Positions 1 to 64,000 of a stretch of DNA of 64,000 nucleotides are shown here, piece after piece. The notes beneath the pieces are model-generated. The model did no database searches. It was given only the letters and a program-made list of their open reading frames with translations, and was not told the DNA's origin. The translations under genes were made by a program, and so were the position numbers. Every line of letters starts with the position of its first letter. Positions within the stretch are counted from its first letter, which is position 1. Source of the stretch: Candidatus Eremiobacteria bacterium (GTDB taxonomy: Bacteria > Vulcanimicrobiota > Vulcanimicrobiia > Vulcanimicrobiales > Vulcanimicrobiaceae); the NCBI GenBank assembly GCA_963737065.1, contig CAVTRC010000001.1:736001-800000 (forward strand), in the 5' to 3' direction.

Positions 1-245
1 AGCGAGCTGAAATTCATGTGCGAGCAGGTCTAATCGACGACAGGAAGGCGCCGGCTCGACGATGTTTTGCCGAAATTACGGCGGCTACGAGCGCGAATGT
101 CCCCGCATTGGTGGACGTTCGTTGGCTAAGTCAAAAACGTCCGCTAACCGAGCAGCATGAGTCGTCCCCGAAACCGCGTCAGAGAGGTGCAGAATGTCAT
201 CTGCAAGAGAACTGTGCGCGTTTCAGAACTACAAGAAAATTTGGT

Positions 246-875
246 TCAATGAGTAACGATTATTGTGATGGTATTTGATGGGTTGAGAAAACCAACGCTG
301 CCATTACCAAGAAAGATCGGTGCAGTTGTTACCTGTACGCTGTAGGTGCCTGGAGCGTTTATTTGAACGAAGTCTTCAAGGTTTAAATGTCTGATGATCG
401 CCTCACCGGGCTTGATCGGAAAGCCACTAGCGGAAGACGAGAAGGATTCCCCCTTCACGACTGGTTCCGGTCGCGGCGCTACAATGGCATTGCTTTCGGA
501 CCGCCTAACGGTGAATCGAAATCTATTTGCACTCACCGTGTCCGCATGTAGAACTCCGCTTGTGATGTTTCTGTACTCAACGACAAGACGAATCGGTTGA
601 CCCAAGCGAATTGTGGTGTCCGGTGCGTAGAGAGAAACAGCAAACCCTAGGCGCTGTGCGCCCGCTGGGTTTTGCGTAGCTGGAACTGCAGCATCGGCGA
701 CGTACCCGCGTATAGCCCTTGCAACGAGAAGCGCGAGAAGAAACGCAATTGTGGGCACGCGAGCCATTCTTCTAACCATTAGTAAACTCACAGTCCCATG
801 TGGGAAGCGTGCTGGTTTGAATGAGAGATGCCGGGAAGGACGTAACGACATTTTGCGCGGAGCCCCATACACCAT
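246..875 (-). CDS. Hypothetical secreted protein with Ig-like beta-sandwich domain (true start probably near 779)
   Basis: Hydrophobic segment PTIAFLLALLVA, then beta-rich pattern 'GQPIRLVVEYRN...IKPGE...APGTYSVQV...SNTITIIV'; region visibly more AT-rich. Confidence 0.55.
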   Translation of the reverse strand: MVYGAPRKMSLRPSRHLSFKPARFPHGTVSLLMVRRMARVPTIAFLLALLVARAIRGYVADAAVPATQNPAGAQRLGFAVSLYAPDTTIRLGQPIRLVVEYRNITSGVLHADTVSANRFRFTVRRSESNAIVAPRPEPVVKGESFSSSASGFPIKPGEAIIRHLNLEDFVQINAPGTYSVQVTTAPIFLGNGSVGFLNPSNTITIIVTH

Positions 876-929
876 TACCCTGCGAAGCGCCGTGGCGGTC
901 GCAATGTCCGTTACGAACGCGAGCGCCGA

Positions 930-1265
930 TCAGAATACGAAGTCATAGAAGTACCGGCCGCCGACAGGCGAGCACGATTGCGTTTCCGGTGTAAAGACGG
1001 TCGCGCGAGCAACTTGCAGTGCGACGGCGTCGACAATCGCGTCGCCGCTAGGCTGGGCGAGGGCGACCTGCGCCGGCCGTGCAAGATTCGGATCGATCGT
1101 GATTATTAATCTGGCCGTGCCGTGTTCACCGTATGCAAGAAGAATCGGGGGAAGCGTCGCGGGCTGAACACCCACGATGGCGGGCGTATCGGGCTGCGCA
1201 CACGCTGCGCCGTTCGCGGCCATCATTGATGTGCCCATGAGGAGGGCAAGTCCGAGCGTCAACAT
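930..1265 (-). CDS. Small secreted TonB C-terminal domain protein
   Basis: RBS AGAAAGGA before ATG 1265; signal peptide MLTLGLALLMG; TonB_C motif 'PSGDAIVDAVALQVARATVFTP'. Confidence 0.65.
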   Translation of the reverse strand: MLTLGLALLMGTSMMAANGAACAQPDTPAIVGVQPATLPPILLAYGEHGTARLIITIDPNLARPAQVALAQPSGDAIVDAVALQVARATVFTPETQSCSPVGGRYFYDFVF

Positions 1266-1467
1266 TGAACTGTCCTTTCTATCGCGTAGTGACCTCCATC
1301 GCACGGGTCCGCGCGTGCAGCGCAGGCCCATCTCCACTCGAACGCCATCATCGTAACGCGGCGACGATAAACGCGCATCAACGAACGTTCCAAAAAGAAT
1401 CAAAATGTCAGACGCGCGTCTCAACAACCGTTAAGTGTCACGGACGCTGGTAGAATCGTTGGAATCC

Positions 1468-2706
1468 TTACGCGGTCCACTCCAACATTCGTTCCCATTC
1501 GGGCTTCGGGAAGCGCTGTTTTGATTTAATCGCTTCGACGTACTTGCGTTTTCCGGCGCGGTTGCCCTTACCCAGCATGATCCCGCCGACGAGACGGTCG
1601 TCCCAAAAGAACAGCGCGCGATACCACTTCTTCTCGCGGTCGATCTTGCGCACCATCTCGAGTTGCGGTTGCAGGTCGGGAGAGAGACCGAACTGCGTGA
1701 TCGTCTGGCCCTTAAAGAGCAGCGACGAATATTCGGGCACGTCGTGATATTTTTCACTGCCGCCCATCATGTTCTGCGCGACGACCTTCCCGTGCGCGCC
1801 TGCGTTGTTCCACGTGCCCATCCGATAGCGCATCTCGAGAATCGGATCGTAGAAGTCCGCAACATCGCCCGCCGCAAAGATGCCCTTGACGTTCGTCTCC
1901 AGGTGATCGTCACAGAGAATGCCGTTGCGGCTCACTTCGATGTCCGTATCGCGCACGAGCTCCGTGTTCATTGTGAGACCGAATCCGACACCGTAGCAAT
2001 CGGCCGCGATCTCTAGCCCTCGTTTGGTGCGGACCTTCGTAACGACGCCGTTCGAGCGAACGAACTCCGCCACTTCATCGCCGTAGTGCATCTGCACGCC
2101 GTCGTTCTCCGCCGCGTCGTGCACGAATTCGCCCGCCACGTCGTCGAGAAGGCGATGCAGCACGCGCGGTCCTCGCAACAGCCAATGCGTCTCGACCTTA
2201 CGCGCGGCGAAAGCTTCAGCGAGTTCGTACGCGATGAACGACCCGCCGATTGCAACGGCCGCTTTCGACCGGTCGATCTGCTCGGAAATCGCGCGCGTGT
2301 CGTCAAGGTATTGAAAATTGTAAACGTTCGCTGCTTCGGTGCAGCCCGGCGCGGGACACGGATTCGGACGGCCGCCGGTCGCAATCAGTAGCGCGTCGAA
2401 CGGGTATTCGCGACCGTCGGCGACCACCGTGCGCTCGGTGGAGTTCACGCGGTCCACCCGCGTGCGCAGCCTCAGGTCGATCCGATGCTCTTCGTGCCAG
2501 GCAATGGTTCGCATCATCACCTTCTCTTCCGGCAGTTGCTTGCGCAACATCGGAGGCAGCGAGATGCGATTGTACAACGGATACGGTTCGTCACCGAAGA
2601 GCACGATCTCGCATGCGCCGTCATGCTTGCGAAGTTGTTCGGCGGCCGTCGTTCCGGCAAAGCCATTCCCCACGATGACATATCGCCGAGCGTCGGAATA
2701 CGGCAT
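1468..2706 (-). CDS. FAD/NAD(P)-dependent oxidoreductase (ferredoxin/rubredoxin reductase-like)
   Basis: GNGFAG FAD motif, LLIATGG, IGGSFIAYE, IFAAGDVA. Confidence 0.9.
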   Translation of the reverse strand: MPYSDARRYVIVGNGFAGTTAAEQLRKHDGACEIVLFGDEPYPLYNRISLPPMLRKQLPEEKVMMRTIAWHEEHRIDLRLRTRVDRVNSTERTVVADGREYPFDALLIATGGRPNPCPAPGCTEAANVYNFQYLDDTRAISEQIDRSKAAVAIGGSFIAYELAEAFAARKVETHWLLRGPRVLHRLLDDVAGEFVHDAAENDGVQMHYGDEVAEFVRSNGVVTKVRTKRGLEIAADCYGVGFGLTMNTELVRDTDIEVSRNGILCDDHLETNVKGIFAAGDVADFYDPILEMRYRMGTWNNAGAHGKVVAQNMMGGSEKYHDVPEYSSLLFKGQTITQFGLSPDLQPQLEMVRKIDREKKWYRALFFWDDRLVGGIMLGKGNRAGKRKYVEAIKSKQRFPKPEWERMLEWTA

Positions 2707-2717
2707 AATAGCGCTAT

Positions 2718-3065
2718 ATGGACGTTCGGTTGGTGCAACTCCTGGGTTCGTTCATCCGCGCGCGCAGTGACTACGCGCTCGCGCGCCTCGAGTGCGCCAT
2801 GCTCGACGACGCCACGCCCGCGCCGCCGATGATCGATCGACTCGTCGACGCGTCCGAAACGACGCTACGCCTGCAGTGGCCGCTCGTCGAACGCCAACTC
2901 GAGCGCGCGCTGGAGTACGGCAAGTCACTTAGACGCACGAAGGAACGCACCTATCAGCGTGACCCGCGATATCGCGCGCTCGAACGATCGTTACGCGAAC
3001 TCGATCAGTACGCCCGCGCGATCCGCTGGGTGCTGACCGTTACGGAAAGCGAAGACCCGACATAG
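2718..3065 (+). CDS. Hypothetical helical protein
   Basis: 115-aa ORF filling the gap between two minus-strand genes; coiled-coil-like. Confidence 0.55.
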   Translation: MDVRLVQLLGSFIRARSDYALARLECAMLDDATPAPPMIDRLVDASETTLRLQWPLVERQLERALEYGKSLRRTKERTYQRDPRYRALERSLRELDQYARAIRWVLTVTESEDPT

Positions 3066-3073
3066 CAGCGCAA

Positions 3074-4240
3074 TCAGCCGTGTAACGCCAGGCCCGTCAT
3101 CATGCGAAACCCCACGTCGAGCGCGCGTTCGTCCATGTCGTAACGCGGGCTGTGCTGCGGTTCGTGTCCAAGCTGTGCGCCGCGTACGCCGACGATAAAG
3201 TACGCGCCCGGCCGCTGCTCGATCATGTACGACATATCTTCGGCCCACATGACGACGTCATGCGGATAGACCACATTCTCTTCGCCGATCGTACGAGCGG
3301 CGACGTCGCGAACGATTTCGTTCATTGCCGGATCGTTCACCGTCGGCGGGTAGCCCCAAACGTATTCGAATTCGTACCGCAGCCGCATCGCTTCGGCTAG
3401 TCCTGCCGTCATTCGCTCCAACCGCTGCGGAATCGAACGGCGCACGGCGTCTTCGAATGCGCGCGTTGTTCCGAGCATTTCTGCGTAGTCCGGAATGACG
3501 TTGAAGGTCGTGCCCGAGTGCATCGCGCCGACCGTTACGACGACGGGATCTTTCGGAGCGATCTCGCGACTCGCGATCGTTTGAAACATCGTGACGAGTT
3601 GCGAAGCGGCTACGATGGGATCGACCGACGTTTGCGGCATCGCGCCATGGCCGCCGTTGCCGCGTAAGACGAGTTTGAAACGATCGGAAGACGCAAAGAA
3701 GGGACCGTCGCGCACACCGATCTTTCCGACCTCGAGCCCGCTATAGAGGTGCAGCGCGAAGCAGCGATCGACATGCGGCTCCTCGAGCGCGCCGTCGTCG
3801 ATCATCGCTTTGTTGCCTGCCGGACCCTCTTCGGCCGGCTGAAAACAAAAGACGATCGTTCCCGCAATCCGATCGCGCATACGCGACAATGCTCGCGCGC
3901 TGCTCAAAAGAATCGCGACGTGTCCGTCGTGCCCGCAGGCGTGCATCGCGCCTTTGCGCGTCGAACGGTACGGGACGTCCGCCGTCTCGTCCATCGGCAA
4001 TGCGTCCATGTCGGCGCGTAAGAGGGTAACGGGGCCAGGACGTTTCCCGTTCAGCGTCGCGAGGACACCCGTTTTGCCCATGCCGGTGCGAATCTCGTCG
4101 AAGCCGCCGTCGCGCAGCTCGTGGACGATGAACGCAGCGGTTTCGTGCTCTTCAAACGAGAGCTCGGGATGCGCGTGAAAATGACGGCGATAACCGATGA
4201 GTTCTTCGCGCGGAACGTCGACGCCGGCTGTGCTCAACAT
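3074..4240 (-). CDS. M20D family amidohydrolase
   Basis: RRHFHAHPELSFEE, LRADMDALP, MHACGHDGH, FQPAEEG, GGHGAMP. Confidence 0.95.
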   Translation of the reverse strand: MLSTAGVDVPREELIGYRRHFHAHPELSFEEHETAAFIVHELRDGGFDEIRTGMGKTGVLATLNGKRPGPVTLLRADMDALPMDETADVPYRSTRKGAMHACGHDGHVAILLSSARALSRMRDRIAGTIVFCFQPAEEGPAGNKAMIDDGALEEPHVDRCFALHLYSGLEVGKIGVRDGPFFASSDRFKLVLRGNGGHGAMPQTSVDPIVAASQLVTMFQTIASREIAPKDPVVVTVGAMHSGTTFNVIPDYAEMLGTTRAFEDAVRRSIPQRLERMTAGLAEAMRLRYEFEYVWGYPPTVNDPAMNEIVRDVAARTIGEENVVYPHDVVMWAEDMSYMIEQRPGAYFIVGVRGAQLGHEPQHSPRYDMDERALDVGFRMMTGLALHG

Positions 4241-4322
4241 CGCTGCGGTATTACGCCTCCATATCGTCGGCACCTAGAGAAAGGCGATTGCCGTCAACAT
4301 GCCGCGGCAGTACCATAGCGGA

Positions 4323-5429
4323 ATGGAAATCGATTCGAGCATCACCCGCGCCTTGAAAGTCCTTGCAATTGCGGCGCTATCGATCGGGCTGTTGATGCTT
4401 TTCGTTGAAGCGCTTCGTCTACTCGGAACGAGCGGCCTCGTCATCCTCGCCTCGATCGTGATCGCGTACTTGATAGCTCCGATCGTCGGTGTGCTGCGAC
4501 GCCGGATGCCGATGTGGGCGGCGCTGCTCGTCACGTATGTGGGGTTCGCCGCGGTCGTGCTGGTTGCGTTCTTCGCGATCGTGCCGCCGCTGTTCAACGA
4601 GGCACGTTCGCTGATCTCCGATCTGCCCGCCGCGTTTACGTACTTGCAAAACGAGATTCTCAATCCCAAAAACCCGTTCGTCGCCAAACTTCCGCCGGCC
4701 GTTATCGAACAAATCAAAACGTTGCCGTCGCAAATTAATGCGTTCGTTGCAAAGTACGGGTTCGGCGTCGCGCAGGCGACGATCGGCGGTTTGTTCTCCG
4801 TCGTAACGCTGTTCTTGTCGCTGATCATCGTTCCGGTATTGTCCGCGTACTTCTTTTTCGACACGGCGGAGATAAAACGTGGATTCTTGGGCATCGTTCC
4901 GCGTGCCGCGCGGCCGCGGACGGCCGCAATCCTTGCGGATCTGAACACTACGCTGGGCGCGTTCGTGCGTGGCCAAGCACTCGATGGGTTGATCCTCGGC
5001 GCATTGATCGCAATCATGCTAGCAATCATGCACGTTCGCTACGCGCTCCTCATCGGTGTAGCGTGCGGAATTTTGAACCTCATTCCGTATGTCGGCGCGC
5101 TGATCGGCTTCGTTCCCGCAGTTGTGCTTGCACTCGTCTTCAACGGCTGGCAAAATGCGGTCATCGTCGCGATTCTCTTCTGCGTCATTCAGCAACTCGA
5201 CGGAAATGTGATCTTGCCGCGCGTGATGAAAGGCAGCGTGCAACTCTCGCCGCTCGTCATCATCATCGCGATCTTGATCGGTTCGGCATATTTCGGCGTC
5301 ATCGGGACGTTTCTCGCCGTTCCTGTCGCGGCGATACTGCGCGTGCTAAAGCTTCACTTCGCGCCCGCGCCGACGCCCGCACAACTAGCCACCGACGAAA
5401 AGCGCGTCACGGCGCTCGAACTGCTCTAG
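4323..5429 (+). CDS. AI-2E family (PerM-like) transporter
   Basis: Multi-TM; FVRGQ, LNLIPYVG, QQLDGNVILPRVM, LAVPVAAIL. Confidence 0.92.
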   Translation: MEIDSSITRALKVLAIAALSIGLLMLFVEALRLLGTSGLVILASIVIAYLIAPIVGVLRRRMPMWAALLVTYVGFAAVVLVAFFAIVPPLFNEARSLISDLPAAFTYLQNEILNPKNPFVAKLPPAVIEQIKTLPSQINAFVAKYGFGVAQATIGGLFSVVTLFLSLIIVPVLSAYFFFDTAEIKRGFLGIVPRAARPRTAAILADLNTTLGAFVRGQALDGLILGALIAIMLAIMHVRYALLIGVACGILNLIPYVGALIGFVPAVVLALVFNGWQNAVIVAILFCVIQQLDGNVILPRVMKGSVQLSPLVIIIAILIGSAYFGVIGTFLAVPVAAILRVLKLHFAPAPTPAQLATDEKRVTALELL

Positions 5430-8400
5430 GTTGTGGCTACCGGGCAGAATAATGCCCGCCAGATTGAGCGGATCGTACGCCGTCACGGCTGATAGTTCGC
5501 TCTCATCGTGATTACGTCGCGATGCGCGCAATGCATCGACCGCCTCGGGAAGCGCAAACTGTTCGCCGACATACCCGCTGACAAACCGTCCGCCGCGCAC
5601 TTCGCCGCGCGCTTCCATGCGGCGCAGCGCAAGCAGCAACTCGCGCCACCGGGGTGCGAGCGTTTCGCGCGCCACGACGTCGCGGAATACGATACCCCAT
5701 CGCTTGAGCAAACGGCGAGCGAACGTGTCGGCGTCGATTTTTTCCGTCGCGGAATCGATGCACGCCCACCGGCCCCCCGAGGATCGTGGCCGCGCGCGCA
5801 AGCCTTTTTCGCCAAGACGGCGCTTAGCGTCGATGAGCGAGCGCAGCGCATCGAAGCCATCGGCGGTCACGAGCCCGGCCGCGACCAACTGCCACAGCGC
5901 TTCTTCGACTTCCGCCGGAAGCCGTTTGGTCCCGCGAACGATATCGGCGAAGAACGGTGCACCCTTACGCGCAATTTCTTCGAACACGTCTTGCGCTGCG
6001 GGCGAAAGACCGCTCGTTTTGAACTCGTTGCGAACGATCAGTTCGTGCGCATGTTCACGCGTGAAGAGCGAAATCGGCGCCAGCTTCGTTGGACGCACGC
6101 GACGTTGCGCTTCGTTTGCCGGATCGAGCGCCGGGTGCGGCGAGAGCCGTCCCCACATCACTTCGCCCGAATAGCACAAATGATCGAGGAACTCGCGCCG
6201 GTAGTTCGCGACGCGGGACGGAAGAATCTGCGCTTCCCATGCCGCGGCTGGAATCTCGTAACCTTCCAACTGGCGAATCACCTGCAACGTGCCGTCGACA
6301 CCGTGCAATCGAGCAAGAGGCGCGACGTGTTGCCAGGAGTGCAAAAAGCGAACGAACTGCGCCGACGTGACCGGTTCGATTTCCCGCCGCAGTTGTCCAA
6401 TCGTACGTCGATGAATGCGCGCGATTACCCGCCGGTTACACCACTCTTCTTCCGGGCCGAGAAAACGCCCGCGCAACACCTGGCCTTGCGTTTCGAGGCG
6501 AAGCAACGCCGCTTCGACGTCTGCCGGTTCGATCGCGAGACGCTCCGCGATCGAAAGCGACGTCGCAGGACCGGTCGATTCCATCCACCCGCGCAGGATT
6601 TCAGCGACCGCTTCCTCTTGCGACTGCGCCGCACGTTCGCTCGTCACGGCAGCGATCTGCGGATCGAACGTCGCATCGGGATACGCCAAGCGCGCGATAT
6701 CGAGCCGCTCGGCGCTCGTCCAGAACGGCGCGCCGCGTGTCGCGAGCGTCGTGGCACGATGCTGCGCCACGAGCTCGTCGTAGAACGGCCGCCAGTCGCT
6801 GCACGGCGGCGCGACGACGAGCGTTGCAAGCGCATCGTGCAGTTCGTCCGCGTCTCGCACGATCGGCCACGACTCTTCCGCGACCTCCGCGATGATCGCT
6901 CCGTCCAGAATTCCCGCGCCGTCGACGTCGTCGCGAATCGTGCGGCGTAATTGAACGGCGCGCGCGCGCCGTTCCTCGAGCGGCGCATCATCGAGGTACG
7001 CATATGGATTCGCATTGAGAATCTCGTGACAGAACGGCGAGGGTTCCGGCGTATCAACCCCTACGGTTCGTATTACGCCGCTCTCTATCCGGCGCAGGAT
7101 GTCGAGCAAGCCGTCGAGATCCATCGCCTCGTGCAGACAATTACCGATCGTTTCCCGCACGAGCACGTGGTTGGGGATCCGAATCGGCCCGCTCAAGTTT
7201 TCAGCGCACGCCGCTTGATCGGGAAACACGGCCGCGACGAGGTCGTCGGCGCGCATCCGTTGCAGTTGCGGCGGCACTTTGCGTCCGCCGCGCATGCGCG
7301 TGATCGCGAGCGCGCGCGTCGCGTTCCACCGCCAGCGCGCACCGAACATCGGCGCGGCGAGCAAGGCCTGCGTCAACGCGTACTCGACGCTCGTGGACTT
7401 GACGTATTCGAAGACCACGTCCAGCGGAAACGCGTGCTGCTCCGTGAGCGATAAGACGATGCCGTTGTCCGTTGCGGCCGCTTGCAGCTCGACGTTGAAC
7501 GAACGGCAAAACCGCTTGCGCAGCGCGAGACCCCACGCGCGATTGACCCGCGCACCGAATGGCGTGTGCAGAATCAGCTGCATGCCGCCGCCTTCATCGA
7601 AAAATCGTTCGGCAACCAACGTCTCATCGGTCGGCACGACGCCGAGAATCTTTTTGCCCGCGCGCACATACGCGATGAGCTGGTCGGCACCCCCATCCTC
7701 GAGCGCGCATTCCGTGATGAGAAACTCGCGTGCATCGGCGTCGCCTCGTTCGTCGATCGCCCGGCGCACGCAGCTCACTTCGTGCGAAAGCTCGAGCGTG
7801 CGTCCGGGACCTTCACCGTTCCAGAACGGCACCGTCGGCGGCGCGCCGTGCGCGTCTTCAACGCGGACCACGCCGGGTTCGACGCGGCGAATTCGCCACG
7901 AGTTCGTTCCAAGCATGAAGATATCGCCCGCTAGGCTTTCCACGGCGAAATCTTCATCGAGCGTTCCGACGATGTGCCCGTCCGGCTCCGCGACGACGTT
8001 GTAATTCGCAGTTTCGGGGATTGCTCCGCCGGAGGTGATCGCGGCCATTCGCGCACCGCGCCGTCCGCGCAACCGCCCGTTGACCCGGTCGTAATGCAGA
8101 TACGCGCCGCTTCGGCCACGCGAGGTCGCAACGCCGTCGGCGAGCATGTCGATGACATCGTCGAAGTCTTTCCGCTCTAAATCGCGATACGGATATGCAC
8201 TTCGAACAAGACCGTACAAATCGTCTGCAATCCATTCGCCGGCACCGCACGCGGCGACGATGTGCTGCGCCAAAATGTCGAGCGGCGACGATGGAATCTT
8301 CAGTGTGTCCATCGCGCCGTTGCGAATCGCGCGCACGAGCGCCGCGCATTCCAGCAAGTCGTCACGCGTTGTGGGAAAGAAACGGCCCTCCGGTTTTGCG

Positions 8401-9494
8401 CCGACCCAGTGCCCCGAACGCCCAATGCGTTGCAATGCAACCGCAATCGAACGCGTGCTTCCGAGTTGGACGACGAGATCGACCGACCCGATATCGATCC
8501 CGAGTTCCAACGAGGCAGTCGCGACGACCGCCTTCAACTCGCCGTTCTTCAGCCGGTTTTCGGCCTCGAATCGCTTCTCTTTCGCTAAGCTCCCATGATG
8601 CGGGAGAACGGCATTCACGCCCAAACGCTCCGAAAGCGCGAAGGCAACGCGTTCGCTCATCCGCCGCGTGCCGACGAACACGAGCGTCGTGCGATTGGCG
8701 AGGATCAATTCCGCGACGCGATCGTACGTCTCGCCCCACAGTTCATTGCTCGCCACCGGGCCCAGCTCGTCTTTCGGCACTTCGATCGCAAGTGTCATCG
8801 GCCGCCGGCTACCAATGTCGAGGACGCGGGCGTCCCGGCTCAAGAATTCTGCGACGTCTTCCAACGGACGTACCGTCGCCGACAGCCCGATCCGTTGCGG
8901 CTTCCGTCCGGATCTCTCTTGAACGAGCGCATCCAGCCGCGCGAGCGTGAGCGCGAGATGCGATCCGCGCTTGTCGGCGACCATCGCGTGAATCTCGTCG
9001 ACGATGACGGTCGACACGTTGGTAAACAATGCGCGCGACTTCTCTGCCGTCAACAGAATGAAGAGTGATTCGGGCGTCGTCACGAGCACGTGGGGCGGTT
9101 TGCGCAGCATGCGTTGACGCTCCACCGTCGTCGTATCGCCCGTCCGGACGGCGGTACGAATCGGCGGAAGTTCGAGGCCTTGCTGACCGGCGAGCGCGTA
9201 AATTTCACCGAGCGGCGTCTCGAGATTCTTGTGAATGTCGTTCGTCAGCGCTTTGAGCGGCGATACGTACACGACGCGCGTTTCATCGAGGAGCGTTCCC
9301 TCCGCCGCACGAGCGACCAGCTCGTCGAGGCAAATCGAAAACGCAGCAAGCGTTTTCCCCGAGCCGGTCGGCGCGGAAATCAAGACGTCTTGGCCACCGC
9401 GAATAACCGGCCAGCCTTGAAGTTGCGGCTCCGTCGGTCTGCCGTACCGCGTGCCGAACCACTCGCGTATGAGCGGGTGGAATGCGTCGATCAT
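5385..9494 (-). CDS. lhr: Lhr-family DEAD/DEAH-box helicase
   Basis: APTGSGKT, YVSPLKAL, RTGDT, DEIH, GLSAT, HHGSL, LELGIDIG, QRIGRSGH; C-terminal winged-helix region 'RGGRFV'. Confidence 0.93.
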   Translation of the reverse strand: MIDAFHPLIREWFGTRYGRPTEPQLQGWPVIRGGQDVLISAPTGSGKTLAAFSICLDELVARAAEGTLLDETRVVYVSPLKALTNDIHKNLETPLGEIYALAGQQGLELPPIRTAVRTGDTTTVERQRMLRKPPHVLVTTPESLFILLTAEKSRALFTNVSTVIVDEIHAMVADKRGSHLALTLARLDALVQERSGRKPQRIGLSATVRPLEDVAEFLSRDARVLDIGSRRPMTLAIEVPKDELGPVASNELWGETYDRVAELILANRTTLVFVGTRRMSERVAFALSERLGVNAVLPHHGSLAKEKRFEAENRLKNGELKAVVATASLELGIDIGSVDLVVQLGSTRSIAVALQRIGRSGHWVGAKPEGRFFPTTRDDLLECAALVRAIRNGAMDTLKIPSSPLDILAQHIVAACGAGEWIADDLYGLVRSAYPYRDLERKDFDDVIDMLADGVATSRGRSGAYLHYDRVNGRLRGRRGARMAAITSGGAIPETANYNVVAEPDGHIVGTLDEDFAVESLAGDIFMLGTNSWRIRRVEPGVVRVEDAHGAPPTVPFWNGEGPGRTLELSHEVSCVRRAIDERGDADAREFLITECALEDGGADQLIAYVRAGKKILGVVPTDETLVAERFFDEGGGMQLILHTPFGARVNRAWGLALRKRFCRSFNVELQAAATDNGIVLSLTEQHAFPLDVVFEYVKSTSVEYALTQALLAAPMFGARWRWNATRALAITRMRGGRKVPPQLQRMRADDLVAAVFPDQAACAENLSGPIRIPNHVLVRETIGNCLHEAMDLDGLLDILRRIESGVIRTVGVDTPEPSPFCHEILNANPYAYLDDAPLEERRARAVQLRRTIRDDVDGAGILDGAIIAEVAEESWPIVRDADELHDALATLVVAPPCSDWRPFYDELVAQHRATTLATRGAPFWTSAERLDIARLAYPDATFDPQIAAVTSERAAQSQEEAVAEILRGWMESTGPATSLSIAERLAIEPADVEAALLRLETQGQVLRGRFLGPEEEWCNRRVIARIHRRTIGQLRREIEPVTSAQFVRFLHSWQHVAPLARLHGVDGTLQVIRQLEGYEIPAAAWEAQILPSRVANYRREFLDHLCYSGEVMWGRLSPHPALDPANEAQRRVRPTKLAPISLFTREHAHELIVRNEFKTSGLSPAAQDVFEEIARKGAPFFADIVRGTKRLPAEVEEALWQLVAAGLVTADGFDALRSLIDAKRRLGEKGLRARPRSSGGRWACIDSATEKIDADTFARRLLKRWGIVFRDVVARETLAPRWRELLLALRRMEARGEVRGGRFVSGYVGEQFALPEAVDALRASRRNHDESELSAVTAYDPLNLAGIILPGSHNLEQFERRDALFVGG

Positions 9495-9575
9495 CGTCTT
9501 CCCTTCGACACCGCGGGGCGTTCGACGGTTGCCGAATGTCGCTTGCTATGAGCGGCCACCCGGCGACGCGCGCAC

Positions 9576-10010
9576 TTACTTCAGCGGCGTCATCGTTTCG
9601 GGTCCCATGCCGTCAATTTGGATGACGGTCTCTTCCTTGACCATCGCGTAGTGCGGAAGATTCGCCGGAACGCTTACGAAGGTGCCGGCGGGCAACGCCT
9701 TCATTTGGTTTTGATCCTCCGTCTTTCCCAAGCCGACCCACAACGTTCCGGAGATGACCGTGACGTTTTCCGTATCACCGTGAACGTGGGGCGGTAACTT
9801 GGCGCCGGCGGGCAGCTTTAGACGCATGATGTAGATGCCGCTCTTCGTCGGGTCACCGAGGAGCACGGCCATCTGCGCTCCCTGGTATCCGCCGGTGCCG
9901 GCGACCCAATTCGTGGCGTCCGGTGTCGTGATTGCGGGCCCCGTTGCGGCGAGCGACGTGCCGGCAAATACGGCGACCAGCGAGGCGAGAAAAATCACAA
10001 AAACGCGCAT
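9576..10010 (-). CDS. Secreted cupin-domain protein (DUF4437-like)
   Basis: Signal peptide; 'LLGDP..SG.Y.MRLKLP', PPHVH...E..TVISG, PANLPH. Confidence 0.85.
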   Translation of the reverse strand: MRVFVIFLASLVAVFAGTSLAATGPAITTPDATNWVAGTGGYQGAQMAVLLGDPTKSGIYIMRLKLPAGAKLPPHVHGDTENVTVISGTLWVGLGKTEDQNQMKALPAGTFVSVPANLPHYAMVKEETVIQIDGMGPETMTPLK

Positions 10011-10093
10011 GCGTTACACCTCCGAAGGGATGACCCATCGTATGACAACGCGGAGAGTCCCTGAAGAAGGAAACGAAATTCGAGCGCGATTGG

Positions 10094-10978
10094 CTAATTC
10101 GACGAGCCCGCGAACACGCGGCTTTTCAGAAGGTCGTCGGGCGCTAGCGTCATCAAGTCGGTGCGCGTAATTTCGCCTTCGCGATCGAACAGCCGATTCG
10201 CTGCGCGCAAACGGGCGCGGTCGATCGCGTTGCGCACGCTGCGCGCGTTGGCGAAGTTCGGCTGGCGCACCCGGCGCTCGAGGTAGTCGCGAAAAATTCG
10301 TTCCGTTTCCGGTGCGAATTCGTAATTCAGTTGGCGCAGCATCACATGCGCGATGGCGACGAGTTCCTCGATCGTGTAATCCGGGAAATCGATGTGATGA
10401 GCAACTCGCGATCGTAGCCCTGGATTTGCCGTGAAGAATTGCTCCATGCCGCGTTTGTATCCGGCAAAGACGACTACCAGATCGTCGCGTTGCTCCTCCA
10501 TCACTTGGAGTAAGATTTCAATCGCCTCGATGCCGTAGTCGCGCTCGTTTTCCGGCCGGTACAAATAGTACGCTTCGTCGATGAACAGCACGCCGCCCAT
10601 CGCGCGCTTCAAGACTTCCTTCGTCTTCGGCGCCGTATGTCCGACGTATTGTCCGACTAAGTCGTCGCGCGTCGCGACGACGACGTGTCCTTTTCGAACG
10701 TAACCCAGCGCGGCGAGGACCTGCGCCACGCGTAGCGCAACGGTCGTTTTTCCGGTTCCGGGCGGCCCCGTGAACGACATGTGGAGCGGAACCTTCTGCG
10801 TGGCGAGCCCGGCGTCACGGCGCATTCGCTCGACGAGCAAGAGATGAGCGATCTCGCGTATTCGCGTCTTCACCGGCACAAGGCCGACTAACTCGTCGTC
10901 GAGTTGTGCCAGCACATTGCCGACGCCCGACTCGGCAAACACGGCCTTTAGGTCGAAGCGGCGTTCATTCTGAATCAT
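10094..10978 (-). CDS. cbbX: RuBisCO activase CbbX (AAA+)
   Basis: [73 protein letters not shown]. Confidence 0.97.
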
Positions 10979-11294
10979 GAAGAGCCGGTCGATGGACGAT
11001 GAAGCTGAGCGCGGTCGTCTGACGTCCGAGGCTTGCATCGTAAGCGTTCACTTTTACGTAGCAGCCCGAATGCAGCGCTCGCGCGCGGCGAACCTCGCCT
11101 AAGACGGCCGCGGGATCGCGCAGATCGAACATCGGCAAACCGAACATCTCCCAGTAATTGTTGCGCGGGTCCGGGTCATCCGTAAACTCGATCGAGACCG
11201 CCCACCCGTTATCCAACGAATACTCGATCTGCTTGCCGATTTGTTCGTCGGTCAGCGGTGGTAGAAATGAAAACGTTCCTTGAGTGATGTGCAT
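10965..11294 (-). CDS. cbbS: RuBisCO small subunit, red-type, 109 aa (C-terminally short)
   Basis: [63 protein letters not shown]. Confidence 0.96.
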
Positions 11295-11305
11295 CGTTCG
11301 GCCTT

Positions 11306-12799
<1,494 letters not shown>

Positions 12800-12808
12800 T
12801 CACGCTCG

Positions 12809-12875
12809 ATTCTTGCACCGCGACTCATAGGCGTCAAATACATTGTTTTCGCGAACGTATAAATGCAAACTTATG
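12809..12875 (-). promoter_or_regulatory. cbbL promoter: LysR/CbbR box (CATAA-N8-TTATA), -35 TTGACG, 17-nt spacer, -10 AAGAAT
   Basis: Read directly on the minus strand; near-identical counterpart at 13747-13813. Confidence 0.8.
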
Positions 12876-13749
12876 CGTGCTTGAAGCCGCCGCGTTCGCA
12901 GAGGTACGAGACGAACGTGAGCGCCGCGGGCGAAAGCTCCCGCTCGGCGCTCGCGACGGCATGCCACGGGCGCATCAACGGGGTAAGCGGCGTTGCGACT
13001 TCTTCGATGAGCCCGTATTCCAATTCCCGAGTAACGGCATCGCGCGCGAGCAAGGACATCCCGAGTCCGCAGCGGACGCCTTCGCGGATGGCCGTGTTCG
13101 ATCCGACGGTCAAGCACGCGGGCGTGATTCCGGCCATTGAAAAAAAGTCTTCAGTGGTGGAACGCGTCCCAGACCCCGGCTCGCGCAGCAGCCAGGTTGC
13201 ATGAGCGAGATCGGCCAACGTTCGCGCGCCGCTTCCCGGCCGCGCGACGATGACGAGTTCGTTCGGCCGCGTCGCCAGCGTGCGCAGTAGGTGTCCTTCC
13301 GGAGGATGGCCCGCAAGAGCGAGCTCCACTTCCCAGGCATTCAGTAATTCCCAAACGCTGCCGCGATTGCCGATCTCCAGGCCGATTTCGACCGAGCCGC
13401 GCTCGTCGCGGAAACCGCGAAGCAATTCCGGGAGCAGTTGTTCCGCAAGCGTCGTCACCGCAGCGAGGCTCAGGAAAGCATTTCCCTCACCGGACCTGCG
13501 CGCTCGCGAGCATCCTTCTTCGATGAGCGCGAGCGCACGACGCGCCGACTCGACCATGACGCGACCGGCGTCCGTGAGACGCGTACCGCGCCCGTCCCGC
13601 TCGAACAACGCGACGCCCACTTCGCGAGCGAGCGCGGTGAGCGCCGCCGATACTGCCGGCTGCGACACGACCATGCGATCGGCGGCCGCGCGAACCGAGC
13701 CGCTTTTCGCAACTTCGACGAGCGTTCGCAACTGATGCAGCGATGGCAT
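12871..13749 (-). CDS. cbbR: LysR-family regulator CbbR
   Basis: HTH 'SLHQLRTLVEVA..GSVRAAA...VSQPAVS', WLLREPGSGTR; lies inside the cbb locus. Confidence 0.92.
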   Translation of the reverse strand: MPSLHQLRTLVEVAKSGSVRAAADRMVVSQPAVSAALTALAREVGVALFERDGRGTRLTDAGRVMVESARRALALIEEGCSRARRSGEGNAFLSLAAVTTLAEQLLPELLRGFRDERGSVEIGLEIGNRGSVWELLNAWEVELALAGHPPEGHLLRTLATRPNELVIVARPGSGARTLADLAHATWLLREPGSGTRSTTEDFFSMAGITPACLTVGSNTAIREGVRCGLGMSLLARDAVTRELEYGLIEEVATPLTPLMRPWHAVASAERELSPAALTFVSYLCERGGFKHA

Positions 13750-13813
13750 AAAACGGGCCTTATGAATAAGCGAAAATATTTTATTTGACGCCTATGTGTC
13801 GCGGTGCCATGAT
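13747..13813 (+). promoter_or_regulatory. fba-fbp-prk promoter: LysR box CATAA-N8-TTATG, -35 TTGACG, 17-nt spacer, -10 CATGAT
   Basis: Palindrome at 13747-13764 overlapping the cbbR start codon; TTGACG 13785-13790; CATGAT 13808-13813. Confidence 0.8.
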
Positions 13814-13850
13814 ACCACAAAAGTCGCACTTCACCTCGGGAGATGTACAC

Positions 13851-14897
13851 GTGGGCACACATGGCGTTTGCTTGGCGCAAGTCGCCGATTCGCTGGTCGC
13901 TTCCGGTAAAGGCATCCTCGCCGCGGATGAGAGCATCCAAACGTGCAACAAGCGATTCCAAGCCCTCGGGATACCGGCCACGGAAGAAACGCGTCGTGCG
14001 TACCGCGAGCTTCTGTTCACTGCGCCGGGTCTTCGCAGCTACATCAGCGGCGCAATAGTATGCGACGAAACGATGCGGCAAACGACCTCGCGCAACGTGC
14101 GTTTCGTCGATGCATTACAGCGCGAACGCATACTCGTCGGAATCAAGGTAGATACCGGAACCGAATCGTTTCCCGGCTCGCCCGATGAAAAGATCACCAC
14201 GGGACTTGACGGGCTCGCGGAACGGATCGCGGAGTACCGCGCACTCGGAGCGCGTTTTGCCAAATGGCGCGCGGTGATTGCGATCGGCGAGAACCGGCCG
14301 TCGCAACACTGCATCGAGGCTAACGCGTACATGCTCGCGCGCTATGCGCGTATCTGCCAAGAAGGCGGCCTCGTCCCGATCGTCGAGCCCGAAGTGCTCA
14401 TGGACGGTTCGCACGACCTTGCCCGGTGCGCCGAAGTCACCGTGATCACGCTCGCGATCGTGTTCGAACAACTGGATCAGGAACGCGTTTGGCCCGATGA
14501 AATGATTTTGAAGCCGTCGATGGTGATCGAAGGCAGCGCCGCGCCGCTGCAGTCGGACCCCCGCGTGGTTGCGGCCGCGACGGTAACCGCATTGAAGAGA
14601 ACCGTTCCCTCACACCTCGCCGGCATCGCGTTTTTGTCGGGAGGGCAGAGCGCGCTGCGTGCCACGGAAAATCTGCATGCGATCACGCGCCTCGCGGGCG
14701 AGTCGTTGTGGCCGCTTACGTTCTCTTTCGGCCGCGCGCTGCAATCGACGGCGCTCGAATATTGGCGGGGAGCAGATGACCGGGTCGTGGAGGCGCAACG
14801 CAAGCTCGTACGTCGCGCTCGGTGCAACGCTGCCGCAGCGCTCGGAATGTACGAACAATCCATGGAAGAGGGTGCCCGCCAAGCGGTGCCGGCATAG
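13851..14897 (+). CDS. fba: Class I fructose-bisphosphate aldolase
   Basis: GKGILAADES, GIKVDTG, RFAKWRAVI, VPIVEPEVL, ILKPSMV, FLSGGQS, TFSFGRALQ; GTG start 13851 after RBS GGGAG and downstream of the promoter. Confidence 0.95.
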   Translation: MGTHGVCLAQVADSLVASGKGILAADESIQTCNKRFQALGIPATEETRRAYRELLFTAPGLRSYISGAIVCDETMRQTTSRNVRFVDALQRERILVGIKVDTGTESFPGSPDEKITTGLDGLAERIAEYRALGARFAKWRAVIAIGENRPSQHCIEANAYMLARYARICQEGGLVPIVEPEVLMDGSHDLARCAEVTVITLAIVFEQLDQERVWPDEMILKPSMVIEGSAAPLQSDPRVVAAATVTALKRTVPSHLAGIAFLSGGQSALRATENLHAITRLAGESLWPLTFSFGRALQSTALEYWRGADDRVVEAQRKLVRRARCNAAAALGMYEQSMEEGARQAVPA

Positions 14898-15965
14898 ATG
14901 CAACCGCGCACGACGTTCAGCCGCTTCATCACCGAAGATCAGCGACGTAAATACGGCGATCCAAACCTCGTCGCTCTTTTGAACGACGTTCAAAGTGCAT
15001 GCAAGCTGATTGCCTCGTACGTTGCGCGCGCATCGCTCGATCACGGCACGAAGCGTGAAAAAACGTTGAACGTTCACGGCGAACATCAAAAGCCGCTGGA
15101 CGTCATCGCGAACGAGATATTTCTGCGCGAATGCGAGTGGGGCGGACACCTGGCCGGAGTCATATCGGAAGAGATGGCTGAGCCGTACGTCATTCCGCCC
15201 ACGTTTTCCAAAGGCGACTATTTGCTCGTATTCGATCCAGTTGACGGGTCGTCCAACTTCGATGTGAATGTGACCGTCGGGTCGATCTTTTCAATTCTTC
15301 GGTCAACGTCGACCGAGGTCGATGCCGATACGTTTTTGCAGGCCGGGAAGGAACAAGTAGCGGCCGGCTTTGCTCTTTATGGGCCGGCCTCGATGATCGT
15401 GCTCACGCTCGGCGAGGGTGTCTTCGGGTTCACGCTCGACCCGCAAATGGGCGTCTATACGCTCACTCATCCCTTTATGACCATTCCGAATAACGCGCAC
15501 GAATTCGCAATCAACGCGTCAAACGAACGTTTTTGGGAGCCGCCTGTTCGCTGCTACGTCGCTGAGTGCGTACAAGGAAAGTCCGGTCCGCGCGGGGCCG
15601 ACTTCAATATGCGGTGGATTGCATCGCTCGTGGCCGAGGTGTATCGCATTCTCATTCGCGGCGGCGTCTTCATGTATCCGCGCGACAAGCGCGAGCCGCT
15701 CAATCCCGGCCGGTTGCGCCTGCTCTACGAAGCAAATCCAATGGCGATGATCATCGAACAAGCCGGCGGTTTGGCGTCGACCGGGCGCGAGCGAATTCTC
15801 GATATCGTTCCCTCCGCGATCCATCAAAAAGTGCCGCTGATCCTCGGTTCTGCATGCGAGGTCGAACGCGTCTGCAGCTATCATGCGACGTACGATCGCG
15901 GCGAAGCTTTGACGTTCGCTACGCCGCTCTTCAATCAACGCTCGCTTCTGCGCGCTACCCCGTAG
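14898..15965 (+). CDS. fbp: Class 1 fructose-1,6-bisphosphatase (CbbF-like FBPase/SBPase)
   Basis: QKPLDVIAN, SEEM, FDPVDGSSN, FNMRWIASLVAEVYRIL, RLRLLYEANP. Confidence 0.96.
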   Translation: MQPRTTFSRFITEDQRRKYGDPNLVALLNDVQSACKLIASYVARASLDHGTKREKTLNVHGEHQKPLDVIANEIFLRECEWGGHLAGVISEEMAEPYVIPPTFSKGDYLLVFDPVDGSSNFDVNVTVGSIFSILRSTSTEVDADTFLQAGKEQVAAGFALYGPASMIVLTLGEGVFGFTLDPQMGVYTLTHPFMTIPNNAHEFAINASNERFWEPPVRCYVAECVQGKSGPRGADFNMRWIASLVAEVYRILIRGGVFMYPRDKREPLNPGRLRLLYEANPMAMIIEQAGGLASTGRERILDIVPSAIHQKVPLILGSACEVERVCSYHATYDRGEALTFATPLFNQRSLLRATP

Positions 15966-15975
15966 CGGAGACACC

Positions 15976-16895
15976 ATGTCCGTCAAGCATCCGATCATCG
16001 GCGTCACGGGATCGTCGGGCGCCGGCACTACGACCGTGCGAACGACGTTTTCGCAGATATTCCGGCGCGAACGGATTGCAGCAACGATTGTCGAGGGCGA
16101 CGCTTTTCATCGATATTCGCGCGAGGAGATGCGCCGGCAACTCGATGGCGCGCATGAGCGAGGCGACCCGCATTTCAGCCACTTCGGCCCCGAGGCCAAT
16201 CTCTTCGTCGAGTTGCAAGCGCTCTTTGAAAGTTACGCGCGTAACGGCTCCGGAAAGGTTCGCGCGTACCTGCATGACGAGAACGACGCGGCTCCATATC
16301 AGCAAGTTCCGGGAACGTTCACACCGTGGATGGATCTGGCACCCGGCGAGCGATCTGCTCTTCTACGAGGGCTTGCACGGCGCCGTGGTCACGGACAAGA
16401 TCGACGTCGCGCGCTACGTCGACCTGCTCATCGGGGTCGTGCCGTCGGTCAATCTCGAGTGGATTCAAAAACTCCATCGCGACAAGACGCAGCGTGGTCA
16501 CTCGCACGAGGCCGTCGTCGATACGATTCTGCGCCGAATGCCCGACTACGTGAACTATATCTGCCCGCAGTTTTCACGAACCGATGTGAACTTTCAGCGC
16601 GTTCCAATCGTCGATACGTCGAACCCCTTCGTCGCGCGTGCGATTCCGGCCGCGGATGAGAGTATGCTCGTTATCCGTTTCCGAAACCCGAAGAGAGATC
16701 GACTTTCCGTATTTGCTCGCGATGCTGCACGGTTCGTTTATGTCACGGCAGAACACGATCGTGTGTCCGGGCGGAAAGATGGACCTCGCGATGCAGTTGA
16801 TTTTCACGCCGATGATTCTGCAACTCATGGACCGCAAGAAGCGCATGTTGCCGCAGCCGATCCAAGGCGGGACGCGGGAACCGGTTCTTTCCTGA
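15976..16895 (+). CDS. prk: Phosphoribulokinase, with two apparent +1 frameshifts (~16348, ~16694)
   Basis: Three consecutive frames join to a full PRK: MSVKHPIIGVTGSSGAGTT...TFTPW / SDLLFYEGLHG...NLEWIQK..RD...PQFSRTDVNFQRVP / IDFPYLL..LHGSFMSR. Confidence 0.93.
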
Positions 16896-16910
16896 TGTAA
16901 CGATAGGCCC

Positions 16911-17624
16911 GTGCGAACGTTCTCGGTACAACTTGCATCGACATGGAAACCGGAACGCTCCGCATTCGTAACGATCGTTATCGACGTCTTGCGCGCGACG
17001 ACGGTCATCGCTACGGCGCTTGCCAACGGCGCGACGCGAGTCGTCCCGACGATCGACATCAACGAAGCGCTCGCGTCACGGCAACGCTTCGGTCGCGACG
17101 TGGTTCTCGGCGGAGAACGGAACACTACTCGAATCGAGGGCTTCGACCTCGGCAACTCGCCCGCCGAATATACCGCGCGCCGAGTGAACGAAAAAATCGT
17201 CGTCCTGACCACGACGAATGGAACGCGCGCTATTCATGTCGCAGCACAATGTTCCGCGCAACTCTATACCGGCGCGCTCGTGAACGCGTCCGCAACCGCC
17301 GAGCGTGCGTGCACGCACGAACTTCCGATCGTTGCCCTCTGCGCCGGAACACAAGGCGAGTTCAGCTTGGAGGATTGGATTTGCGCGGGAGCTTTGGCCG
17401 ATGCGTGCGCGAAGAAAGGGCTCTCGCTCGACGATGCCGCAATCGCGGCGGCCGAATTATTCCGCGCTAAACGCACCGGCCTCTATCACGCGATCAGCGG
17501 CGGCAAACACGCCCAAATCCTCATCGAGAACGGCTTCGCAGGCGACGTCGAGTTCTCGGCCACGCTTGACCGTTACGATGTCGCTCCGGCTTTCGCCGGC
17601 GGCTCGCTGCAACGCGAGCGCTAA
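16911..17624 (+). CDS. comB: 2-phosphosulfolactate phosphatase (ComB) family phosphatase
   Basis: VIDVLRATT, LGGER, FDLGNSP, TTTNGTRA, FSLEDWICAG. Confidence 0.9.
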   Translation: MRTFSVQLASTWKPERSAFVTIVIDVLRATTVIATALANGATRVVPTIDINEALASRQRFGRDVVLGGERNTTRIEGFDLGNSPAEYTARRVNEKIVVLTTTNGTRAIHVAAQCSAQLYTGALVNASATAERACTHELPIVALCAGTQGEFSLEDWICAGALADACAKKGLSLDDAAIAAAELFRAKRTGLYHAISGGKHAQILIENGFAGDVEFSATLDRYDVAPAFAGGSLQRER

Positions 17625-18481
17625 GGGTGAAACATCGCGCGGAAGATGTATACGCCCGGGACGTCGCGGCAGAACGCGCGCGGCGCTTCGTACGTCGATA
17701 GACGGGCCGCGCGAAGAGCAGCGTCGTCGAACGCCTTGACGCCGGACGGCGCGTACACCCACGCACCGTCAAGCTCGCCCTTTGTGCCGACGGCGATTTC
17801 AATGAGCGACTGGTAGACTTGATCGATGTGATAGCCGACGGGCAAATCCGGCCTCATCGCTTCGCTCGCTCTTGCCGGCGCGAACGGCAGCGCGCAGTCG
17901 GTCGGGCCCGGAGCGCTCGCAATGACGGGGTGCAACAGCGGCGTACCGGGCGGCGGCGGTGTCGGCGCCGCGTCGGGATCCAAGGCAACGATGTCTTTCC
18001 CGATCGTCGTTTCCGGATGCTTTGGATCGTACTCAGAACCGGCGCACGCGTGCGATTGCGAATCCCAGCCCAAGGTGTGCTCGTCGGTGACGCGTGCATC
18101 ACTCACGAACGCCGCACGAACGACGGCCGGCGAAGAGAACGCCGCGAACAGCGCGGGCGACTCAAAATCCGTTCGAGTGAATACCGCCGACGGTCCTTCG
18201 AACCGTCGCGTGCGCGCGGTCAAATTCACGCCGTCGAATGGAATCTCGTACCAGCCGTCGTCGGTCTGCACGGAAATGTCACCCGAGACCGTGCGCGAAC
18301 TATTGGCCGACAATCGCACCGCGTACGTGGTTGCCGGCGTGCCGGTTGCGGCACCGACCGGCGTGAGGCTCGCCGAAGCTCCGCAGTACTCGACGATCGC
18401 GAGCGCACGTCCGTGCGCAGCGCCAACGAAAGCGAAAATTCCAGCAGCAAAAAGCGCAACACGAAACGCGCGATGATTCAT
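17621..18481 (-). CDS. Secreted protein with C-terminal TonB_C domain
   Basis: Signal peptide, Pro-rich linker APTPPPPG, 'PSGVKAFDDAALRAARLSTY'. Confidence 0.7.
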   Translation of the reverse strand: MNHRAFRVALFAAGIFAFVGAAHGRALAIVEYCGASASLTPVGAATGTPATTYAVRLSANSSRTVSGDISVQTDDGWYEIPFDGVNLTARTRRFEGPSAVFTRTDFESPALFAAFSSPAVVRAAFVSDARVTDEHTLGWDSQSHACAGSEYDPKHPETTIGKDIVALDPDAAPTPPPPGTPLLHPVIASAPGPTDCALPFAPARASEAMRPDLPVGYHIDQVYQSLIEIAVGTKGELDGAWVYAPSGVKAFDDAALRAARLSTYEAPRAFCRDVPGVYIFRAMFHP

Positions 18482-18558
18482 CACGACCTTTTCCGCTCCC
18501 CCCGCAAAGGCAACCTGCCGGAAGGATTCACATTCGTGCAGGCGGACTACCAATCGTC

Positions 18559-19594
18559 GTGGCTATCAAAAAGCGAAACCGGCACAGCGCTTCTTCTTTA
18601 GAGCGGCGCGGGACTAAGCGACGAGCAACTCGTTGCGATCCTGCGAACGATGCTGATGCACCGTCGCTTGGAAGGTCGCGGCTTCGAACTGAATCGGCAA
18701 GGGAAGATTCCGTTCGCATCGGCCGGCGAAGGTCATGAAGCGGTTCAAGCCGGCGCGGCGATGGCGTTCGAGCGCGGCAAGGATATCCTCGTTCCGTACT
18801 ACCGCGATCTCGGACTCGACATCGGCATCGGGCTTTCACCGTTCGAGGTGCTGCTTTCACTTTTTGCGCGCGCTGGAGATCAATCCGGTGGGCGTCAATT
18901 TCCGCACCACTATGCGAGCAAAAGACTCGGCCTGTACTCGATCAGCTCCGTTCTTGCCGCGCAGCTCCCGCACGCCGTCGGCGCCGCGTATGCGCTGAAG
19001 TACCGCGAAGAAACCGGGCGGGCCGTGCTCGCAACCGTTGGCGACGGCGCGACGTCCGAAGGCGAGTGGCATGAGTCAATGAATTTCGCGGCGATCCACA
19101 AGCTACCGATCGTGTTCCTCTGCGAGAACAACGAATGGGCGATCTCGACGCCGCTCGCCAAGCAAATGGCGAATCAGAACATCTACGAGCGCGCCGAAGG
19201 TTACGGCATGCCGGGTGTCCAGGTCAACGGGTTCGATCCGATCGCCTGCTATGCGGTGGTGAAGGAGGCCATGGAGCGCGCGCGCTCGGGCGGCGGTCCC
19301 ACCTTCATCGAGGCGAAGTGTTACCGATTCCTCGCGCACACGACGGACGACGACGATCGTACGTATCGGAGCCGCGAGGAGGTCGCGGACCGGCGCAGGG
19401 ACGACCCGGTTCCCAACTTCCAACGCCTGCTCGTCGAACACGGTGTGCTGACGCCCGAGGGCCTTGAAGATTTGAAGCGTTCCGTCCTGACGGAGGCGAA
19501 CGAAGCCACGGACCGGGCGGAATCGATGCCGTATCCGGCTCCGCACGACCTCTACACCGATGTGTACGCGGATTCGTATCAGCCCTGGCGCTGA
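18559..19594 (+). CDS. 2-oxoacid (branched-chain type) dehydrogenase E1 alpha, copy 1; N-terminal ~30 codons frameshifted
   Basis: LNRQGKIPF, PYYRD, GDGATSEGEWHE, ENNEWAISTP, YRFLAHT; upstream GTG 18559 and GLSDEQL segment match copy 2. Confidence 0.9.
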
Positions 19595-19611
19595 TGCGCT
19601 GACGCGTGCTT

Positions 19612-19637
19612 CGTGGTTCGACAGGCTCACCATGACA
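19612..19637. repeat. REP-like short element (TGGTTCGACAGGCTCACCATGAC)
   Basis: Resembles the widespread 'TTCGACA.GCTCA' REP-like repeat family; reverse strand reads MVSLSNH; only one copy noticed. Confidence 0.55.
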
Positions 19638-19653
19638 CGGGGAACGAAACAAC

Positions 19654-20680
19654 GTGGCTAAAACGGACGTAACGGCGAAGGGCGTAGATCGTCACGGGCT
19701 GACGGACGAGCAGTTGCAGCAAATCTTTCGGAACATGCTGCTGCAGCGTCAACTCGACAATCGCGGCTTTCAACTCAACCGCCAAGGCAAAGTGCCGTTC
19801 GCGCTCGGCAGCGAGGGACACGAAGCGCTGCAAGCCGGCGCGGCGATGGCGTTTCATCGCGGCAAAGACATCCTCGCGCCGTACTATCGCGATCTCGGTC
19901 TCGCGGTCGGCATCGGGCTCACGCCGTACGAGATCATGCTCTCGATCTTTGCGCGACGCGACGATCATAACGGCGGACGTCAGTTTCCGAATCACTATTC
20001 GTCGAAAGCGGCGGGCTTGATGTCGTTCTCATCGATTCTCGCTGCGCACATTCCGCACGCGATAGGCGCTGCATATGCATTGAAGTATCGCGGGGAAACC
20101 GGACGCGCGGTGCTCGTGACCTGCGGCGACGGCACCACGTCCGAAGGCGAATGGCACGAGTCGATGAACTTTGCGGCGATTCACTCATTGCCGCTCGTGA
20201 TGCTCGTCGAGAACAACGAATGGGCGATTTCGACGCCGCTTTCGAAGCAGATGGCGCAACCGGAAATTTGGAAGCGCGCGGCGGGATACGGCATGCCGGG
20301 CAAACGGTTCAACGGCTTCGATCCGATCGAAACGTACGCAAACGTGAACGAAGCCATGGAACGCGCACGCTCGGACGGCGGCCCGACCCTTCTCGAAGGG
20401 ATGTGTTACCGCTTCTTGGCGCACTCCACGGACGACAACGATATGACGTACCGCACGAAAGAGATCGTCGCCGAAGCGCGCAAGAACGATCCGGTGCCGA
20501 AGTTTCAAACGCTGCTGCGTCGAGGACGGCATCATGAGCGAAGCCGACGTCGACGCGATGAAAAAAGACGTGCTGCGCGAGACGAACGAGGCGACCGATA
20601 AAGCCGAAGCCGTTCCATATCCGCAAGCGTCAGATCTCTATAGCAATCTCTACGAGGGAGCCTGGCAGCCGTGGCAGTAA
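19654..20680 (+). CDS. 2-oxoacid dehydrogenase E1 alpha, copy 2; +1 frameshift at ~20518
   Basis: LNRQGKVPF, GDGTTSEGEWHE, YRFLAHS; shifted frame continues VEDGIMSE...YEGAWQPWQ* like the C-terminus of copy 1. Confidence 0.92.
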
Positions 20681-21672
20681 CCGCCGGATCGAAAGTTCTT
20701 AATAATGTCGAGGCCGTACGCGAAACGCTGTACGAAGCGATGAAGAATGACGACCGCACGATCATTCTCGGCGAAGACGTCGGCGCTCGCGGGAATGTCT
20801 TTCTCATCACGAAGGATTTCATCAGCGAGTTCGGTCCGGACCGCGTCATCGACACACCGATCGCGGAAGCGTCCATCGTCGGTATCGCCGTCGGCATGGC
20901 GATGGAAGGCCTGCGCCCGATTGCGGAGATTCAATTCGCCGATTTCATCTATCCGGCGTTCAACCAAATCGTCGGTGAAGCGGCGAAGACACGCTATCGT
21001 TCGAACGGTGAATACACGTGTCCGCTCGTGATTCGGACGCCGTACGGCGGCGGGGTTCGCGGTGCGCTTTCGCACTCGGTCTCGATCGAAGCGTTGTTCT
21101 ACCACGTGCCCGGGTTGAAGATCGTTGCGCCGGCGTTTCCCGCCGACGTGAAGGGTTTGCTCAACGCCGCGATCGACGATCCCGATCCGGTGCTCTTTCT
21201 CGAACACAAGAAGACGTATCGTTTGATTAAGGGTGAAGTGCCCGAGGGTCACTACACGATTCCGATCGGCAAGGCGAACGTTCTCAAGGAAGGCGCTCAG
21301 CTCACCGTCGTGTCGTACGGGCTGTACGTACACTGGGCGCTCGAAGCCGCCAATCAATTGGAGAACGAAGGCATGTCCGTCGAAGTGATCGATCTGCGCT
21401 CCATCCGCCCGATGGATCGCACAACAATTCTCACGAGCGTCGAGAAGACGCGCAAACTGCTCGTCATCCACGAAGACAACAAGTTCGGCGGTATCGGTGC
21501 CGAGATTTCCGCGATGGTCGCGGAAGAAGCGCTCTTCTCGCTCGACGCGCCGATTCGCCGGCTCGCCGCGCCCGACGTCCCGGCGATGGGCTACGCGGAA
21601 CCACTCGAACACGAGTACATGTCGTCCCCGGCCGCGATGGCCGATGCAATGCGCGAGTTGGTGAAATTCTAA
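20671..21672 (+). CDS. 2-oxoacid dehydrogenase E1 beta
   Basis: [45 protein letters not shown]. Confidence 0.95.
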
Positions 21673-23094
21673 TGGCTACAACGATCACGATGCCGCAACT
21701 CGGCGAAACGGTTACCGAAGGCACCGTCGCACAGTGGCTCAAGAACGTCGGCGACACCGTTGAGAAGTACGAGCCGTTTCTCGAAGTATCGACCGATAAG
21801 GTCAATGCGGAAGTCCCCGCACCCGTGACGGGCGTTATCAAAGACGTGCTCGTGAAAGAAGGCGACACGGTCCCGGTCGGTACTGCGATTGCAGTCATCG
21901 AAGAAGTGGACGGCGCAACCGAAGCTGCGCCTGCAGCACAACCACCGTCGACGACTGAATCGATGGCCGCAAGTGCGAACGAAGAGCCCGTTCCCGGGTT
22001 CAACATTCCGCAATTGCCGACGAACCGGCAGCCGCGTCATCGGGTAACGGCCACACGCGCACGGGAACGGCGTGATTCCGAGTTCGTACGGCGCATCCGG
22101 CGGTCTCGAAGGCGCGGAGGACGCGCTTCGCAAGGCGTCGCCGGCGGTGCGCAAACTCGCGCGCGAGAACAACATCGACATTCGAGCGATCCGCGGAACC
22201 GGCACGAACGGACGCGTTACCGCGGAAGACGTCATGGCGGCGGCCGCAATGGGTCCGGCCGCGGCCGTCGGTCAAGCGATTGCGACCGGCACGAATTTCG
22301 GCGCAACGCCGCCGCCGTCGTTTGCAGCCTCCGCGCCGCCCGCGGCTCCCCCGCCGGCGCCGGCCGCGTCCGGTACATCGAGCTACGGCGCACCGATTCC
22401 CGGCACCGTTATTCCGCTCACGCAAGCGCGCCGCATCATCGCGGAACGCATGGTTGAATCGAAGCATACTGCGCCGCATGCGTGGTCGATGGTTTCGATC
22501 GACGTGACGAACGTGTGGAAATGGCGCGCTCGCGAAAAGGATCGCTTCGAACGCGAAACGGGATACAAATTGACGCTTCTGCCGTTCTTCATTCGCGCCG
22601 TGATCGAGTCGATATCGGTATTTCCCTTGATGAACGCAAAGTTTACGGCGGACGGGATCTACGTGAATAAAGACGTCAACATCGGCATCGCGATCGGTCT
22701 CGCGACAAACCTCGTCGTTCCCGTCATCAAGGGTGCCGATGCCTTGTCGATCAAGGGCCTCGCGATTGCGGCAGGCGAGTTGATCGATAAAGCGCGTCGC
22801 AACAAGCTCGGCGTGGACGATCTCGCGGGTGGAACGTTCACCGTGAACAACAACGGCGCGAACGGTTCATGGGCGTCCGCGCCGATCATCAACGGCGGTC
22901 AAGCCGGAATCGTTACGATGGAAACGGTAGAAAAGAAGCTGCTCGTGCGCGAAGACGATTCATTTGCTCCACGTTACGTGATGAACTCGTGCCTCTCGCT
23001 CGACCATCGCGTCGTCGACGGTTACGTCGCAAGCGGCTTCCTCGCCGACCTGAAGAAACGACTCGAAAAAATGGGCCCGGACGGCGCGCTCTAG
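21672..23094 (+). CDS. Dihydrolipoamide acyltransferase E2; net +1 frameshift in the linker (~22026-22060)
   Basis: Lipoyl domain [11 protein letters not shown]...[11 protein letters not shown]3-binding [18 protein letters not shown]; catalytic SLDHRVVDG. Confidence 0.92.
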
Positions 23095-23209
23095 TTGCGC
23101 GGCCGGCGAGCGTTACGTCGAACCGCGGTTCCGAGGTGCTCGACGACGCCACTAGGCCAGCGCCGCCCGACGTACGTACTTGAACCGACGTGTTTTCATC
23201 GATTGCAAA

Positions 23210-23233
23210 GGGAGATCGCGATTGCGATCTCCC
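23210..23233 (-). terminator. Intrinsic-terminator-like hairpin between convergent genes
   Basis: Perfect 10-bp stem GGGAGATCGC-GATT-GCGATCTCCC, 7 nt past the stop of the HAF-repeat gene; short T run on the minus strand. Confidence 0.6.
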
Positions 23234-23240
23234 GTCTGCG

Positions 23241-24581
23241 TTACGCTCCGGGGCGCGGAACGAGAGGCCCGATGAAGGGCCGGAAGCTCCGGTGCTGCAG
23301 CATTTGCCGACGCACGGCTTCCGGCAGAACGATGCGCGACGCACGCGCCGCCGCGGGTTTGAACGTACCGCTCGCCGGAATGAGTAGCACGGCCGGCATT
23401 GTGCCGCTGCTCGTGTCGTATGCCTGTCCGACGATCCAACCACGGTCGTTGATGTCGCCCGCGCTTAGCACGTAGAGCTGCGAAGAAGAAATAAGCAGAT
23501 TCAAGTCCGTCATTGCGCCGTTCTGCCAGATGAAACCACGGCATGTTCCGCCGGCATCACATGAATACCCGACCGTCTGATTGGTCTTGTTCACGCCCAG
23601 CGCTTCACTCAGAAGGTCGCCAGGCAACGTTCCGAGATCGCGTATTCCGCCATGCTTCCATTCGACGGCGTGATAGGTCGTGTTTCCACTGAGTGCTGAT
23701 TGTCCGACGATCTCGTCTCGATTATTGATCGCCGTCGCAATGTTTGCGGTCGTCCCGCCTAAGCTGCCGAGATCCGCCGGCGCGCCCACGCCATGCCAAA
23801 CCAGTGCATGCGCGGTACCATATCTGACATTGTTCGGCGGCCCGCAGGGGCCCGATGCGCCTACGGCTGCGCCCGCATCATTGATCGCAACGGCTTGCGA
23901 GACCGCATCACCGTGCAGCGGTTCGAGATCTCGCGGCCGGCCGTCGCGTTCCCAAATAGCACCATCGTAATCGAGGACCTGCGGCGCACCACACGTCGAA
24001 TCCCGAGCGGGCTTTTCTGCGAAACCCGCGATGCGCCCGGATTGATTGACGGCGGCCGCAAACGAGTTGTCACCGCCAAGCGGCGCGAGCGGTGTCATCA
24101 CGTTGTTCTTCCACTTAAAACCGGCGCAGAGATTCGGCGATCCTGTTCCGCAAAAGTTTTCCGCCAGCGGATCGGTCTGCGCGATGTCAGAAAAGCCGGC
24201 TATTTCACCGCGATCGTTTTTCACCGGCCATCCGACCTCGCTGTTCGGACCGCCGAGCGTTCCCAAATCGACGATGTGGCCGTCAACCCAAATGACGGCG
24301 TGAAAGGCGGCGTCTCCGCTAATCCTTGAAAGTCCGCCGACCCAGCCACGATTGTTGATGCTATTGGCTGCGCTTGCGCTACCGCCTAGCGTGCCGAGAT
24401 CGACGACATAGTAATGCGTAATGGTCTTGCTTTGATCGGCGGCGATCGAACGCGAAACGTTCGAAGCGTGTTCGCCCGCCGGCGCGAATGAAGACGGCGC
24501 GCCGCCTCCACTACATCCAGCGATGACGGCCGCGGCGACACCTACGTAAGCGCGCCGAGCCAAACGCCAATTCATACTCAT
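23241..24581 (-). CDS. HAF-type extracellular repeat (beta-propeller) lipoprotein
   Basis: RBS AAGGAG; lipobox IAGC; repeated 'DLGTLGG..S.A..IN..G.VVG' and YHAVEW/FHAVIW units. Confidence 0.85.
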   Translation of the reverse strand: MSMNWRLARRAYVGVAAAVIAGCSGGGAPSSFAPAGEHASNVSRSIAADQSKTITHYYVVDLGTLGGSASAANSINNRGWVGGLSRISGDAAFHAVIWVDGHIVDLGTLGGPNSEVGWPVKNDRGEIAGFSDIAQTDPLAENFCGTGSPNLCAGFKWKNNVMTPLAPLGGDNSFAAAVNQSGRIAGFAEKPARDSTCGAPQVLDYDGAIWERDGRPRDLEPLHGDAVSQAVAINDAGAAVGASGPCGPPNNVRYGTAHALVWHGVGAPADLGSLGGTTANIATAINNRDEIVGQSALSGNTTYHAVEWKHGGIRDLGTLPGDLLSEALGVNKTNQTVGYSCDAGGTCRGFIWQNGAMTDLNLLISSSQLYVLSAGDINDRGWIVGQAYDTSSGTMPAVLLIPASGTFKPAAARASRIVLPEAVRRQMLQHRSFRPFIGPLVPRPGA

Positions 24582-24734
24582 GGTTAGGCTCCTTTGCTCG
24601 CCCGAAGCGACTCTTGCCCGAGCATTTTGCGGATTGCGCCGCTCGCCGCCGCGTTCCCGAATGGCAGTTTTTCGTTGATGAGAGTTCATGCGACGCGGGG
24701 TCACGGCAAGACGCCATGTTGCGTTTGGCATGGT

Positions 24735-26390
24735 GTGAACAGTCTGGAACGCAGCATCCGCCGCTTACTTCGAAGACTGTCCGACGGTTCCGATCCGCCT
24801 GTTACCTCTGCGTTTGCGCAGCGATTCCAACGTGCGTTCAAAGCGCGGAATCCGCGCTTAGCGTTCGAACGAGCCCTATCGGAAGCCGTGAAGGGCTGTG
24901 ATCCGCAGCGCGCGCGCACGCTCAGGGGCGCGTTGGACGGAACAGGGTGCCGCGGAATGAGCGAACGCAGTTACTATCGAGCAAAGAAAGATATCGTAGA
25001 ACGGTTGGCGGTGGTCGTTGCGGCGCGGCTCGTGCCGGTGAACCGCAGTGCGGCAGTCGCACAAGCAACGGAACCGGCTCCTATCGCGCTGCCGATGGTC
25101 GACCGCCTCATGCCGGAGACGATACGTCTAGAATCCTACTGCGGAACCGATCGCGCTCGCGCGCTTTCTGCAGCGGCCTTGTGTGCCGAAATGGACGCGG
25201 ATCAGACGCGTGCCGACACGTTCATAACCGCGGCGGCCGGCCACGTTCGCAACCAGTTCGGCGGTTTCGACGTGGCGGCAGCGTTCGAGGTCGCGCAAAA
25301 CGCGTTTTTTATCGCACGGTGCCGCGGTGATCTTGTTGCGATGCGAGCCGCCTTACGAACGATGGCGCGTTTTCGCGAGCGTTTGAGCGCAGAAGCAAGG
25401 GTCAAATTCTCGCTCGACTGCAGCGAGGTGTTTCTCTACGAAGGCCGTCTGCGCGATGCCGCGCTGGAGCTGCAGGTCGCGGATCTACATGCGTCCACCT
25501 GCAAAAGCACGCTATTGCAGTCGATCGCGCTGGTTCGCCGGGCGCAGATATCGCTGTTGACGCAAGACTTGCACGGTGCCGAAGAAGCCGGCGCCGGCGC
25601 ATTGTACGTCGCCCGTGCGCATGCCGATATCCGCGTTTATGCTGCAGAAGTGCTCGGCCGTTCGGCGCTTCAAACGGGAAGCGCGTGGTCAAGCGCCGGG
25701 CTGGAAGAATGCCGGAGCGTATTTCACTCCCTTAACGTCCGCACCGTTCTCGCGCGTCACCAACTGCGCAACGCGCGCATGGAAGTCGCGGCGCAAACGG
25801 CGCACGACGCTTTCGATATGGCGATCCGCCTTCGATATTGGCACCTTGCAAGCCGGGCGGGATCGACTCTCGCGTTATGCCTTACGTCAAACGAGGCGCG
25901 TCCGTGGATCAGCGAGGTGCTCCGCTTACATCTGCGCGCCAAAAAGCAAAACGCGTACATGGGAGCAGATTTGTTCGATGGCGATGCGCGGGGCCGGCGT
26001 TTGCTGCGCGAATTTTTATTCACTGAAGACGCAGTACGCGCGATCGCACAAACGCATCTCGAGCGCTTCCCTGATTCGGCGTTGGCCACGCATGGGGCGT
26101 CGTTCATCGCGCGGTTAACCGAGTTCATTCTGCGCGGTGCGACCGATCCGTCGGCTCATCCGTCTCCGACCTTCGCGAGTGCAGCAAAGCGGTTTTCCCA
26201 GCAAACGTCGCTTCCGGAATTCGAGCGGGAAGTACGACGGCTCGGTAACCTCGTCGGCGCGCTCGCGACGCTTCTACCGCGCGACGATCGCGGACCGTTC
26301 ATCGCTGCCTGTCGACGGCAAACGCGCGACGCGGAGCGCGCGATGCGGCGGTCGTTCGCGCGCTATCACTGGACGGCGCTACGGTATTAA
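24735..26390 (+). CDS. Hypothetical all-helical protein with probable N-terminal HTH and TPR-like region
   Basis: 'GMSERSYYRAKKDIVERL' resembles a sigma-4/LuxR-like recognition helix; Ala/Leu/Arg-rich helical repeats; divergent from the HAF gene; start uncertain. Confidence 0.55.
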   Translation: MNSLERSIRRLLRRLSDGSDPPVTSAFAQRFQRAFKARNPRLAFERALSEAVKGCDPQRARTLRGALDGTGCRGMSERSYYRAKKDIVERLAVVVAARLVPVNRSAAVAQATEPAPIALPMVDRLMPETIRLESYCGTDRARALSAAALCAEMDADQTRADTFITAAAGHVRNQFGGFDVAAAFEVAQNAFFIARCRGDLVAMRAALRTMARFRERLSAEARVKFSLDCSEVFLYEGRLRDAALELQVADLHASTCKSTLLQSIALVRRAQISLLTQDLHGAEEAGAGALYVARAHADIRVYAAEVLGRSALQTGSAWSSAGLEECRSVFHSLNVRTVLARHQLRNARMEVAAQTAHDAFDMAIRLRYWHLASRAGSTLALCLTSNEARPWISEVLRLHLRAKKQNAYMGADLFDGDARGRRLLREFLFTEDAVRAIAQTHLERFPDSALATHGASFIARLTEFILRGATDPSAHPSPTFASAAKRFSQQTSLPEFEREVRRLGNLVGALATLLPRDDRGPFIAACRRQTRDAERAMRRSFARYHWTALRY

Positions 26391-26440
26391 ACGTTGCCTT
26401 ACGCCATTTGCCCGTAAGACGCCGAGCCGATCGGTCGTCG

Positions 26441-26869
26441 TCATTGTTCCAACAACCGCTGAAGCGCTTCGAAACTCGTTTCCCAACCGATGCGATTTGC
26501 ATCGCACATTTCTTGGGTCGAAGAACCGTCGTGATGCAAGGTGAGGCGCGTCCCGCGTTCCGTCGGTTCCAATTCGTACGAAACCGTTGTAACGAACGGT
26601 TTACCGACAAGCTGCCATGTATGCACGAGCTTCTTCGGCGCGTCGATCTCGACGTATTCGCCCTCGATCGCGTACGGGTTTCCGCGCGCAATCCCCGATA
26701 TGCGCCACTTACCGCCGGCACGGACGTCGCCGCTCCATTCGCGAGTATCGAAGACGCCGGGACGTACCCACCATTGCGTAATCTCGGACGAAGTCAGGGC
26801 GCTGAAGACACGCTCGGGCGATGCCGGCAACTCCACCGTAGCGACCGCATCGAATGATGCTGCGTTCAT
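26441..26869 (-). CDS. SRPBCC/AHSA1 domain protein
   Basis: ASPERVFSALT, DVRAGGKW, GEYVEIDAPKKLVHTW, GTRLTLHH. Confidence 0.9.
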   Translation of the reverse strand: MNAASFDAVATVELPASPERVFSALTSSEITQWWVRPGVFDTREWSGDVRAGGKWRISGIARGNPYAIEGEYVEIDAPKKLVHTWQLVGKPFVTTVSYELEPTERGTRLTLHHDGSSTQEMCDANRIGWETSFEALQRLLEQ

Positions 26870-26870
26870 C

Positions 26871-27308
26871 TCACAATACCTCGCGCAGTTGTTCGGCGAT
26901 CGCGTCCCATCCGCGTGCATGCCCCGCTCGCGACTCTTCGCTCGCGAATTGTTCGTGCGTAAGAATCATCTCCGTCCCGCCGTTGCACGGATTGAATTCC
27001 AACGTGAGCAGCGTCTCGCGCTCCTCGCGAGGATCGTCTTCTTTCCACCGCCACGTCATTTGTAAACGATTCGGAGGCCGCACGTCGCGATAGATGCCGC
27101 CGACGGCCCAGCGCTCGCCATTGGCCATTTGCATGACGATCCGGTACGTTCCGCCGGCACGCACGTCCATCTCCACGTCCGGCGTCGTCACATCGTCCGG
27201 GCCCAAGAACTGCTTCGCCAATTCCGGCGTAGTCCACGCTTGAAATACGCGCTCGGGCGGCACGTCATACGTGCGGCGGATGACGAGCGCAGGAATCGTC
27301 GTTTGCAT
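26871..27308 (-). CDS. SRPBCC/AHSA1 domain protein
   Basis: PPERVFQAWT, DVRAGGTYRI, GTEMILTHE, HARGW. Confidence 0.9.
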   Translation of the reverse strand: MQTTIPALVIRRTYDVPPERVFQAWTTPELAKQFLGPDDVTTPDVEMDVRAGGTYRIVMQMANGERWAVGGIYRDVRPPNRLQMTWRWKEDDPREERETLLTLEFNPCNGGTEMILTHEQFASEESRAGHARGWDAIAEQLREVL

Positions 27309-27310
27309 CG

Positions 27311-27646
27311 CTATTTCTTCTTTCGTTCGGGCTTTGCAAGAAGATGATCGAGGCGATCGAGCACGGTATTCCAGTAGCGTCGCTGACGTTCGATCCACGC
27401 AGCCGCCGCTTCCATCGCTTCGGGCGTAAGATTCAAGTAGTGCGTGCGTCCGACGACTTTGCGCGCAATGAGCCCTGACTCTTCAAGCACGCGCACGTGC
27501 TTTGAGATCGCCGGCTGCGAGATCGGAAATTCGCAAGCGATTTGTCCGACCGTCGAGGCTTTGTGCGCCAGCCGTTCCAAAATACGGCGGCGAGTCGGGT
27601 CGGCCAAAGCGGAGAAGACCGCGTCGAGCTTCGCATTATTAACCAT
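27311..27646 (-). CDS. ArsR/SmtB-family regulator
   Basis: FSALADPTRRRIL, ISQPAISKHVRVLEESGL. Confidence 0.93.
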   Translation of the reverse strand: MVNNAKLDAVFSALADPTRRRILERLAHKASTVGQIACEFPISQPAISKHVRVLEESGLIARKVVGRTHYLNLTPEAMEAAAAWIERQRRYWNTVLDRLDHLLAKPERKKK

Positions 27647-27669
27647 TTGGTTATATAACCATACCGTTA
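27640..27669. promoter_or_regulatory. Tandem palindromic operator for the ArsR regulator
   Basis: TAACCATTTGGTTA (27640-27653) and TAACCATACCGTTA (27656-27669) overlap the start codon. Confidence 0.7.
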
Positions 27670-27702
27670 AATGACGAGAGCGTCAAGCGTGCGGCGGACC
27701 GA

Positions 27703-28653
27703 CTACGCGCCTCTCGCTTCGGACGGCGTCTGTCCGTATGCGACTCGCCACAACCGGCGAAGTTGCCGCCCATCGGCGAATCCGCATCGCTCCGCAACGG
27801 CGTCGATCGTCAGGGTTTTGTCGCGGAGCAACGAGCGCGCGTGCTCGAGTCGCAGCGACGTTGCATACGTTTTGATCGTAGCGCCCGTCGCTAGACGGAA
27901 CTGCCGCGTTAACGTGCGCGGACTTACGCCCGCGACGCGCGCCAAAGATTCGATCGTGAATGCCTCGTCGGGATGTTCCACCAGCCAGTCCTGCGCAGCA
28001 TGGACTTCCGGGTACGTGTGATCGCGCCGGTCGAAGTACGCGCTCAACTGCTCCTGCGTACCGCCGCGGCGCATTCCGACGACCATCTCACGCGCAACAT
28101 TAGCAGCAGCGCGCGCACCGACATCGCGTTCCACGATTGCAAGCGCGAGATCGACGCCCGATGCGATACCGGCGCTCGTCGCGATCCTTCCGTCGAATAC
28201 GTAGAGCCGATTCGCGGCAACACGAGCGCGCGGGAACGCCGAGCGCAGCGCGTCGGTGTACTTCCAATGCGTTGTAACGTTCCGTTCATCAAGTAACCCC
28301 GCTGCGCCGAGCACGAACGCGCCGACGCAAACGGAGGCTATACGCGCGCCGTTAGCGTACGATGCGCGCAGCCACGCGGTGACGTCTGCGATCTTCGAGC
28401 GGCGATTGCATGCCGCTTCGCGCATCGTCGCACTTCCCGGGATAACGATCGTGTCGTCCGGGCCGGCGTCGTGCGGCAGAGGCTGCACCCGCGATATCGC
28501 GAGCGACTGTTCGCTCGCGATGTCCGATTGCGTCGACACGTACTCTAATTGATATGGAGCAGCGGCGGCAATCGCTTCGTGAAAAACTTGAACGGGGCCG
28601 GCGAGATCGAAGAGCTCGACACGGTCCGGAACAAAAACGATGACGCGCTTCAC
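27703..28653 (-). CDS. GlxA/FtrA-family AraC regulator (DJ-1 + HTH)
   Basis: FDLAGPVQVF, SVCVGAFVLGAAGLLD, TTHW, TSAGIASGVD, AraC HTH. Confidence 0.93.
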   Translation of the reverse strand: MKRVIVFVPDRVELFDLAGPVQVFHEAIAAAAPYQLEYVSTQSDIASEQSLAISRVQPLPHDAGPDDTIVIPGSATMREAACNRRSKIADVTAWLRASYANGARIASVCVGAFVLGAAGLLDERNVTTHWKYTDALRSAFPRARVAANRLYVFDGRIATSAGIASGVDLALAIVERDVGARAAANVAREMVVGMRRGGTQEQLSAYFDRRDHTYPEVHAAQDWLVEHPDEAFTIESLARVAGVSPRTLTRQFRLATGATIKTYATSLRLEHARSLLRDKTLTIDAVAERCGFADGRQLRRLWRVAYGQTPSEARGA

Positions 28654-29246
28654 GCCGGAACGGTACTCATATCCCGTACGATATCATCCACCGTTGCGAT
28701 GCGCGCAAACCGCCGGCGGAGAGCAAATTCCGTTCGTTCCACGATATCGTCGGTGGACAGCTCGCGCCCACTCCCGTCCGCGTGTTCCGCAATAGGAAAC
28801 GTCATCGTCGCCTCGGTGACGAAATCGACGCCAAAACCTAGGTCGGCGCCGACGCGCGCGGTCGTCTCGCAACACTGCTCCGTCTGGATTCCGCTAACCA
28901 CGACCCGGCGAATGCCGCGCTCTAACAAGATCGGAAGCAAGTCCGTGCTCGTGAAGCAATTGCGGGTGGTCTTGTGAACGATCGGTTCACCGGGCAGCGG
29001 CTTCAGAAAATCCATCAAGCGATACTGCGGGCTCGTTATCGAGAACGCGTCGTCCGAGTCGCTGTGCAGGACGTAGATCACCGGCTGGGCGGCGGCGCGA
29101 AACGCACCGATCAGTCGCGAGACGTTCGGTTCGAACGCCGCCGCGTTGCTGCGCCGTGCCCACCGCGCGCCGGCTTTGAACGAATCCTGTACGTCGATGA
29201 CGAGCAGCGCCGCTTCGCGCGGGTTCAGCCGGTCTTTTAGCGCCAT
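28650..29246 (-). CDS. Isochorismatase-family cysteine hydrolase
   Basis: ALLVIDVQ, K..RNCF, GIQTEQCCETTAR. Confidence 0.92.
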   Translation of the reverse strand: MALKDRLNPREAALLVIDVQDSFKAGARWARRSNAAAFEPNVSRLIGAFRAAAQPVIYVLHSDSDDAFSITSPQYRLMDFLKPLPGEPIVHKTTRNCFTSTDLLPILLERGIRRVVVSGIQTEQCCETTARVGADLGFGVDFVTEATMTFPIAEHADGSGRELSTDDIVERTEFALRRRFARIATVDDIVRDMSTVPA

Positions 29247-29456
29247 GTGTGTCTCCTCGCTCTCATAGGACGCTTTATGCCAGTGTGACGCTATTCTTCG
29301 CATGACGTTAGTCCACCCGAGGACACCGCTCGGACATTGTGGGCCAAGTTATGGCCGTGACGGCCGGCCGAAGCCTCGCACTGGCCGGGCACGCCAGGCG
29401 AACGAGTCGCCGATGCAGCATATGAGTCGTCAGCCCCGCACGTTACGGAGAATTTC

Positions 29457-30101
29457 GTGAATCCGATTGTCGAAGAATTGCGCTTGATGTCTCCCGCGCC
29501 GCTGCCGCTCGGCCTCGCTTGCGACGGAACCACGCTCTGGATGGCGAGCCGCGAAACGCACCGTCTCTATGAGATTGAGGCGCCGACGTGGACGGTGAGG
29601 AGCGAATCGCAGGCACCCGGCGGCCCGTTCGGGATGACGATGGTGGGCGATGAAGTTCGCGTTGTCATCGGTATGGGAGAGAAGGATCACGATCGCTACG
29701 TCTATCGCTTTATTCCGGGACACGGCTTCAAAAACGATCCCATCCCGTGCCCGGATCTTACCGGCGCGCACGTAGCATTTGACGGCGACACACTGTTCTT
29801 GAGCCAAGCGTCCTATCGAAAAATTCTTGCGCTCGACGGTCAAGGCGACGTTCTGCGCGAGATTCCGTTGGACCGCACGCCGCTTGGGATGACCATCTTC
29901 GAAGGCTGCTTCTATTTGATTACCGGCGACGAAGAGTTCGAGAATCTCGAGTTGTGGCGCGTCGATGCGCGCGACGGGTCACCGGCCGTCGATGTGCTGG
30001 GCTCGATTGCATTCGACGCGCGCGGCCTCGCATTCGATGGGACGCGTTTCTGGACATCGCATCGCGACAGCAACGAGATCGTCGCCTTTCTATCACCATA
30101 A
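29457..30101 (+). CDS. Hypothetical beta-propeller protein (glutamine cyclotransferase/YncE-like)
   Basis: Repeats 'GLA.DG..LW' (GLACDGTTLW, VAFDGDTLF, GLAFDGTRFW); RBS GGAG. Confidence 0.6.
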   Translation: MNPIVEELRLMSPAPLPLGLACDGTTLWMASRETHRLYEIEAPTWTVRSESQAPGGPFGMTMVGDEVRVVIGMGEKDHDRYVYRFIPGHGFKNDPIPCPDLTGAHVAFDGDTLFLSQASYRKILALDGQGDVLREIPLDRTPLGMTIFEGCFYLITGDEEFENLELWRVDARDGSPAVDVLGSIAFDARGLAFDGTRFWTSHRDSNEIVAFLSP

Positions 30102-31145
30102 ATGTATGCAGTGACCGTTCTTCTTCTCGCGGCGCTCATCGCGCAAGGTCCTGTCGCGTCCGCTAATGCTTCTGCAACGGCCGGCGACGACGCGTTTGCG
30201 CGAGGTGATTTCCAAACCGCGTTCGCCGATTACAACGACGCGATCGCGGAGAATCCAAGCGAGGCCGAGGCCGTGCTTGGACTCGGAACACTCGACCTCT
30301 ATCGCAACGACTGGAGCAACGCGCGAACGTATCTCAATCGCGCGCGACGCCTCGCACCGAACGATCCGCGCGTCTTATCGCGTCTAATGACACTGCAAGA
30401 ACGGTTACCGAAACCCGACCGCTATGCCTTCGATCTGCAAAACGGACAGACCGACATCCCGTTCGTGGCCATCGATCCCGTGCCGATCGTCCGCGCGACG
30501 ATCGACGGAAAGTCATATTTGTTCGTGGTCGACACCGCGGCAGCGTCGGTCGACCTCAATCCGGCCGCGGCACAAGCACTCGGTATAACCGACAGCGGAA
30601 CGATCGACGCGTTGAAATTCCCCGGACTAACGGTAAGTAACGTGCCCGCCCGGATCGCGCCGCAACCGATCGGCGGCGGCAGCATACACGTCGACGGCGC
30701 ACTCGGCACCGTGTTTCTCTCGCATTTTTTGCCGACATTCGATTACGCGCACAACCGCTTGACGCTGCGCTTGTGGGCGGCGTCACCGGCGATCGAGGAA
30801 GCCGCGGCAGCACAGAATGCGGCGATCGAGCCGATGTGGCTCGTCGGCACGCACCTCTTGCTCGCAAGCGGACGGATTGACGGCGAACGCGGGCAGCTCT
30901 TTGCGATTCAAACCGGACGCAGCGAGGGCACCGTCGCCCTCGTCGAGGCGGAAGAGTCACCGTTTACGCTGCCGCTTGTATCGCTTGGTAAATATGCGCA
31001 GGGACCGGTTACCGGCGTCGCGTTGCCTGCCGGGCTTTTTGGTAAGGTACCGTTCCATGTCGCGGGCGCGCTGCGCAACCGGTTCTTCCGGTCTGCAGCG
31101 CTGACGCTCGACTTTACCACGATGAAGATCGTTGTGACGAGATGA
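30102..31145 (+). CDS. Secreted TPR + retropepsin-like aspartyl protease domain protein
   Basis: Signal peptide, TPRs (GDFQTAFADY, ARRLAPND), FVVDTAA, DGALG. Confidence 0.7.
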   Translation: MYAVTVLLLAALIAQGPVASANASATAGDDAFARGDFQTAFADYNDAIAENPSEAEAVLGLGTLDLYRNDWSNARTYLNRARRLAPNDPRVLSRLMTLQERLPKPDRYAFDLQNGQTDIPFVAIDPVPIVRATIDGKSYLFVVDTAAASVDLNPAAAQALGITDSGTIDALKFPGLTVSNVPARIAPQPIGGGSIHVDGALGTVFLSHFLPTFDYAHNRLTLRLWAASPAIEEAAAAQNAAIEPMWLVGTHLLLASGRIDGERGQLFAIQTGRSEGTVALVEAEESPFTLPLVSLGKYAQGPVTGVALPAGLFGKVPFHVAGALRNRFFRSAALTLDFTTMKIVVTR

Positions 31146-32308
31146 GTGAGCGATACGGCATCGAGACCGAACTCATTCACGCCGACCGCGATGGGACGAG
31201 CAAGACCGACGTTACACCGCCGATCTACCAAACGTCGACGTTTTCGTTTGATGACGCGCAATCCATGGCGCGCGCCGCGCATGCGCCGGGCTTCGAACGG
31301 TTTTACACACGACACGGCAATCCGAATCACGGACAGGTCGAGCGCATTGTCGCCGCGATCGAAGGCGGCGAAGCAGCGATGGTAAGCGCATCCGGCATGG
31401 GCGGAATCTCTGCGACAACGATCTCGCTAACCAAAGCCGGCGATCACGTCGTCGCACAACGCGTGACGTATGCGGGAACGCGATCGCTGTTGTCGTCGGT
31501 GCTCGCGCGGTTTGGCGTCGATGTTACGTTCGTCGATCAAGCCGATACCGCGGCATTCGAGCGCGCCATGCGACCGAACACGACGCTCGTGATGCTGGAA
31601 TCGCCGAGCAATCCGCTTCTCGGCATCACGGACATCGGCGCCGTCGCGCGCATCGCGCACGACGCCGGCGCGTTGGTCACCGTCGACAATACGATCGCGA
31701 CGCCGGTCAATCAACGCCCCGTCGAGCTTGGCGCCGACGTCGTGCTCCACAGCGCGACGAAGTATCTGGGCGGCCACTCGGATCTCATTGCGGGTGTCGT
31801 GGTTTCGTCGAAAGCGCTGATCGCGCGCATTTGGGAAACGCATCACATTCTCGGTGCGACGCTCGGTCCGTTCGATGCGTGGCTGTTGCTGCGCGGACTG
31901 CGGACACTCGAAATGCGGGTCGCACGGCATAACGAAAATGCGCTGCGCCTAGCGCAATTTTTGGAAGAGCATCCGCGGGTCGCGCGCGTCTACTATCCGG
32001 GGCTCGCGTCGCACGATCAACATGAACTCGCGGCGCGCCAAATGAGTGGGTTCGGCGGCCTGTTGAGTTTCGAAGTCAAAGGCAGCTTCGATGATGCCCG
32101 GCGCGTGATCGATAACCTCTCGCTCGTGCACTCCGCCGTCAGTCTCGGCGGCGTTGAGTCGTTGATCGCGCAGCCTGCCGCGATGTGGTCCAACATCCCG
32201 GAGTCGCCGGAGTCGCGGCTGATGGGGATCATTCCGTCGCTCTTGCGCCTCTCCGTCGGCGTTGAACGCATCGAGGACCTGATCGCAGATTTTCAGCGCG
32301 CGCTATGA
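31142..32308 (+). CDS. Cys/Met metabolism PLP enzyme (cystathionine gamma-synthase/methionine gamma-lyase family)
   Basis: PPIYQTSTF, YTRHGNP, ESPSNP, VDNT, HSATKYLGGHSD, SLGGVESL. Confidence 0.93.
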   Translation: MSERYGIETELIHADRDGTSKTDVTPPIYQTSTFSFDDAQSMARAAHAPGFERFYTRHGNPNHGQVERIVAAIEGGEAAMVSASGMGGISATTISLTKAGDHVVAQRVTYAGTRSLLSSVLARFGVDVTFVDQADTAAFERAMRPNTTLVMLESPSNPLLGITDIGAVARIAHDAGALVTVDNTIATPVNQRPVELGADVVLHSATKYLGGHSDLIAGVVVSSKALIARIWETHHILGATLGPFDAWLLLRGLRTLEMRVARHNENALRLAQFLEEHPRVARVYYPGLASHDQHELAARQMSGFGGLLSFEVKGSFDDARRVIDNLSLVHSAVSLGGVESLIAQPAAMWSNIPESPESRLMGIIPSLLRLSVGVERIEDLIADFQRAL

Positions 32309-33129
32309 AGGCGGTCTGGACGCCGGAGATGGAAGTCGGCGAAGAGCTTGCGCAGCGGCTGATCGCGTCGCAGTTTCCCGAGTTTCGCGGTGCGCCGGTT
32401 CGCCGCGTAGCAAACGGCTGGGATAACGTTGCCTTCCTCGTCGATGAACGCATCGTCTTCCGCTTTCCGCAACGTGCTGTTGCCGCACCGCTCATCGAAC
32501 GCGAAATCCAGTTCATGCCTACGATCGCGAAGCGGCTCAAAATCGCCGTTCCGGATCCCGTCTACGTCGGAACTGCTCAATTCGAGTACCCATGGCGATT
32601 CGCCGGATACGAGTTCCTCGCCGGCACAACGGCGTGCGCGATATCCCTGACGCTGCAACAAGGGCGGCATCTGGCCGAAGATCTCGCACATTTCTTACGC
32701 GCACTGCACGACATCGACGTGAAACCGTTCGATGCCTACCTGCCGCCCGACCTGATCGGCAAACTCGATCCGGTGCGATTGAACGTAAACCAGGAGCCGC
32801 CGGCCGGGAAACACGTCCTCGTTCACGGGGACCTCTACGCGCGCCATCTTTTGCTTGACGACGCGAACCGGTTGTGCGGCGTAATCGACTGGGGCGACGT
32901 TCACTGCGGTCATCCCGCCGTCGACCTCTCGGTCGTCCACATGATCGTGCCGCCGCGCGATCACGCCGTTTTCTTCGACGCATACGGGAACGTCGACGAA
33001 CACACGTGGCGCTTTGCGCGCCACCGCGCACGATATCACGCGAGCATGACGTTGAACTACGGTTCGATCATCGGCGATGAAGCGCTAAAAACCGCTGCCC
33101 GCACGGCGCTGCAATTCATAGAGCATTAG
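32305..33129 (+). CDS. APH-family phosphotransferase
   Basis: GWDN, VFRFP, VHGDL...H, GVIDWGD. Confidence 0.88.
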   Translation: MKAVWTPEMEVGEELAQRLIASQFPEFRGAPVRRVANGWDNVAFLVDERIVFRFPQRAVAAPLIEREIQFMPTIAKRLKIAVPDPVYVGTAQFEYPWRFAGYEFLAGTTACAISLTLQQGRHLAEDLAHFLRALHDIDVKPFDAYLPPDLIGKLDPVRLNVNQEPPAGKHVLVHGDLYARHLLLDDANRLCGVIDWGDVHCGHPAVDLSVVHMIVPPRDHAVFFDAYGNVDEHTWRFARHRARYHASMTLNYGSIIGDEALKTAARTALQFIEH

Positions 33130-33151
33130 CCGTTCAGACTCGATCGCAGCT

Positions 33152-34030
33152 CTAGTAGTTGTGCTCGCCGTGCTTGAATATTTTCGCGAGATTTGCGTCG
33201 GCATCAATCTCCACGTCGATCTCACCTTTACTCGAGCTCAACAGCGTGGTTACACCCGGTCCGTGTCCGGCGACGAACGATCGTCCGTGTACGACTACAC
33301 CGACCGAGATCGCGCCGCCGCGATAAATGCGTCCGTACGAGTTATCCGCATCGACGAGCGCGACGATGTCGCCCAAATGCAGATCGCGCAACCCATATTT
33401 CTCAGCGATCGCGTCGTCGAACGTTTGAATGTCGTAATCGCCGCGCACCACAGTTGCGCGCCCGAGTCCCGAACCCATGACTGCCGCAGGAACCGTCTTC
33501 GCGACGCGAACCTGCACGCGCCCGCCTTTCACGTCGACGCCCATCCGGTGAAACAGATCAGGGTCCGCGTTGAACGCTTTGACGCCCGGCGCATCCGGCA
33601 GCCGCATTCCCAAACCGCATGCCCACACTTGAATGCGATCGCCGATTGCCATTTTGCGCATGACGTCGAACGGAAAATCAATCATGACGTGTTCGACGCC
33701 GCCGTGCTTTCCGGTGACGCGTCCGCGCTCGCCCTTTGCGTCACCGCTGAGGACGACCGCCTCGTTGCCGACGCAGGCGAGCGTATTGAGCGCGGTGTTC
33801 TGACGGTCGTCGGGATGGCGCACGCTGACGCCGGGCTCGATATGGTCGGCCATGAAGGCAAACGCCGAATCGCCGACGCGCACGTTCGGCGTTATTCCGC
33901 CGACGGATGGAACGATCAGCGGCCGGCCGTCGAACGTCACCTCGTAGAGCCCGCTGTTGACGAGCATGGGGGCCGCCTCTCCGACGACGGCACTCATTAC
34001 TAATTCTTCGCGGTTGATTCGGACCGTCAA
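33152..34030 (-). CDS. DUF4438 family protein
   Basis: TTG start after RBS AAGGGAG; VGGITPNVRVGD, DHIEPGVS, ACVGN, GKHGGVEH, MGSGLG, DYDIQ, GHGPGVT. Confidence 0.8.
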   Translation of the reverse strand: MTVRINREELVMSAVVGEAAPMLVNSGLYEVTFDGRPLIVPSVGGITPNVRVGDSAFAFMADHIEPGVSVRHPDDRQNTALNTLACVGNEAVVLSGDAKGERGRVTGKHGGVEHVMIDFPFDVMRKMAIGDRIQVWACGLGMRLPDAPGVKAFNADPDLFHRMGVDVKGGRVQVRVAKTVPAAVMGSGLGRATVVRGDYDIQTFDDAIAEKYGLRDLHLGDIVALVDADNSYGRIYRGGAISVGVVVHGRSFVAGHGPGVTTLLSSSKGEIDVEIDADANLAKIFKHGEHNY

Positions 34031-34073
34031 CGGACTCCCTTCGATTCGTCGCGAACGCCTTAGCCGTTTCCAC

Positions 34074-34442
34074 ATGCAGATTCGCAAGCACTTCCGCTTT
34101 GAAGCGGCTCACGTTCTTCCGCACCACCCCGGCAAATGTTCCCGCATGCACGGGCATTCCTACCGCCTCGACGTCGCGGTTCGCGGACCGATTCACAGCG
34201 ATGGTCCGGCGCGCGGCATGATCGAAGATTTCGAGCAGATCAAGGCGATTGTCTGCGAGCACGTCGTCAATATTTTGGACCATCGGACGCTCAACGATCT
34301 CATCGATAATCCAACCGCCGAACACATCATCATGTGGATCTGGCGCGCATTGGAAAATCAGTTGAGCGGCCTCGACGAGCTCGTGCTGTGGGAGACCGCC
34401 ACGAGTTGCGCCGTGCTTCGGCGCAGCGATCTCGGGGCGTGA
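34074..34442 (+). CDS. queD: 6-carboxytetrahydropterin synthase
   Basis: FEAAH, C.RMHGHSY, LDHRTLND, NPTAE, WET. Confidence 0.93.
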   Translation: MQIRKHFRFEAAHVLPHHPGKCSRMHGHSYRLDVAVRGPIHSDGPARGMIEDFEQIKAIVCEHVVNILDHRTLNDLIDNPTAEHIIMWIWRALENQLSGLDELVLWETATSCAVLRRSDLGA

Positions 34443-35017
34443 TGCTTCAGCTGGCTGAAATTTTCTATAGCATTCAAGGCGAGGGACTGTGGAGCGGAAC
34501 GCCGGCGGTTTTCGTTCGACTCGCCGGGTGTAATCTAGCCTGCGACTTCTGCGATACGGACTACGCGTTGAAATTCATGGCAAGCGTGCGCGAAGTCGTT
34601 GCGCGCGTCAACGAGCTCGGCGGTGATTGCCCGATGGTGATTCTCACCGGTGGTGAGCCGCTCGCCCAGGCCGAAACGCTCGACCTCATCAACGCGCTGC
34701 AAACGGACGGACGGCGCGTGCATATTGAATCGAACGGCACCATCTTCACCGAACTTCCGCCCGATGTATGGCTCTGCGTCTCTCCGAAGGAACGCGTCGA
34801 TCCGCGCATGGCGAAACGCGCGAACGAAGCAAAGCTGATCGTCGACGGGCGCGTGCCGGAGGAGCATCTTGCACTCTTCGAAGAGCAGTCCACCATTCTG
34901 TTACAGCCGGAAGGCAACAAGCGTCCGAACGTTGAGCTTGCATTGGCATACGCGAAGCTGCACCCTAAACGGTTTCGCATCTCGCTTCAAACCCACAAGT
35001 TGATTGGAGTCCCGTGA
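34442..35017 (+). CDS. queE: 7-carboxy-7-deazaguanine synthase (radical SAM)
   Basis: EIFYSIQGEG, FVRLAGCNLACDFCDTD, TGGEP, ESNGT, VSPK, SLQTHK. Confidence 0.93.
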   Translation: MLQLAEIFYSIQGEGLWSGTPAVFVRLAGCNLACDFCDTDYALKFMASVREVVARVNELGGDCPMVILTGGEPLAQAETLDLINALQTDGRRVHIESNGTIFTELPPDVWLCVSPKERVDPRMAKRANEAKLIVDGRVPEEHLALFEEQSTILLQPEGNKRPNVELALAYAKLHPKRFRISLQTHKLIGVP

Positions 35018-35631
35018 TTCTTCTCGTCTGTGCCGTCGCACAAGAACTGGAGTGGCTCAATTCTCGAGCGGGCGTTGAATTGCTCGTGAGCGGCGTTGGT
35101 CCGGTTGATGCAGCCGCGCGCGTGGCAACAGCGCTCGCGCAGAGACGCTACGACTTGGTGGTCAACGCCGGAATCGCGGGCGCGCTTCCGAGCGCGGCCA
35201 ACGTCGGCGACGGCGTTGTGGTCGGTGAAGAGTCGATGGAAGTGAGTCTCGAGACGGGCGAGCGCATCATGCTTTCCGACGGTGACATCATCGTCGATCG
35301 CGTGCCGGCAGATGCGCACCTCGTCGACGCGTTGACGGCGCTCGGCTTCCGGCTCGTCCGCGGTATCACCGTTTCGCGCGTCACGTCGACCGACGCAACC
35401 GCGCATCGCCTTCGCCAGCGCGGTGCGGACGTCGAGTCAATGGAAGGGTTCTCCGTTATGCGCGCGGCGCAACTTGCCGGCGTGCCGTGCGTCGAAGTAC
35501 GCGGCATCTCCAATGTCGCGGGCGACCGTGCGAAGAGCGGCTGGGATTTCGACGCCGGAGTACGCGGGCTCCGAAACGTGCTCAACGCCACCCTCGATCT
35601 TCTTCACACGATGCCGGCCCATGTTGACTGA
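35014..35631 (+). CDS. mqnB: Futalosine hydrolase
   Basis: SGVGPVDAA, VNAGIAG, ESMEG, EVRGISN; adjacent to mqnD. Confidence 0.85.
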   Translation: MILLVCAVAQELEWLNSRAGVELLVSGVGPVDAAARVATALAQRRYDLVVNAGIAGALPSAANVGDGVVVGEESMEVSLETGERIMLSDGDIIVDRVPADAHLVDALTALGFRLVRGITVSRVTSTDATAHRLRQRGADVESMEGFSVMRAAQLAGVPCVEVRGISNVAGDRAKSGWDFDAGVRGLRNVLNATLDLLHTMPAHVD

Positions 35632-36466
35632 GAACGAGACGTACACGCTCGCGTATTCACCTTGTCCCAACGATACGTACATCTTCGCGGCGCTCACGAA
35701 CCGATTGCTGAACGGCGCGCCCGATGTCCGCGTCCATCTCGCCGACATCGAACAACTCAACGATTCCGCTGCACGCGCGGAGTTCGCTCTCACGAAAGCG
35801 AGTTATGGCGCGATTCCGTTCTTGATGCGCGACTACCGGCTGCTGCGCGCGGGCGGCGCGCTGGGACGCGGCTGCGGCCCCCTCGTGCTCAGCCGCCCCG
35901 GTGAGCTGACGTCGCTGGACTCGCTGCGCGGTAAACGCATTGGGATTCCAGGCGAACGGACGACGGCGTTCATGCTGCTACAACTGGCGCTCGGCATGCG
36001 CCCCGCTACGGTCGAGATGCGCTTCGATGCGATCGTTGCGGCCGTCGCAAACGGTGAAGTGGATGCGGGACTCGTCATTCACGAATCCCGCTTCACGTAT
36101 CGCGATGCAGGACTGATCTCCGTCGCAGATCTCGGCGAATGGTGGGAAACCACGACCGGCATGCCGGTTCCGCTTGGCGGCATTCTCGTACGGAACGATA
36201 TCGAGGATGCACGCGCGGAAGCGATCAACGATGCGATCCGCGCGAGCCTTCGGTTTGCGCGCGAGCGCGAAACAGCCGTCATGCCGTACGTTCGAGAGCA
36301 CGCTTTCGAGATGAGCGACGACGTGATGCGAAAACACATCGACCTCTATGTGAACGCGTACAGCGACGACCTGGGCAACGACGGCGTCGCGGCCATTGAA
36401 GAACTGTTTCGCCGGGCACGCGCAGCGCGCATCATTCCGCAGGACACCGGTCTGCGAATGATATGA
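35621..36466 (+). CDS. mqnD: 1,4-dihydroxy-6-naphthoate synthase
   Basis: YSPCPNDTYIF, GGALGRGCGP, VIHESRFTY, DLGEWWE..TG.PVPLG, HIDLYVN. Confidence 0.94.
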   Translation: MLTENETYTLAYSPCPNDTYIFAALTNRLLNGAPDVRVHLADIEQLNDSAARAEFALTKASYGAIPFLMRDYRLLRAGGALGRGCGPLVLSRPGELTSLDSLRGKRIGIPGERTTAFMLLQLALGMRPATVEMRFDAIVAAVANGEVDAGLVIHESRFTYRDAGLISVADLGEWWETTTGMPVPLGGILVRNDIEDARAEAINDAIRASLRFARERETAVMPYVREHAFEMSDDVMRKHIDLYVNAYSDDLGNDGVAAIEELFRRARAARIIPQDTGLRMI

Positions 36467-37683
36467 ATCGCCGACGACTCCTGGCCACGGCGGGCGCGGT
36501 TCTCGCCTCCCGCGCCTTTGCATACGGCGCGCCGCTTCCGCGCGCCAAGATCACGCTCGGCGATGAAGTGTTTTTGCGCGAGACGTGGCGCGAGCTCAAA
36601 GGGCGCGGCGTTGGCGTCATTACCAATCAAACCGGTGTGACGTCGCGTCTCGTCTCCATCGTCGATGAAATACGCGCCAATCCGGCAATTCGGGTCAAAG
36701 CGATCTACGCTCCCGAACACGGCTTCCGCGGCGACCGCACGGCGGGCGCGTACGTTGCATCATACACAGATGCGTCGAGCGGCCTGCCCGTCTACAGTTT
36801 GTATGGACCGACGCGTCATCCGAGCGCGTCGATGCTCGCCGGCGTCGACGTGCTGCTCTTCGACATTCAAGATGTCGGTTCGCGCGCGTACACGTTTATT
36901 TCAACGATGGCCTACGCAATGCAATCGGCAAAGCAATACGGCAAAGAGATATGGATTCTCGATCGTCCGAATCCCGTCGGCACGACGGTCGAAGGTCCCG
37001 TTCTCGAGCCGCCGTTTGAATCGTTTATCGGCCTCTATCCGATTGCGATGCGTCACGGCATGACGGTTGGCGAACTCGCGAAGCTCTTCAACGACCGCTT
37101 CGGTATCGGCGCACCGCTGCGCGTCATTCCGATGCGCGGGTACGATGCTTCGATGATTTGGCCGGACACCGGTTTGCAATGGGTGCAGAGCTCGCCAAAC
37201 ATTCCCGAATGGCAGACGACGTTTCCGTACCTCTGCACGGGGCTGATCGACAGCGCCGGCGTCAACAACGGCACCGGTTTTACCAAGCCGTTCTTTTATG
37301 CCGGTATGATCGGCGTTGACGGCAACGCGCTTGCGCGGCGCCTGAACGATCGGAATCTTCCCGGCGTGTACTTCCGTCCCGCGGCGTGGTCGCCGATTTC
37401 CGGTTTTTGGGAAGGCAAGGAACTCAGTGGCGTCGAGCTCGTCGTGTTCGATCCGCGTTCGTTTCTAGCCGTGCGAAGCGCCGTTGAAATTCTCGTCGCC
37501 GTACGTGAAGTTTCGCCGCACACCATCCACATCAAAGAGCCGAACGCCCTCGACCGCGATTGGGGAACGGCGAGTTTGCGCGAAGATCTCGTCGGCGGTG
37601 CGAGTGCGAATGCCATCGAGAACCGCTGGACCGCGGCAACGCAAGACTTCCGCCTGCTACGAAACCGCTACGCGCTGTATTAA
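36463..37683 (+). CDS. namZ: Exo-beta-N-acetylmuramidase NamZ (DUF1343) family, Tat-like signal
   Basis: MNRRRLL, ITNQTG, APEHGFRG, FDIQDVGSR.YT, LDRPNP, RHGMTVGELA, SPNIP. Confidence 0.88.
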   Translation: MNRRRLLATAGAVLASRAFAYGAPLPRAKITLGDEVFLRETWRELKGRGVGVITNQTGVTSRLVSIVDEIRANPAIRVKAIYAPEHGFRGDRTAGAYVASYTDASSGLPVYSLYGPTRHPSASMLAGVDVLLFDIQDVGSRAYTFISTMAYAMQSAKQYGKEIWILDRPNPVGTTVEGPVLEPPFESFIGLYPIAMRHGMTVGELAKLFNDRFGIGAPLRVIPMRGYDASMIWPDTGLQWVQSSPNIPEWQTTFPYLCTGLIDSAGVNNGTGFTKPFFYAGMIGVDGNALARRLNDRNLPGVYFRPAAWSPISGFWEGKELSGVELVVFDPRSFLAVRSAVEILVAVREVSPHTIHIKEPNALDRDWGTASLREDLVGGASANAIENRWTAATQDFRLLRNRYALY

Positions 37684-37711
37684 TCGCCGGCGTGCTACAA
37701 GCGGCTCGTCC

Positions 37712-38632
37712 TCATGACGAGCGGGCTCCCGCGGGATAGTCGCGATCGGTGAGGGGAACGTGCACGTACTCTTGCGCAGCGCGCGACACGCCGAGAAAAT
37801 CGAGAATGCGCCGCATGATCGCGCTGTCGTGGTCGACGACCTTGCGAACGTTCTTCATCTGGCGCGGATCGTTACCGGCCAGAAAGAATTCGTGCGCCGG
37901 CATCAGCGTCCAATACTTCTTGAAGGGATCGAAGATCTGCTCGCGCCACACCGGCGACGTTCCATCTTCATCGTCGCCGTGACGTTCACGAAATTTCCGT
38001 AAGAACTCGGCCGCGACGATGCGCAAGGTCTTTGCGTGACGGCCGTCGTCTTCGGCCGCACGCGGCGCCATCGCGCCGAGCACCGACGCGATTCTGTACG
38101 TCTGTTCTTCGGCGTACGAACGGATCGCGACCGACGCTTCGTAGGACGCCATGAAGATCGCGAGCACCGCCGGATGCAGCGCTTCAATGGCCGGCATGAG
38201 CGCCGAAAACAGTGGACTCTCCTCGCTGCGCGGCTCGATGCCCGGATATTGTTGGTCGGCGAGCCATTCGAGCTTCACCATCGTTGCAACGTGTGAGGCC
38301 TCATCGTTCATCAACGCGGAGAGCGCGCGACGGTACGCTACGTCGAGTTTCTCCACGTCGGCGTAGACCAAGAGCCGGCGCGCAATGGATACGGCAATTT
38401 CCTCCGCACGCGTTTGCACGGCGACCACGGACTTATAGAAGCGAGCGAGGCGGCGCGCGCGATTGGTGCTCACGTTGGTACGAATCGGGAAGAGCGGGGC
38501 GTCATTCCACGGCATGCGGTCGACATGCCAGTGATTGGCGATCATCTGATCCGCTAGATTACTCGCTACCGGGCGAAAGTCGCCGGCTCGGACGTCCGAG
38601 CCCAAGACCTCGGAAATAGAATGCGCCTGCAC
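37712..38632 (-). CDS. Ferritin-like diiron protein (desaturase/AurF-like fold)
   Basis: RBS GGGAGAGG; HWHVDRMPW; spaced ligands AEE...DEASH...YE...EDDGRH. Confidence 0.6.
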   Translation of the reverse strand: MQAHSISEVLGSDVRAGDFRPVASNLADQMIANHWHVDRMPWNDAPLFPIRTNVSTNRARRLARFYKSVVAVQTRAEEIAVSIARRLLVYADVEKLDVAYRRALSALMNDEASHVATMVKLEWLADQQYPGIEPRSEESPLFSALMPAIEALHPAVLAIFMASYEASVAIRSYAEEQTYRIASVLGAMAPRAAEDDGRHAKTLRIVAAEFLRKFRERHGDDEDGTSPVWREQIFDPFKKYWTLMPAHEFFLAGNDPRQMKNVRKVVDHDSAIMRRILDFLGVSRAAQEYVHVPLTDRDYPAGARSS

Positions 38633-38714
38633 GAACCTCTCCCTTCATGGCGATTTCATCTACTGTTGACGCGCGGCCGAACGGTAAACCTGCTACGCGC
38701 GTGCGCAGTTTCGT

Positions 38715-39230
38715 CTACCGGTTAGCCTCGCCGCGAACGCGGATTTGATGTAACTGCCAGAGGTGCACGAAGCGGGTCAATTCTTCTTTCATCTGTTGCG
38801 AGATGTCGATGAACTTCATTCCATGCGCTAGTCGGCGGGTGCTCGGTATGTAAAAGGTCGACCGCACCGTTGCGCGCGCGTGCATAGGTTCGAACGGCGG
38901 CGGTTGTGCCTTCACGGTTTCAGGGCGTAGTCCGAACGGCGTCTGTTCGAAGACCTCTTTTTCGATCGTGAGTCCGGCGAGAAAATCTTCGGGAAGGCGG
39001 AAGTCGAGATCGAGCATCGAGCCTTGCAGCAAGTCCTCGTCTGTCGAAAGCCGTAGACCGCCGGCTGAAAGGTCGTTAACGCGTCCGTGACGGCGGCCCG
39101 CGCGATGCTCGAGCACGTAGAGCACGTCGAATTCGACGGGCATGCGAAACGCCGAGCGCTGTTGCGCGGGATCCGGCGGCGCTTTTTTCGGCGACTGCTG
39201 TGTGTGCTTTTTGCGCCAAAAAGAGAACAC
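38715..39230 (-). CDS. PilZ domain protein (c-di-GMP receptor)
   Basis: QQRSAFRM (RxxxR) and DLSAGG (DxSxxG). Confidence 0.85.
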   Translation of the reverse strand: MFSFWRKKHTQQSPKKAPPDPAQQRSAFRMPVEFDVLYVLEHRAGRRHGRVNDLSAGGLRLSTDEDLLQGSMLDLDFRLPEDFLAGLTIEKEVFEQTPFGLRPETVKAQPPPFEPMHARATVRSTFYIPSTRRLAHGMKFIDISQQMKEELTRFVHLWQLHQIRVRGEANR

Positions 39231-39391
39231 GACACGTCGACCTTAAGGCGAGCAGGCGGTGCTTCCTGCTCGGCAGGGCGCGTCACCGCGTGGCCCAAAC
39301 GCACGTCATGCATGATGGACCGGTTGACGCGGCGGCTGAATTCGGCAGAAACCACTCCAAGCGGCGCACGGCGCTGTAAGGTGCGCACTGC

Positions 39392-40585
39392 ATGACGGTC
39401 GAGCAGATCGCCGAATTGCTTGCCGCAAGCAACCGCGACGGTAAAGCCGTCGCCGTCACCGGCGGTGGGACGTTGAGCGGCATGGGCCGTCCGCCTGCGC
39501 GCACCGATGTTACACTCTCGATGCTTGCGCTCGACGCAATCATCGAAGATGCGCCGGCCGATCTCAGCGTCACCGTCGAGAGCGGCGTTCGCGTGCGTGT
39601 GCTCGCGCAGCGACTCGCGCGGCACGGAATGCACGTGCCGTTCGACGCCCCGCGCCCCGCTGACGCGACGGTCGGCGGGACGCTCGCAGCAGGGTGGTTA
39701 GGACCGCGCCGTCATCGATACGGACGCCCGCGCGATTTCGTCATCGGGTCGGTCGCGGTGCTTGCCGATGGAACGATCGCGCGCGCGGGCGGAATGGCGG
39801 AGAAAAGCGTTGCCGGCTACGACATGAGCCGGCTCTACGTTGGTTCGTTCGGAACGCTCGCCGTGATCGTTCAAGTGAACCTCAAAACAGCGACGGCGCC
39901 CGAAGTTTCGCGCGGATTTCATATGCGTCTTCCGGAAGGGACGCGAGCGCGTGCGCTCGAGTTACTCGCCGGATTGCCGGTCACGCCGGCGGCCGCATTC
40001 TGGATCGAAGGTTTCAAAACCGCAATTGACGGTGAGGACGGCGCAGAAGGCCGCCTCTACGTTCTACTCGAGGGAAGCGAGACGATCGTCGATCGCGGAA
40101 CGCGGGATCTCCGCGCCGCGATGGGACGCGCGGGCGTTCCGGAAACGCGGGTCGTCGACGCAGGTGCGCACGAAGCGTTCGAACGCGCCGTCGACGCGTA
40201 CATCGCCTGCGTCGGCGAACGGTCGATCACCTATCGCGTTCCCGCATTTATCGACGATGCGATCTCGCGCGTGAACCGCATGCGCACAATCGCAGCACGC
40301 TTCGAGTTGCGCACCGACGCGCTGATCGACGCCATGAACGGTGACGTCATCTTCCGCGTGAGCGACCTGGATGCCCATGCGCTCGGCGCAAAGATCCAAA
40401 TGTTCGACGATGCACTGCACGATGAAGAGCCGCAAGCGCTCGTCATCGCAGGCAAGCACCCCAACCGCGCTGTGCTCGCCGTGTGGGGCTCCGATACCGA
40501 CGGCGTCGAACGGATGCGCGCGCTCAAAGAGAAGTTCGATCCGAACCGGATTCTCAACCCCGGGTCTTTCTTGGCCGGCATCTGA
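39392..40585 (+). CDS. FAD-binding oxidoreductase, GlcE-like
   Basis: ATVGGTLA, GPRRHRYGRPRD, GG..EKSVAGYD.SRL..GSFGTL, KEKFDPNRILNPG. Confidence 0.82.
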   Translation: MTVEQIAELLAASNRDGKAVAVTGGGTLSGMGRPPARTDVTLSMLALDAIIEDAPADLSVTVESGVRVRVLAQRLARHGMHVPFDAPRPADATVGGTLAAGWLGPRRHRYGRPRDFVIGSVAVLADGTIARAGGMAEKSVAGYDMSRLYVGSFGTLAVIVQVNLKTATAPEVSRGFHMRLPEGTRARALELLAGLPVTPAAAFWIEGFKTAIDGEDGAEGRLYVLLEGSETIVDRGTRDLRAAMGRAGVPETRVVDAGAHEAFERAVDAYIACVGERSITYRVPAFIDDAISRVNRMRTIAARFELRTDALIDAMNGDVIFRVSDLDAHALGAKIQMFDDALHDEEPQALVIAGKHPNRAVLAVWGSDTDGVERMRALKEKFDPNRILNPGSFLAGI

Positions 40586-40591
40586 ACCGAC

Positions 40592-41662
40592 GTGTTCGCC
40601 GATATCGCCTTCGCATTGCGCAGCGTTCTGCGCAGTCCCGCGCGCCTTCGCGCGCTCGTCGCCGCCGATCCATTGCTGCCGCTCCATCTCGTCCGCTTTC
40701 TGTTGCGCGTCGTTCCGGTCGCTGCGCGAACGCTCGCTCGCGTGCGCGCACGCGCCGAGCGGATACCGGACGCGCAACTGCGATACGAAGCGCTCTCGAG
40801 CGTCGACGGGAAAGCGTTTCACGTGGCGGGCGCCTCGATTCTCGCTACATTTCTTCGCGCCGGCGCTGCGCGCCGGTACATCGAAATCGTTACACCGCTC
40901 GAAACGATCTACGATTACCTCGATAATCTATGCGATCGCCACCCCGACGTCCGGCCCGATGCATATCCCGAGCTGCATCTCGCGATCGCCGATGCGCTCA
41001 ATCCCCACGCGCCGCCTCGCGACTATTACGCGAAGGGTCCGGCCGGCGATGACGGCGGATACCTTGCGTCGCTGGTCGCGCAAACGCAGCGCGCACTTGC
41101 CGACGTGCCGCATCTTGATCGATTGCGGCCGTGCTTCGCGGACGCTGCGGCTTTCTATGCGGAGTTACAAACGTTCAAACACCTCCCGCGCGGCGAACGC
41201 GAGCGCGCCTGCGTCGCATGGTACGAGCGAAACCGCGCTCGGTTTGGAGCGCTCGACTGGCATGAATTTGCCTGCGCCGCGGGATCCAACATGCATGTAT
41301 TCGCTGCACTGTACACGGCGTGCATCGATCGGCCTGAAGCGATCGGCCAAAGCTACGATGCGTACTTTCCGTTTGTCAGTGCGATCCATATCTTGCTCGA
41401 CTCGTTCATCGATCAAGATGAAGACGCCGAACATGACGACTTGAATTTTGCGCGCGTCTACGGCAATATCGCCACAATGCGCGAGCGCTTTGCGTTCATG
41501 ACGTCGCAGGCGCGCGCGCGTCTGGCGCTACTGCCCGACGCCGGCCGTCACCGCTTCGTACTGGATGTCATGACGCTATTCTATCTCAGCCATCCGAAGG
41601 TCGCCTCAGGCGATCTCGAGCGCGAGGCCCGGCAGTTGCTCCGCGCGAACGCACCGGGATAG
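40592..41662 (+). CDS. Tetraprenyl-beta-curcumene synthase-like class I terpene cyclase (YtpB/DUF2600)
   Basis: RIPDAQLR..AL.S...K.FH, TIYDYLDNLCD, DGGYL..LV, WHEFACAAGS, HILLDSFIDQDED...DLNF. Confidence 0.85.
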   Translation: MFADIAFALRSVLRSPARLRALVAADPLLPLHLVRFLLRVVPVAARTLARVRARAERIPDAQLRYEALSSVDGKAFHVAGASILATFLRAGAARRYIEIVTPLETIYDYLDNLCDRHPDVRPDAYPELHLAIADALNPHAPPRDYYAKGPAGDDGGYLASLVAQTQRALADVPHLDRLRPCFADAAAFYAELQTFKHLPRGERERACVAWYERNRARFGALDWHEFACAAGSNMHVFAALYTACIDRPEAIGQSYDAYFPFVSAIHILLDSFIDQDEDAEHDDLNFARVYGNIATMRERFAFMTSQARARLALLPDAGRHRFVLDVMTLFYLSHPKVASGDLEREARQLLRANAPG

Positions 41663-41690
41663 GCCGGAACAAAAAAGGAGGGCCGCTCCG

Positions 41691-43520
41691 CTGAACCGCT
41701 TCATTGCTGCGCTGCTCGGCGCATCGTTACTTCTGACGGCGCGCGCTCCGTCGCGTGCAGCGCTCAACACGAACGAGCAGTATGTGATCGATGCAATGAC
41801 GTCGTCGCGCGCGCTCGAGGACGCTCGCCGCCTCAATCAAGAGTCGCATTACGCAAGCACGCCGGGTGACGATCACATCGCGCACTGGATGGAAGACGTG
41901 CTGAGCGGCGCGGGGTTCAACGCATCGCTCGAACCGTTCAGGCACGACGTTCCGTTCGCTCGCGCACTGGCGCTCGAGCAGTACGCCGGCAACAAGCGGT
42001 GGGTGAAGTTCGATCTCGATGAAACGCCGATCGCAGCCGATCCCGACGGCACGCGTCCCGACGCGGGGCCGCCGTTCAATGCATGGAGCGGCAGCGGCAC
42101 GGTCGTTGCCAACATCGTGGACGCCGGGCACGGAATGCCCGACGACTATGCCGCGCTTGCCGCAAAGCACGTCGACGTACGCACCCGCATCGTCCTCGTT
42201 CGATACGGGCGCGAGTTCCGCGGATTGCTTGCCAAGCGCGCACAAGACGACGGCGCGCGCGGTGTATTGTTTTTCTCCGATCCGCACGACCGCGACGGCT
42301 CCCTGAGCGGACCCGCGTATCCCGATGGACCGTATCGTCCGCTTGGCGCCGTACAGCGCGGCGCACTTGAGGAGGGGCAGATAGCGATACCGACCGTGCC
42401 CGTCACCGCCTCGAATGCGGCGCGCATCACCAGCGATATGCGCGACGGCGTGACGCAGACGCCGTTTCGCCTTTCCGTTACGATGCTCGTAAAACGAAAT
42501 GCGACGTTGTGGAACACGGTTGGCGTGTTGCCGGGAAAAGATCCGACGCACGAAGTGGTACTCGGCGCGCATCGCGATGCATGGGTCTACGGCGTCACCG
42601 ATAACGGCTCGGGCACGTCGATTCTTCTCGACGTGGGGCGTGCGCTCGGCGCGTTGTATAAAAGCGGCTGGCGTCCGCAGTATTCCATCGTCATCGTTGG
42701 ATTCGACGGCGAAGAGATCGGCGAAGTCGGGTCAAAGGCCTACGTGCGCGCCCATTGGGGTGCACTCGAAAGCGGCTGCCTTGCATACATTAACGAGGAT
42801 GAAGCAACAACGGGCGCCGTCTTCGGCGCGACCGCCGCGGCGGCGCTGGAGCGTCTCGTTACCCCCGTGACGCGCAGCGTTTCCGCTCCCTCCACCTCGG
42901 AAAAGGTGCCGCTCTACGTCCGCTGGCAACAGCAGCCGCGCGGAGCGGCCGTTCGCGGTCCCGGAGGCGGTTCGGATTTCGAATCGTTTCTTTACGACGC
43001 CGGCATTCCGATCTTGGAGTACGGTTTCGGCGGCGTCTTCGGCGTCTATCATTCCGGTTTCGATGATCTTCGGTATGCAATGACGCAAGCCGATCCCAAC
43101 TTCATCCATCATCGAACCGTTGCGGAACTCGTCGCGCTCACCGCACTGCGGCTTTCAAACGGAAGCGTCGGATACGCGTTCTTTCCGTACGCCGCGCGCA
43201 TGCGAACGGCCCTCGGGTCCCTCGCGGGCGCGAAGGATCACGCAGCGGATTTGACGCCCGTACGCGCAGCAATCGGCCGTTTCGCAACCGCCGCGTCCGC
43301 GATCGACCGACGTGGTGGGAACGGCAATGCGCAGATTCAGATCGTGCATCGCGTGAACCGTTTGTTCTATGGCCGAAACGGCTACGCGGCCGTAGCCTTT
43401 CCCGATCTCGCCGAAGCGCTTGCATCGGGTAACGGCGCTGCGATTTCGGCTGCCGCTGGACGCACCGCTCATGCGCTCGATGAAATCGCGGGTGCGTTAG
43501 CGAACGCGACTCGACGATGA
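41691..43520 (+). CDS. M28 peptidase with PA domain (glutamate carboxypeptidase II-like), probable CTG start
   Basis: RYG..FRG, VQRG, GAHRDAW, DNGSG, FDGEEIG, GGSDF, YHSGFD; in-frame signal peptide from CTG 41691 with RBS AAGGAGG. Confidence 0.88.
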   Translation: MNRFIAALLGASLLLTARAPSRAALNTNEQYVIDAMTSSRALEDARRLNQESHYASTPGDDHIAHWMEDVLSGAGFNASLEPFRHDVPFARALALEQYAGNKRWVKFDLDETPIAADPDGTRPDAGPPFNAWSGSGTVVANIVDAGHGMPDDYAALAAKHVDVRTRIVLVRYGREFRGLLAKRAQDDGARGVLFFSDPHDRDGSLSGPAYPDGPYRPLGAVQRGALEEGQIAIPTVPVTASNAARITSDMRDGVTQTPFRLSVTMLVKRNATLWNTVGVLPGKDPTHEVVLGAHRDAWVYGVTDNGSGTSILLDVGRALGALYKSGWRPQYSIVIVGFDGEEIGEVGSKAYVRAHWGALESGCLAYINEDEATTGAVFGATAAAALERLVTPVTRSVSAPSTSEKVPLYVRWQQQPRGAAVRGPGGGSDFESFLYDAGIPILEYGFGGVFGVYHSGFDDLRYAMTQADPNFIHHRTVAELVALTALRLSNGSVGYAFFPYAARMRTALGSLAGAKDHAADLTPVRAAIGRFATAASAIDRRGGNGNAQIQIVHRVNRLFYGRNGYAAVAFPDLAEALASGNGAAISAAAGRTAHALDEIAGALANATRR

Positions 43521-44857
43521 CGATCTACGAGGTGCGTCGACAACAGGCGCTTGCCGCCTTTCACGGGGGCGTCGCGGTCATCCCGTCTGCAACGATTATC
43601 CAGCGCAACAATGACACGGAGTACGAGTTCCGGCAGAATTCCGACTTTTATTATCTCACCGGCTTCAATGAACCGGACGCGGTGCTCGTGCTTGCGCCGG
43701 AACACGACGAATACAGCACGGCTCTGTTCGTGCGCGAGCGCGATCGTGCGATGGAGATTTGGAACGGACGCCGTCTCGGTGTCGAGGCGGCCGCGCAGAC
43801 GCTCGCCGTCGACATCGCATATCCGATCGGCTCGCTTGCGCAAGAGCTTCCCGCCTATCTCTGCAACGTCGAGACGCTCTACTATGCGCTCGGCAACGGT
43901 GATACCGACGCAGTGGTGCGCAATGCATTAGCAGATGCACGCCTAAAAACGCGCCGCGCGGGATTTGCGCCGGACACCATTGCCGATCCGTCACCAACGC
44001 TGCACGCACTGCGACAGATCAAAAGCGCGCGCGAGCTCGAACTGATGCGCAAGAGCGCCGAGATCACCGGGCGTGGACACGTTGCGGCGATGCGCGCCAC
44101 CCGCCCCGGACTCTACGAGTACGAAATCGAAGCCGTACTCGAGTACGAATTTCATCGCGCGGGTGCGGACCGCGAAGCATACGAATCTATTGTTGCGGGC
44201 GGCGACAACGCGACGATTCTGCACTACCGAGAAAATCGCGATCGTCTCGCGGATGGAACGTTGCTCCTCGTCGATGCGGCATGCGAATATGAGTACTACG
44301 CCGCCGATGTCACGCGAACATGGCCGGTGAACGGACGGTTCACGCCGGAACAGCGCGCGATTTACGAGATCGTGCTCGCCGCGCAGCAAGCCGCAATCGA
44401 CGCGCTACGACCCGGCCAACCACAGAAAGCATTTCATCACGCGGCGGTGCGCACCATCGTCGAAGGCCTCATCGATGTTGGACTCTTGCATGGAAGCGTG
44501 GACGAACAGATCGAGCGCGAAACGTATCGCGAGTACTACATGCACGGAACCGGTCACTGGCTCGGCATGGACGTGCACGACGTGGGACGCTATCGCGACG
44601 TTTCGGACACGCCCGTTACACTGGAACCCGGCATGGTGACGACCGTCGAACCCGGCATTTACGTACAACGCGATTGCAACTGCGATGAGCGCTTTCGCGG
44701 AATCGGCGTGCGGATCGAAGATGATTTGCTCGTAACGGAATCGGGAACGGAGAATCTCACCGCTACGATTCCGAAGTCGATCGACGAATTGGAGGCAATC
44801 ATCGGCTCATGCGCGTTGGAATTCTCGGCGCAACCGGCTTCATCGGCCGCCACCTAG
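43517..44857 (+). CDS. pepP: Xaa-Pro aminopeptidase
   Basis: FRQNSDFYYLTGF.EPD, TILHY, DAACE..YYAADVTRT.P, HGTGHWLGMDVHD, TVEPGIY, RIEDD. Confidence 0.95.
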   Translation: MTIYEVRRQQALAAFHGGVAVIPSATIIQRNNDTEYEFRQNSDFYYLTGFNEPDAVLVLAPEHDEYSTALFVRERDRAMEIWNGRRLGVEAAAQTLAVDIAYPIGSLAQELPAYLCNVETLYYALGNGDTDAVVRNALADARLKTRRAGFAPDTIADPSPTLHALRQIKSARELELMRKSAEITGRGHVAAMRATRPGLYEYEIEAVLEYEFHRAGADREAYESIVAGGDNATILHYRENRDRLADGTLLLVDAACEYEYYAADVTRTWPVNGRFTPEQRAIYEIVLAAQQAAIDALRPGQPQKAFHHAAVRTIVEGLIDVGLLHGSVDEQIERETYREYYMHGTGHWLGMDVHDVGRYRDVSDTPVTLEPGMVTTVEPGIYVQRDCNCDERFRGIGVRIEDDLLVTESGTENLTATIPKSIDELEAIIGSCALEFSAQPASSAAT

Positions 44858-45648
44858 CCGCACGGCTGACGGCACGCGGTGACGACGTGGTCACGGCGTC
44901 TGTGCGCGAGCCCGCCGACGCCGCGCGCCAACTCGCATCGTGCGATGCGATCGTGAATCTCGCGGGCGAGACGCTCGTGCAGCGTTGGAACGCGACGGTA
45001 AAGCACCGAATCGTCTCCAGCCGTACGGAACTGCCGCACCGTTTCCTCGAAGCGCTCCAAACGTTTCCATCGCGTCCGCGGGTTTACGTGTCGGCATCGG
45101 CAATCGGTTACTACGGCACGAGCGAAACCGCGACGTTTACGGAAGAGAGTCCGCCGGGCGACGATTTTCTCGCTCGGGTCTGCATTGCTTGGGAGCGTGA
45201 AGCGCTCCGCGCGCAGACGTTCGGCATGCGCGTCGCGTTGATCCGCACGGGAATCGTCCTCGGCGACGCCGGAGCGCTCGGGCAAATGCTCGCGCCGTTC
45301 AAGCTGGGCGCAGGCGGCATCGTAGGAAACGGGCGGCAGTGGATTTCATGGATTCACGTCGACGACGTGACCGGAATCTATGCGCTCGCGCTTGACGGAA
45401 CGAGCGGCGTGCTGAATGCGACCGCGCCGAATCCCGTGACGAACGCTGAGTTCACGCACGCACTGGGACGCGCGGTGCATCGACCGACGGTCCTTCCGGC
45501 GCCGACGTTCGCGTTGCGCATGCTGCTCGGCGAAGGTGCCGATATGCTGTTGACCGGTCAGCGCGTTCTGCCGCAGCGAACGCAAGCCGAAGGCTATAGG
45601 TTTGCGTTCACGCAGATCGACGACGCGCTCGCGAATGCGGTTGCATGA
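44809..45648 (+). CDS. TIGR01777/YfcH-family NAD-dependent epimerase
   Basis: GATGFIG, VNLAGE, SASAIGYYG, DFLARVC..WE, SWIHVDD, GQRVLP. Confidence 0.92.
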   Translation: MRVGILGATGFIGRHLAARLTARGDDVVTASVREPADAARQLASCDAIVNLAGETLVQRWNATVKHRIVSSRTELPHRFLEALQTFPSRPRVYVSASAIGYYGTSETATFTEESPPGDDFLARVCIAWEREALRAQTFGMRVALIRTGIVLGDAGALGQMLAPFKLGAGGIVGNGRQWISWIHVDDVTGIYALALDGTSGVLNATAPNPVTNAEFTHALGRAVHRPTVLPAPTFALRMLLGEGADMLLTGQRVLPQRTQAEGYRFAFTQIDDALANAVA

Positions 45649-45977
45649 TCGCCTTCGACGACTTTCTTAAAGTCGACATTCGCGCTGGGACGATCCTCGA
45701 AGCGCAAGCGCTCCAAGGCGCTCGGAAGCCGGCGTACACGCTGCGCATTGATTTCGGCCGGGAGATCGGGGAAAAGATGTCTTCCGCGCAAATAACGATT
45801 CGCCATCGCGCCGAAGAGCTCGCGGGATCGCAAGTCTGCGCGGTCGTGAACTTTCCGCCGAAACGCATCGCCGGATTTACCAGTGAAGTGCTCGTCCTCG
45901 GCATGAACGACGAAAACGGAAACGTCGTCCTCATTCGTCCGCAGTTCGCCGTTCCAAACGGGGCGCGTTTGTATTAG
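45645..45977 (+). CDS. csaA: tRNA-binding/secretion chaperone CsaA
   Basis: DFLKVDIRAGTI, ARKPAY, SSAQIT, VVNFPPKRIAGF.SEVLVLG. Confidence 0.92.
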   Translation: MIAFDDFLKVDIRAGTILEAQALQGARKPAYTLRIDFGREIGEKMSSAQITIRHRAEELAGSQVCAVVNFPPKRIAGFTSEVLVLGMNDENGNVVLIRPQFAVPNGARLY

Positions 45978-45983
45978 CGAGAC

Positions 45984-46925
45984 CTAGCCCGCGACCGCTT
46001 CTTGCACGGCGAACTCTAGCGCTTCGAGATACTTCTCGGCGTCCATCGCGGCTTTGCACCCCGCACTTGCAGCGGTGATCGCTTGTTTGTAACGCAGATC
46101 GTTCACGTCGCCGGCAACGAAGACCCCGTCGATGTTCGTCTGCACGCCGTCGGGTGAGACGATGTAGCCGTTTTCGTCGAGATCGAGCTGGCCATCGAAG
46201 ATCCCCGTGTTTGGCGTATGTCCGATGGCGATGAAGAGCGCATCGGCATCGAGCGCGCGCGTCGCCCCGTCAACAACGTTTCGCAGCACGAGGCCGTGCA
46301 TCACCGTGTCGCCGAGCACTTCTTCAACGACGGTGTTCCAGATGAAATGAATTTTTTCGTGTGCGAACGCGCGCGCCGCCATGATTTTGCTCGCGCGAAG
46401 ATGATCGCGGCGGTGAATAAGCGTAACTTTGCTTCCGAACCGAGTCAAAAAGAGCGCTTCTTCCATGGCTGAGTCCCCGCCGCCCACGACGACGATACGC
46501 TTGTCGCGGAAGAACGCTCCGTCGCACGTCGCGCACGTCGAAACGCCGCGGCCACGAAATTTCTCTTCACCGGGAATATCGAGCCAGCGCGCGCTCGCGC
46601 CGGTGGCGACGATGACCGTCTTAGCATGATACTCGGCGTCACCGGTGCGCACGGCGAACGGTTTCTTCAAAAAGTCGACGGATGTCGCATCGACATTCTC
46701 GATGCGCGCGCCAAAGCGTTCGGCCTGTTCGCGAAATTTCGTCATCATGTCCGGGCCCATGATGCCGTCGGGAAATCCCGGATAGTTCTCTACTTCAGTC
46801 GTCAACATCAGTTGACCGCCGTAGAGACCGCCCGCAATCACCAACGGGTTCAGGTTCGCGCGCGCGGCATAGACGGCGGCGGTAAGCCCAGCCGGACCGG
46901 AACCAATGATGATAACGCGTTCCAT
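45984..46925 (-). CDS. trxB: Thioredoxin reductase
   Basis: IIGSGPAG, GGQL..TTEVENYPG, CATCDG, GGGDSAMEEA, QAITAA..GC. Confidence 0.97.
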   Translation of the reverse strand: MERVIIIGSGPAGLTAAVYAARANLNPLVIAGGLYGGQLMLTTEVENYPGFPDGIMGPDMMTKFREQAERFGARIENVDATSVDFLKKPFAVRTGDAEYHAKTVIVATGASARWLDIPGEEKFRGRGVSTCATCDGAFFRDKRIVVVGGGDSAMEEALFLTRFGSKVTLIHRRDHLRASKIMAARAFAHEKIHFIWNTVVEEVLGDTVMHGLVLRNVVDGATRALDADALFIAIGHTPNTGIFDGQLDLDENGYIVSPDGVQTNIDGVFVAGDVNDLRYKQAITAASAGCKAAMDAEKYLEALEFAVQEAVAG

Positions 46926-47031
46926 GGTTGCTGCCAATTCGACCGGGCGCCGCGTGGTTCCGTTGCAAGCGGGCGAGATAGGGACGCCTTTCTACCAAAG
47001 GTCGTCGGCGCGGTGGTACGAAGTGCAACGC

Positions 47032-47871
47032 ATGGGGAAGTGGCCGCAGATTGCGCTCGAAGACACCTTCGGCGATGTGTTGCGCAAAGCGATGCGCGGC
47101 AACCGCGTTGACGCACGCGTAGTGGAACAACGAACCGGCATTTCGTCAACGAAAATCGACGCATGGGTCCACGATCGCGGGACGGCAACGCCCGATGAAG
47201 CACGCGCACTGGCGCCCGTGTTACGACTCGATCCTGAAAAGCTCGCGGTACGCGCAGAAGACGCGTGGCATCCGCCGCCTATCGATCTGTCGGATGTTCG
47301 TCATCATGCGCAGGATCCGCATCCCAGCAACGGATACATTTTTTTCCTCGATGGCGGCCTGCGGGCGGCGCTGATCGACCCCGCGGGCATTCCAAGCAAT
47401 TTGCTCCACATCTTGAGCGGCGGCGCGTACCATCTGCAATACATTCTGATCACGCATAAGCACGCCGATCATTGCGATGCGACAGCCGACGTGGCTGCGG
47501 CGTTTCCTAACGCGCAAATCGTGATGCATGCCGCCGACGTTCACGCGATCGGTTCGCTCGCGCAACGGGCACTGCAGCTCCGTGACGGCGATGAATTACC
47601 GTTCGGTGACGATACTGCAATACGGATGTTGCACACACCCGGTCACACCGATGGATCCGCATCGTACCTGTTCAAATCGGCGTTGTTCACCGGCGATACC
47701 CTCTTTGCGGGAAGCGTCGGCGGAGCATTCGGCGACGTGAGCACCTACGACGACATTCTCAACAGCGTACGCTCAAAAATATTCACCCTGGCGGACGATA
47801 CCGTGCTGATGCCGGGACACGGGCCCCCGACGACCGTCGCACTCGAAAAAGCGCACAATCCCTTCTTTTAG
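47032..47871 (+). CDS. MBL-fold hydrolase (glyoxalase II-like) with N-terminal XRE-like HTH
   Basis: THKHADH, HTPGHT, FTGDTLFAGSVG, PGHGP.TT..E...NPF; N-terminus 'FGDVLRKA...VEQRTGIS...W'. Confidence 0.85.
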   Translation: MGKWPQIALEDTFGDVLRKAMRGNRVDARVVEQRTGISSTKIDAWVHDRGTATPDEARALAPVLRLDPEKLAVRAEDAWHPPPIDLSDVRHHAQDPHPSNGYIFFLDGGLRAALIDPAGIPSNLLHILSGGAYHLQYILITHKHADHCDATADVAAAFPNAQIVMHAADVHAIGSLAQRALQLRDGDELPFGDDTAIRMLHTPGHTDGSASYLFKSALFTGDTLFAGSVGGAFGDVSTYDDILNSVRSKIFTLADDTVLMPGHGPPTTVALEKAHNPFF

Positions 47872-48127
47872 GCTTTGACGACCCTGTGGAAGCGACACGT
47901 CGACCGATACATGAGTTCAAACGCCGCCCACCAAGGTGCACACGCGTGCGTTGCTTCACGTAATCCGGAATCGCCGACGCTCACTTCGCGCGCTATGCTT
48001 CGCCTTCCCGATTAGTTCCGGCTTTTAACTGACACCCCCGTGGTGGTAACCTGATGCAAATCAGTATGACTTAACAGGGCCGTGCGTAACAAATTGATTT
48101 CACTCCAGTTGCCTTAGCTCTTGTCGT

Positions 48128-48511
48128 CTAGTTCCCCCAACGTATAAGCGATCCGATTACGCATGTAGCGATCAAGACGTACGACAACATCCATAGCGAG
48201 CCTACATTCGCCTTCGCGCGCACGTCCGGTGACGCTGCCCGATACGTTCTAAAGCGCATTGCTACGCCAACGAAGCAAATTACGGAAGGAATGAAGTAGA
48301 CAATGCTAGTCCATCCGCCAGGCGCCGGTAGGATCTGGGGGATGAAGGGAGCGAGTGCCATTTTCTCCCACGCTACCATGCATCTGTCCACAAGTCGACT
48401 CGGCGCGTCCGCGCAAATCTCGGCGTAGGGGCTCGGCGCGCCAGTCGTAATTGTGGCAGCTGCCTAAACATCCGCAACCGCGTAGATAATGCACGCGATA
48501 AGCATCGCCAC
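48128..48511 (-). pseudogene. Small membrane protein interrupted by an in-frame TAG (48464-48466)
   Basis: VAMLIACIIYAVADV*AAAT...MALAPF...SIVYFIPSVICFVGV...LWMLSYVLIATCVIG runs in one frame with three hydrophobic segments. Confidence 0.35.
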
Positions 48512-48537
48512 CGTGGGTCGCGCGGGCTTGGGGCTTA

Positions 48538-48894
48538 TTGGCTCCGGTTTACCGCATCGGGCCGGTAAAAGGCCCGATGTATACGCCGGACTCGCCCGCG
48601 CCGGAATGCAGCAATCCGATTCCCGACGCACAAGAAATTGCAAGCAACATGGCGGAATACATCGCACAAAACGCGCGGAATTTCTCCGCTGCGTTGGTTG
48701 CCGCAGCCCAGAACGCCATCGAGGATTGGCAAGGCACGGGTCTAGGTGTCGCGGCATCCGTAACCGCCGCTATGGAATTCATCGGCGTCGTTATGGCCGG
48801 CCTTTCCTTTGGCGATGCATTCGTGATGCTGGCCGCCATCGCAATCGGCATCGCGACGCTCTACGAACTGCTCACTACTCGCGTTTCGAAGTAG
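48538..48894 (+). CDS. Small hydrophobic Ala/Gly-rich protein (possible toxin/bacteriocin-like fragment)
   Basis: 118 aa; C-terminal hydrophobic hairpin GLGVAASVTAAMEFIGVVMAG/AFVMLAAIAIGIATLY. Confidence 0.4.
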   Translation: MAPVYRIGPVKGPMYTPDSPAPECSNPIPDAQEIASNMAEYIAQNARNFSAALVAAAQNAIEDWQGTGLGVAASVTAAMEFIGVVMAGLSFGDAFVMLAAIAIGIATLYELLTTRVSK

Positions 48895-49339
48895 CGTGGC
48901 TGCACAACGCTGTACGCGAGACAGCTTTGTCACCATTTCGGCGCCCTTTAGCGAAATCTCTGAGAAGAATCGTCGTCACGCCCGCTCGCGGCCGCTTGGC
49001 GGGGGCTGCAGGTATCGTCACCGACGGGCCGTCGTCCGTTTCGATAACCGCGCCGCTCGTGCGCGGCGCTGAATCTTCTTCGCGGATGAGCTCGAACTGC
49101 AACACGATGCTGCCGGACGCGGGAATCGTCTCATGCATTTCGCCCGGCGAACACACGCGCGCGTCGCAAAACGCGGCGATCCAGCCGCCGGCAACGTGCG
49201 TTGCGCGAAGATGGACGACCGTAGCGGGTAACGCTTCGATCGTAAGCCGATACTTCAGCGCCGCGGTCGTCGCAGTCGCCAAATCAGCGCCTTTCCAGGG
49301 AGCGACGAGCAACGTCGTCATCGCAAAGATCAGCATCAT
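48875..49339 (-). CDS. Hypothetical exported beta-rich protein
   Basis: Follows the ABC permease by 6 nt; GWIAAFCDARVCSP motif. Confidence 0.55.
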   Translation of the reverse strand: MMLIFAMTTLLVAPWKGADLATATTAALKYRLTIEALPATVVHLRATHVAGGWIAAFCDARVCSPGEMHETIPASGSIVLQFELIREEDSAPRTSGAVIETDDGPSVTIPAAPAKRPRAGVTTILLRDFAKGRRNGDKAVSRTALCSHATSKRE

Positions 49340-49345
49340 GGCTTC

Positions 49346-50128
49346 TTACGTGCGCAGTTTGTAACCAATCGCCATCATACGGAGCGCGATGCCGAGAGCG
49401 ACGAGCATGAGCAGAGCGATCATGCCGAGCGAGAGCCACAGCGGCAAAAAACTCTCGCCGGTGTAGCTCCGGCGAAACGCGTCAATCGTATAGAAGATCG
49501 GATTGACGAGTTCGAGCCGCTGCAGCAGTTGTGGCAGCATTGCAGCAGACGTGAATACGCCGCCGACAAACGTTAGCGGCGTGATCACGAACGTCGTGAG
49601 CACGGCGAGATGATCGAACTTCTCCGCCATCAGCCCGAAGATCAGTCCAAGCGAACTGAACAGCACGGACACCATACAAAGAACGCAAAAATAGAGCAGC
49701 CAGTTTTGCGGCCATGTATGAACGAGCACGGCACCCAGCGCCGTGATCAGTGCCGCGATCAAAATCGCGCGCGCTAGGCTGCCGAGGATATAGCCGAAGA
49801 CCATCTCCGAGGCCGACATCGGTGCGATCAGCATCTCCTGAATGGAGTTCATGAAACGCCCCTGAAAGATAGAACTCGAACATTCGCCGTACGATGAGTC
49901 GATCGTCTGCAGCATGATGAGGCCCGGTATCAGAAACTGCGCGTACGTCACTCCTTGCACGCTCTGGATCCGGCTGCCGAGCGCGAGCCCGAAGACGAAC
50001 ACGTAGAGCAGCGTAGAGATCACGGGCGGCCAGATCACCTGATTGATGATCTTCAAGCTGCGAATCATCTCGCGTTTGATGAGCGTCCACAGAGCAACCC
50101 CGTTGAACGCGGAAGCTTCGGCGGTCAT
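49346..50128 (-). CDS. ABC-2 permease (YadH-like)
   Basis: PPVISTLLY..VFG, Y.QFLIPGLIM, TPLTFVGGVF, NPIFY.IDAFR. Confidence 0.92.
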   Translation of the reverse strand: MTAEASAFNGVALWTLIKREMIRSLKIINQVIWPPVISTLLYVFVFGLALGSRIQSVQGVTYAQFLIPGLIMLQTIDSSYGECSSSIFQGRFMNSIQEMLIAPMSASEMVFGYILGSLARAILIAALITALGAVLVHTWPQNWLLYFCVLCMVSVLFSSLGLIFGLMAEKFDHLAVLTTFVITPLTFVGGVFTSAAMLPQLLQRLELVNPIFYTIDAFRRSYTGESFLPLWLSLGMIALLMLVALGIALRMMAIGYKLRT

Positions 50129-50847
50129 GCGCGGGTCAACTCAAGAAAAACGTCCTGCAGACGCGCGCCGTCGGCAATCAGTGATTCCGTCGTCTGCTGC
50201 GTCACGATCCGGCCGTCACGAATGATCGCAATGGTTTTACACAGTTCTTCGGCTTCTTCCAAGTAATGCGTCGTCAAAAAGATCGTCAATCCGTCGCCGT
50301 TGAGATCGCGCAGCAGCTGCCACAGCTCGAGCCGCAATTCCACATCGACACCGGCGGTTGGTTCGTCGAGAATGACGAGCTTCGGTTCGTGAATCAACGC
50401 GCGCGCGAGCGTGAGCCGGCGCTTCATGCCGCCCGATAGACGCGTGTACTCGACTTTCGCTTTCGACGCAAGTCCAAAACGCTCCAGCAGCAGGTCGGCG
50501 CGTTCCTTGACGGCCGGACCGCGCAAGCCGAAGTAGCCCGCTTGAAAGACCAGCACATCGCGAATCGATAGGTACCGGTCGAAGTTATACTCCTGCGGGG
50601 CGAGCCCGATCAGCTGCCGCGCTTCGCGCCATTCCACGGCGTTGTCGTGCCCGAAGACGCGAATCGCGCCGGAATTCGGCTTCGCGAGTCCGACGACCGC
50701 GTTGATCGTCGTCGTCTTGCCGGCGCCGTTCGGCCCGAGAAAGCCGAAAAACTCGCCTTGCGCAACGCGCAGCGAGACGTCATTCACGGCGGTGAAATCA
50801 CCATAGCGTTTGACCAGGTGATCGATTTCGATCGCGGGGGCGAACAA
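50125..50847 (-). CDS. ABC ATP-binding protein (YadG-like)
   Basis: GPNGAGKTT, LSGGMKRR, LDEPTAGVD, TTHYLEEAE. Confidence 0.95.
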   Translation of the reverse strand: MFAPAIEIDHLVKRYGDFTAVNDVSLRVAQGEFFGFLGPNGAGKTTTINAVVGLAKPNSGAIRVFGHDNAVEWREARQLIGLAPQEYNFDRYLSIRDVLVFQAGYFGLRGPAVKERADLLLERFGLASKAKVEYTRLSGGMKRRLTLARALIHEPKLVILDEPTAGVDVELRLELWQLLRDLNGDGLTIFLTTHYLEEAEELCKTIAIIRDGRIVTQQTTESLIADGARLQDVFLELTRA

Positions 50848-50863
50848 CGTTAGGGTAACTCCC

Positions 50864-51592
50864 TCACGGCACGTACCCTTTCAATCGTTTGTAGCGGTGG
50901 CGACGGAGCGTGGCAATCAGCTCTGTGCTTCCTGGAATCCCGCAACTCCCAAGTTGGGTTGCAACTTTCTTGACGTCAAACTCGACACGACGCTGTTTGA
51001 CTTCCCAACCACCCGAACGCTCCGTGAAAATCGTGTATCCGACGCGTGCGTCGCCATCCTTCGGTAACCCGGCCGATGCGACGTTTACGAGCACCTTTCC
51101 GCGCCAGCAACGCACGTAGGGCAGGTGCAAGTGTCCGAACGCGATGGTGCTCGCGCGCTCGCCGCCGATCAGCCGCGTAAGTGTCTCGTCGTCGGCGTCG
51201 GGCCACAGATGTTCGTCATCCGTCGTAGGATTCGCATGAACGATCAGCATTTGGTTATCGTCGTCGCCGATGCGCAGCGCAAAGGGAAGGTCCGCAAGCC
51301 AGCGCAGATACTTTTCGCCCAGATCGTGGCGCGTCCAGTCCAGTTGCGCATGTTCGAGCGTTTCGAACGTCTCGGTTCCCGGCGCGCCGAGATAACGGTC
51401 CGTATTCCCGCGAATGGCTTGTGCGCCGACTTCCTCCAGACGCTGGAGCACCTTCTTGGGCTTCGGTCCATCCAAGCAGAGATCGCCGGCGGCAACGATC
51501 GCATCGGCACCGCCTTGCGCGTGCAGATCCGCAAGACACGCGTCCAAACCAACGAGATTCCCGTGAATATCGGAAAGGACGGCGATTCGCAT
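50864..51592 (-). CDS. Metallophosphoesterase
   Basis: SDIHGN, GD, RGNTD, VHA, FGHLH. Confidence 0.9.
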   Translation of the reverse strand: MRIAVLSDIHGNLVGLDACLADLHAQGGADAIVAAGDLCLDGPKPKKVLQRLEEVGAQAIRGNTDRYLGAPGTETFETLEHAQLDWTRHDLGEKYLRWLADLPFALRIGDDDNQMLIVHANPTTDDEHLWPDADDETLTRLIGGERASTIAFGHLHLPYVRCWRGKVLVNVASAGLPKDGDARVGYTIFTERSGGWEVKQRRVEFDVKKVATQLGSCGIPGSTELIATLRRHRYKRLKGYVP

Positions 51593-51601
51593 CGACGCGA
51601 A

Positions 51602-52441
51602 CTAATCGCGCTTGAGCGCGAGAACGAGATGCGACGGCGTGATGCCGATCTTCTCGAAATCGTAGAGATCGATGCCCTCGACCACGAGCCCGGCTTTGCG
51701 CATGCGTACAAGTGCCGTGCGGTACCTGACGTCGGCGATGACGTGACGCTCACCGAGGCAGATCACGCCGGCTGCCATTTCTTCGCCGAGATTGACCGTA
51801 ATAACGTTGAACCCGTTGAATGCCGACGGGTCCGCGCTATCCGGAGCGATGATCACCGTATCTTTCGCGACCGCGCTCACGACCGATTGCAGCGAACGCA
51901 CGCCGGCAGCGAGTTTGACCTCGACGGTACGATAGCCGTGCGCTTGCGCGACCGCAGTAAATCCCGCACGTCCCAGTGTATTCCCGCGCCCCGACATTCC
52001 GACGAACGCCGTTCCACCGGCCAGGATGACGTCGCCGCCGTCGAGCAACCCAGGCGCTGCGACATGGCCGGCAATCGGCACGTCGATGCGCGCGAATTCG
52101 GCTTCGATTCGGTCTGCTTCGCCGCGGCGGGACATCTCGGACGGGCGCATAATGATCGCGCCGTCCTCAAACGCAAGCGCTGCATCGATGACCGATGACT
52201 CGAAGGGATCTTCGCCACGCGGCTCGATTGCAATCGCATCGACGCCGAAATACTGGAGCGTTTTGCGCAGGACGTCGTGCTGCTCGAGCGCCCGCGAATA
52301 CACCGCTCCCGGCTCGCCGGGTAACGGCATGGCGCGCTCGATCGCCGGCGTCGGCCGCACGAGCGCCGCCGCACGAAGCTTGCCGGTCGGCGACCCGATC
52401 AAGCGGGGGCCGAGGTGTACATCCTTTGTGGTCATCGACAT
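51602..52441 (-). CDS. Amidinotransferase/DDAH (pentein) fold protein with non-canonical active site
   Basis: ALEQH, SRRGE, LDGGDV, VG.S.R.N..G, FEK; catalytic His and Cys positions appear substituted. Confidence 0.75.
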   Translation of the reverse strand: MSMTTKDVHLGPRLIGSPTGKLRAAALVRPTPAIERAMPLPGEPGAVYSRALEQHDVLRKTLQYFGVDAIAIEPRGEDPFESSVIDAALAFEDGAIIMRPSEMSRRGEADRIEAEFARIDVPIAGHVAAPGLLDGGDVILAGGTAFVGMSGRGNTLGRAGFTAVAQAHGYRTVEVKLAAGVRSLQSVVSAVAKDTVIIAPDSADPSAFNGFNVITVNLGEEMAAGVICLGERHVIADVRYRTALVRMRKAGLVVEGIDLYDFEKIGITPSHLVLALKRD

Positions 52442-52447
52442 CCTATG

Positions 52448-54829
52448 TTACGGGACAGCTTGGTATGGGTTCGGATACGGGACGTTCCCGAAAAAGTCCG
52501 CCATATCCGTCGCGAGCAGATCGCCGAGCGAGCTCGGCGGTAGACCGAGAAGCTCCTCTTCAGTTTTTACGACGCTCGCGTACGAAAGGTGGCGATGCCC
52601 GACATACCCCGTTTTTGCAAGCGGCGAGACGACGAGTGCGTACGTACGTGAACGATTCACGTGGTCGCGCGTTCCTTTAGCGCTTTCGGCAACGATAAAA
52701 ACTGCAGTCGACGACCAGTGCGGGGTATGCGACAGAAACGCCACGATCGTCCCGAGCGCTCGGTCGGCGTCCATCATGCCGCCACTCCCCGACGTCGGCA
52801 GCCAAACGTACGTAAAGGCAGGCTCGCGATCTGCTTGGACGAGCCTCGACATATCGCTGATGAATTCTTGCGCACGCGTCGTGTTCGGAATCAACTGGTT
52901 GGAGCCCGGATATGACAAATCGACGTTTCCGTTCAGAACCGCGAGCGCAGGGATGTCGAGGGTGTAGACGCCGCCGAGCCCGCTCATGTCCAAGGTTTCC
53001 GTTCGTCCATGAAGCTGCGGCGTCGCCGGTTGATACCCCGAGACGTTCAACAACGTGCCGTAATCGCGAAACGTCGCTCCGGCGCGGCGCAGCGCGTTGA
53101 AAAGATATCCGGCGCGCGGATAATCTTCGGGATCGGCGCCGTGCGCATCAAACGGTGATCGGCCCGCGTTCACCGGCAATGTGTGCTCGACGTACGCCGT
53201 GGTCATGCCCGAGAGCGCGAATTGCGTATTGACGTCAACGCTCATCGAATCGGCATAGAAATTATCCGCGATGCCGTACGTGCGCGCAAGCGAGTGCAGA
53301 TTCGGCGTCATTGACGCGTTGTACGTCACGTACGCGGGATTCGCATCACCGCGACCTAAATCGCCGAATACTCCATCGAATGTCCCGGTACCAACCGCGA
53401 TATAGAACACGTGATCGATCGCGTTGCTCTTACGATTCGAACGCAGCGGCGGCACGACGGCATCTGTGCGCGCGACGCTTACCGCGCGATTGTAACGCAG
53501 TGCCGCGAGCGTCGCAGTTTTCAACGGCAATCTCTTGAGATCGACCCGCTGCAATAGTCCCCAGCCGTCTACGCCGCGCGCACTCGTAACAAAAAGGAAT
53601 CGCCCGTCGCCCGAAAGCGCAAGCGCGGACGGCAGTGAACCGGTCGGAATGAGACCGAGACGATGGAGCGTCGCGGGCGTTCGCGCATCGAGAACGGCGA
53701 CCGCGTTCAGGCCGGCAAGCGCGACATACAGCCGCGTACCATCACTTGAGAGCACTTCCGCATCGGGTTGCGTGCCATACGGGGCGTTAACGAACAATCG
53801 CAAATCAAGTCCGCCTACGACGTGCGGCTGACCGGTGAGTTGCACGGTCGAAACGCGGTCGACATTTGCCAGCGATACGTAGCCGTAAGCGCCGTCGCGC
53901 CGCGTAACGAGTGCGCCCGGGTGCGCGCCGCCGACGGTGTCCATGCCGTCGGGTATCGGATCCATGCGAACGCTTCCGGGGTTGGCGTTGGCGACGATAT
54001 CGCCGCTCGCATCCAGAGGAACGAGCGACAATGAAGACGATCGCGTCGGACTGCCCGTAACGTTCGCAAAACGCGGCGCACGCGCCGGTTCGGAAAGCGC
54101 CGTGTACTCGTCGAGTCCGCCGTTCGCCACGAATACATTCCCGTCAGCCGTGCCCACACCGTACGGAGAGAACCCGACTTGCGCTGCATTGAGCACGCGA
54201 CGGTTCGCGATGTCGATCGCCGTGACCGTCCCGCCAAGATTCGAGGTGACGTACGCGATGCGGCCGTTCGCGGAAACCGCAATCTGCGCGGGGAATCCGG
54301 GAAGCGCAATCGTCGACTGCGCAGTGAGCCCACCATCTGCGCCGAGTTGAAACACGCGCACGGCGTTGTTTGCGCCGTCAGAGGCGAGGACGATCGTCGA
54401 ACCGGGGCTCGCCGGGTCGCGCAATGCCACGACACCGGAGAACAAGGAAAGGCCAGAGGCTTGATAGACGCTCGCAATGCGCATCGTGCGCGCATCGACG
54501 ACCGTCAACGAAAATCCGGCGCGCACTTGGGTGGCGTTTGTCGGCGGTGGTGCGGCAAGCGTCGCGTCTTGTTCGTCGTTGCTTACGATCACGAATCGCC
54601 CGTCGGGCGTTACCGCAACGCCGAACGGATTTGTCCCGACGAAGATCGAGGTGCCGATCGGCGCGGCGGTACGCCCATTCGGAAGCACCGCGTCCGTTGG
54701 TTCGAGGCGCGACGCACCGGCTGGACGGTCGCCTGCAGGCGCCGAATACATAGTCAGCGGGGCTGGGCGCGGGGCAGCGCCTAACAAAACGGCGGCCATC
54801 GCCGCCGCTAAGGGTCCTCGAAACTTCAC
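52448..54829 (-). CDS. Secreted YncE beta-propeller + phosphoesterase/alkaline-phosphatase-like protein
   Basis: LPNGR...P.G, propeller repeats (SANGRIAYV, DGTRLYVA, GLIPTG), IDHVFYI, TPNLHSLA...ADNFY, WSSTAVFI. Confidence 0.78.
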   Translation of the reverse strand: MKFRGPLAAAMAAVLLGAAPRPAPLTMYSAPAGDRPAGASRLEPTDAVLPNGRTAAPIGTSIFVGTNPFGVAVTPDGRFVIVSNDEQDATLAAPPPTNATQVRAGFSLTVVDARTMRIASVYQASGLSLFSGVVALRDPASPGSTIVLASDGANNAVRVFQLGADGGLTAQSTIALPGFPAQIAVSANGRIAYVTSNLGGTVTAIDIANRRVLNAAQVGFSPYGVGTADGNVFVANGGLDEYTALSEPARAPRFANVTGSPTRSSSLSLVPLDASGDIVANANPGSVRMDPIPDGMDTVGGAHPGALVTRRDGAYGYVSLANVDRVSTVQLTGQPHVVGGLDLRLFVNAPYGTQPDAEVLSSDGTRLYVALAGLNAVAVLDARTPATLHRLGLIPTGSLPSALALSGDGRFLFVTSARGVDGWGLLQRVDLKRLPLKTATLAALRYNRAVSVARTDAVVPPLRSNRKSNAIDHVFYIAVGTGTFDGVFGDLGRGDANPAYVTYNASMTPNLHSLARTYGIADNFYADSMSVDVNTQFALSGMTTAYVEHTLPVNAGRSPFDAHGADPEDYPRAGYLFNALRRAGATFRDYGTLLNVSGYQPATPQLHGRTETLDMSGLGGVYTLDIPALAVLNGNVDLSYPGSNQLIPNTTRAQEFISDMSRLVQADREPAFTYVWLPTSGSGGMMDADRALGTIVAFLSHTPHWSSTAVFIVAESAKGTRDHVNRSRTYALVVSPLAKTGYVGHRHLSYASVVKTEEELLGLPPSSLGDLLATDMADFFGNVPYPNPYQAVP

Positions 54830-54887
54830 TGATCTAGGCTACTCACGCGGATGGCAGCAGACCTGCCCGTCGCTAATCGCATCGTAA

Positions 54888-56393
54888 CTAGATCGCCGAG
54901 AGCGCGCGCCCCAGCCGTTCAATCGCTTCGCGCGCTGTCGCTTCATCCAAATGGCCGAATGAAAGGCGCAGCGCGGGCGGACCGCTGCGCGTCGGATAAA
55001 ACGGCTCCGCGGGCATCACGAGGACGCCTTCGCGAGCGCATGCATCAAATGCGGCCTGCGTCGAAATGCGCGGCGGCAGCGGGAACCAAACGTTCACGCC
55101 CGCCGCCGGCGATCGTACTTCGGTCCACGGAAGCGTCTCGCTCAACGCCTCGATGAACGCGTCGCGACGGTCGCGATAGAGCGCGCGCGCCGAACGCAAA
55201 TGGCGGTTGTACGCGGGTGAGGTCATAAAACGAAAGAGCGCGCGCTGCGTCAACGTCGACGTAAAGACGTCTGCGCGAACTTTTGCAACCTCGAGCGCTT
55301 CAGCGATCGAACCCTTCGCATACAGATATCCGATACGCAGCGCGGGAAAAATAGACTTCGAAAGACTTTCCATCAAGATCACTCGTCCGTCGGTATCGAA
55401 GGACGCAATCGGTGGCGGCGCCGCCGCATCGTACGTGAGTTGCCATCCGGTTTGATCTTCGAGAATAACGACGTCGTAACGCCGCGCAAGCGCGGCGATG
55501 TGTTTCGCACGGCGCTGCGGTAACACTGCGCCGGTCGGGTTCTGCGCGATCGGATTGACATAAAACAAACGCGGGCGATATTCCGCGAAGACCCGTTCAA
55601 CATCGTCAACGCGCACGCCGTCGATATCGCTGCGCACTTCCACGTATGTGACGCCGCGCGCGTCGAATACGCCGAGCGTTCCGGAATACGTCGGGCTTTC
55701 GCTCGCAACGACGGTTCGCTCGTCGAGAAGCACCGTTGCCACGAGATCCGCCGCTTGCTGCGCGCCGCTGCACACGATGATGTCGCGCGCTTCCGCCGGG
55801 CAGCCGCGGTTGCACAACAGCGACGCGAGCGCCTCGCACAAGTCGGTGTCGCCGGTCGACGATCGGTACTGCATCGCTTCGGCAGGATCGTCGACGAGTG
55901 TCCGGTGAAACGCGCGGCCAAAATCGTGCAGCGGAAACGTTTCCGGAGCGGGATGCCCGGTCGCGAGCGTGATCGCGCCGGGCGCGGTCGCGCGCGTCAG
56001 CTGCTCCATCACGCCTTCGAGCCGCTGAGCTCGCGCAAAACGGCCAACGTCGGGCTCCCACCGGCGCGCGAACGGGGCCGCGATATCGGCGGGCGGCGCA
56101 ACGAACGTCCCTTTTCCGACCCGCGAAATGACGCGTCCTCGAGCCGCAAGTAATTCATACGCTTGCGATACGGTGACCAGCGCGCAACTCAACTGACGTG
56201 CGAGATCGCGCATTGCGGGCAACCGCGCACCCGCGGGAAGACGATCCGATTCGATCGCTTCGACGAGTTGATCCGCCAGCTGAACGTACAACGGACGCGC
56301 ATCCGCCGGCTCGAGTCGAAACGCTAAAGCTTCGTTATCGTTTGTCGAGGCGATAGCCGATCCCGCGGACGGACGAGATTTCCAGTGGCGCAT
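54888..56393 (-). CDS. MocR/GabR-family regulator (GntR HTH + PLP aminotransferase domain); start uncertain
   Basis: PLYVQLAD, RLPAMRDLA, TVSQAY, GKGTFV; SGAQQA, QNPTG, SLSKS.FPALRIGY. Confidence 0.9.
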   Translation of the reverse strand: MRHWKSRPSAGSAIASTNDNEALAFRLEPADARPLYVQLADQLVEAIESDRLPAGARLPAMRDLARQLSCALVTVSQAYELLAARGRVISRVGKGTFVAPPADIAAPFARRWEPDVGRFARAQRLEGVMEQLTRATAPGAITLATGHPAPETFPLHDFGRAFHRTLVDDPAEAMQYRSSTGDTDLCEALASLLCNRGCPAEARDIIVCSGAQQAADLVATVLLDERTVVASESPTYSGTLGVFDARGVTYVEVRSDIDGVRVDDVERVFAEYRPRLFYVNPIAQNPTGAVLPQRRAKHIAALARRYDVVILEDQTGWQLTYDAAAPPPIASFDTDGRVILMESLSKSIFPALRIGYLYAKGSIAEALEVAKVRADVFTSTLTQRALFRFMTSPAYNRHLRSARALYRDRRDAFIEALSETLPWTEVRSPAAGVNVWFPLPPRISTQAAFDACAREGVLVMPAEPFYPTRSGPPALRLSFGHLDEATAREAIERLGRALSAI

Positions 56394-57027
56394 TGATCTC
56401 GATCAGCTTCTTCCGCAGTGCCGCTACGTGGACGTCGACGACGCGGGTTGGTACGCCCGACGTGTCGTTCCACACCTGCTCGAGAATCTGCGCGCGAGTC
56501 AGCAGCCGGCCTTCCGCCTCACCGAGGAACCAGAGCAGCCGGAATTCGAGCGCCGTGAGCGAGACCGTCTCGCCGTCGTTTTGCAACGTATGAAAATCCC
56601 GGTCGAGCTGCGCGCTTCCCAGATTGAGAATGTTCGCGCCTTCTTTTTTTTGCGCGAATTTTTCTCGCCGGCGCAAGAATGAGGCGACCCGAGCGACGAG
56701 CTCGTTGCCCGAAAACGGCTTCGTAATGTAATCGTCCGCGCCGAGGCCGAGGCCGAGCAGAATATCCTGTTCGCGCGAGTGCCCGCTCACCATCAGAATG
56801 AACGCGTTGTTGGAGTTTGACAGCGAGGTGCAGACGTCGAGACCCGAGATATCCGGCAGGCCGACATCGAGAATAACGACGTCCGGCTTGTAATTGTCGG
56901 CGAGTTCGAGGCCTTCCGCGCCGCTCGGCGTGACGCGGACCTCGTAGCCGGCCCGTTCGAGGACGGTTTGCTCTAAACGGGCGACGTCGTCGTCGTCCTC
57001 GATGACCAACATGCGGGCTAGCGCCAT
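56335..57027 (-). CDS. OmpR-family response regulator (no kinase adjacent)
   Basis: VIEDD, ILDVGLP, GADDYITKPF, LTALEF, VDVHVAALRKK, VRGIGY; RBS AAGGAG. Confidence 0.94.
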   Translation of the reverse strand: MALARMLVIEDDDDVARLEQTVLERAGYEVRVTPSGAEGLELADNYKPDVVILDVGLPDISGLDVCTSLSNSNNAFILMVSGHSREQDILLGLGLGADDYITKPFSGNELVARVASFLRRREKFAQKKEGANILNLGSAQLDRDFHTLQNDGETVSLTALEFRLLWFLGEAEGRLLTRAQILEQVWNDTSGVPTRVVDVHVAALRKKLIEINAPLEISSVRGIGYRLDKR

Positions 57028-57066
57028 ACCAAACTCGGCTCCTTGCACAAGCGAAACCCCAAAGGG

Positions 57067-58509
57067 CTACACCCTGGTATCGATTTCTTCTTCCTCGTTC
57101 TTTACACTCGAACGCCGAGCGACGCCTTCGTCCACCGCGGCGTTCGCGACCGCTTTCGCGACCGCATCCACGACGCGCGGATCGAACACGCTCGGGATGA
57201 TGTACTCCGAGCTCCGCTCGTCATCGGTCACGATTGAGGCGATCGCGTATGCCGCAGCGATTTTCATTCGCTCGGTAATTCGGCTGGCCCGCACGTCCAG
57301 TGCCCCGCGGAAGATGCCTGGAAAAGCGAGCAGATTGTTGACCTGGTTTGGAAAATCCGAGCGCCCGGTGGCGACGACCGTCGCGACGGGGGCGGCCGCG
57401 TCCGGCATGATCTCCGGCGTCGGATTTGCCATAGCGAAGATGATCGGATCGCGCCCCATCGCCGCGATCGCCTCGGGCTGCAGGATGCCCGGCGCGGACA
57501 CGCCGATAAAAACGTCGCTCCCCGCAAGCACTTGCGGAAGCGAGCCGTGCCGGTTCTCCCGGTTCGTGTGCTCAGCGAGCCAGCGCCAATGCGGATTCTC
57601 ATACCGGTCGTCGCGATTGAGCGCACCGTTGCGATCGACCGGGATAACGTCGCGCACACCGGCCTCGAGCAGCATCTTGATCGTTGCCGTTCCGGCCGCG
57701 CCGCTGCCGGAGACGACGACTTGCAGCTCGCGTAGATCTTTGTTCACCACCCGTGCGGCGTTGATCAATGCCGCAAGAATGACGACGGCGGTGCCGTGCT
57801 GATCGTCGTGCATGACCGGAATGTCGAGACGTTCGATCAAACGCTGCTCGACCTCGAAGCAACGCGGCGCGGAGATGTCTTCAAGGTTGATTCCACCGAA
57901 AACGGGGGCGATGCGTACAACGGTATCGACGATTTCGTCAACGTCCTTCGTATCCAGACAAATCGGAAAGGCGTCGATGTTCGCAAACTGCTTGAAGAGC
58001 ATCGCTTTTCCTTCCATTACCGGAAGCGCACCGAGCGGACCGATGTCGCCAAGACCTAAAACGGCCGTGCCGTCGGAGACGACGGCGACCGTGTTGCGTT
58101 TGATTGAAAGTTGGAACGCTTTTGCGGGGTCGGCGGCGATCGCCATCGAAACGCGCGCCACTCCCGGCGTGTACACCGTCGAAAGGTCCTTGCGAGTCTT
58201 TACCGGGACCTTCGGCTCGACTTGAATCTTCCCGCCGAGGTGGGCGAGAAACGTAGAGTCGGAAATCGAGACGATAGAAAACCCCGCAAGGCGTTCGATC
58301 GCCTTGCGCACTTCGGTTGCGATTACGTCGGAGCTGACGTTGATCGTCACATCACGCACGACTCGCGTTTTCGAAACCGATCGCATGTCGACGGCCGCAA
58401 CGTCGCCGCCCGCATCGCCGATCGCATTCGCAAGGACGCCGAACGCGCCATTTTCGTTCGGCATCTCGATCCGCATGATGAGCGTAAAACTGATCGCAAC
58501 AGTTGCCAT
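57067..58509 (-). CDS. NAD(P)-dependent malic enzyme with N-terminal ACT domain
   Basis: YTPGVA, DGTAVLGLG, PVMEGK, INLEDI, HDDQHGT, GSGAAG, MANPTPEI, TGRSD.PNQVNN. Confidence 0.95.
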   Translation of the reverse strand: MATVAISFTLIMRIEMPNENGAFGVLANAIGDAGGDVAAVDMRSVSKTRVVRDVTINVSSDVIATEVRKAIERLAGFSIVSISDSTFLAHLGGKIQVEPKVPVKTRKDLSTVYTPGVARVSMAIAADPAKAFQLSIKRNTVAVVSDGTAVLGLGDIGPLGALPVMEGKAMLFKQFANIDAFPICLDTKDVDEIVDTVVRIAPVFGGINLEDISAPRCFEVEQRLIERLDIPVMHDDQHGTAVVILAALINAARVVNKDLRELQVVVSGSGAAGTATIKMLLEAGVRDVIPVDRNGALNRDDRYENPHWRWLAEHTNRENRHGSLPQVLAGSDVFIGVSAPGILQPEAIAAMGRDPIIFAMANPTPEIMPDAAAPVATVVATGRSDFPNQVNNLLAFPGIFRGALDVRASRITERMKIAAAYAIASIVTDDERSSEYIIPSVFDPRVVDAVAKAVANAAVDEGVARRSSVKNEEEEIDTRV

Positions 58510-58516
58510 GAAATAC

Positions 58517-59848
58517 CTAGCTCCCGCTGATGGTCATCTCCGCCACGCGAAACGACGGGGACACCACCGAAGAATCGAATCGTAAGTCGCTTGCAACCGC
58601 ATCGATAGCGGCGAGCATTTCCGCAAAATTTCCTGCAACGGTGAATTCGTCGATCGGATAGCTTAGCTCCCCGTTTTCGATCATAAAGCCGCGTGCTCCG
58701 CGGCTATAGTTTCCGGTTGCGTGCTCGGTGGCAAAACCGATCGTATCGAGCACCAGCACGCCGCGCGGCGTCGAGGCAATCAGTTCTTCGAACGTTTGCG
58801 CTCCGGGCTCGAGATAAAAGTTGTTTGGCCCGATCCCGCCGCCGGTCGAATTGCCGGTGGTTTTCGCGCCGAGCCGTCGCGCGTAATACGTATCGAACAA
58901 GAACGATCGCAGCGTACCACGTTCGAACACCGGGGTCCGGCGCGTTGCGACGCCTTCACCGTCGAAGGGCGAACTCCCCAACTTCTCCGGCAGCGTACCA
59001 TCGTCGATGATCGTGACGAACTCGCTGCCCAGGCGTTCGTCCAAACGCTCCGCAAGCCAGGAATTTCCGATGGCGACGTTCCCGCCGTTCACCGCGGAGA
59101 ACAGATCGTCCAACACCGCGGCCGCAACGTCGCGTTCGAAGACGACCGGTAACCGCGCCGTTTGCGGTTTGCGCGCACCGAAAAGCTCCACCGCACGCCG
59201 CGCGGCGATGCGGCTCACCGTCGCCGTCGACTCCAGCTCGCGCAAGAATCGTCCTGCGGTACCGTAGTGTCCCGTTCGCTTCACGCCGTCATGCTGCGCG
59301 ACGGGCGCGCTCGAGAGCGAAGCGCGCGTCGCCGTGTAGGCAGCCGAAAACCCGGACGAATTCGCGAGCGCCGTGATCGACGCCGCGTCATTGTAGTGCG
59401 AACCGCTCGAATTCACGACGCGCGCGTCGGCATCGCGAATCATGCTTTCGAGGGCAAGAACGTCGTCGACTTTCAAGGCATCCTCGCGCTGCGCGATCGC
59501 TTGATCGAACAGTCGAAGCTCCCCGCCGAACTGGGAGCACGCTTCCGGCAGCGTCGCGAGCGGATCAGTTGCTACTTCGCGCGCCTGCTCGACTGCCTGT
59601 CGCAACACACGGCGTACGCTGTCGCGCGTCAGGTCCGAGGTCGAGACGGTGACGCGGCGGCCATCAACAAAGAGGCGAACGTGCAGTGTTGCGCCCGTCG
59701 ACTGTTCCAGTTTGCTGATCGTTTTCTCGCGGGCTTCGACGTGGAAGCGGCGCGCTTGCGAGAGCGTCGCTTCCGCGGCGCCCGCGCCGGCCTGCGTTGC
59801 CGCCGTGACCGCGTCGGCCGCAAGTTCGAGCGCTTCACGCTCCGTCAT
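58517..59848 (-). CDS. pmbA: TldE/PmbA family protein
   Basis: S.PFDGEG, TTGN, TGNYSRGARG..IENGE...P..E.TVAGN; no HExxxH. Confidence 0.9.
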   Translation of the reverse strand: MTEREALELAADAVTAATQAGAGAAEATLSQARRFHVEAREKTISKLEQSTGATLHVRLFVDGRRVTVSTSDLTRDSVRRVLRQAVEQAREVATDPLATLPEACSQFGGELRLFDQAIAQREDALKVDDVLALESMIRDADARVVNSSGSHYNDAASITALANSSGFSAAYTATRASLSSAPVAQHDGVKRTGHYGTAGRFLRELESTATVSRIAARRAVELFGARKPQTARLPVVFERDVAAAVLDDLFSAVNGGNVAIGNSWLAERLDERLGSEFVTIIDDGTLPEKLGSSPFDGEGVATRRTPVFERGTLRSFLFDTYYARRLGAKTTGNSTGGGIGPNNFYLEPGAQTFEELIASTPRGVLVLDTIGFATEHATGNYSRGARGFMIENGELSYPIDEFTVAGNFAEMLAAIDAVASDLRFDSSVVSPSFRVAEMTISGS

Positions 59849-61238
59849 TCCGCGTGCCTCCGACCGTAATCGACGCGATCTTCACCGTCGGCATGCCGAC
59901 GCCGACCGGAACGTGCTGGCCGCCTTTTCCGCATGTGTAGTGCCCGCGCGCGAGGCGGCTATCGTTGCCGACCGCCGTCACCTTCGTCATCACGTCCGGA
60001 CCGTTTCCAACGATGGTCGCGTTTTTCACCGGTCGCGTGACCTTCCCGTTTTCGATCAGGTAGCCTTCGGCGACCATAAACACAAAGTCGCCCTTGCTGA
60101 TCTCGACTTGACCGCCGGCAAACGATTTTGCATAGAGCCCGCGAGTTGTCGATGCAATGATCTCGTCGACGCTCGACGCACCGTCCGGCATGTACGTGTT
60201 GCACATGCGCGGCTGCGGAAGAAAGCGGAACGATTGCCGGCGGCCGCTGCCCGTGGGTTGGGCACGCATCAACCGCGCGTTGAGCGTGTCTTGCATGTAC
60301 CCGCGCAACATGCCGTTTTCGACGAGCACCTTGTGCTGCCCGGGAACGCCCTCATCGTCGACGGCGATCGATCCGCGGGCGTCGGGAATGTCGCCGTCAT
60401 CGTAGATCGTCACGATATCGCTCGCAACGCGTTCTCCGACTCGTCCGCTGTAGAGCGACGTACCGCGACGATTGAAGTCGCTCTCTAAACCATGACCGAC
60501 TGCTTCGTGCAGCAAAACGCCGCCGCCGCCCGATCCAACGACCATCTCCATCTCACCGGCGGGCGCGGCTATCGCTTCGAGATTCGACGTTGCGATGCGC
60601 GCAGCGTCGCGTGCGAGCGTTTCGGGCGTGTTCCGATCGTAGAAGGCGATCGACGTGCGTCCGCCATCGCCGACGTAGCCCGATCCGCGTTCGCGATTGC
60701 TCGTCGCGACGGCTTGAATGCCGAGCGTGACCATCGGCCGGTGATCGTGAACGAAGCGTCCGTCGCTCGATGCAATCCACACGTCCTGCAACTCGTCGGT
60801 GATGTGCGCGTTGACCGAAGCGATACGCGGGTCGTACTGCCGTGCCGCAACGTCCGCGCGCGCGAGCAGCGTAACGTATTGCGTTGCGGCGGCGTGCGAC
60901 GTGCGCTCTTCATCGTATAAATGCGGCACATCAACGTCCTGCAATGCGATGCTCATCTCTTGCGCCGCAGGAAGCGTGCGCGCCACGAGCGATGCGGCGT
61001 CCGCCGCTCGCATCAGCGCGTCGATCGAAAGATCGTCAGAGTACGCATATCCGGCCGACTCTCCCAGTACGACCCGAATACCGACGCCTTGCGTAATGGA
61101 GGACGATCCCTCATGAACTTTGCCGTCCTGCAGCCGGAAGGCGTAGCTGCGCCGGCGTTCACAGAAGATGTCGGCGAAATCGCCGCCGTGGCGCAACGCG
61201 CGCATCAACAAGCGATTCAGCAGATCCCGATCGAGCAT
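59835..61238 (-). CDS. tldD: TldD metalloprotease
   Basis: GVGIRV, LLHEAVGHGLESD, DDEG, TGSGRRQS, PRMCNT, CGKGGQ.VPV..G.PT. Confidence 0.94.
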   Translation of the reverse strand: MLDRDLLNRLLMRALRHGGDFADIFCERRRSYAFRLQDGKVHEGSSSITQGVGIRVVLGESAGYAYSDDLSIDALMRAADAASLVARTLPAAQEMSIALQDVDVPHLYDEERTSHAAATQYVTLLARADVAARQYDPRIASVNAHITDELQDVWIASSDGRFVHDHRPMVTLGIQAVATSNRERGSGYVGDGGRTSIAFYDRNTPETLARDAARIATSNLEAIAAPAGEMEMVVGSGGGGVLLHEAVGHGLESDFNRRGTSLYSGRVGERVASDIVTIYDDGDIPDARGSIAVDDEGVPGQHKVLVENGMLRGYMQDTLNARLMRAQPTGSGRRQSFRFLPQPRMCNTYMPDGASSVDEIIASTTRGLYAKSFAGGQVEISKGDFVFMVAEGYLIENGKVTRPVKNATIVGNGPDVMTKVTAVGNDSRLARGHYTCGKGGQHVPVGVGMPTVKIASITVGGTRNDGA

Positions 61239-61270
61239 CCGTTTCTACGATTCCTTTAGAAGTTGCGTTG

Positions 61271-62812
61271 CTAGAATTGCGATAAGTTGTCGAGCGCATG
61301 TACGTAGGCGTCGTCGGGATCACCGGGCGAATCATTGATCATAAAGGCGAACGCGAGCCTCCCGTGGCGTCTCGTGTCCACGTACCCGGCCAGCGAATCC
61401 GCATCACTCAAGTGCCCCGTCTTCGCCCGCACACGGGCCGTCGTGAAGTGATAGTATTTGAGCGTTCCGTCACGGCCGCCGGCCGGAAGCAGCGGATAGA
61501 GTTCAGCGCCGTTGTCCCGCAACTCTGCATCACTGAGAATGCGCGCGAGCGTCAATGCCGAGATGCGGTTGGCTTCCGCTAGTCCGCTTCCGTCATATAG
61601 CCGAATTCCGGGCGTGGGAATCGAGCGTGACTGCAAAAACTCGATCTCGGCTGCGATACCATCCCGGTCGTCGGCGTCGGCGGCGATGTCCCCGCCGATT
61701 GTGCGCAGGAGCTGCTCGGCGAAGTGATTGTCGGAGACGTAGAGCATGTGCGCCACCAGCGACGGCAACGGCGCTGAGCGATGTTCCCATAAGGCGATGG
61801 AATCGAGCGGAACCGTACCGACCGACGGCGGTGATGACGTACGAATGCCGGATTGCGAGAGCATCATCTGCAATGTCGCTCCCGCATGGCGCGGAATGTC
61901 ATGAATCGGCAGCCAGAACTTCTCCTCTGCCCCAGCCGGAATCTCGCCGCTGAATGCAAACGTGTTCGCATCCTCGGGTGCAATGATGACCGAGTCAGCC
62001 CCGCTGCTCGTCGTCACGGTTCCGTACGTGTGGATGTCGCCGCTCTTCGGGATAACGACGACGCGCGCGGCGTCGCCGGGCGCCGTGCCGTAGACACGAA
62101 ACTCCTCTGTATCACCGTCGAGCGAAATACCGCTCACCGGCGTTTGAAAATCTTCGCCCGCGTCAGCGGCGCTCCAATGCGGATTGATCTCCGGTCCATG
62201 AATTGCGCTCGGATCGATCGCGGCGCCTCCGTCGATCCGCGACAGTCCGGCGCGGCGCAGTGCAGCTACGCCCGACTCTAGATCGCTGCTGCGGAACGAT
62301 GGATCACCCGAACCGACGAGCCACAGATTCCCATCGAGCACGCCGTCGGAGCCGATCGGATGATCGGCGGCAAGCAACGTGTGAAAGCGATACGCCGGCC
62401 CGAGCAGATTGAGCGCTGCATATGCGACGATCAGCTTTTGAACCGATGCAGGCGTAGCAACCGTCGAAGCACCGACTGAATAGATCGTTTCGCCGCGCGC
62501 GCCGATCACCACGAGGCTTGCACGATCGCCGGCGCCGATGGCCGGCGCAAACGTTTGCGCAAGCATCGTGTGCACGCGCGCAAGTTCAGCCGGCGACCAC
62601 GCGTTCGCGGGCGCAGCAGTAGGCACCGGCGCGGGCGTCCGGCGCATCGCAATGGTGGTCGCTCGCGGCTGATGTTCCAGCGCGGCCCGGATCAACGCGA
62701 AGGCCGCGAGAACGATGACGAGGAGCGATGCAAGCGCGAGCGTTTTGGGTTTACGAGCTCGAGATCGCGTCGATCTTGTCTTGTAGTTTGCGTTGATCTT
62801 CACGTAGGGCAT
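61271..62812 (-). CDS. dacB: D-alanyl-D-alanine carboxypeptidase/endopeptidase (peptidase S13); start uncertain
   Basis: PASVQK (SxxK), GSGDP, SDN (SxN), DGSGL, AKTG; N-terminal TM. Confidence 0.92.
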   Translation of the reverse strand: MPYVKINANYKTRSTRSRARKPKTLALASLLVIVLAAFALIRAALEHQPRATTIAMRRTPAPVPTAAPANAWSPAELARVHTMLAQTFAPAIGAGDRASLVVIGARGETIYSVGASTVATPASVQKLIVAYAALNLLGPAYRFHTLLAADHPIGSDGVLDGNLWLVGSGDPSFRSSDLESGVAALRRAGLSRIDGGAAIDPSAIHGPEINPHWSAADAGEDFQTPVSGISLDGDTEEFRVYGTAPGDAARVVVIPKSGDIHTYGTVTTSSGADSVIIAPEDANTFAFSGEIPAGAEEKFWLPIHDIPRHAGATLQMMLSQSGIRTSSPPSVGTVPLDSIALWEHRSAPLPSLVAHMLYVSDNHFAEQLLRTIGGDIAADADDRDGIAAEIEFLQSRSIPTPGIRLYDGSGLAEANRISALTLARILSDAELRDNGAELYPLLPAGGRDGTLKYYHFTTARVRAKTGHLSDADSLAGYVDTRRHGRLAFAFMINDSPGDPDDAYVHALDNLSQF

Positions 62813-64000
62813 CGAGGTCGGTACGCAAGGCGGTTACCTGCGCAGGCACTTTCTGCGCTTCACGGATGCGCTGTACGGCTTCAATCGCGTCACGACGCAC
62901 GCGGCCGTCGAATCCACTCGTGCCGAGTCGATCGAGCGTTCCGAGGAGACGGTTCTCGCCGAGAGATTCCGCGGCCGCAATTGCCGCAAGTTGCACGAGG
63001 AACATCGGATCGTCCAGCAATCCATCGAGCGCATCGATGATTCGCGTTCGCGCTTCGCTCACGAGTTCGCCGGCGCGCGCGAGCGCCGAGACTGCGGCGC
63101 GGCGGAGGCCTTCGTCACGGCCCAGTTTGGTTGCGTCGATGAGCGGATCGATCGCGCGTTCATCAGCGAGTTCGGCGAGGCCGCGCGCGGCACCGGCGGC
63201 AACCGTTCCGTTCCACGTTTTGTCGTTCGCTGCTTCGCGCAACACATCGAACGCGCGCGCATCGCGCGTTTTCCCGAGCGATGTCAACGCCGCCGCGCGC
63301 ACGAAGTACGATTCGTCGTGCGCAGCCAGCGGAAGCAGCGCGGTTGCCACGCCTTCCTCTCGGAAGTTGCCCAGCGCGCCGGCCGCAGCGCGTCGGACTT
63401 TCGGGTGCGAATGCGCGAGTGCGCGCACGAGAATCGAGCGCGCCCAGGGCGCACGCGTTGCACTGAGCGCGTTCGCTGTTTCTTCCAAGACGCCCCAAAA
63501 CGGTTCGCGTTCGAACGCATTCGCGAGCGCTTCCTGCGCTCGCTGGGAGCCGTCCTTCGCCAATTCGCGTGCGGCGCGGATACGAGCAACGGGACCCGGA
63601 TCCGAGGCCAGAGTAACGGCGGCGAACTCCGTCCCGAATTTGTACGTGACGCTTCCAAGCACAAACCCACCGGGATCGAAGCGCACGAGTTTCGGCTCGG
63701 CATCGAGCGGAACGGTCAGCGTCTCGTGCGCACGCGCGACGTGGACCGGAATCCTTCGTTCGCCCGGTACGGGTCCAGCGCCGAAGTGTGTCCCGATCGT
63801 TGCGGGCGGCTGCGTGCAAAACCCCATGTCAATGTCGAACCGATACGCAGGATTGTCATCGTCGATCTTCTGCTTCTGATCGATCGTCACGGTGGCTGCG
63901 CTGCGCTGCGCATCCCATGCGACGCTCACTTCGAGCTCGGGGTGGCCGCCGCGAAAGACCCATTGATCGAAGAACGCGCGCATGTTGCGTCCGGTCGTTT
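62751..64000 (-). CDS. C-terminal part of an M1-family aminopeptidase with HEAT repeats (5' end outside window)
   Basis: FFDQWVFRGGHPEL.V, VRFDP, repeated 'VRRAAA.ALG' HEAT units, terminal coiled coil. Confidence 0.82.
   Translation of the reverse strand, partial: TTGRNMRAFFDQWVFRGGHPELEVSVAWDAQRSAATVTIDQKQKIDDDNPAYRFDIDMGFCTQPPATIGTHFGAGPVPGERRIPVHVARAHETLTVPLDAEPKLVRFDPGGFVLGSVTYKFGTEFAAVTLASDPGPVARIRAARELAKDGSQRAQEALANAFEREPFWGVLEETANALSATRAPWARSILVRALAHSHPKVRRAAAGALGNFREEGVATALLPLAAHDESYFVRAAALTSLGKTRDARAFDVLREAANDKTWNGTVAAGAARGLAELADERAIDPLIDATKLGRDEGLRRAAVSALARAGELVSEARTRIIDALDGLLDDPMFLVQLAAIAAAESLGENRLLGTLDRLGTSGFDGRVRRDAIEAVQRIREAQKVPAQVTALRTDLDALREDQRKLQDKIDAISSS

Follow-up and report, generated by a model that had tools for sequence, protein, structure and literature searches.

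The locus examined here, within a window of 64,000 nucleotides of a Candidatus Eremiobacteria genome, raises the question of whether a RuBisCO of the red lineage can do without the betaE-betaF hairpin of its small subunit (SSU). According to three papers (PMC9833100, PMC9833052 and PMC11707681), this hairpin is the one major structural feature marking red-type SSUs, is credited with RbcX-independent assembly and is linked to high CO2/O2 specificity. PMC11707681 describes a beta-barrel formed by the hairpins at the solvent channel's entrance, and this paper and PMC9833100 present the hairpin as critical for the chaperone-independent assembly of Rhodobacter sphaeroides RuBisCO. Red RuBisCOs are engineering targets for high CO2/O2 specificity. 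Hairpin transplants have reportedly been engineered and studied. A soil-type bacterium whose sole SSU is hairpin-less and under selection constitutes a natural test of the purpose of the hairpin. The account that we consider probable is that of a form IE RuBisCO whose SSU lost its hairpin by a single deletion at the cbbS-cbbX junction, and which forms an open-channel L8S8 with SSUs docked through their core.

The small subunit and its operon

The cbbS gene was located on the minus strand at 10965..11294, with its ATG at 11294 and its TGA at 10965-10967. The 109-aa product ends with [13 protein letters not shown], 6 residues past the RP motif that comes after strand betaD. The Pfam model PF00101 (RuBisCO_small) was covered from end to end (model 1-97 of 97 on residues 5-103, E 4.3e-36, 123.2 bits for a curated cut-off of 27 bits). 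Hence, the canonical CbbS core is complete. The 12 best solved-structure matches, among them 1bxn, 5nv3 and 5n9z, are SSUs of 129-144 aa, which align gap-free with CbbS residues 1-104/106 only and then extend for 25-40 residues more. In the AlphaFold2 model (mean pLDDT 82.7), helices were found at residues 16-28 and 61-74 and strands at 32-38, 79-86 and 93-101, the final residues 106-109 being disordered. CbbS thus has red-type nearest relatives and aligns with them gap-free from residue 1, in agreement with the short N-terminus and short betaA-betaB loop of red-type SSUs, but stops where their betaE-betaF hairpin would follow. PF00101 and PF00016 each gave one match in the source genome, which is 95% complete with 3.08 Mb in 2 contigs; as a consequence, cbbS is the only SSU gene of this genome.

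Directly downstream of cbbS, as in red-type systems where the CbbX activase is encoded alongside, lies cbbX (10094..10978, minus strand), coding for a 294-aa red-type RuBisCO activase of the AAA+ type according to Pfam. Its residues 8-292 align with residues 11-296 of the PDB chain "Protein CbbX" of 3syk (E 6.3e-117), presumably the R. sphaeroides protein. With its ATG at 10978, cbbX shares 14 nt with cbbS, and because the alignment to 3syk indicates a normal CbbX N-terminus, no frameshifted cbbS tail is hidden downstream. The initial annotation had described both this junction and a 109-aa CbbS deprived of its C-terminal hairpin; the 3syk alignment agrees with the former, and the ORF, the Pfam match, the solved-structure alignments and the AlphaFold2 model all agree with the latter.

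Upstream, cbbL (11306..12772, minus strand; PF00016, PF02788) codes for a 488-aa form I large subunit that contains all of the motifs [38 protein letters not shown] and QFGGGT. Those expected of a catalytically competent enzyme are found as well, namely DFTKDDE with the carbamylated Lys, [22 protein letters not shown] and FGGG; we take these motifs to correspond to active-site residues. A LysR-type, cbbR-like regulator gene (12871..13749, minus strand; HTH_1 and LysR_substrate) is located upstream of cbbL. In the more usual arrangement cbbR is divergent from cbbL, whereas here it shares the cbbL strand and is divergent from a Calvin-cycle block on the plus strand (13785..16659). This block, itself divergent from the cbb operon, comprises genes for a class I fructose-bisphosphate aldolase (fba, 13785-14897, PF00274), FBPase (fbp, 14898-15965, PF00316/PF18913) and phosphoribulokinase (prk, 15976-16659, PF00485). 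Directly after prk, a gene of the 2-phosphosulfolactate phosphatase family was observed (16911-17624, plus strand; PF04029, E 9e-69), followed by genes of a 2-oxoacid dehydrogenase complex at 18650-23094. On the other side, cbbX is followed by the gene of a cupin-domain protein of 144 aa (9576-10010, minus strand; Cupin_7, Cupin_2, DUF4437), the N-terminus of which is hydrophobic and resembles a signal peptide. Such a cupin gene also follows cbbX in G003, the genome of another species of the genus (L004, 2781-3215, plus strand). Farther downstream lies an ORF of 1369 aa (5385-9494, minus strand), the N-terminus of which looks helicase-like by eye and contains a GSGKT motif.

Proposed assembly and the search for a substitute

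According to the account considered here, the common ancestor of the source genus would have lost roughly 33-37 codons at the cbbS-cbbX junction through one deletion. The truncated SSU would dock on the large-subunit octamer, between large-subunit dimers, via its conserved core, i.e., the N-terminal arm, helix A, the betaA-betaB loop and strand betaD, yielding L8S8. Since no hairpins are present, the beta-barrel at the mouth of the solvent channel could not form; this L8S8 would then be devoid of the eight-stranded beta-barrel plugs at both ends of the central channel, which would stay open as in the prokaryotic green-type enzymes (IA/IB). Folding and assembly would rely on GroEL/ES and on the SSU core alone, and CbbX would remodel the enzyme through the conserved C-terminal tail of CbbL. 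Without the hairpin, the His of the betaA-betaB loop would become dispensable and be replaced, in the source CbbS by Asp.

Modeling of a 1:1 CbbL-CbbS pair gave an ipSAE of 0.82, the best control reaching 0.05. Such a mark was attained by 116 of 157 solved complexes and by 2 of 215 mismatched pairs. At least 98% of contacts agreed among the three runs, with a partner pLDDT of at least 86. This model supports the docking of CbbS on CbbL, and its success may reflect only the likeness to solved RuBisCOs. Because the hairpin is described as critical for assembly, formation of L8S8 in its absence is not guaranteed; given the roles credited to it, a changed assembly dependence, stability or specificity of the hairpin-less enzyme is a reasonable expectation by analogy.

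Among known enzymes, the closest solved ones are 1bxn and 5nv3, which we take to be the form IC RuBisCO of Cupriavidus necator and that of R. sphaeroides. They are the best solved matches of CbbS (E 1.6e-40 and 8e-40, gap-free over residues 1-104/106), and their systems are CbbX-dependent and red-type, in line with the cbbX gene of the source operon. However, their SSUs, about 60% identical to CbbS, reach 139 and 129 aa including the hairpin. For an open central channel, the structural counterpart is probably the green-type IA/IB enzyme. Prokaryotic green-type SSUs (1rbl, 1svd; 109-111 aa) are similar in length to CbbS and share with it the four-strand/two-helix core and the lack of hairpin. 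Yet they belong to another lineage (E 1e-15 to 1e-25 versus 1e-40), have longer N-termini and occur in carboxysome or RbcX/Raf1 contexts, whereas CbbS occurs with CbbX.

The function of the hairpin could instead be provided in trans, by a separate peptide or an unrelated protein that plugs the channel or chaperones assembly. The large subunit gave room for such a factor, as no compensating change was seen in it: no otherwise strictly conserved CbbL position was altered in both the source genome and G003, where short-SSU genomes displayed mild differences only (I54, C87, N346, M482), and no convergent CbbL change was found between the two hairpin-less clades described below, except at a V/I site. 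The small conserved cupin gene placed after cbbX in both genomes could also be considered as a candidate, but its product looks exported, judging by eye from its N-terminus, and a meeting with cytosolic RuBisCO is therefore unlikely. Nor was any hairpin-like sequence found elsewhere in the source genome, in which a tblastn search with 113 homologue tails returned nothing significant, as did an HMM of the tail run against the six-frame translation (best E 0.82). A candidate at C2:268010-268135, the best tblastn match (E 0.001 with uncorrected composition and 113 queries), was rejected, as it has an in-frame stop nearby and was missed by the HMM. As for dedicated chaperones, RbcX (PF02341) had no match in the source genome, and the best match of the Raf1 C-terminal domain (PF18087) reached E 0.47 with an internal stop; the lack of an rbcX/raf1-type chaperone gene, which the initial annotation had stated for the locus, is thereby extended to the whole genome. 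Taken with these searches, a factor acting in trans appears very unlikely, and assembly through the SSU core is retained as the preferred reading.

Phylogenetic place and selection on the short form

A CbbL tree was rooted on two form IC sequences (C. necator and Afipia), with SH-aLRT values as support. The source genome and G003 formed a clade (99) that was sister to P0135 (95), and these three sequences fell inside a 41-row clade (99) together with Mycobacterium CbbL, from which the form IC outgroup was excluded. The CbbL tree thus places the enzyme in form IE, of the Eremiobacterota/Actinomycetota type, the name "IE" for this 41-row clade being taken from the literature (PMC9561532, PMC13454268) rather than from a curated reference set. 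Form IE is reported from Eremiobacterota in PMC9561532. P0135 shares its longest contig (21,254 bp) with P0006, a hairpin-bearing SSU of 145 aa, and the two presumably belong to one operon. The named best database matches of CbbS came from Eremiobacterota, Dormibacterota and Actinomycetota, with 69% identity to the SSU of the Mycobacterium cbbLSX operon and about 60% to form IC SSUs (Cupriavidus, Afipia). Alignment with relatives hence agrees with the initial annotation on the absence of the hairpin and makes its placement more precise, the enzyme being form IE by phylogeny with hairpin-bearing next of kin in Eremiobacterota.

In these relatives the hairpin is the rule. It was kept at 11 cbbS loci in 10 related genomes (9 loci in 8 genomes without the unpublished G014 and G059), in 117 of the 120 best database matches and in all 78 parsed loci among the best 80 GTDB species loci, 2 of which were unparsed. 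The three exceptions among the database matches were P0001, P0002 and P0078, the last of which (119 aa) breaks off within the hairpin. Because other form IE members keep the hairpin and the source genome and G003 are nested among them, its loss is derived. Among the relatives searched (the genome set containing G003 and the best GTDB loci), sequence comparison confines the short form to the source genus. In one related genome (G036), two cbbLS copies were observed on separate contigs (L006, L017), with near-identical SSUs of 140 and 139 aa, both hairpin-bearing.

The known form IE operons of Actinomycetota, Eremiobacterota and Dormibacterota, for instance that of the Mycobacterium intracellulare plasmid NZ_CP012886.2 (L019), have their CbbL in the same clade. 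The latter operon resembles the one studied here in its cbbL-cbbS-cbbX order, in an adjoining class I aldolase gene and in an SSU core 69% identical. In contrast, known form IE SSUs have 130-149 aa, a hairpin and a DPHPRN loop, whereas the source CbbS has no hairpin and a DPDPRN loop. Judged from its sequence, CbbS therefore lies inside form IE by descent, yet does not have the structural hallmark of red-type SSUs. No description of a natural red-lineage or form IE SSU without hairpin was found in the open-access literature searched, including a form I kinetic survey (PMC11251275) and a rubisco survey of 2026 (PMC13454268). The initial annotation had allowed that short SSUs might be a documented norm of this clade; no such documentation was found in that literature. 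What is new is a natural hairpin-less SSU of the red lineage, while its components and its probable mechanism do not differ from those of ordinary form I RuBisCO. For annotation, this entails that short SSUs risk being taken for fragments or pseudogenes.

The truncation could mark the onset of pseudogenisation, the lineage being about to abandon autotrophy. Such decay would fit with the hairpin being reported as important for assembly in PMC9833100 and PMC11707681, and with the presence of cbbS in only 2 of the 7 genus genomes searched, the source genome counted. However, the three genes of the operon carry the mark of constraint. Between the source genome and G003, CbbL was 92% and CbbS about 80% identical, and Nei-Gojobori estimates for cbbS (103 codons; pN 0.113, pS 0.664) gave a dN/dS of 0.076, against 0.046 for both cbbL and cbbX, these values being approximate since synonymous sites are near saturation (pS 0.57-0.66). 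Ratios of 0.05-0.08 at such a divergence indicate that cbbS, cbbL and cbbX are all plainly under purifying selection and that cbbS is no relic. Besides, the CbbL catalytic motifs are all intact, cbbX, prk, fbp and fba are intact, and an independent hairpin-less clade has many members and long contigs. Decay is thus most improbable, and a functional enzyme with a derived, hairpin-less SSU remains the reading followed here. The distribution of RuBisCO in the genus is itself patchy, cbbS being found only in the source genome and G003 among G000-G006; hence the genus can do without the operon, and gain by transfer or repeated loss are possible explanations of this pattern.

Recurrent loss, loop residue 42 and the cbbS-cbbX junction

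An exhaustive search of representative sequences returned P0242, an SSU of 110 aa ending in RPRR, with a DPAPRN loop. When it was used as query, about 40 more clusters of 104-115 aa were found among the best 120 matches. The clusters of this second clade have up to 96 members and lie on contigs of up to 4.1 Mb. Among the best 80 loci on JGI metagenome contigs, 10 had cbbL followed by a short cbbS with its stop inside the contig (8 classed by their tail, L102 and L103 by their length), and in 9 of these 10 an AAA+ (cbbX-like) frame came after cbbS. The remaining best-80 loci comprised 59 long ones, 7 without the SSU motif, 3 running off the contig end and 1 unparsed. A member of the second clade (P0432) is labelled as a Streptosporangiaceae MAG. 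In the order of Actinomadura nitritigenes, where cbbS was present in 55 of 301 genomes, no short cbbS was found in the 31 loci examined (the 30 best and L182), 28 having a hairpin and 3 being unparsed. Divergent SSUs of 104-106 aa, 45-52% identical (P0293, P0316, P0321), are also tail-less and may represent deep branches of form I in which no hairpin ever existed.

A CbbL tree of 56 rows, unpublished genomes excluded, required two changes of hairpin state. An AU test rejected a single clade of all 10 short-SSU rows (delta lnL 125.3, p 0.0001), and this rejection held with the unpublished G014 and G059 included (p 0.0008). In the SSU core, the source genus was 81% identical to P0003 and 77% to P0004 (labelled Eremiobacteraeota), both hairpin-bearing, and 66% to P0242. 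Together, the tree, the AU test and these identities indicate that the hairpin was lost at least twice within form IE. The hairpin-less red RuBisCO of the initial annotation is thus real but not unique, metagenomes holding a second, independent and more populous clade, and short SSUs are, on the evidence of these alignments, a recurrent natural variant.

The second clade resembles the source operon in having, in the same order, cbbL, a cbbS of just 102-115 aa and an AAA+ frame, an SSU that ends 1-6 residues past the RP motif and a replaced loop His. It differs from it by its separate origin, by a replacement that is mostly Arg/Ala instead of the Asp/Asn of the source lineage, and by being far more populous. 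One could suppose that the short cbbS was imported from this other, actinobacterial-like clade, with no separate deletion, as the SSUs of either clade stop only a few residues away from the same RP motif and neither clade has His42. Such a transfer is hardly plausible in view of an SSU core closer to the hairpin-bearing P0003 and P0004 than to P0242, of the two changes needed by the CbbL tree with the rejection of one clade (delta lnL 125, p 0.0001-0.0008), and of the unlike replacement residues. Two separate losses are therefore kept as the interpretation.

The residue in question is encoded at 11169..11171 on the minus strand, where CbbS has Asp42 in the betaA-betaB loop (DPDPRN) and all hairpin-bearing relatives have His. 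In the hairpin-bearing set the motif DPHPRN was invariant, while His is replaced by Asp in the source CbbS and by Asn in both that of G003 and P0002. A joint alignment was made of 240 SSU cluster representatives; the counts given here are of related sequences and not of events. His was found at position 42 in 194 of 194 representatives with a tail of at least 20 residues after the RP motif, i.e., with a hairpin. Among the 41 with a tail of at most 6 residues and no hairpin, it was replaced in 39 (R 24, A 9, D 2, N 2, Q 1, S 1) and kept in 2. The 5 representatives with tails of 7-19 residues, probably fragments or frameshifts, had His in 4 cases and Ala in 1. In the 1:1 model, CbbS residues 41-44 lie within the L-S interface. 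Both loss events show replacement of His42 along with loss of the hairpin, which gives independent support, at the level of sequence, for a coupling between the two.

A recurrent loss coupled to one residue is of more interest than a lone truncation. The two independent losses each have a close hairpin-bearing sister and one covarying SSU residue, and these matched natural enzymes make the share of the hairpin in assembly, stability and specificity testable. A broader proposition is put forward tentatively, with slightly more doubt than confidence: hairpin-less form IE would be a distinct, recurrent structural subclass that can do without the hairpin, where hairpin loss and replacement of His42 are coupled and the open-channel L8S8 is measurably altered in assembly, stability or specificity. 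If this were true, His42 and the hairpin would act as a single structural module, and the two natural losses would provide matched pairs of enzymes with and without this module.

For the loss in the source genus, the junction itself is informative. In G003 (2 contigs, among 60 related genomes), cbbS codes for 107 aa, ends in SFMVHRPTPSL* and has its TGA overlapping the cbbX ATG. Every base of the junction has its counterpart in the other genome, apart from an indel of 4 nt directly ahead of the cbbX start, owing to which the final cbbS codons are read in different frames (ALHDSE* in the source genome versus TPSL* in G003). This pattern suggests a single old deletion, after which the tail drifted free of constraint. 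From these alignments, codons 104-109 and the TGA of cbbS (10965..10985, minus strand), which overlap the cbbX ATG (10978-10976), are read as the scar of the ancestral deletion. Besides, a metagenome protein of 106 aa (P0002) that ends in HRPAGE* was seen on 5 independent Logan contigs, and P0241, the protein of G003, falls within its 90% cluster.

That about 100 nt were dropped at this junction in the source assembly is barely credible: the contigs of the only four runs found do cover 11535-11700 (cbbL) alone and not the junction, but the junction recurs in the separate assembly of G003 and in P0002 (5 Logan contigs), the His42 substitution is common to all three short sequences, and the source assembly consists of only 2 contigs. 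The assembly deletion feared in the initial annotation is contradicted by these two other independent assemblies, and its proposal of a natural hairpin-less red-type SSU is upheld by the shared junctions, the purifying selection, the single gene copy and the genome-wide lack of RbcX and Raf1. The four runs, all DNA runs of "plant metagenome" samples from one study, each yielded one contig of about 485 nt identical to cbbL over 166 nt (11535-11700); no RNA run was found. These contigs may be cbbL amplicons; by this identity, a near-identical cbbL was present in the four samples.

Follow-up and report, generated by a model that had tools for sequence, protein, structure and literature searches.

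The cbb locus described here raises the question of why the gene of a LysR-family regulator lies between two mirror-image copies of one promoter, and what this arrangement means for the operons on either side. The window, i.e. the whole stretch of 64,000 nucleotides that was analyzed, contains a 67-nt promoter module twice, in mirror orientation, on either side of a LysR-family (CbbR-like) gene, with one copy directed at cbbL-cbbS-cbbX and one at fba-fbp-prk-comB-like. Probably these are two LysR-type, activator-dependent promoters bound by one CbbR-like protein that co-regulates both cbb operons, with the orientation of cbbR being fixed.

On the minus strand, cbbL (11306–12772; NCBIfam and Pfam) encodes a form I RuBisCO large subunit of 488 aa. 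It is followed by the RuBisCO small subunit gene cbbS (10965–11294; Pfam), which was started at the first ATG past the cbbL stop, and by cbbX (10094–11038), encoding a RuBisCO activase-type AAA+ protein with 474 bits to TIGR02880 against a cut-off of 459. The cbbX coordinates are those of the longest open reading frame, and the true start may be further downstream. The plus-strand operon begins with the class I fructose-bisphosphate aldolase gene fba (13851–14897), which has a GTG start behind GGGAG, and continues with the class 1 fructose-1,6-bisphosphatase gene fbp (14898–15965), both identified by NCBIfam and Pfam. Then come the phosphoribulokinase gene prk (15976 to ~16900), which is in three frames in this assembly, and as the last gene of the operon a member of the ComB-like 2-phosphosulfolactate phosphatase family (16911–17624), present also in G003, a genome of the same genus. 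The genome of the window itself is referred to as G000.

The mirrored promoter module

The module consists of an 18-bp palindromic box, an A-rich N20, a -35 element, a 17-nt spacer and a -10 element, with identical spacing in both copies. In the cbbL-side copy, on the minus strand, the box CATAAG-TTTGCA-TTTATA (12858–12875) is a putative CbbR recognition site and fits the family-wide consensus CATAAG-N6-CTTATG. The N20 next to it (12838–12857) contains GCGAAAA, ends with TGTAT and is the putative activation-site region, while the promoter core (12809–12837) has the -35 element TTGACG at 12837–12832, a 17-nt spacer ending with TGC, and the -10 element AAGAAT at 12814–12809. The fba-side copy, on the plus strand, has the putative recognition site CATAAA-ACGGGC-CTTATG (13747–13764), an N20 also containing GCGAAAA (13765–13784), and a promoter core (13785–13813) in which TTGACG and a 17-nt spacer ending with TGC precede the -10 element CATGAT.

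Altogether 48 of the 67 positions are identical between 12809–12875 (minus) and 13747–13813 (plus), and 25 of 26 in the core (12815–12840 against 13782–13807). The inverted-repeat search identified arms of 38 nt at 12815–12852 and 13770–13807, 89% complementary and 917 nt apart. The similarity of the copies ends at the -10 element, and the leaders before cbbL and fba are unrelated. What the earlier note had stated of the boxes, the spacing, GCGAAAA within the N20 and the 25/26 core was in all respects upheld when the sequence was read again.

A 23-nt pattern of the core had two matches in the window and none in 100 dinucleotide-preserving shuffles. In the whole genome of 3,078,187 bases there were exactly the same number of matches, two, and the reversed control had none. 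That the similarity of the two copies should be due to chance or to the assembly has next to no probability. The assembly is not error-free, as there are frameshifts in prk and in the PDH E2 gene, but the shuffles produced no matches at all, and both copies were found at the same places in the independent genome G003, which excludes the artefact considered in the earlier note, and also in an independent metagenome contig (L038).

Promoter elements

The sigma-70 scan of 12650–13950 detected exactly these two promoters, 0.3 being expected from shuffles. In both of them TG precedes the -10 element, and the cbbL promoter has 9 of 12 hexamer matches. When the transcription start was placed ~7 nt after the -10 element, the predicted starts were at ~12802 on the minus strand for cbbL and at ~13820 on the plus strand for fba, giving leaders of ~30 nt. 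The box centre would then be at about -64.5 relative to the start. The high-affinity recognition site of LysR-type transcriptional regulators (LTTRs) is usually positioned at about -65 and is dyad-symmetric, according to PMC11495319, and the predicted position and the palindromy of the boxes would fit this recognition-site scheme. The box reads TNA-N8-TNA, or T-N12-A, which is one base more than in the canonical CbbR/LTTR motif (T-N11-A, TNA-N7-TNA); PMC2942843 mentions N7/8 for the CbbR motif.

The spacer between the hexamers, regarded in the earlier note as normally unconstrained, was so only in part. The TGn before the -10 element and YCNATG after the -35 element recur family-wide, the latter with a conservation of 59–72% per position, but the distal spacer is indeed weakly conserved (~40–50%).

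On the opposite strand, TGGTATCAT overlaps the fba -10 element in G000 and G003 and would be a candidate cbbR promoter element, but the position is -10-like in only three of 34 other promoters. A conserved opposite-strand -10 element for cbbR was not found, as any one position was -10-like in at most three of the 34. Also a leaderless cbbR transcribed from the box was rejected: the half-site CATAAG has its end 9 nt upstream of the ATG, and the stretch from -12 to -7 is not -10-like. No terminator-like site was found between cbbR and the cbbL promoter, and read-through from cbbR into cbbLSX is therefore possible. Rfam gave no family match within 9000–19000.

The regulator and its start and stop codons

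The regulator gene (12871–13749, minus strand) encodes a protein of 292 aa that is LysR-type by its domains, PF00126 (HTH_1, 72.6 bits) and PF03466 (LysR_substrate, 122.8 bits) both scoring above the cut-off. The best NCBIfam matches were the YeiE model (164.1 bits) and, slightly lower, the Rhodobacter-type CbbR model NF045990 (155.8 bits); both scores were below the cut-offs of the models, which for NF045990 is 450, and the protein thus falls outside the CbbR equivalog. The structure matches were about equal for a generic LysR regulator (8sbf, E 5e-31) and for a 'Rubisco operon transcriptional regulator' (5y2v, E 8e-29). The gene is called cbbR from its context, being adjoined by RuBisCO and other Calvin-cycle genes.

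Both the start and the stop codon of cbbR had been placed inside the boxes by the earlier note, and the open reading frame bears this out. The ATG is the CAT at 13747–13749 of the fba-side box, read on the opposite strand, and the stop TAA is at 12871–12873 inside the cbbL-side box. The overlap of the start codon is, however, not peculiar to this locus but clade-wide, since the CAT of the box is the inferred cbbR start codon in 34 of 78 metagenome loci (from the best 80 of 238 relatives). The cbbR stop codon is provided by the TAA of CATAAG in G000, G003, L038 and the loci L025 and L026, which are identical to each other. As a strict rule the location of the stop within the box was rejected: in L031 the box lies 41 nt past the stop, and in L027 and L029 ~0.9–1.2 kb separate cbbR from cbbL. 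Across the alignment, the C-termini of the CbbRs differ little in length. A functional role for the overlap of the stop codon and the box is a matter of speculation.

Conservation of the promoter in related genomes and metagenomes

Five of the 41 related genomes, the window's own included, had a CbbR match at E ≤ 1e-40. In G003 the CbbR is 91% identical, the gene order is the same, and both promoter copies are present with the same spacing. The unpublished genome G014 contributed a single tblastn row, and none of the conclusions depends on it. When 348 genomes of the family were searched, the promoter pattern was found in two copies in both G000 and G003 and in a single copy in both G267 and G318; the same module is present in the family genomes G267, G318 and G023. 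In G267 cbbR is divergent and has the CAT of the box as its start codon, and the gene driven by the promoter is one for a P-loop kinase, with cbbLSX next in line. The classic layout, with cbbR divergent from cbbL, was found in G318 (contig C7), G024 (contig C75) and G023.

The metagenome search was made with a six-sequence CbbR alignment, and the best 80 of 238 relatives were taken. A divergent box-promoter was present in 54 of the 78 loci of this set (best 80 of 238) that had at least 90 nt upstream of cbbR. From 47 distinct promoters the consensus CATAAG-N6-CTTATG-aaT..AA.TtGTAT-TTGACg-tc.ATG..T.g..g.gc-cA..AT was obtained, of whose 32 well-conserved positions the window copies match 28 and 29. 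No matches to an exact 27-letter promoter pattern were found in the metagenomes. The CbbR search of the contigs of a genome collection gave only two unrelated Actinomycetota loci (34–47% identity), the kin of the window being possibly omitted from that search.

A weight matrix was trained on 41 metagenome promoters, without G000 and G003. Over both strands of the whole genome, only two sites reached at least 12 bits, with 66.2 bits on the fba side and 54.9 bits on the cbbL side, and the module thus marks exactly the two cbb operons, although the matrix and the box counts come from loci found via cbbR homologues and their link to cbbR is partly built in. As judged from these sequences, the box, the spacing, the extended -10 element and the start codon in the box probably make up the grammar of CbbR operators and promoters in a large clade whose members are mostly uncultured, and such a grammar would make the regulation of the Calvin cycle there testable by simple binding and reporter assays.

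Orientation of cbbR

In the window cbbR points towards cbbL. The co-directional arrangement had been described as atypical, and it is: 51 of 59 classifiable loci were divergent, the metagenome loci among them coming from the best 80 of 238 relatives. A cbbR homologue adjoins cbbL in 53 of the 80 metagenome loci (best 80 of 238 relatives), with tblastn placing cbbL upstream on the opposite strand in 47 of them and six being co-directional; the remaining 27 were unclassifiable. The six, L025, L026, L027, L029, L031 and L038, contain the closest CbbRs (60–64% identity), and in all of them the tblastn synteny has cbbR pointing towards cbbLSX.

The maximum likelihood tree of CbbR (86 rows, 83 of them distinct; LG+C20+F+G4 PMSF, midpoint root) joined the eight co-directional rows in one strongly supported clade (UFBoot 99, SH-aLRT 96), nested among the classic divergent loci. 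With eight co-directional and 51 divergent rows, among which related sequences share labels, one orientation change was enough in 100% of 200 bootstrap trees.

The full bracket was present in L038, in which fba, prk and fbp are divergent from cbbR, which is followed by cbbLSX, with one promoter copy on each side. In L049 and L051 the bracket has cbbR reversed, so that cbbL is divergent and the second copy lies before fbp. Altogether these were three of the 63 metagenome loci with enough flank, the matrix having been trained on these same loci. Also in several divergent loci (L042, L049, L051, L062, L094, L103 and L104) fbp, fba or prk lies directly downstream of cbbR, and the order cbbLSX, cbbR, regeneration genes is therefore common. 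In the clade of the window cbbR alone thus appears to be turned round. The comparison suggests one old flip of cbbR between inverted promoter copies as the simplest history, a swap of the operons being a possible alternative. The locus is a natural case of a regulator gene lying in either orientation between mirrored promoters of its own, and it bears on how divergent and co-directional layouts are converted into each other.

The earlier note had proposed that the inverted cores could let the cbbR segment invert, or be the scar of such an inversion. As a historical scar this is plausible, since the bracket exists with cbbR in both orientations, but ongoing inversion was unsupported. An active switch, in which recombination between the arms flips cbbR in living populations and changes the operon it faces, would draw on the 38-nt arms flanking cbbR only, on the box that a flip would leave to each promoter at the same spacing, and on the occurrence of either orientation in different lineages. 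It is nevertheless highly improbable: G000 and G003 agree in orientation, as do all eight members of the deep CbbR clade, frequent homologous recombination would hardly be expected of arms so short and imperfect, and the 16 proteins annotated from 5385 to 24731 include no recombinase or invertase. Invertible switches of the fimS/hin type show both orientations in a population or in close strains and have a site-specific recombinase nearby, neither of which was seen in the two congeners, the CbbR clade and the annotated stretch. The co-directional cbbR would then be a fixed state originating from one old rearrangement, most simply a flip between the inverted promoter copies, and not a working switch.

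Similarity of the two promoter copies

The mirror symmetry would follow from the same promoter class having been placed on each side of the regulator. The high identity probably results from shared functional constraint together with common descent or gene conversion of the core. The identity of the window copies is mosaic, with 25 of 29 positions from the -35 to the -10 element, 13 of 20 in the N20 and 1 of 6 in the inner N6 of the box. The distal spacer is identical at 10 of 10 positions, more than its family-wide conservation of ~40–50% per position would give, and constraint alone thus does not explain the similarity.

Over the whole module and over the -35 to -10 region, respectively, the cbbL-side and fba-side copies were identical at 48 of 67 and 25 of 29 positions in G000 and at 48 of 67 and 24 of 29 in G003. 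Between the two genomes, the cbbL-side copies were identical at 56 of 67 and 24 of 29 positions and the fba-side copies at 59 of 67 and 27 of 29. The two copies were far more diverged from each other in L038 (40 of 67; 16 of 29), L049 (35 of 67; 13 of 29) and L051 (28 of 67; 10 of 29).

It is possible, as a tentative alternative, that the copies are so similar mainly through recent duplication or gene conversion, the 38-nt arms being kept alike by recombination and not by selection on each base. This would account for the mosaic identity and the excess in the distal spacer, for the greater divergence of the copies in the three metagenome loci, and for two G-to-A changes in the spacer that both G003 copies have in common relative to both G000 copies. 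These changes, however, concern two genomes and two sites only, and parallel change or co-adaptation to the regulator could also have produced them. The N20 groups by position and not by genome (19 of 20 between the left copies and 18 of 20 between the right copies), and from the -35 to the -10 element the identity within genomes (25 and 24 of 29) is barely above that between paralogues of different genomes (23 and 22). For the two genomes compared, the mosaic fits functional constraint combined with common descent or gene conversion of the core.

Regulation of the two operons

The two copies represent a single conserved class of promoters that is tied to cbbR homologues and are the only such sites in the genome, and one regulator for the carboxylation and regeneration operons, as the earlier note had proposed, is therefore the best reading of the sequences. 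The CbbR-like protein would most likely bind both putative boxes, by which cbbL-cbbS-cbbX and fba-fbp-prk-comB-like would be co-regulated, with one regulator gene serving a self-contained cbb island of ~7.5 kb. Occupancy of the fba-side box should limit the expression of cbbR because this box contains the cbbR start codon, which would be the negative autoregulation typical of the family. An LTTR gene abutting the recognition site predicts negative autoregulation also according to PMC11495319. The layout is unusual but evolutionarily stable, and its function is likely to be mechanistically ordinary.

The box could instead be the operator of another regulator, or the promoters could be constitutive, with the LysR gene regulating something else. 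The score of the LysR protein below the CbbR equivalog cut-off would agree with this, as would contig C60 of G318, in which the same promoter stands before a second RuBisCO and no cbbR match was found in the 1.5 kb upstream. Such a reading is quite unlikely, however, as G318 has cbbR elsewhere, on contig C7, and in the genome of the window only the cbb operons carry the box. Furthermore, the overlap of the box with the start codon of a cbbR homologue in the 34 metagenome loci (from the best 80 of 238 relatives) and the position and dyad symmetry typical of LTTR recognition sites point to a regulator of the CbbR-like kind.

It is also unlikely that cbbR has an operator of its own at either end with both codon overlaps being functional. 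Occupancy of the fba-side box would in that case gate the cbbR start, and an occupied cbbL-side box would be a roadblock at the 3' end of cbbR in the genomes and loci with the stop in the box (G000 and G003, L025 and L026, L038). The roadblock would lead to stop-less transcripts with degraded products, or it would set the read-through from cbbR into cbbLSX. Mirrored operators would also let the regulator gene flip between its target operons in evolution without losing control.

Comparison with known systems

The locus resembles the CbbR-dependent promoters of Acidithiobacillus ferrooxidans, Xanthobacter flavus and Cupriavidus necator in that a LysR-type gene adjoins the RuBisCO genes, and its putative CbbR site is, as in proteobacterial cbb promoters, a pseudo-palindromic TNA-N7/8-TNA sequence upstream of a sigma-70-type promoter. 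In A. ferrooxidans one CbbR binds three cbb operon promoters in EMSA, the motif is TNA-N7-TNA, and cbbR is divergent from cbbL1, as reported in PMC2942843. Whereas in the proteobacterial systems cbbR is divergent from cbbL and the other targets lie elsewhere, in the window cbbR is co-directional and lies between the mirror-image promoters of its two presumptive targets; the box has one base more (N8), and the regulator is below the CbbR equivalog cut-off.

The classical divergent control region of LTTRs, composed of a recognition site and activation sites as given for the sliding-dimer model in PMC11495319, likewise has a highly symmetric site upstream of the -35 element of the target. In the window, in contrast, the start codon of the regulator is inside the palindrome, and a second whole promoter copy overlaps the stop codon. 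Also VirR of Rhodococcus equi, an LTTR encoded by the first gene of an operon with an internal promoter past virR, is comparable in being co-directional with targets that are served by a separate promoter past the regulator gene, but the passage on VirR in PMC11495319 describes neither a mirrored second copy nor a divergent second operon.

A long conserved LTTR-bound promoter element repeated before several operons is known from the nod boxes of rhizobia, in which nodD and nodABCIJ are divergently oriented and further nod boxes stand before nodFEL, nodMNT and nodO (PMC5793154). The pathway and the box sequence are different from those of the window. In R. leguminosarum nodFEL lies directly downstream of nodD, and nod boxes are not known to overlap the stop codon of nodD. 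The window differs from these known systems by the mirrored pair bracketing the regulator, by the start and stop codons within the boxes, and by the regulator facing cbbL. Searches for a co-directional cbbR or for an LTTR gene flanked by inverted promoter copies, in literature mostly outside the subscription journals, gave no title or abstract with this layout.

The cbb island

Relative to the intact prk of G003, the prk of the window has single-base insertions near 16348 and 16691, and no second prk was found in the genome. If these frameshifts were true in the organism, they would mean a decay of the regulon. A split was found also in the PDH-type E2 gene, around 22022–22063, in comparison to the intact 474-aa gene of the genome G001, and the three frameshifts within ~6 kb point more to errors in the assembly consensus than to decay. 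Statements on single bases of this assembly call for some caution, whereas the promoter spacing is confirmed by G003.

The cbbL query gave no match in five other genomes of the genus, which are 83–96% complete. In two genomes, G001 and G005, the PDH-type E1 genes are immediate neighbours of the lhr-cupin block, and the segment running from cbbX to the ComB-like gene is thus an indel of ~7.5 kb. In this comparison the cbb island lies at the same site in G000 and G003, forming a compact cassette with the regulator between its two predicted targets, which is present as an indel in the genus.

The cbb cluster and its surroundings

Judged from gene order in its relatives, the entire cbb cluster of the window (about 10094–17624) is an indel. 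In the congeners G001 and G005 (loci L110 and L111 compared) the E1 genes lie directly beside the lhr-cupin block, and a search with the window cbbL as query gave no match in five congeners.

The last gene of the fba-fbp-prk operon belongs to the ComB-like 2-phosphosulfolactate phosphatase family (16911–17624), and the same operon of G003, a congener with the same cbb gene order, likewise ends with a ComB-like gene. This gene may take the place of CbbZ, the phosphoglycolate phosphatase that cbb operons usually encode; ComB is presumably active on 2-phosphoglycolate. Between it and the E1 genes is placed a minus-strand ORF of 310 aa (17621–18553) with a weak TonB C-terminal match and no counterpart at the corresponding place in G003. 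Beyond this ORF, two E1-alpha paralogues stand in tandem (18650–20601), followed by E1-beta and E2; the paralogues are approximately 67–70% identical at the protein level (tblastn), and the pair is also kept in G001, G003 and G005.

Interrupted reading frames

The phosphoribulokinase gene, prk (15976–16900), falls into three reading frames: compared with the G003 orthologue, which is intact, it has single-base insertions near 16348 and near 16691. The genome contains no second prk. The three-frame prk is either an assembly error or a pseudogene. The PDH-type E2 (dihydrolipoamide acyltransferase) gene (21672–23094) is also broken, into two frames around 22022–22063, while its G001 orthologue is an intact ORF of 474 aa; the split again points to indel errors made in assembling the sequence. 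In two draft genomes of the family, G318 (L023, contig C7, 703–2047) and G023 (L024, contig C199, 1900–3280), the cbbL match came in two pieces, possibly reflecting frameshifts or assembly errors.

Promoter and RuBisCO variants in relatives

G318 has a second RuBisCO (L022, contig C60, about 9417), with a large subunit 59% identical, preceded by the same box-promoter, including the putative CbbR site, as the cbb operons of the window. No cbbR match was found in the 1.5 kb upstream of it, and it may be regulated in trans by the cbbR on contig C7. In seven metagenome loci (L089, L048, L066, L064, L103, L043 and L059) an ATG follows the promoter -10 after 6 nt, a distance which suggests that the mRNA of the first cbb gene would be leaderless in these lineages.

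What the first reader, a model, noticed from the sequence alone, without database searches (positions are those of the whole stretch)
16911..17624. ComB-family phosphatase ends the Calvin-cycle operon: candidate non-HAD phosphoglycolate phosphatase
Seen: a gene with intact ComB motifs starts 15 nt after the prk stop and is the last co-directional gene. No cbbZ, cbbY or coenzyme M gene (comA/C/D/E) is in the window. Known: archaeal ComB also hydrolyses phosphoglycolate and other 2-hydroxyacid phosphates, and cbb operons often carry HAD-type CbbZ/CbbY. Inference: ComB was recruited for 2-phosphoglycolate salvage or for removing RuBisCO-inhibitory sugar phosphates.
Basis: partly seen in the sequence, partly recalled or inferred. 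Interest (0 to 1): 0.72.

Follow-up and report, generated by a model that had tools for sequence, protein, structure and literature searches.

The report
ComB-type phosphatase recruited to Calvin-cycle clusters
An intact gene for a ComB-family phosphatase sits right behind the phosphoribulokinase gene, and its relatives keep turning up inside Calvin-cycle gene clusters of one bacterial family, which makes it a good but untested candidate for the enzyme that clears RuBisCO's toxic by-product 2-phosphoglycolate.

Summary
The gene is real. Window 16911-17624 (+) encodes an intact 237-aa PF04029 (ComB family) protein (231 bits, E 9e-69; PDB 1VR0 E 3e-43). It starts 15 nt after the prk stop. These are probably assembly indels, because two neighbouring genes are split too.

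The genome has no phosphosulfolactate synthase (ComA), so the textbook ComB substrate is not expected.

Of 401 genomes of the phylum, 49 have form-I rbcL or prk. Of those 49, 25 have ComB, and in 17 of them (8 genera) comB lies in or beside the cbb cluster, in at least seven different gene orders.

The counter-evidence:
- 51 genomes without RuBisCO or prk also keep ComB.
- 22 RuBisCO genomes lack ComB.
- 0 of 80 ComB loci from other phyla have cbb genes; 30 of those 80 sit behind gcvT.
- Generic HAD phosphatases are present in 27 of 30 Calvin-cycle genomes checked.

Best reading, at about 50%: a non-HAD 2-hydroxyacid-phosphate phosphatase that acts mainly on 2-phosphoglycolate. No activity was tested, and I found no paper describing the link.

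The parts
10094..10978 (-). cbbX (red-type RuBisCO activase AAA+)
   Evidence: TIGR02880 474 bits, over the cut-off of 459. The start was placed by alignment to G003 cbbX, 89% identity.
10965..11294 (-). rbcS (RuBisCO small subunit)
   Evidence: tblastn of G003 rbcS, 80% identity over 104 aa; ATG at 11294.
11306..12772 (-). rbcL (form I RuBisCO large subunit)
   Evidence: PF00016 455.9 bits plus PF02788; NF003252 770 bits.
12871..13749 (-). LysR-type regulator (cbbR-like), upstream of rbcL on the same strand and divergent from fba
   Evidence: PF00126 plus PF03466. The CbbR model NF045990 scores 155.8 bits, below its cut-off.
13785..14897 (+). class I fructose-bisphosphate aldolase (start uncertain)
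   Evidence: NF033379 461.6 bits, over the cut-off.
14898..15965 (+). class 1 fructose-1,6-bisphosphatase
   Evidence: NF006779 469 bits, over the cut-off.
15976..16895 (+). prk (phosphoribulokinase), split over three frames by single-base insertions near 16347 and 16691
   Evidence: NF011997 profile positions 1-123, 123-239 and 236-288 fall in frames 1, 2 and 3. Nucleotide alignment with the intact G003 prk is; tblastn frames are.
16911..17624 (+). comB-family phosphatase (the finding); intact
   Evidence: PF04029 231.5 bits. 1VR0 E 3.2e-43. Only copy in the genome. Below every NCBIfam equivalog cut-off.
17621..18553 (-). convergent ORF (likely start at the internal Met, about 18481), signal-peptide-like N-terminus; not part of the operon
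   Evidence: Codon-position GC pattern typical of coding sequence. Only a weak TonB_C hit, E 4e-4. No homolog in the other 40 fetched phylum loci.
18566..23094 (+). pyruvate-dehydrogenase-like genes (E1alpha, second E1alpha, E1beta, E2), co-directional. In G003 they follow comB directly. E1alpha-2 (~20510) and E2 (~22030) are frameshifted here.
   Evidence: Pfam and NCBIfam hits; G003 orthologs; frames by tblastn.

Best explanation
The gene encodes a ComB-fold, presumably Mg2+-dependent, phosphatase that acts on phosphate esters of 2-hydroxy-carboxylic acids. In this bacterial family (probably Eremiobacterota) it has become a regular companion of the Calvin-cycle genes. Its most likely job is to hydrolyse 2-phosphoglycolate, the product of RuBisCO's oxygenase reaction, to glycolate. 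That makes it a non-HAD functional analogue of CbbZ/Gph. In the window it is probably transcribed as the last gene of an fba-fbp-prk-comB unit that diverges from cbbR-rbcL-rbcS-cbbX. The glycolate could then be consumed by a GlcD/GlcE-like oxidase and malate synthase encoded elsewhere in the genome.

Shown: family membership, an intact gene, absence of ComA, and recurrent linkage and co-occurrence with cbb genes. Inferred: the substrate, co-transcription and physiological role.
For: 1. Family and integrity. PF04029 231.5 bits. Solved ComB-family structures 1VR0, 2YYV and 2Z0J match at E 3e-43 to 4e-25. All family-invariant columns are present.

2. Not a coenzyme M or sulfolactate enzyme here. 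ComA PF02679 has 0 hits in the genome, which is 95% complete. The protein scores 124.9 bits against TIGR00298, below its cut-off of 175.

3. Linkage. Of 401 genomes of the phylum, 49 have form-I-type rbcL or NF011997 prk. Of those, 25 also have ComB. In 16 of them ComB lies within 8 kb of rbcL or prk on the same contig. G174 adds a seventeenth case, with cbbX-comB at a contig edge. The 17 genomes span 8 genera. Chance for one gene in a 3-Mb genome is about 0.5%.

4. Different gene orders:
- fba-fbp-prk-comB: G000, G003
- comB-fbp-prk: G024, G274
- prk and comB convergent: G273, G294
- rbcL-rbcS-cbbX-comB with overlapping stop and start: G051, G229, G154, G290, G174
- cbbX-x-comB: G297, G298
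- cbbX and comB convergent: G305
- cbbR-comB: G162, G318

5. Co-occurrence. In genus g31, rbcL is found in 4 of 80 genomes and ComB in 4 of 80, and they are the same four genomes. In the window's own genus, only G000 and G003 have either gene.

6. In ComB subclade A of the tree, 7 of 8 genome rows are cbb-linked.

7. No canonical Gph. TIGR01449 is over its cut-off in 0 of 30 Calvin-cycle genomes of the lineage, and none of the weaker HAD hits lies in a cbb cluster.

8. A sink for glycolate exists: GlcD-like 469 bits with a GlcE-like neighbour, and malate synthase over its cut-off.

9. Established knowledge, recalled: Rhodobacter-type operons carry cbbX-cbbY-cbbZ in the same position, and M. 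jannaschii ComB was reported to hydrolyse phosphoglycolate.
Against: - ComB is not specific to the Calvin cycle. 51 ComB-bearing genomes of the phylum have no rbcL or prk hit; 22 of them belong to genus g29.
- 22 RbcL-positive genomes have no ComB hit, so it is dispensable for the cycle.
- Generic HAD phosphatases (59-98 bits to PGP_bact) are present in 27 of 30 Calvin-cycle genomes and could be the real phosphoglycolate phosphatase.
- No complementary ComB/Gph distribution was seen.
- Outside this phylum, 0 of 80 ComB loci have cbb genes within 10 kb.
- In three genomes comB is convergent with the cbb genes, so it is not co-transcribed there.
- In g29, the sister ComBs of G229 and G144 differ by presence or absence of the cbbR-rbcLS-cbbX cassette exactly upstream of comB. 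Part of the adjacency may therefore reflect a recombination site rather than function.
- All linked genomes belong to one family, so the cases are not independent.
- prk in the window is broken as assembled.
- No enzymatic or transcript evidence exists, and the substrate range of archaeal ComB could not be verified in the library.
Confidence: 0.5

Rival explanations
1. ComB is a housekeeping metabolite-repair phosphatase, acting for example on 2-phospholactate or on 2-phosphoglycolate from sources other than RuBisCO. It has no special tie to the Calvin cycle. Its adjacency to cbb genes would then be inherited synteny, or hitch-hiking at a site where the cbb cassette comes and goes.
For: 51 ComB-bearing genomes lack rbcL and prk. 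Linked and unlinked ComBs are interspersed in subclade B of the tree, with at least 6 label changes forced. G229 and G144 differ by a clean four-gene cassette next to comB. In other phyla ComB sits beside gcvT (30 of 80 loci) or other unrelated genes.
Against: Adjacency is kept through at least seven different gene orders in 8 genera. Simple inherited synteny does not predict that. Co-occurrence is near perfect outside g29 and g49; in g31 the four genomes with rbcL are the four with ComB, out of 80.
Confidence: 0.22
2. ComB is a functional analogue of CbbY. It removes the phosphate from xylulose-1,5-bisphosphate or another RuBisCO-inhibiting sugar phosphate released by the activase CbbX.
For: comB directly follows cbbX, with overlapping stop and start, in G051, G229, G154, G290 and G174, and lies one gene further on in G297 and G298. 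This mirrors the recalled cbbX-cbbY order of Rhodobacter-type operons.
Against: The family is known (recalled) for 2-hydroxy-acid phosphates, not ketose bisphosphates. ComB is kept by many relatives without RuBisCO and by phyla without RuBisCO, where XuBP does not arise. In the window it follows prk, not cbbX.
Confidence: 0.12
3. ComB is a true 2-phosphosulfolactate phosphatase that makes sulfolactate, as in coenzyme M synthesis or the Bacillus yitCD genes.
For: Family name and fold. 4 of 80 bacterial ComB loci elsewhere do sit beside ComA (L050, L084, L090, L101).
Against: No ComA in the genome. The protein is below the TIGR00298 equivalog cut-off. No ComA was seen next to comB in the gene maps and Pfam scans of the 40 phylum loci fetched.
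Confidence: 0.03
4. The cbb operon of this organism is decaying, with prk truly frameshifted, and comB is only a surviving passenger.
For: Two frameshifts in prk, and no second prk in the genome.
Against: The out-of-frame prk segments remain 85-88% identical in protein to G003, at about 81% nucleotide identity. That argues for sequencing error or a very recent event. Two further frameshifts lie in the neighbouring E1alpha-2 and E2 genes. The assembly has only 2 contigs, which is typical of long reads with indel errors (my inference). All other cbb genes are intact.
Confidence: 0.1

Closest known systems
ComB, 2-phosphosulfolactate phosphatase (PF04029; M. jannaschii ComB; B. subtilis YitC; structures 1VR0, 2YYV, 2Z0J)
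   Same: Same fold and family: 231 bits to PF04029, E 3e-43 to 1VR0, and all family-invariant residues present.
   Different: No ComA partner in the genome. Below the cut-off of every NCBIfam ComB equivalog model. It sits in a Calvin-cycle operon, not among coenzyme M or sulfolactate genes.
CbbZ / Gph, HAD-type 2-phosphoglycolate phosphatase of cbb operons (TIGR01449)
   Same: It occupies the accessory-phosphatase place in a cbb operon, and the proposed reaction is 2-phosphoglycolate to glycolate.
   Different: Unrelated fold. No HAD domain was detected; PF04029 was the only Pfam hit. Activity is untested.
CbbY, HAD-type xylulose-1,5-bisphosphate phosphatase paired with CbbX
   Same: In relatives comB directly follows cbbX, as cbbY does in Rhodobacter-type operons (the operon order is recalled).
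   Different: Unrelated fold. The substrate class known for the ComB family differs. In the window the gene follows prk.
Orphan bacterial ComB homologs next to glycine-cleavage genes
   Same: Same family, also without ComA. In 30 of 80 sampled loci gcvT lies directly upstream. Two Peptococcaceae-type loci have gcvT-H-PA-PB-lplA-comB. This is another context that touches C2 (glycolate/glycine) metabolism.
   Different: Different phyla and no RuBisCO genes nearby. No function is assigned there either.

Membership tests
ComB family (PF04029, 2-phosphosulfolactate phosphatase fold) | Full-length match to the family profile above the curated cut-off | tested here: met
   231.5 bits against a cut-off of 26.4; profile positions 13-223 of 226.
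ComB family (PF04029, 2-phosphosulfolactate phosphatase fold) | Sequence homology to solved ComB-family structures | tested here: met
   1VR0 E 3.2e-43, 2YYV E 1.3e-39, 2Z0J E 4.2e-25, each aligned over about 210 residues.
ComB family (PF04029, 2-phosphosulfolactate phosphatase fold) | Conserved family residues present | tested here: met
   28 invariant and 15 near-invariant columns in a 37-sequence alignment that includes the query. The roles of individual residues were not checked against a ligand complex.
Genuine 2-phosphosulfolactate phosphatase (ComB sensu stricto, TIGR00298 equivalog) | Score above the equivalog cut-off | tested here: not met
   124.9 bits against a cut-off of 175.05. 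The best 'family protein' model, NF002054, scores 204.7 against 330.
Genuine 2-phosphosulfolactate phosphatase (ComB sensu stricto, TIGR00298 equivalog) | Phosphosulfolactate synthase (ComA) present to supply the substrate | tested here: not met
   PF02679 has 0 matches in the 95%-complete genome. Controls ring in B. subtilis, C. glutamicum and M. jannaschii.
Genuine 2-phosphosulfolactate phosphatase (ComB sensu stricto, TIGR00298 equivalog) | Mg2+-dependent hydrolysis of 2-phosphosulfolactate | not testable with these tools
   Needs an enzyme assay.
CbbZ/Gph phosphoglycolate phosphatase (HAD superfamily, TIGR01449) | HAD-fold domain | tested here: not met
   PF04029 is the only Pfam hit at E <= 0.001. 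The TIGR01449 hits in the genome lie elsewhere: C2:31559, C1:1858922 and three weaker places.
CbbZ/Gph phosphoglycolate phosphatase (HAD superfamily, TIGR01449) | Encoded within a cbb operon | tested here: met
   15 nt after prk on the same strand. Linked to cbb genes in 17 genomes of 8 genera.
CbbZ/Gph phosphoglycolate phosphatase (HAD superfamily, TIGR01449) | Hydrolyses 2-phosphoglycolate | not testable with these tools
   Needs an assay or complementation.
CbbY xylulose-1,5-bisphosphate phosphatase (HAD) | HAD fold; gene paired with cbbX | tested here: inconclusive
   HAD fold not met. Pairing with cbbX is met in G051, G229, G154, G290 and G174, but not in the window.

The most novel reading that the evidence does not exclude
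PF04029 'orphan ComB' proteins are a second, non-HAD class of 2-phosphoglycolate phosphatase. In Calvin-cycle Eremiobacterota they replace CbbZ inside the cbb clusters. The same activity explains why the family sits behind gcvT in the Bacteroidota/Ignavibacteriota/Chlorobiota group and inside gcvTHP-lplA operons of Peptococcaceae-type Firmicutes. On this reading, most bacterial ComBs belong to C2 (glycolate/glycine) metabolism and not to sulfonate or coenzyme M synthesis.
Probability: 0.3. Interest if true: 0.75.

Novelty: new variant of a known kind. Interest (0 to 1): 0.62.

Why it matters
Aerobic RuBisCO users must dispose of 2-phosphoglycolate. Yet none of the 30 Calvin-cycle genomes examined in this lineage has a recognisable Gph/CbbZ. 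The lineage is known for atmospheric chemosynthesis and aerobic anoxygenic phototrophy. A ComB-fold phosphoglycolate phosphatase would fill that gap and add a case of non-orthologous enzyme displacement in photorespiratory metabolism. It would also give the first functional lead for thousands of bacterial 'phosphosulfolactate phosphatase' annotations in organisms that make no phosphosulfolactate. The test is cheap: one recombinant enzyme and a small substrate panel.

Tried and rejected
- Sequencing runs for window 15900-17700: none was listed. Neither the prk frameshifts nor transcription could therefore be checked with reads.
- Metagenome scan with the protein: one weak 37-residue match only.
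- Search for fused forms: 11 long proteins, mostly singletons with unrelated domains, and one ComA-ComB fusion. Uninformative for the Calvin-cycle question.
- Promoter and terminator scan of 12600-19000: counts no higher than in shuffles, and no terminator after comB.
- Complementary distribution of ComB against canonical Gph: not seen, because 0 of 30 genomes has a hit over the cut-off.
- Specificity-residue comparison between ComA-linked and cbb-linked ComBs: dropped, because only 4 ComA-linked loci were in hand.
- Literature: no paper found joining ComB or phosphosulfolactate phosphatase with phosphoglycolate, RuBisCO or the Calvin cycle in a relevant way. One search was badly posed and gave nothing. 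The original ComB enzymology paper was not in the library.
- Earlier findings of this scan: nothing near this place or like this sequence. Eight of the nine hits for 'phosphosulfolactate phosphatase' were shown; they concern ComA cassettes and an AsnB neighbour and do not bear on this report.
- Cluster look-up of the closest homologs gave no organism names.
- No structure prediction was run, because sequence identity to solved ComB structures already settles the fold.

Full report
**What is in the window**

ORF 16911-17624 (+), with a GTG start and 237 aa, is a full-length member of Pfam PF04029, the '2-phosphosulpholactate phosphatase' or ComB family. It scores E 9.1e-69 and 231.5 bits over profile positions 13-223 of 226.

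It matches three solved but functionally uncharacterised ComB-family structures: 1VR0 at E 3.2e-43, 2YYV at 1.3e-39 and 2Z0J at 4.2e-25. It holds every column that is invariant in an alignment with 36 homologs.

It falls below the cut-off of every NCBIfam ComB model. Against TIGR00298 it scores 124.9 bits where 175 is required. The best model, NF002054, gives 204.7 where 330 is required. It is the only PF04029 gene in the genome, which has 3.08 Mb in 2 contigs and is 95% complete.

**The surrounding genes**

- On the minus strand: a LysR/cbbR-like regulator (12871-13749), rbcL (11306-12772), rbcS (10965-11294) and cbbX (10094-10978).
- Diverging on the plus strand: class I aldolase (13785-14897), class 1 FBPase (14898-15965), prk (15976-16895) and comB.

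The same-genus genome G003 has the same spacing and a comB that is 70% identical.

**Two corrections to the observation**

First, prk is not one ORF. Its profile is matched in three successive frames. A nucleotide alignment with the intact G003 prk shows two single-base insertions, near 16347 and 16691.

The out-of-frame parts are still 85-88% identical in protein to G003, at about 81% nucleotide identity. The neighbouring E1alpha-2 and E2 genes are each split once too. The assembly has only two contigs. I therefore read these as assembly indels rather than decay, but I could not check reads because no run was listed.

Second, comB is 'last' only locally. A convergent ORF (17621-18553) overlaps its stop. 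Four co-directional pyruvate-dehydrogenase-like genes follow from about 18566. In G003 they begin 8 nt after comB by my longest-ORF call.

**Is it a coenzyme M or sulfolactate enzyme?**

Not by the evidence here. The genome has no phosphosulfolactate synthase: PF02679 gives 0 hits, while the controls ring in B. subtilis, C. glutamicum and M. jannaschii.

**Is the linkage to cbb genes conserved?**

Outside the phylum the answer is no. In 80 ComB loci from many phyla, each with up to 10 kb on either side, none had rbcL, rbcS, cbbX, prk, fbp or fba.

Inside the phylum the answer is yes. The phylum is probably Eremiobacterota, because homologs carrying such names fall inside the same ComB clade. 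I searched 401 genomes with PF04029, the prk model NF011997 and PF00016 and joined the coordinates in a script. The counts are:

- 76 genomes have ComB.
- 49 genomes have form-I-type rbcL or prk. I left out four weaker RuBisCO-family hits in families f18 and f21, and one second weak hit in G378.
- 25 genomes have both.
- In 16 of those 25, ComB lies within 8 kb of rbcL or prk on the same contig.
- G174 adds a seventeenth case, with cbbX-comB at a contig edge.

The 17 genomes belong to 8 genera. The gene orders differ:

| Gene order | Genomes |
|---|---|
| fba-fbp-prk-comB | G000, G003 |
| comB-fbp-prk | G024, G274 |
| prk and comB convergent | G273, G294 |
| rbcL-rbcS-cbbX-comB, with overlapping stop and start | G051, G229, G154, G290, G174 |
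| cbbX, one unrelated gene, comB | G297, G298 |
| cbbX and comB convergent | G305 |
| cbbR-comB | G162, G318 |
| LysR-comB, 6.7 kb from rbcL | G377 |

Co-occurrence is sharp in some genera. In g31, rbcL occurs in 4 of 80 genomes and ComB in 4 of 80, and these are the same four genomes. In the window's own genus, only G000 and G003 have either gene.

A maximum-likelihood tree puts all ComBs of families f1 and f3 in one clade of 40 rows (support 95/82). In subclade A, 7 of the 8 genome rows are cbb-linked. In subclade B, linked and unlinked rows are interspersed. At least six changes of the label are forced overall.

**Results that cut the other way**

- 51 ComB-bearing genomes have no rbcL or prk hit. 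22 of them are in genus g29, where ComB occurs in 27 of 33 genomes and rbcL in 5 of 33.
- 22 RbcL-positive genomes have no ComB hit.
- G229 (linked) and G144 (unlinked) have sister ComBs (100/99). They differ by the clean presence or absence of cbbR-rbcL-rbcS-cbbX between comB and a HisK-LytTR pair. Some of the adjacency may therefore come from cassette gain or loss at one site.
- The canonical phosphoglycolate phosphatase model TIGR01449 is over its cut-off in 0 of 30 Calvin-cycle genomes. However, 27 of the 30 have generic HAD hits of 59-98 bits. None of these is in a cbb cluster, but each could be the real enzyme, and no complementary ComB/Gph pattern appeared.
- All linked genomes are relatives, so the counts overstate independence.
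- The tallies include genomes flagged unpublished: G014, G243 and G283 among the RuBisCO genomes without ComB, and G361 among the ComB genomes without cbb genes. No linkage case rests on them.

**How it most likely works**

ComB-family enzymes are, from recalled literature, Mg2+-dependent phosphatases for 2-hydroxy-carboxylic-acid phosphates. 2-Phosphoglycolate is the simplest such ester and the unavoidable oxygenase product of RuBisCO.

Several observations point the same way. The gene is tied to cbb genes through many rearrangements. The textbook substrate pathway is absent. The lineage lacks a recognisable Gph. The position mirrors the accessory phosphatases of cbbX-cbbY-cbbZ operons. Glycolate could be used further, since the genome has a GlcD-like gene (469 bits) with a GlcE-like neighbour and malate synthase.

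I put 'phosphatase serving the Calvin cycle, chiefly on 2-phosphoglycolate' at about 0.5.

ComB persists in relatives without RuBisCO. This fits a substrate that also arises without RuBisCO, and it argues against a purely XuBP-directed (CbbY-like) role, which I put at 0.12. It also keeps alive the rival that ComB is a general repair phosphatase whose linkage is partly historical (0.22). A true phosphosulfolactate role is unlikely (0.03).

**Seen in passing, and possibly relevant**

In 30 of the 80 loci from other phyla, gcvT (the glycine-cleavage T protein) lies directly upstream of comB. These are mostly Bacteroidota, Ignavibacteriota and Chlorobiota, plus a Latescibacterota MAG.

A Desulfitobacterium MAG and a Peptococcaceae genome have gcvT-gcvH-gcvPA-gcvPB, then one or two radical SAM genes, then lplA-comB.

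Only 4 of the 80 loci sit beside ComA.

Glycine cleavage is the downstream end of the C2 (glycolate) route. RuBisCO in one phylum and gcv genes in others would therefore both fit a phosphoglycolate or C2 role. This is association only.

**Known or new?**

The family and fold are known. I did not find ComB described as a cbb-cluster gene or as a candidate phosphoglycolate phosphatase:

- Full-text searches joining phosphosulfolactate phosphatase or ComB with phosphoglycolate, RuBisCO or Calvin gave only irrelevant papers.
- A search for Eremiobacterota plus Calvin plus phosphoglycolate gave none.
- In the paper on the first cultured member of the phylum (PMC9758169; I saw passages found by term search), 'phosphoglycolate', 'phosphosulfolactate' and 'cbbX' each occur zero times.

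Subscription journals are not covered by these searches. I rate the finding a new variant of a known kind, with interest about 0.6.

Noticed in passing
window 15976-16895; 19654-20677; 21672-23094: prk carries two single-base insertions relative to the same-genus genome G003. The second E1alpha gene (near 20510) and the E2 gene (near 22030) are each split over two frames. That is four frameshifts in about 6 kb, while rbcL, cbbX, fbp, fba, comB and a 4.1-kb lhr gene are intact. These are probably long-read assembly indels, but this is unverified.
   Followed up: partly
L023-L102 (e.g. L023:5695-7514, L041:8846-10687, L060:8468-10732, L079:4668-6568): In 30 of 80 ComB loci from other phyla, the glycine-cleavage T-protein gene gcvT lies directly upstream of comB. 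These come from the Bacteroidota/Ignavibacteriota/Chlorobiota group and a Latescibacterota MAG. ftsK often follows. I found no explanation.
   Followed up: partly
L080:2407-11946 and L055:1766-12101: A Desulfitobacterium MAG and Peptococcaceae bacterium CEB3 carry gcvT-gcvH-gcvPA-gcvPB, then one or two radical SAM genes, then lplA, comB, a small PK_C-domain protein and a PduL-like phosphotransacylase, all on one strand. Here comB is embedded in a glycine-cleavage and lipoylation operon.
   Followed up: partly
L129:3597-9891 (G229) versus L144:8428-10358 (G144): The two genomes have sister ComBs. They differ by a clean four-gene cassette (cbbR, rbcL, rbcS, cbbX) that is present or absent exactly between comB and a HisK-LytTR two-component pair. 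In G229 both junctions have 4-nt gene overlaps.
   Followed up: partly
L112:13480-17375 (G162): In this genus-g31 genome the cbb cluster uses a different phosphoribulokinase type (PF00485, but not found by NF011997) and a GlpX-type FBPase in place of the class 1 FBPase. It still has comB, here behind cbbR.
   Followed up: no
window 17621-18553 (-): A convergent ORF with a signal-peptide-like N-terminus and a weak TonB C-terminal hit sits between comB and the PDH-like genes. It has no counterpart in G003 or in the other 39 fetched phylum loci, so it looks like a recent insertion.
   Followed up: partly
window 18566-20677; L103:6779-9058: Two tandem E1alpha paralogs (about 67-69% identical to each other) precede a single E1beta and E2, in both G000 and G003.
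   Followed up: no
window 23241-24731 (-): A 496-aa protein with HAF repeats (TIGR02913) and no Pfam hit. The overlapping 598-aa ORF at 24594-26390 (+) has no family hit at all.
   Followed up: no
window 34334-36466: Futalosine-pathway-like genes (radical SAM, PNP_UDP_1, VitK2_biosynth) give partial profile matches and overlapping ORFs. This may mean further frameshifts.
   Followed up: no
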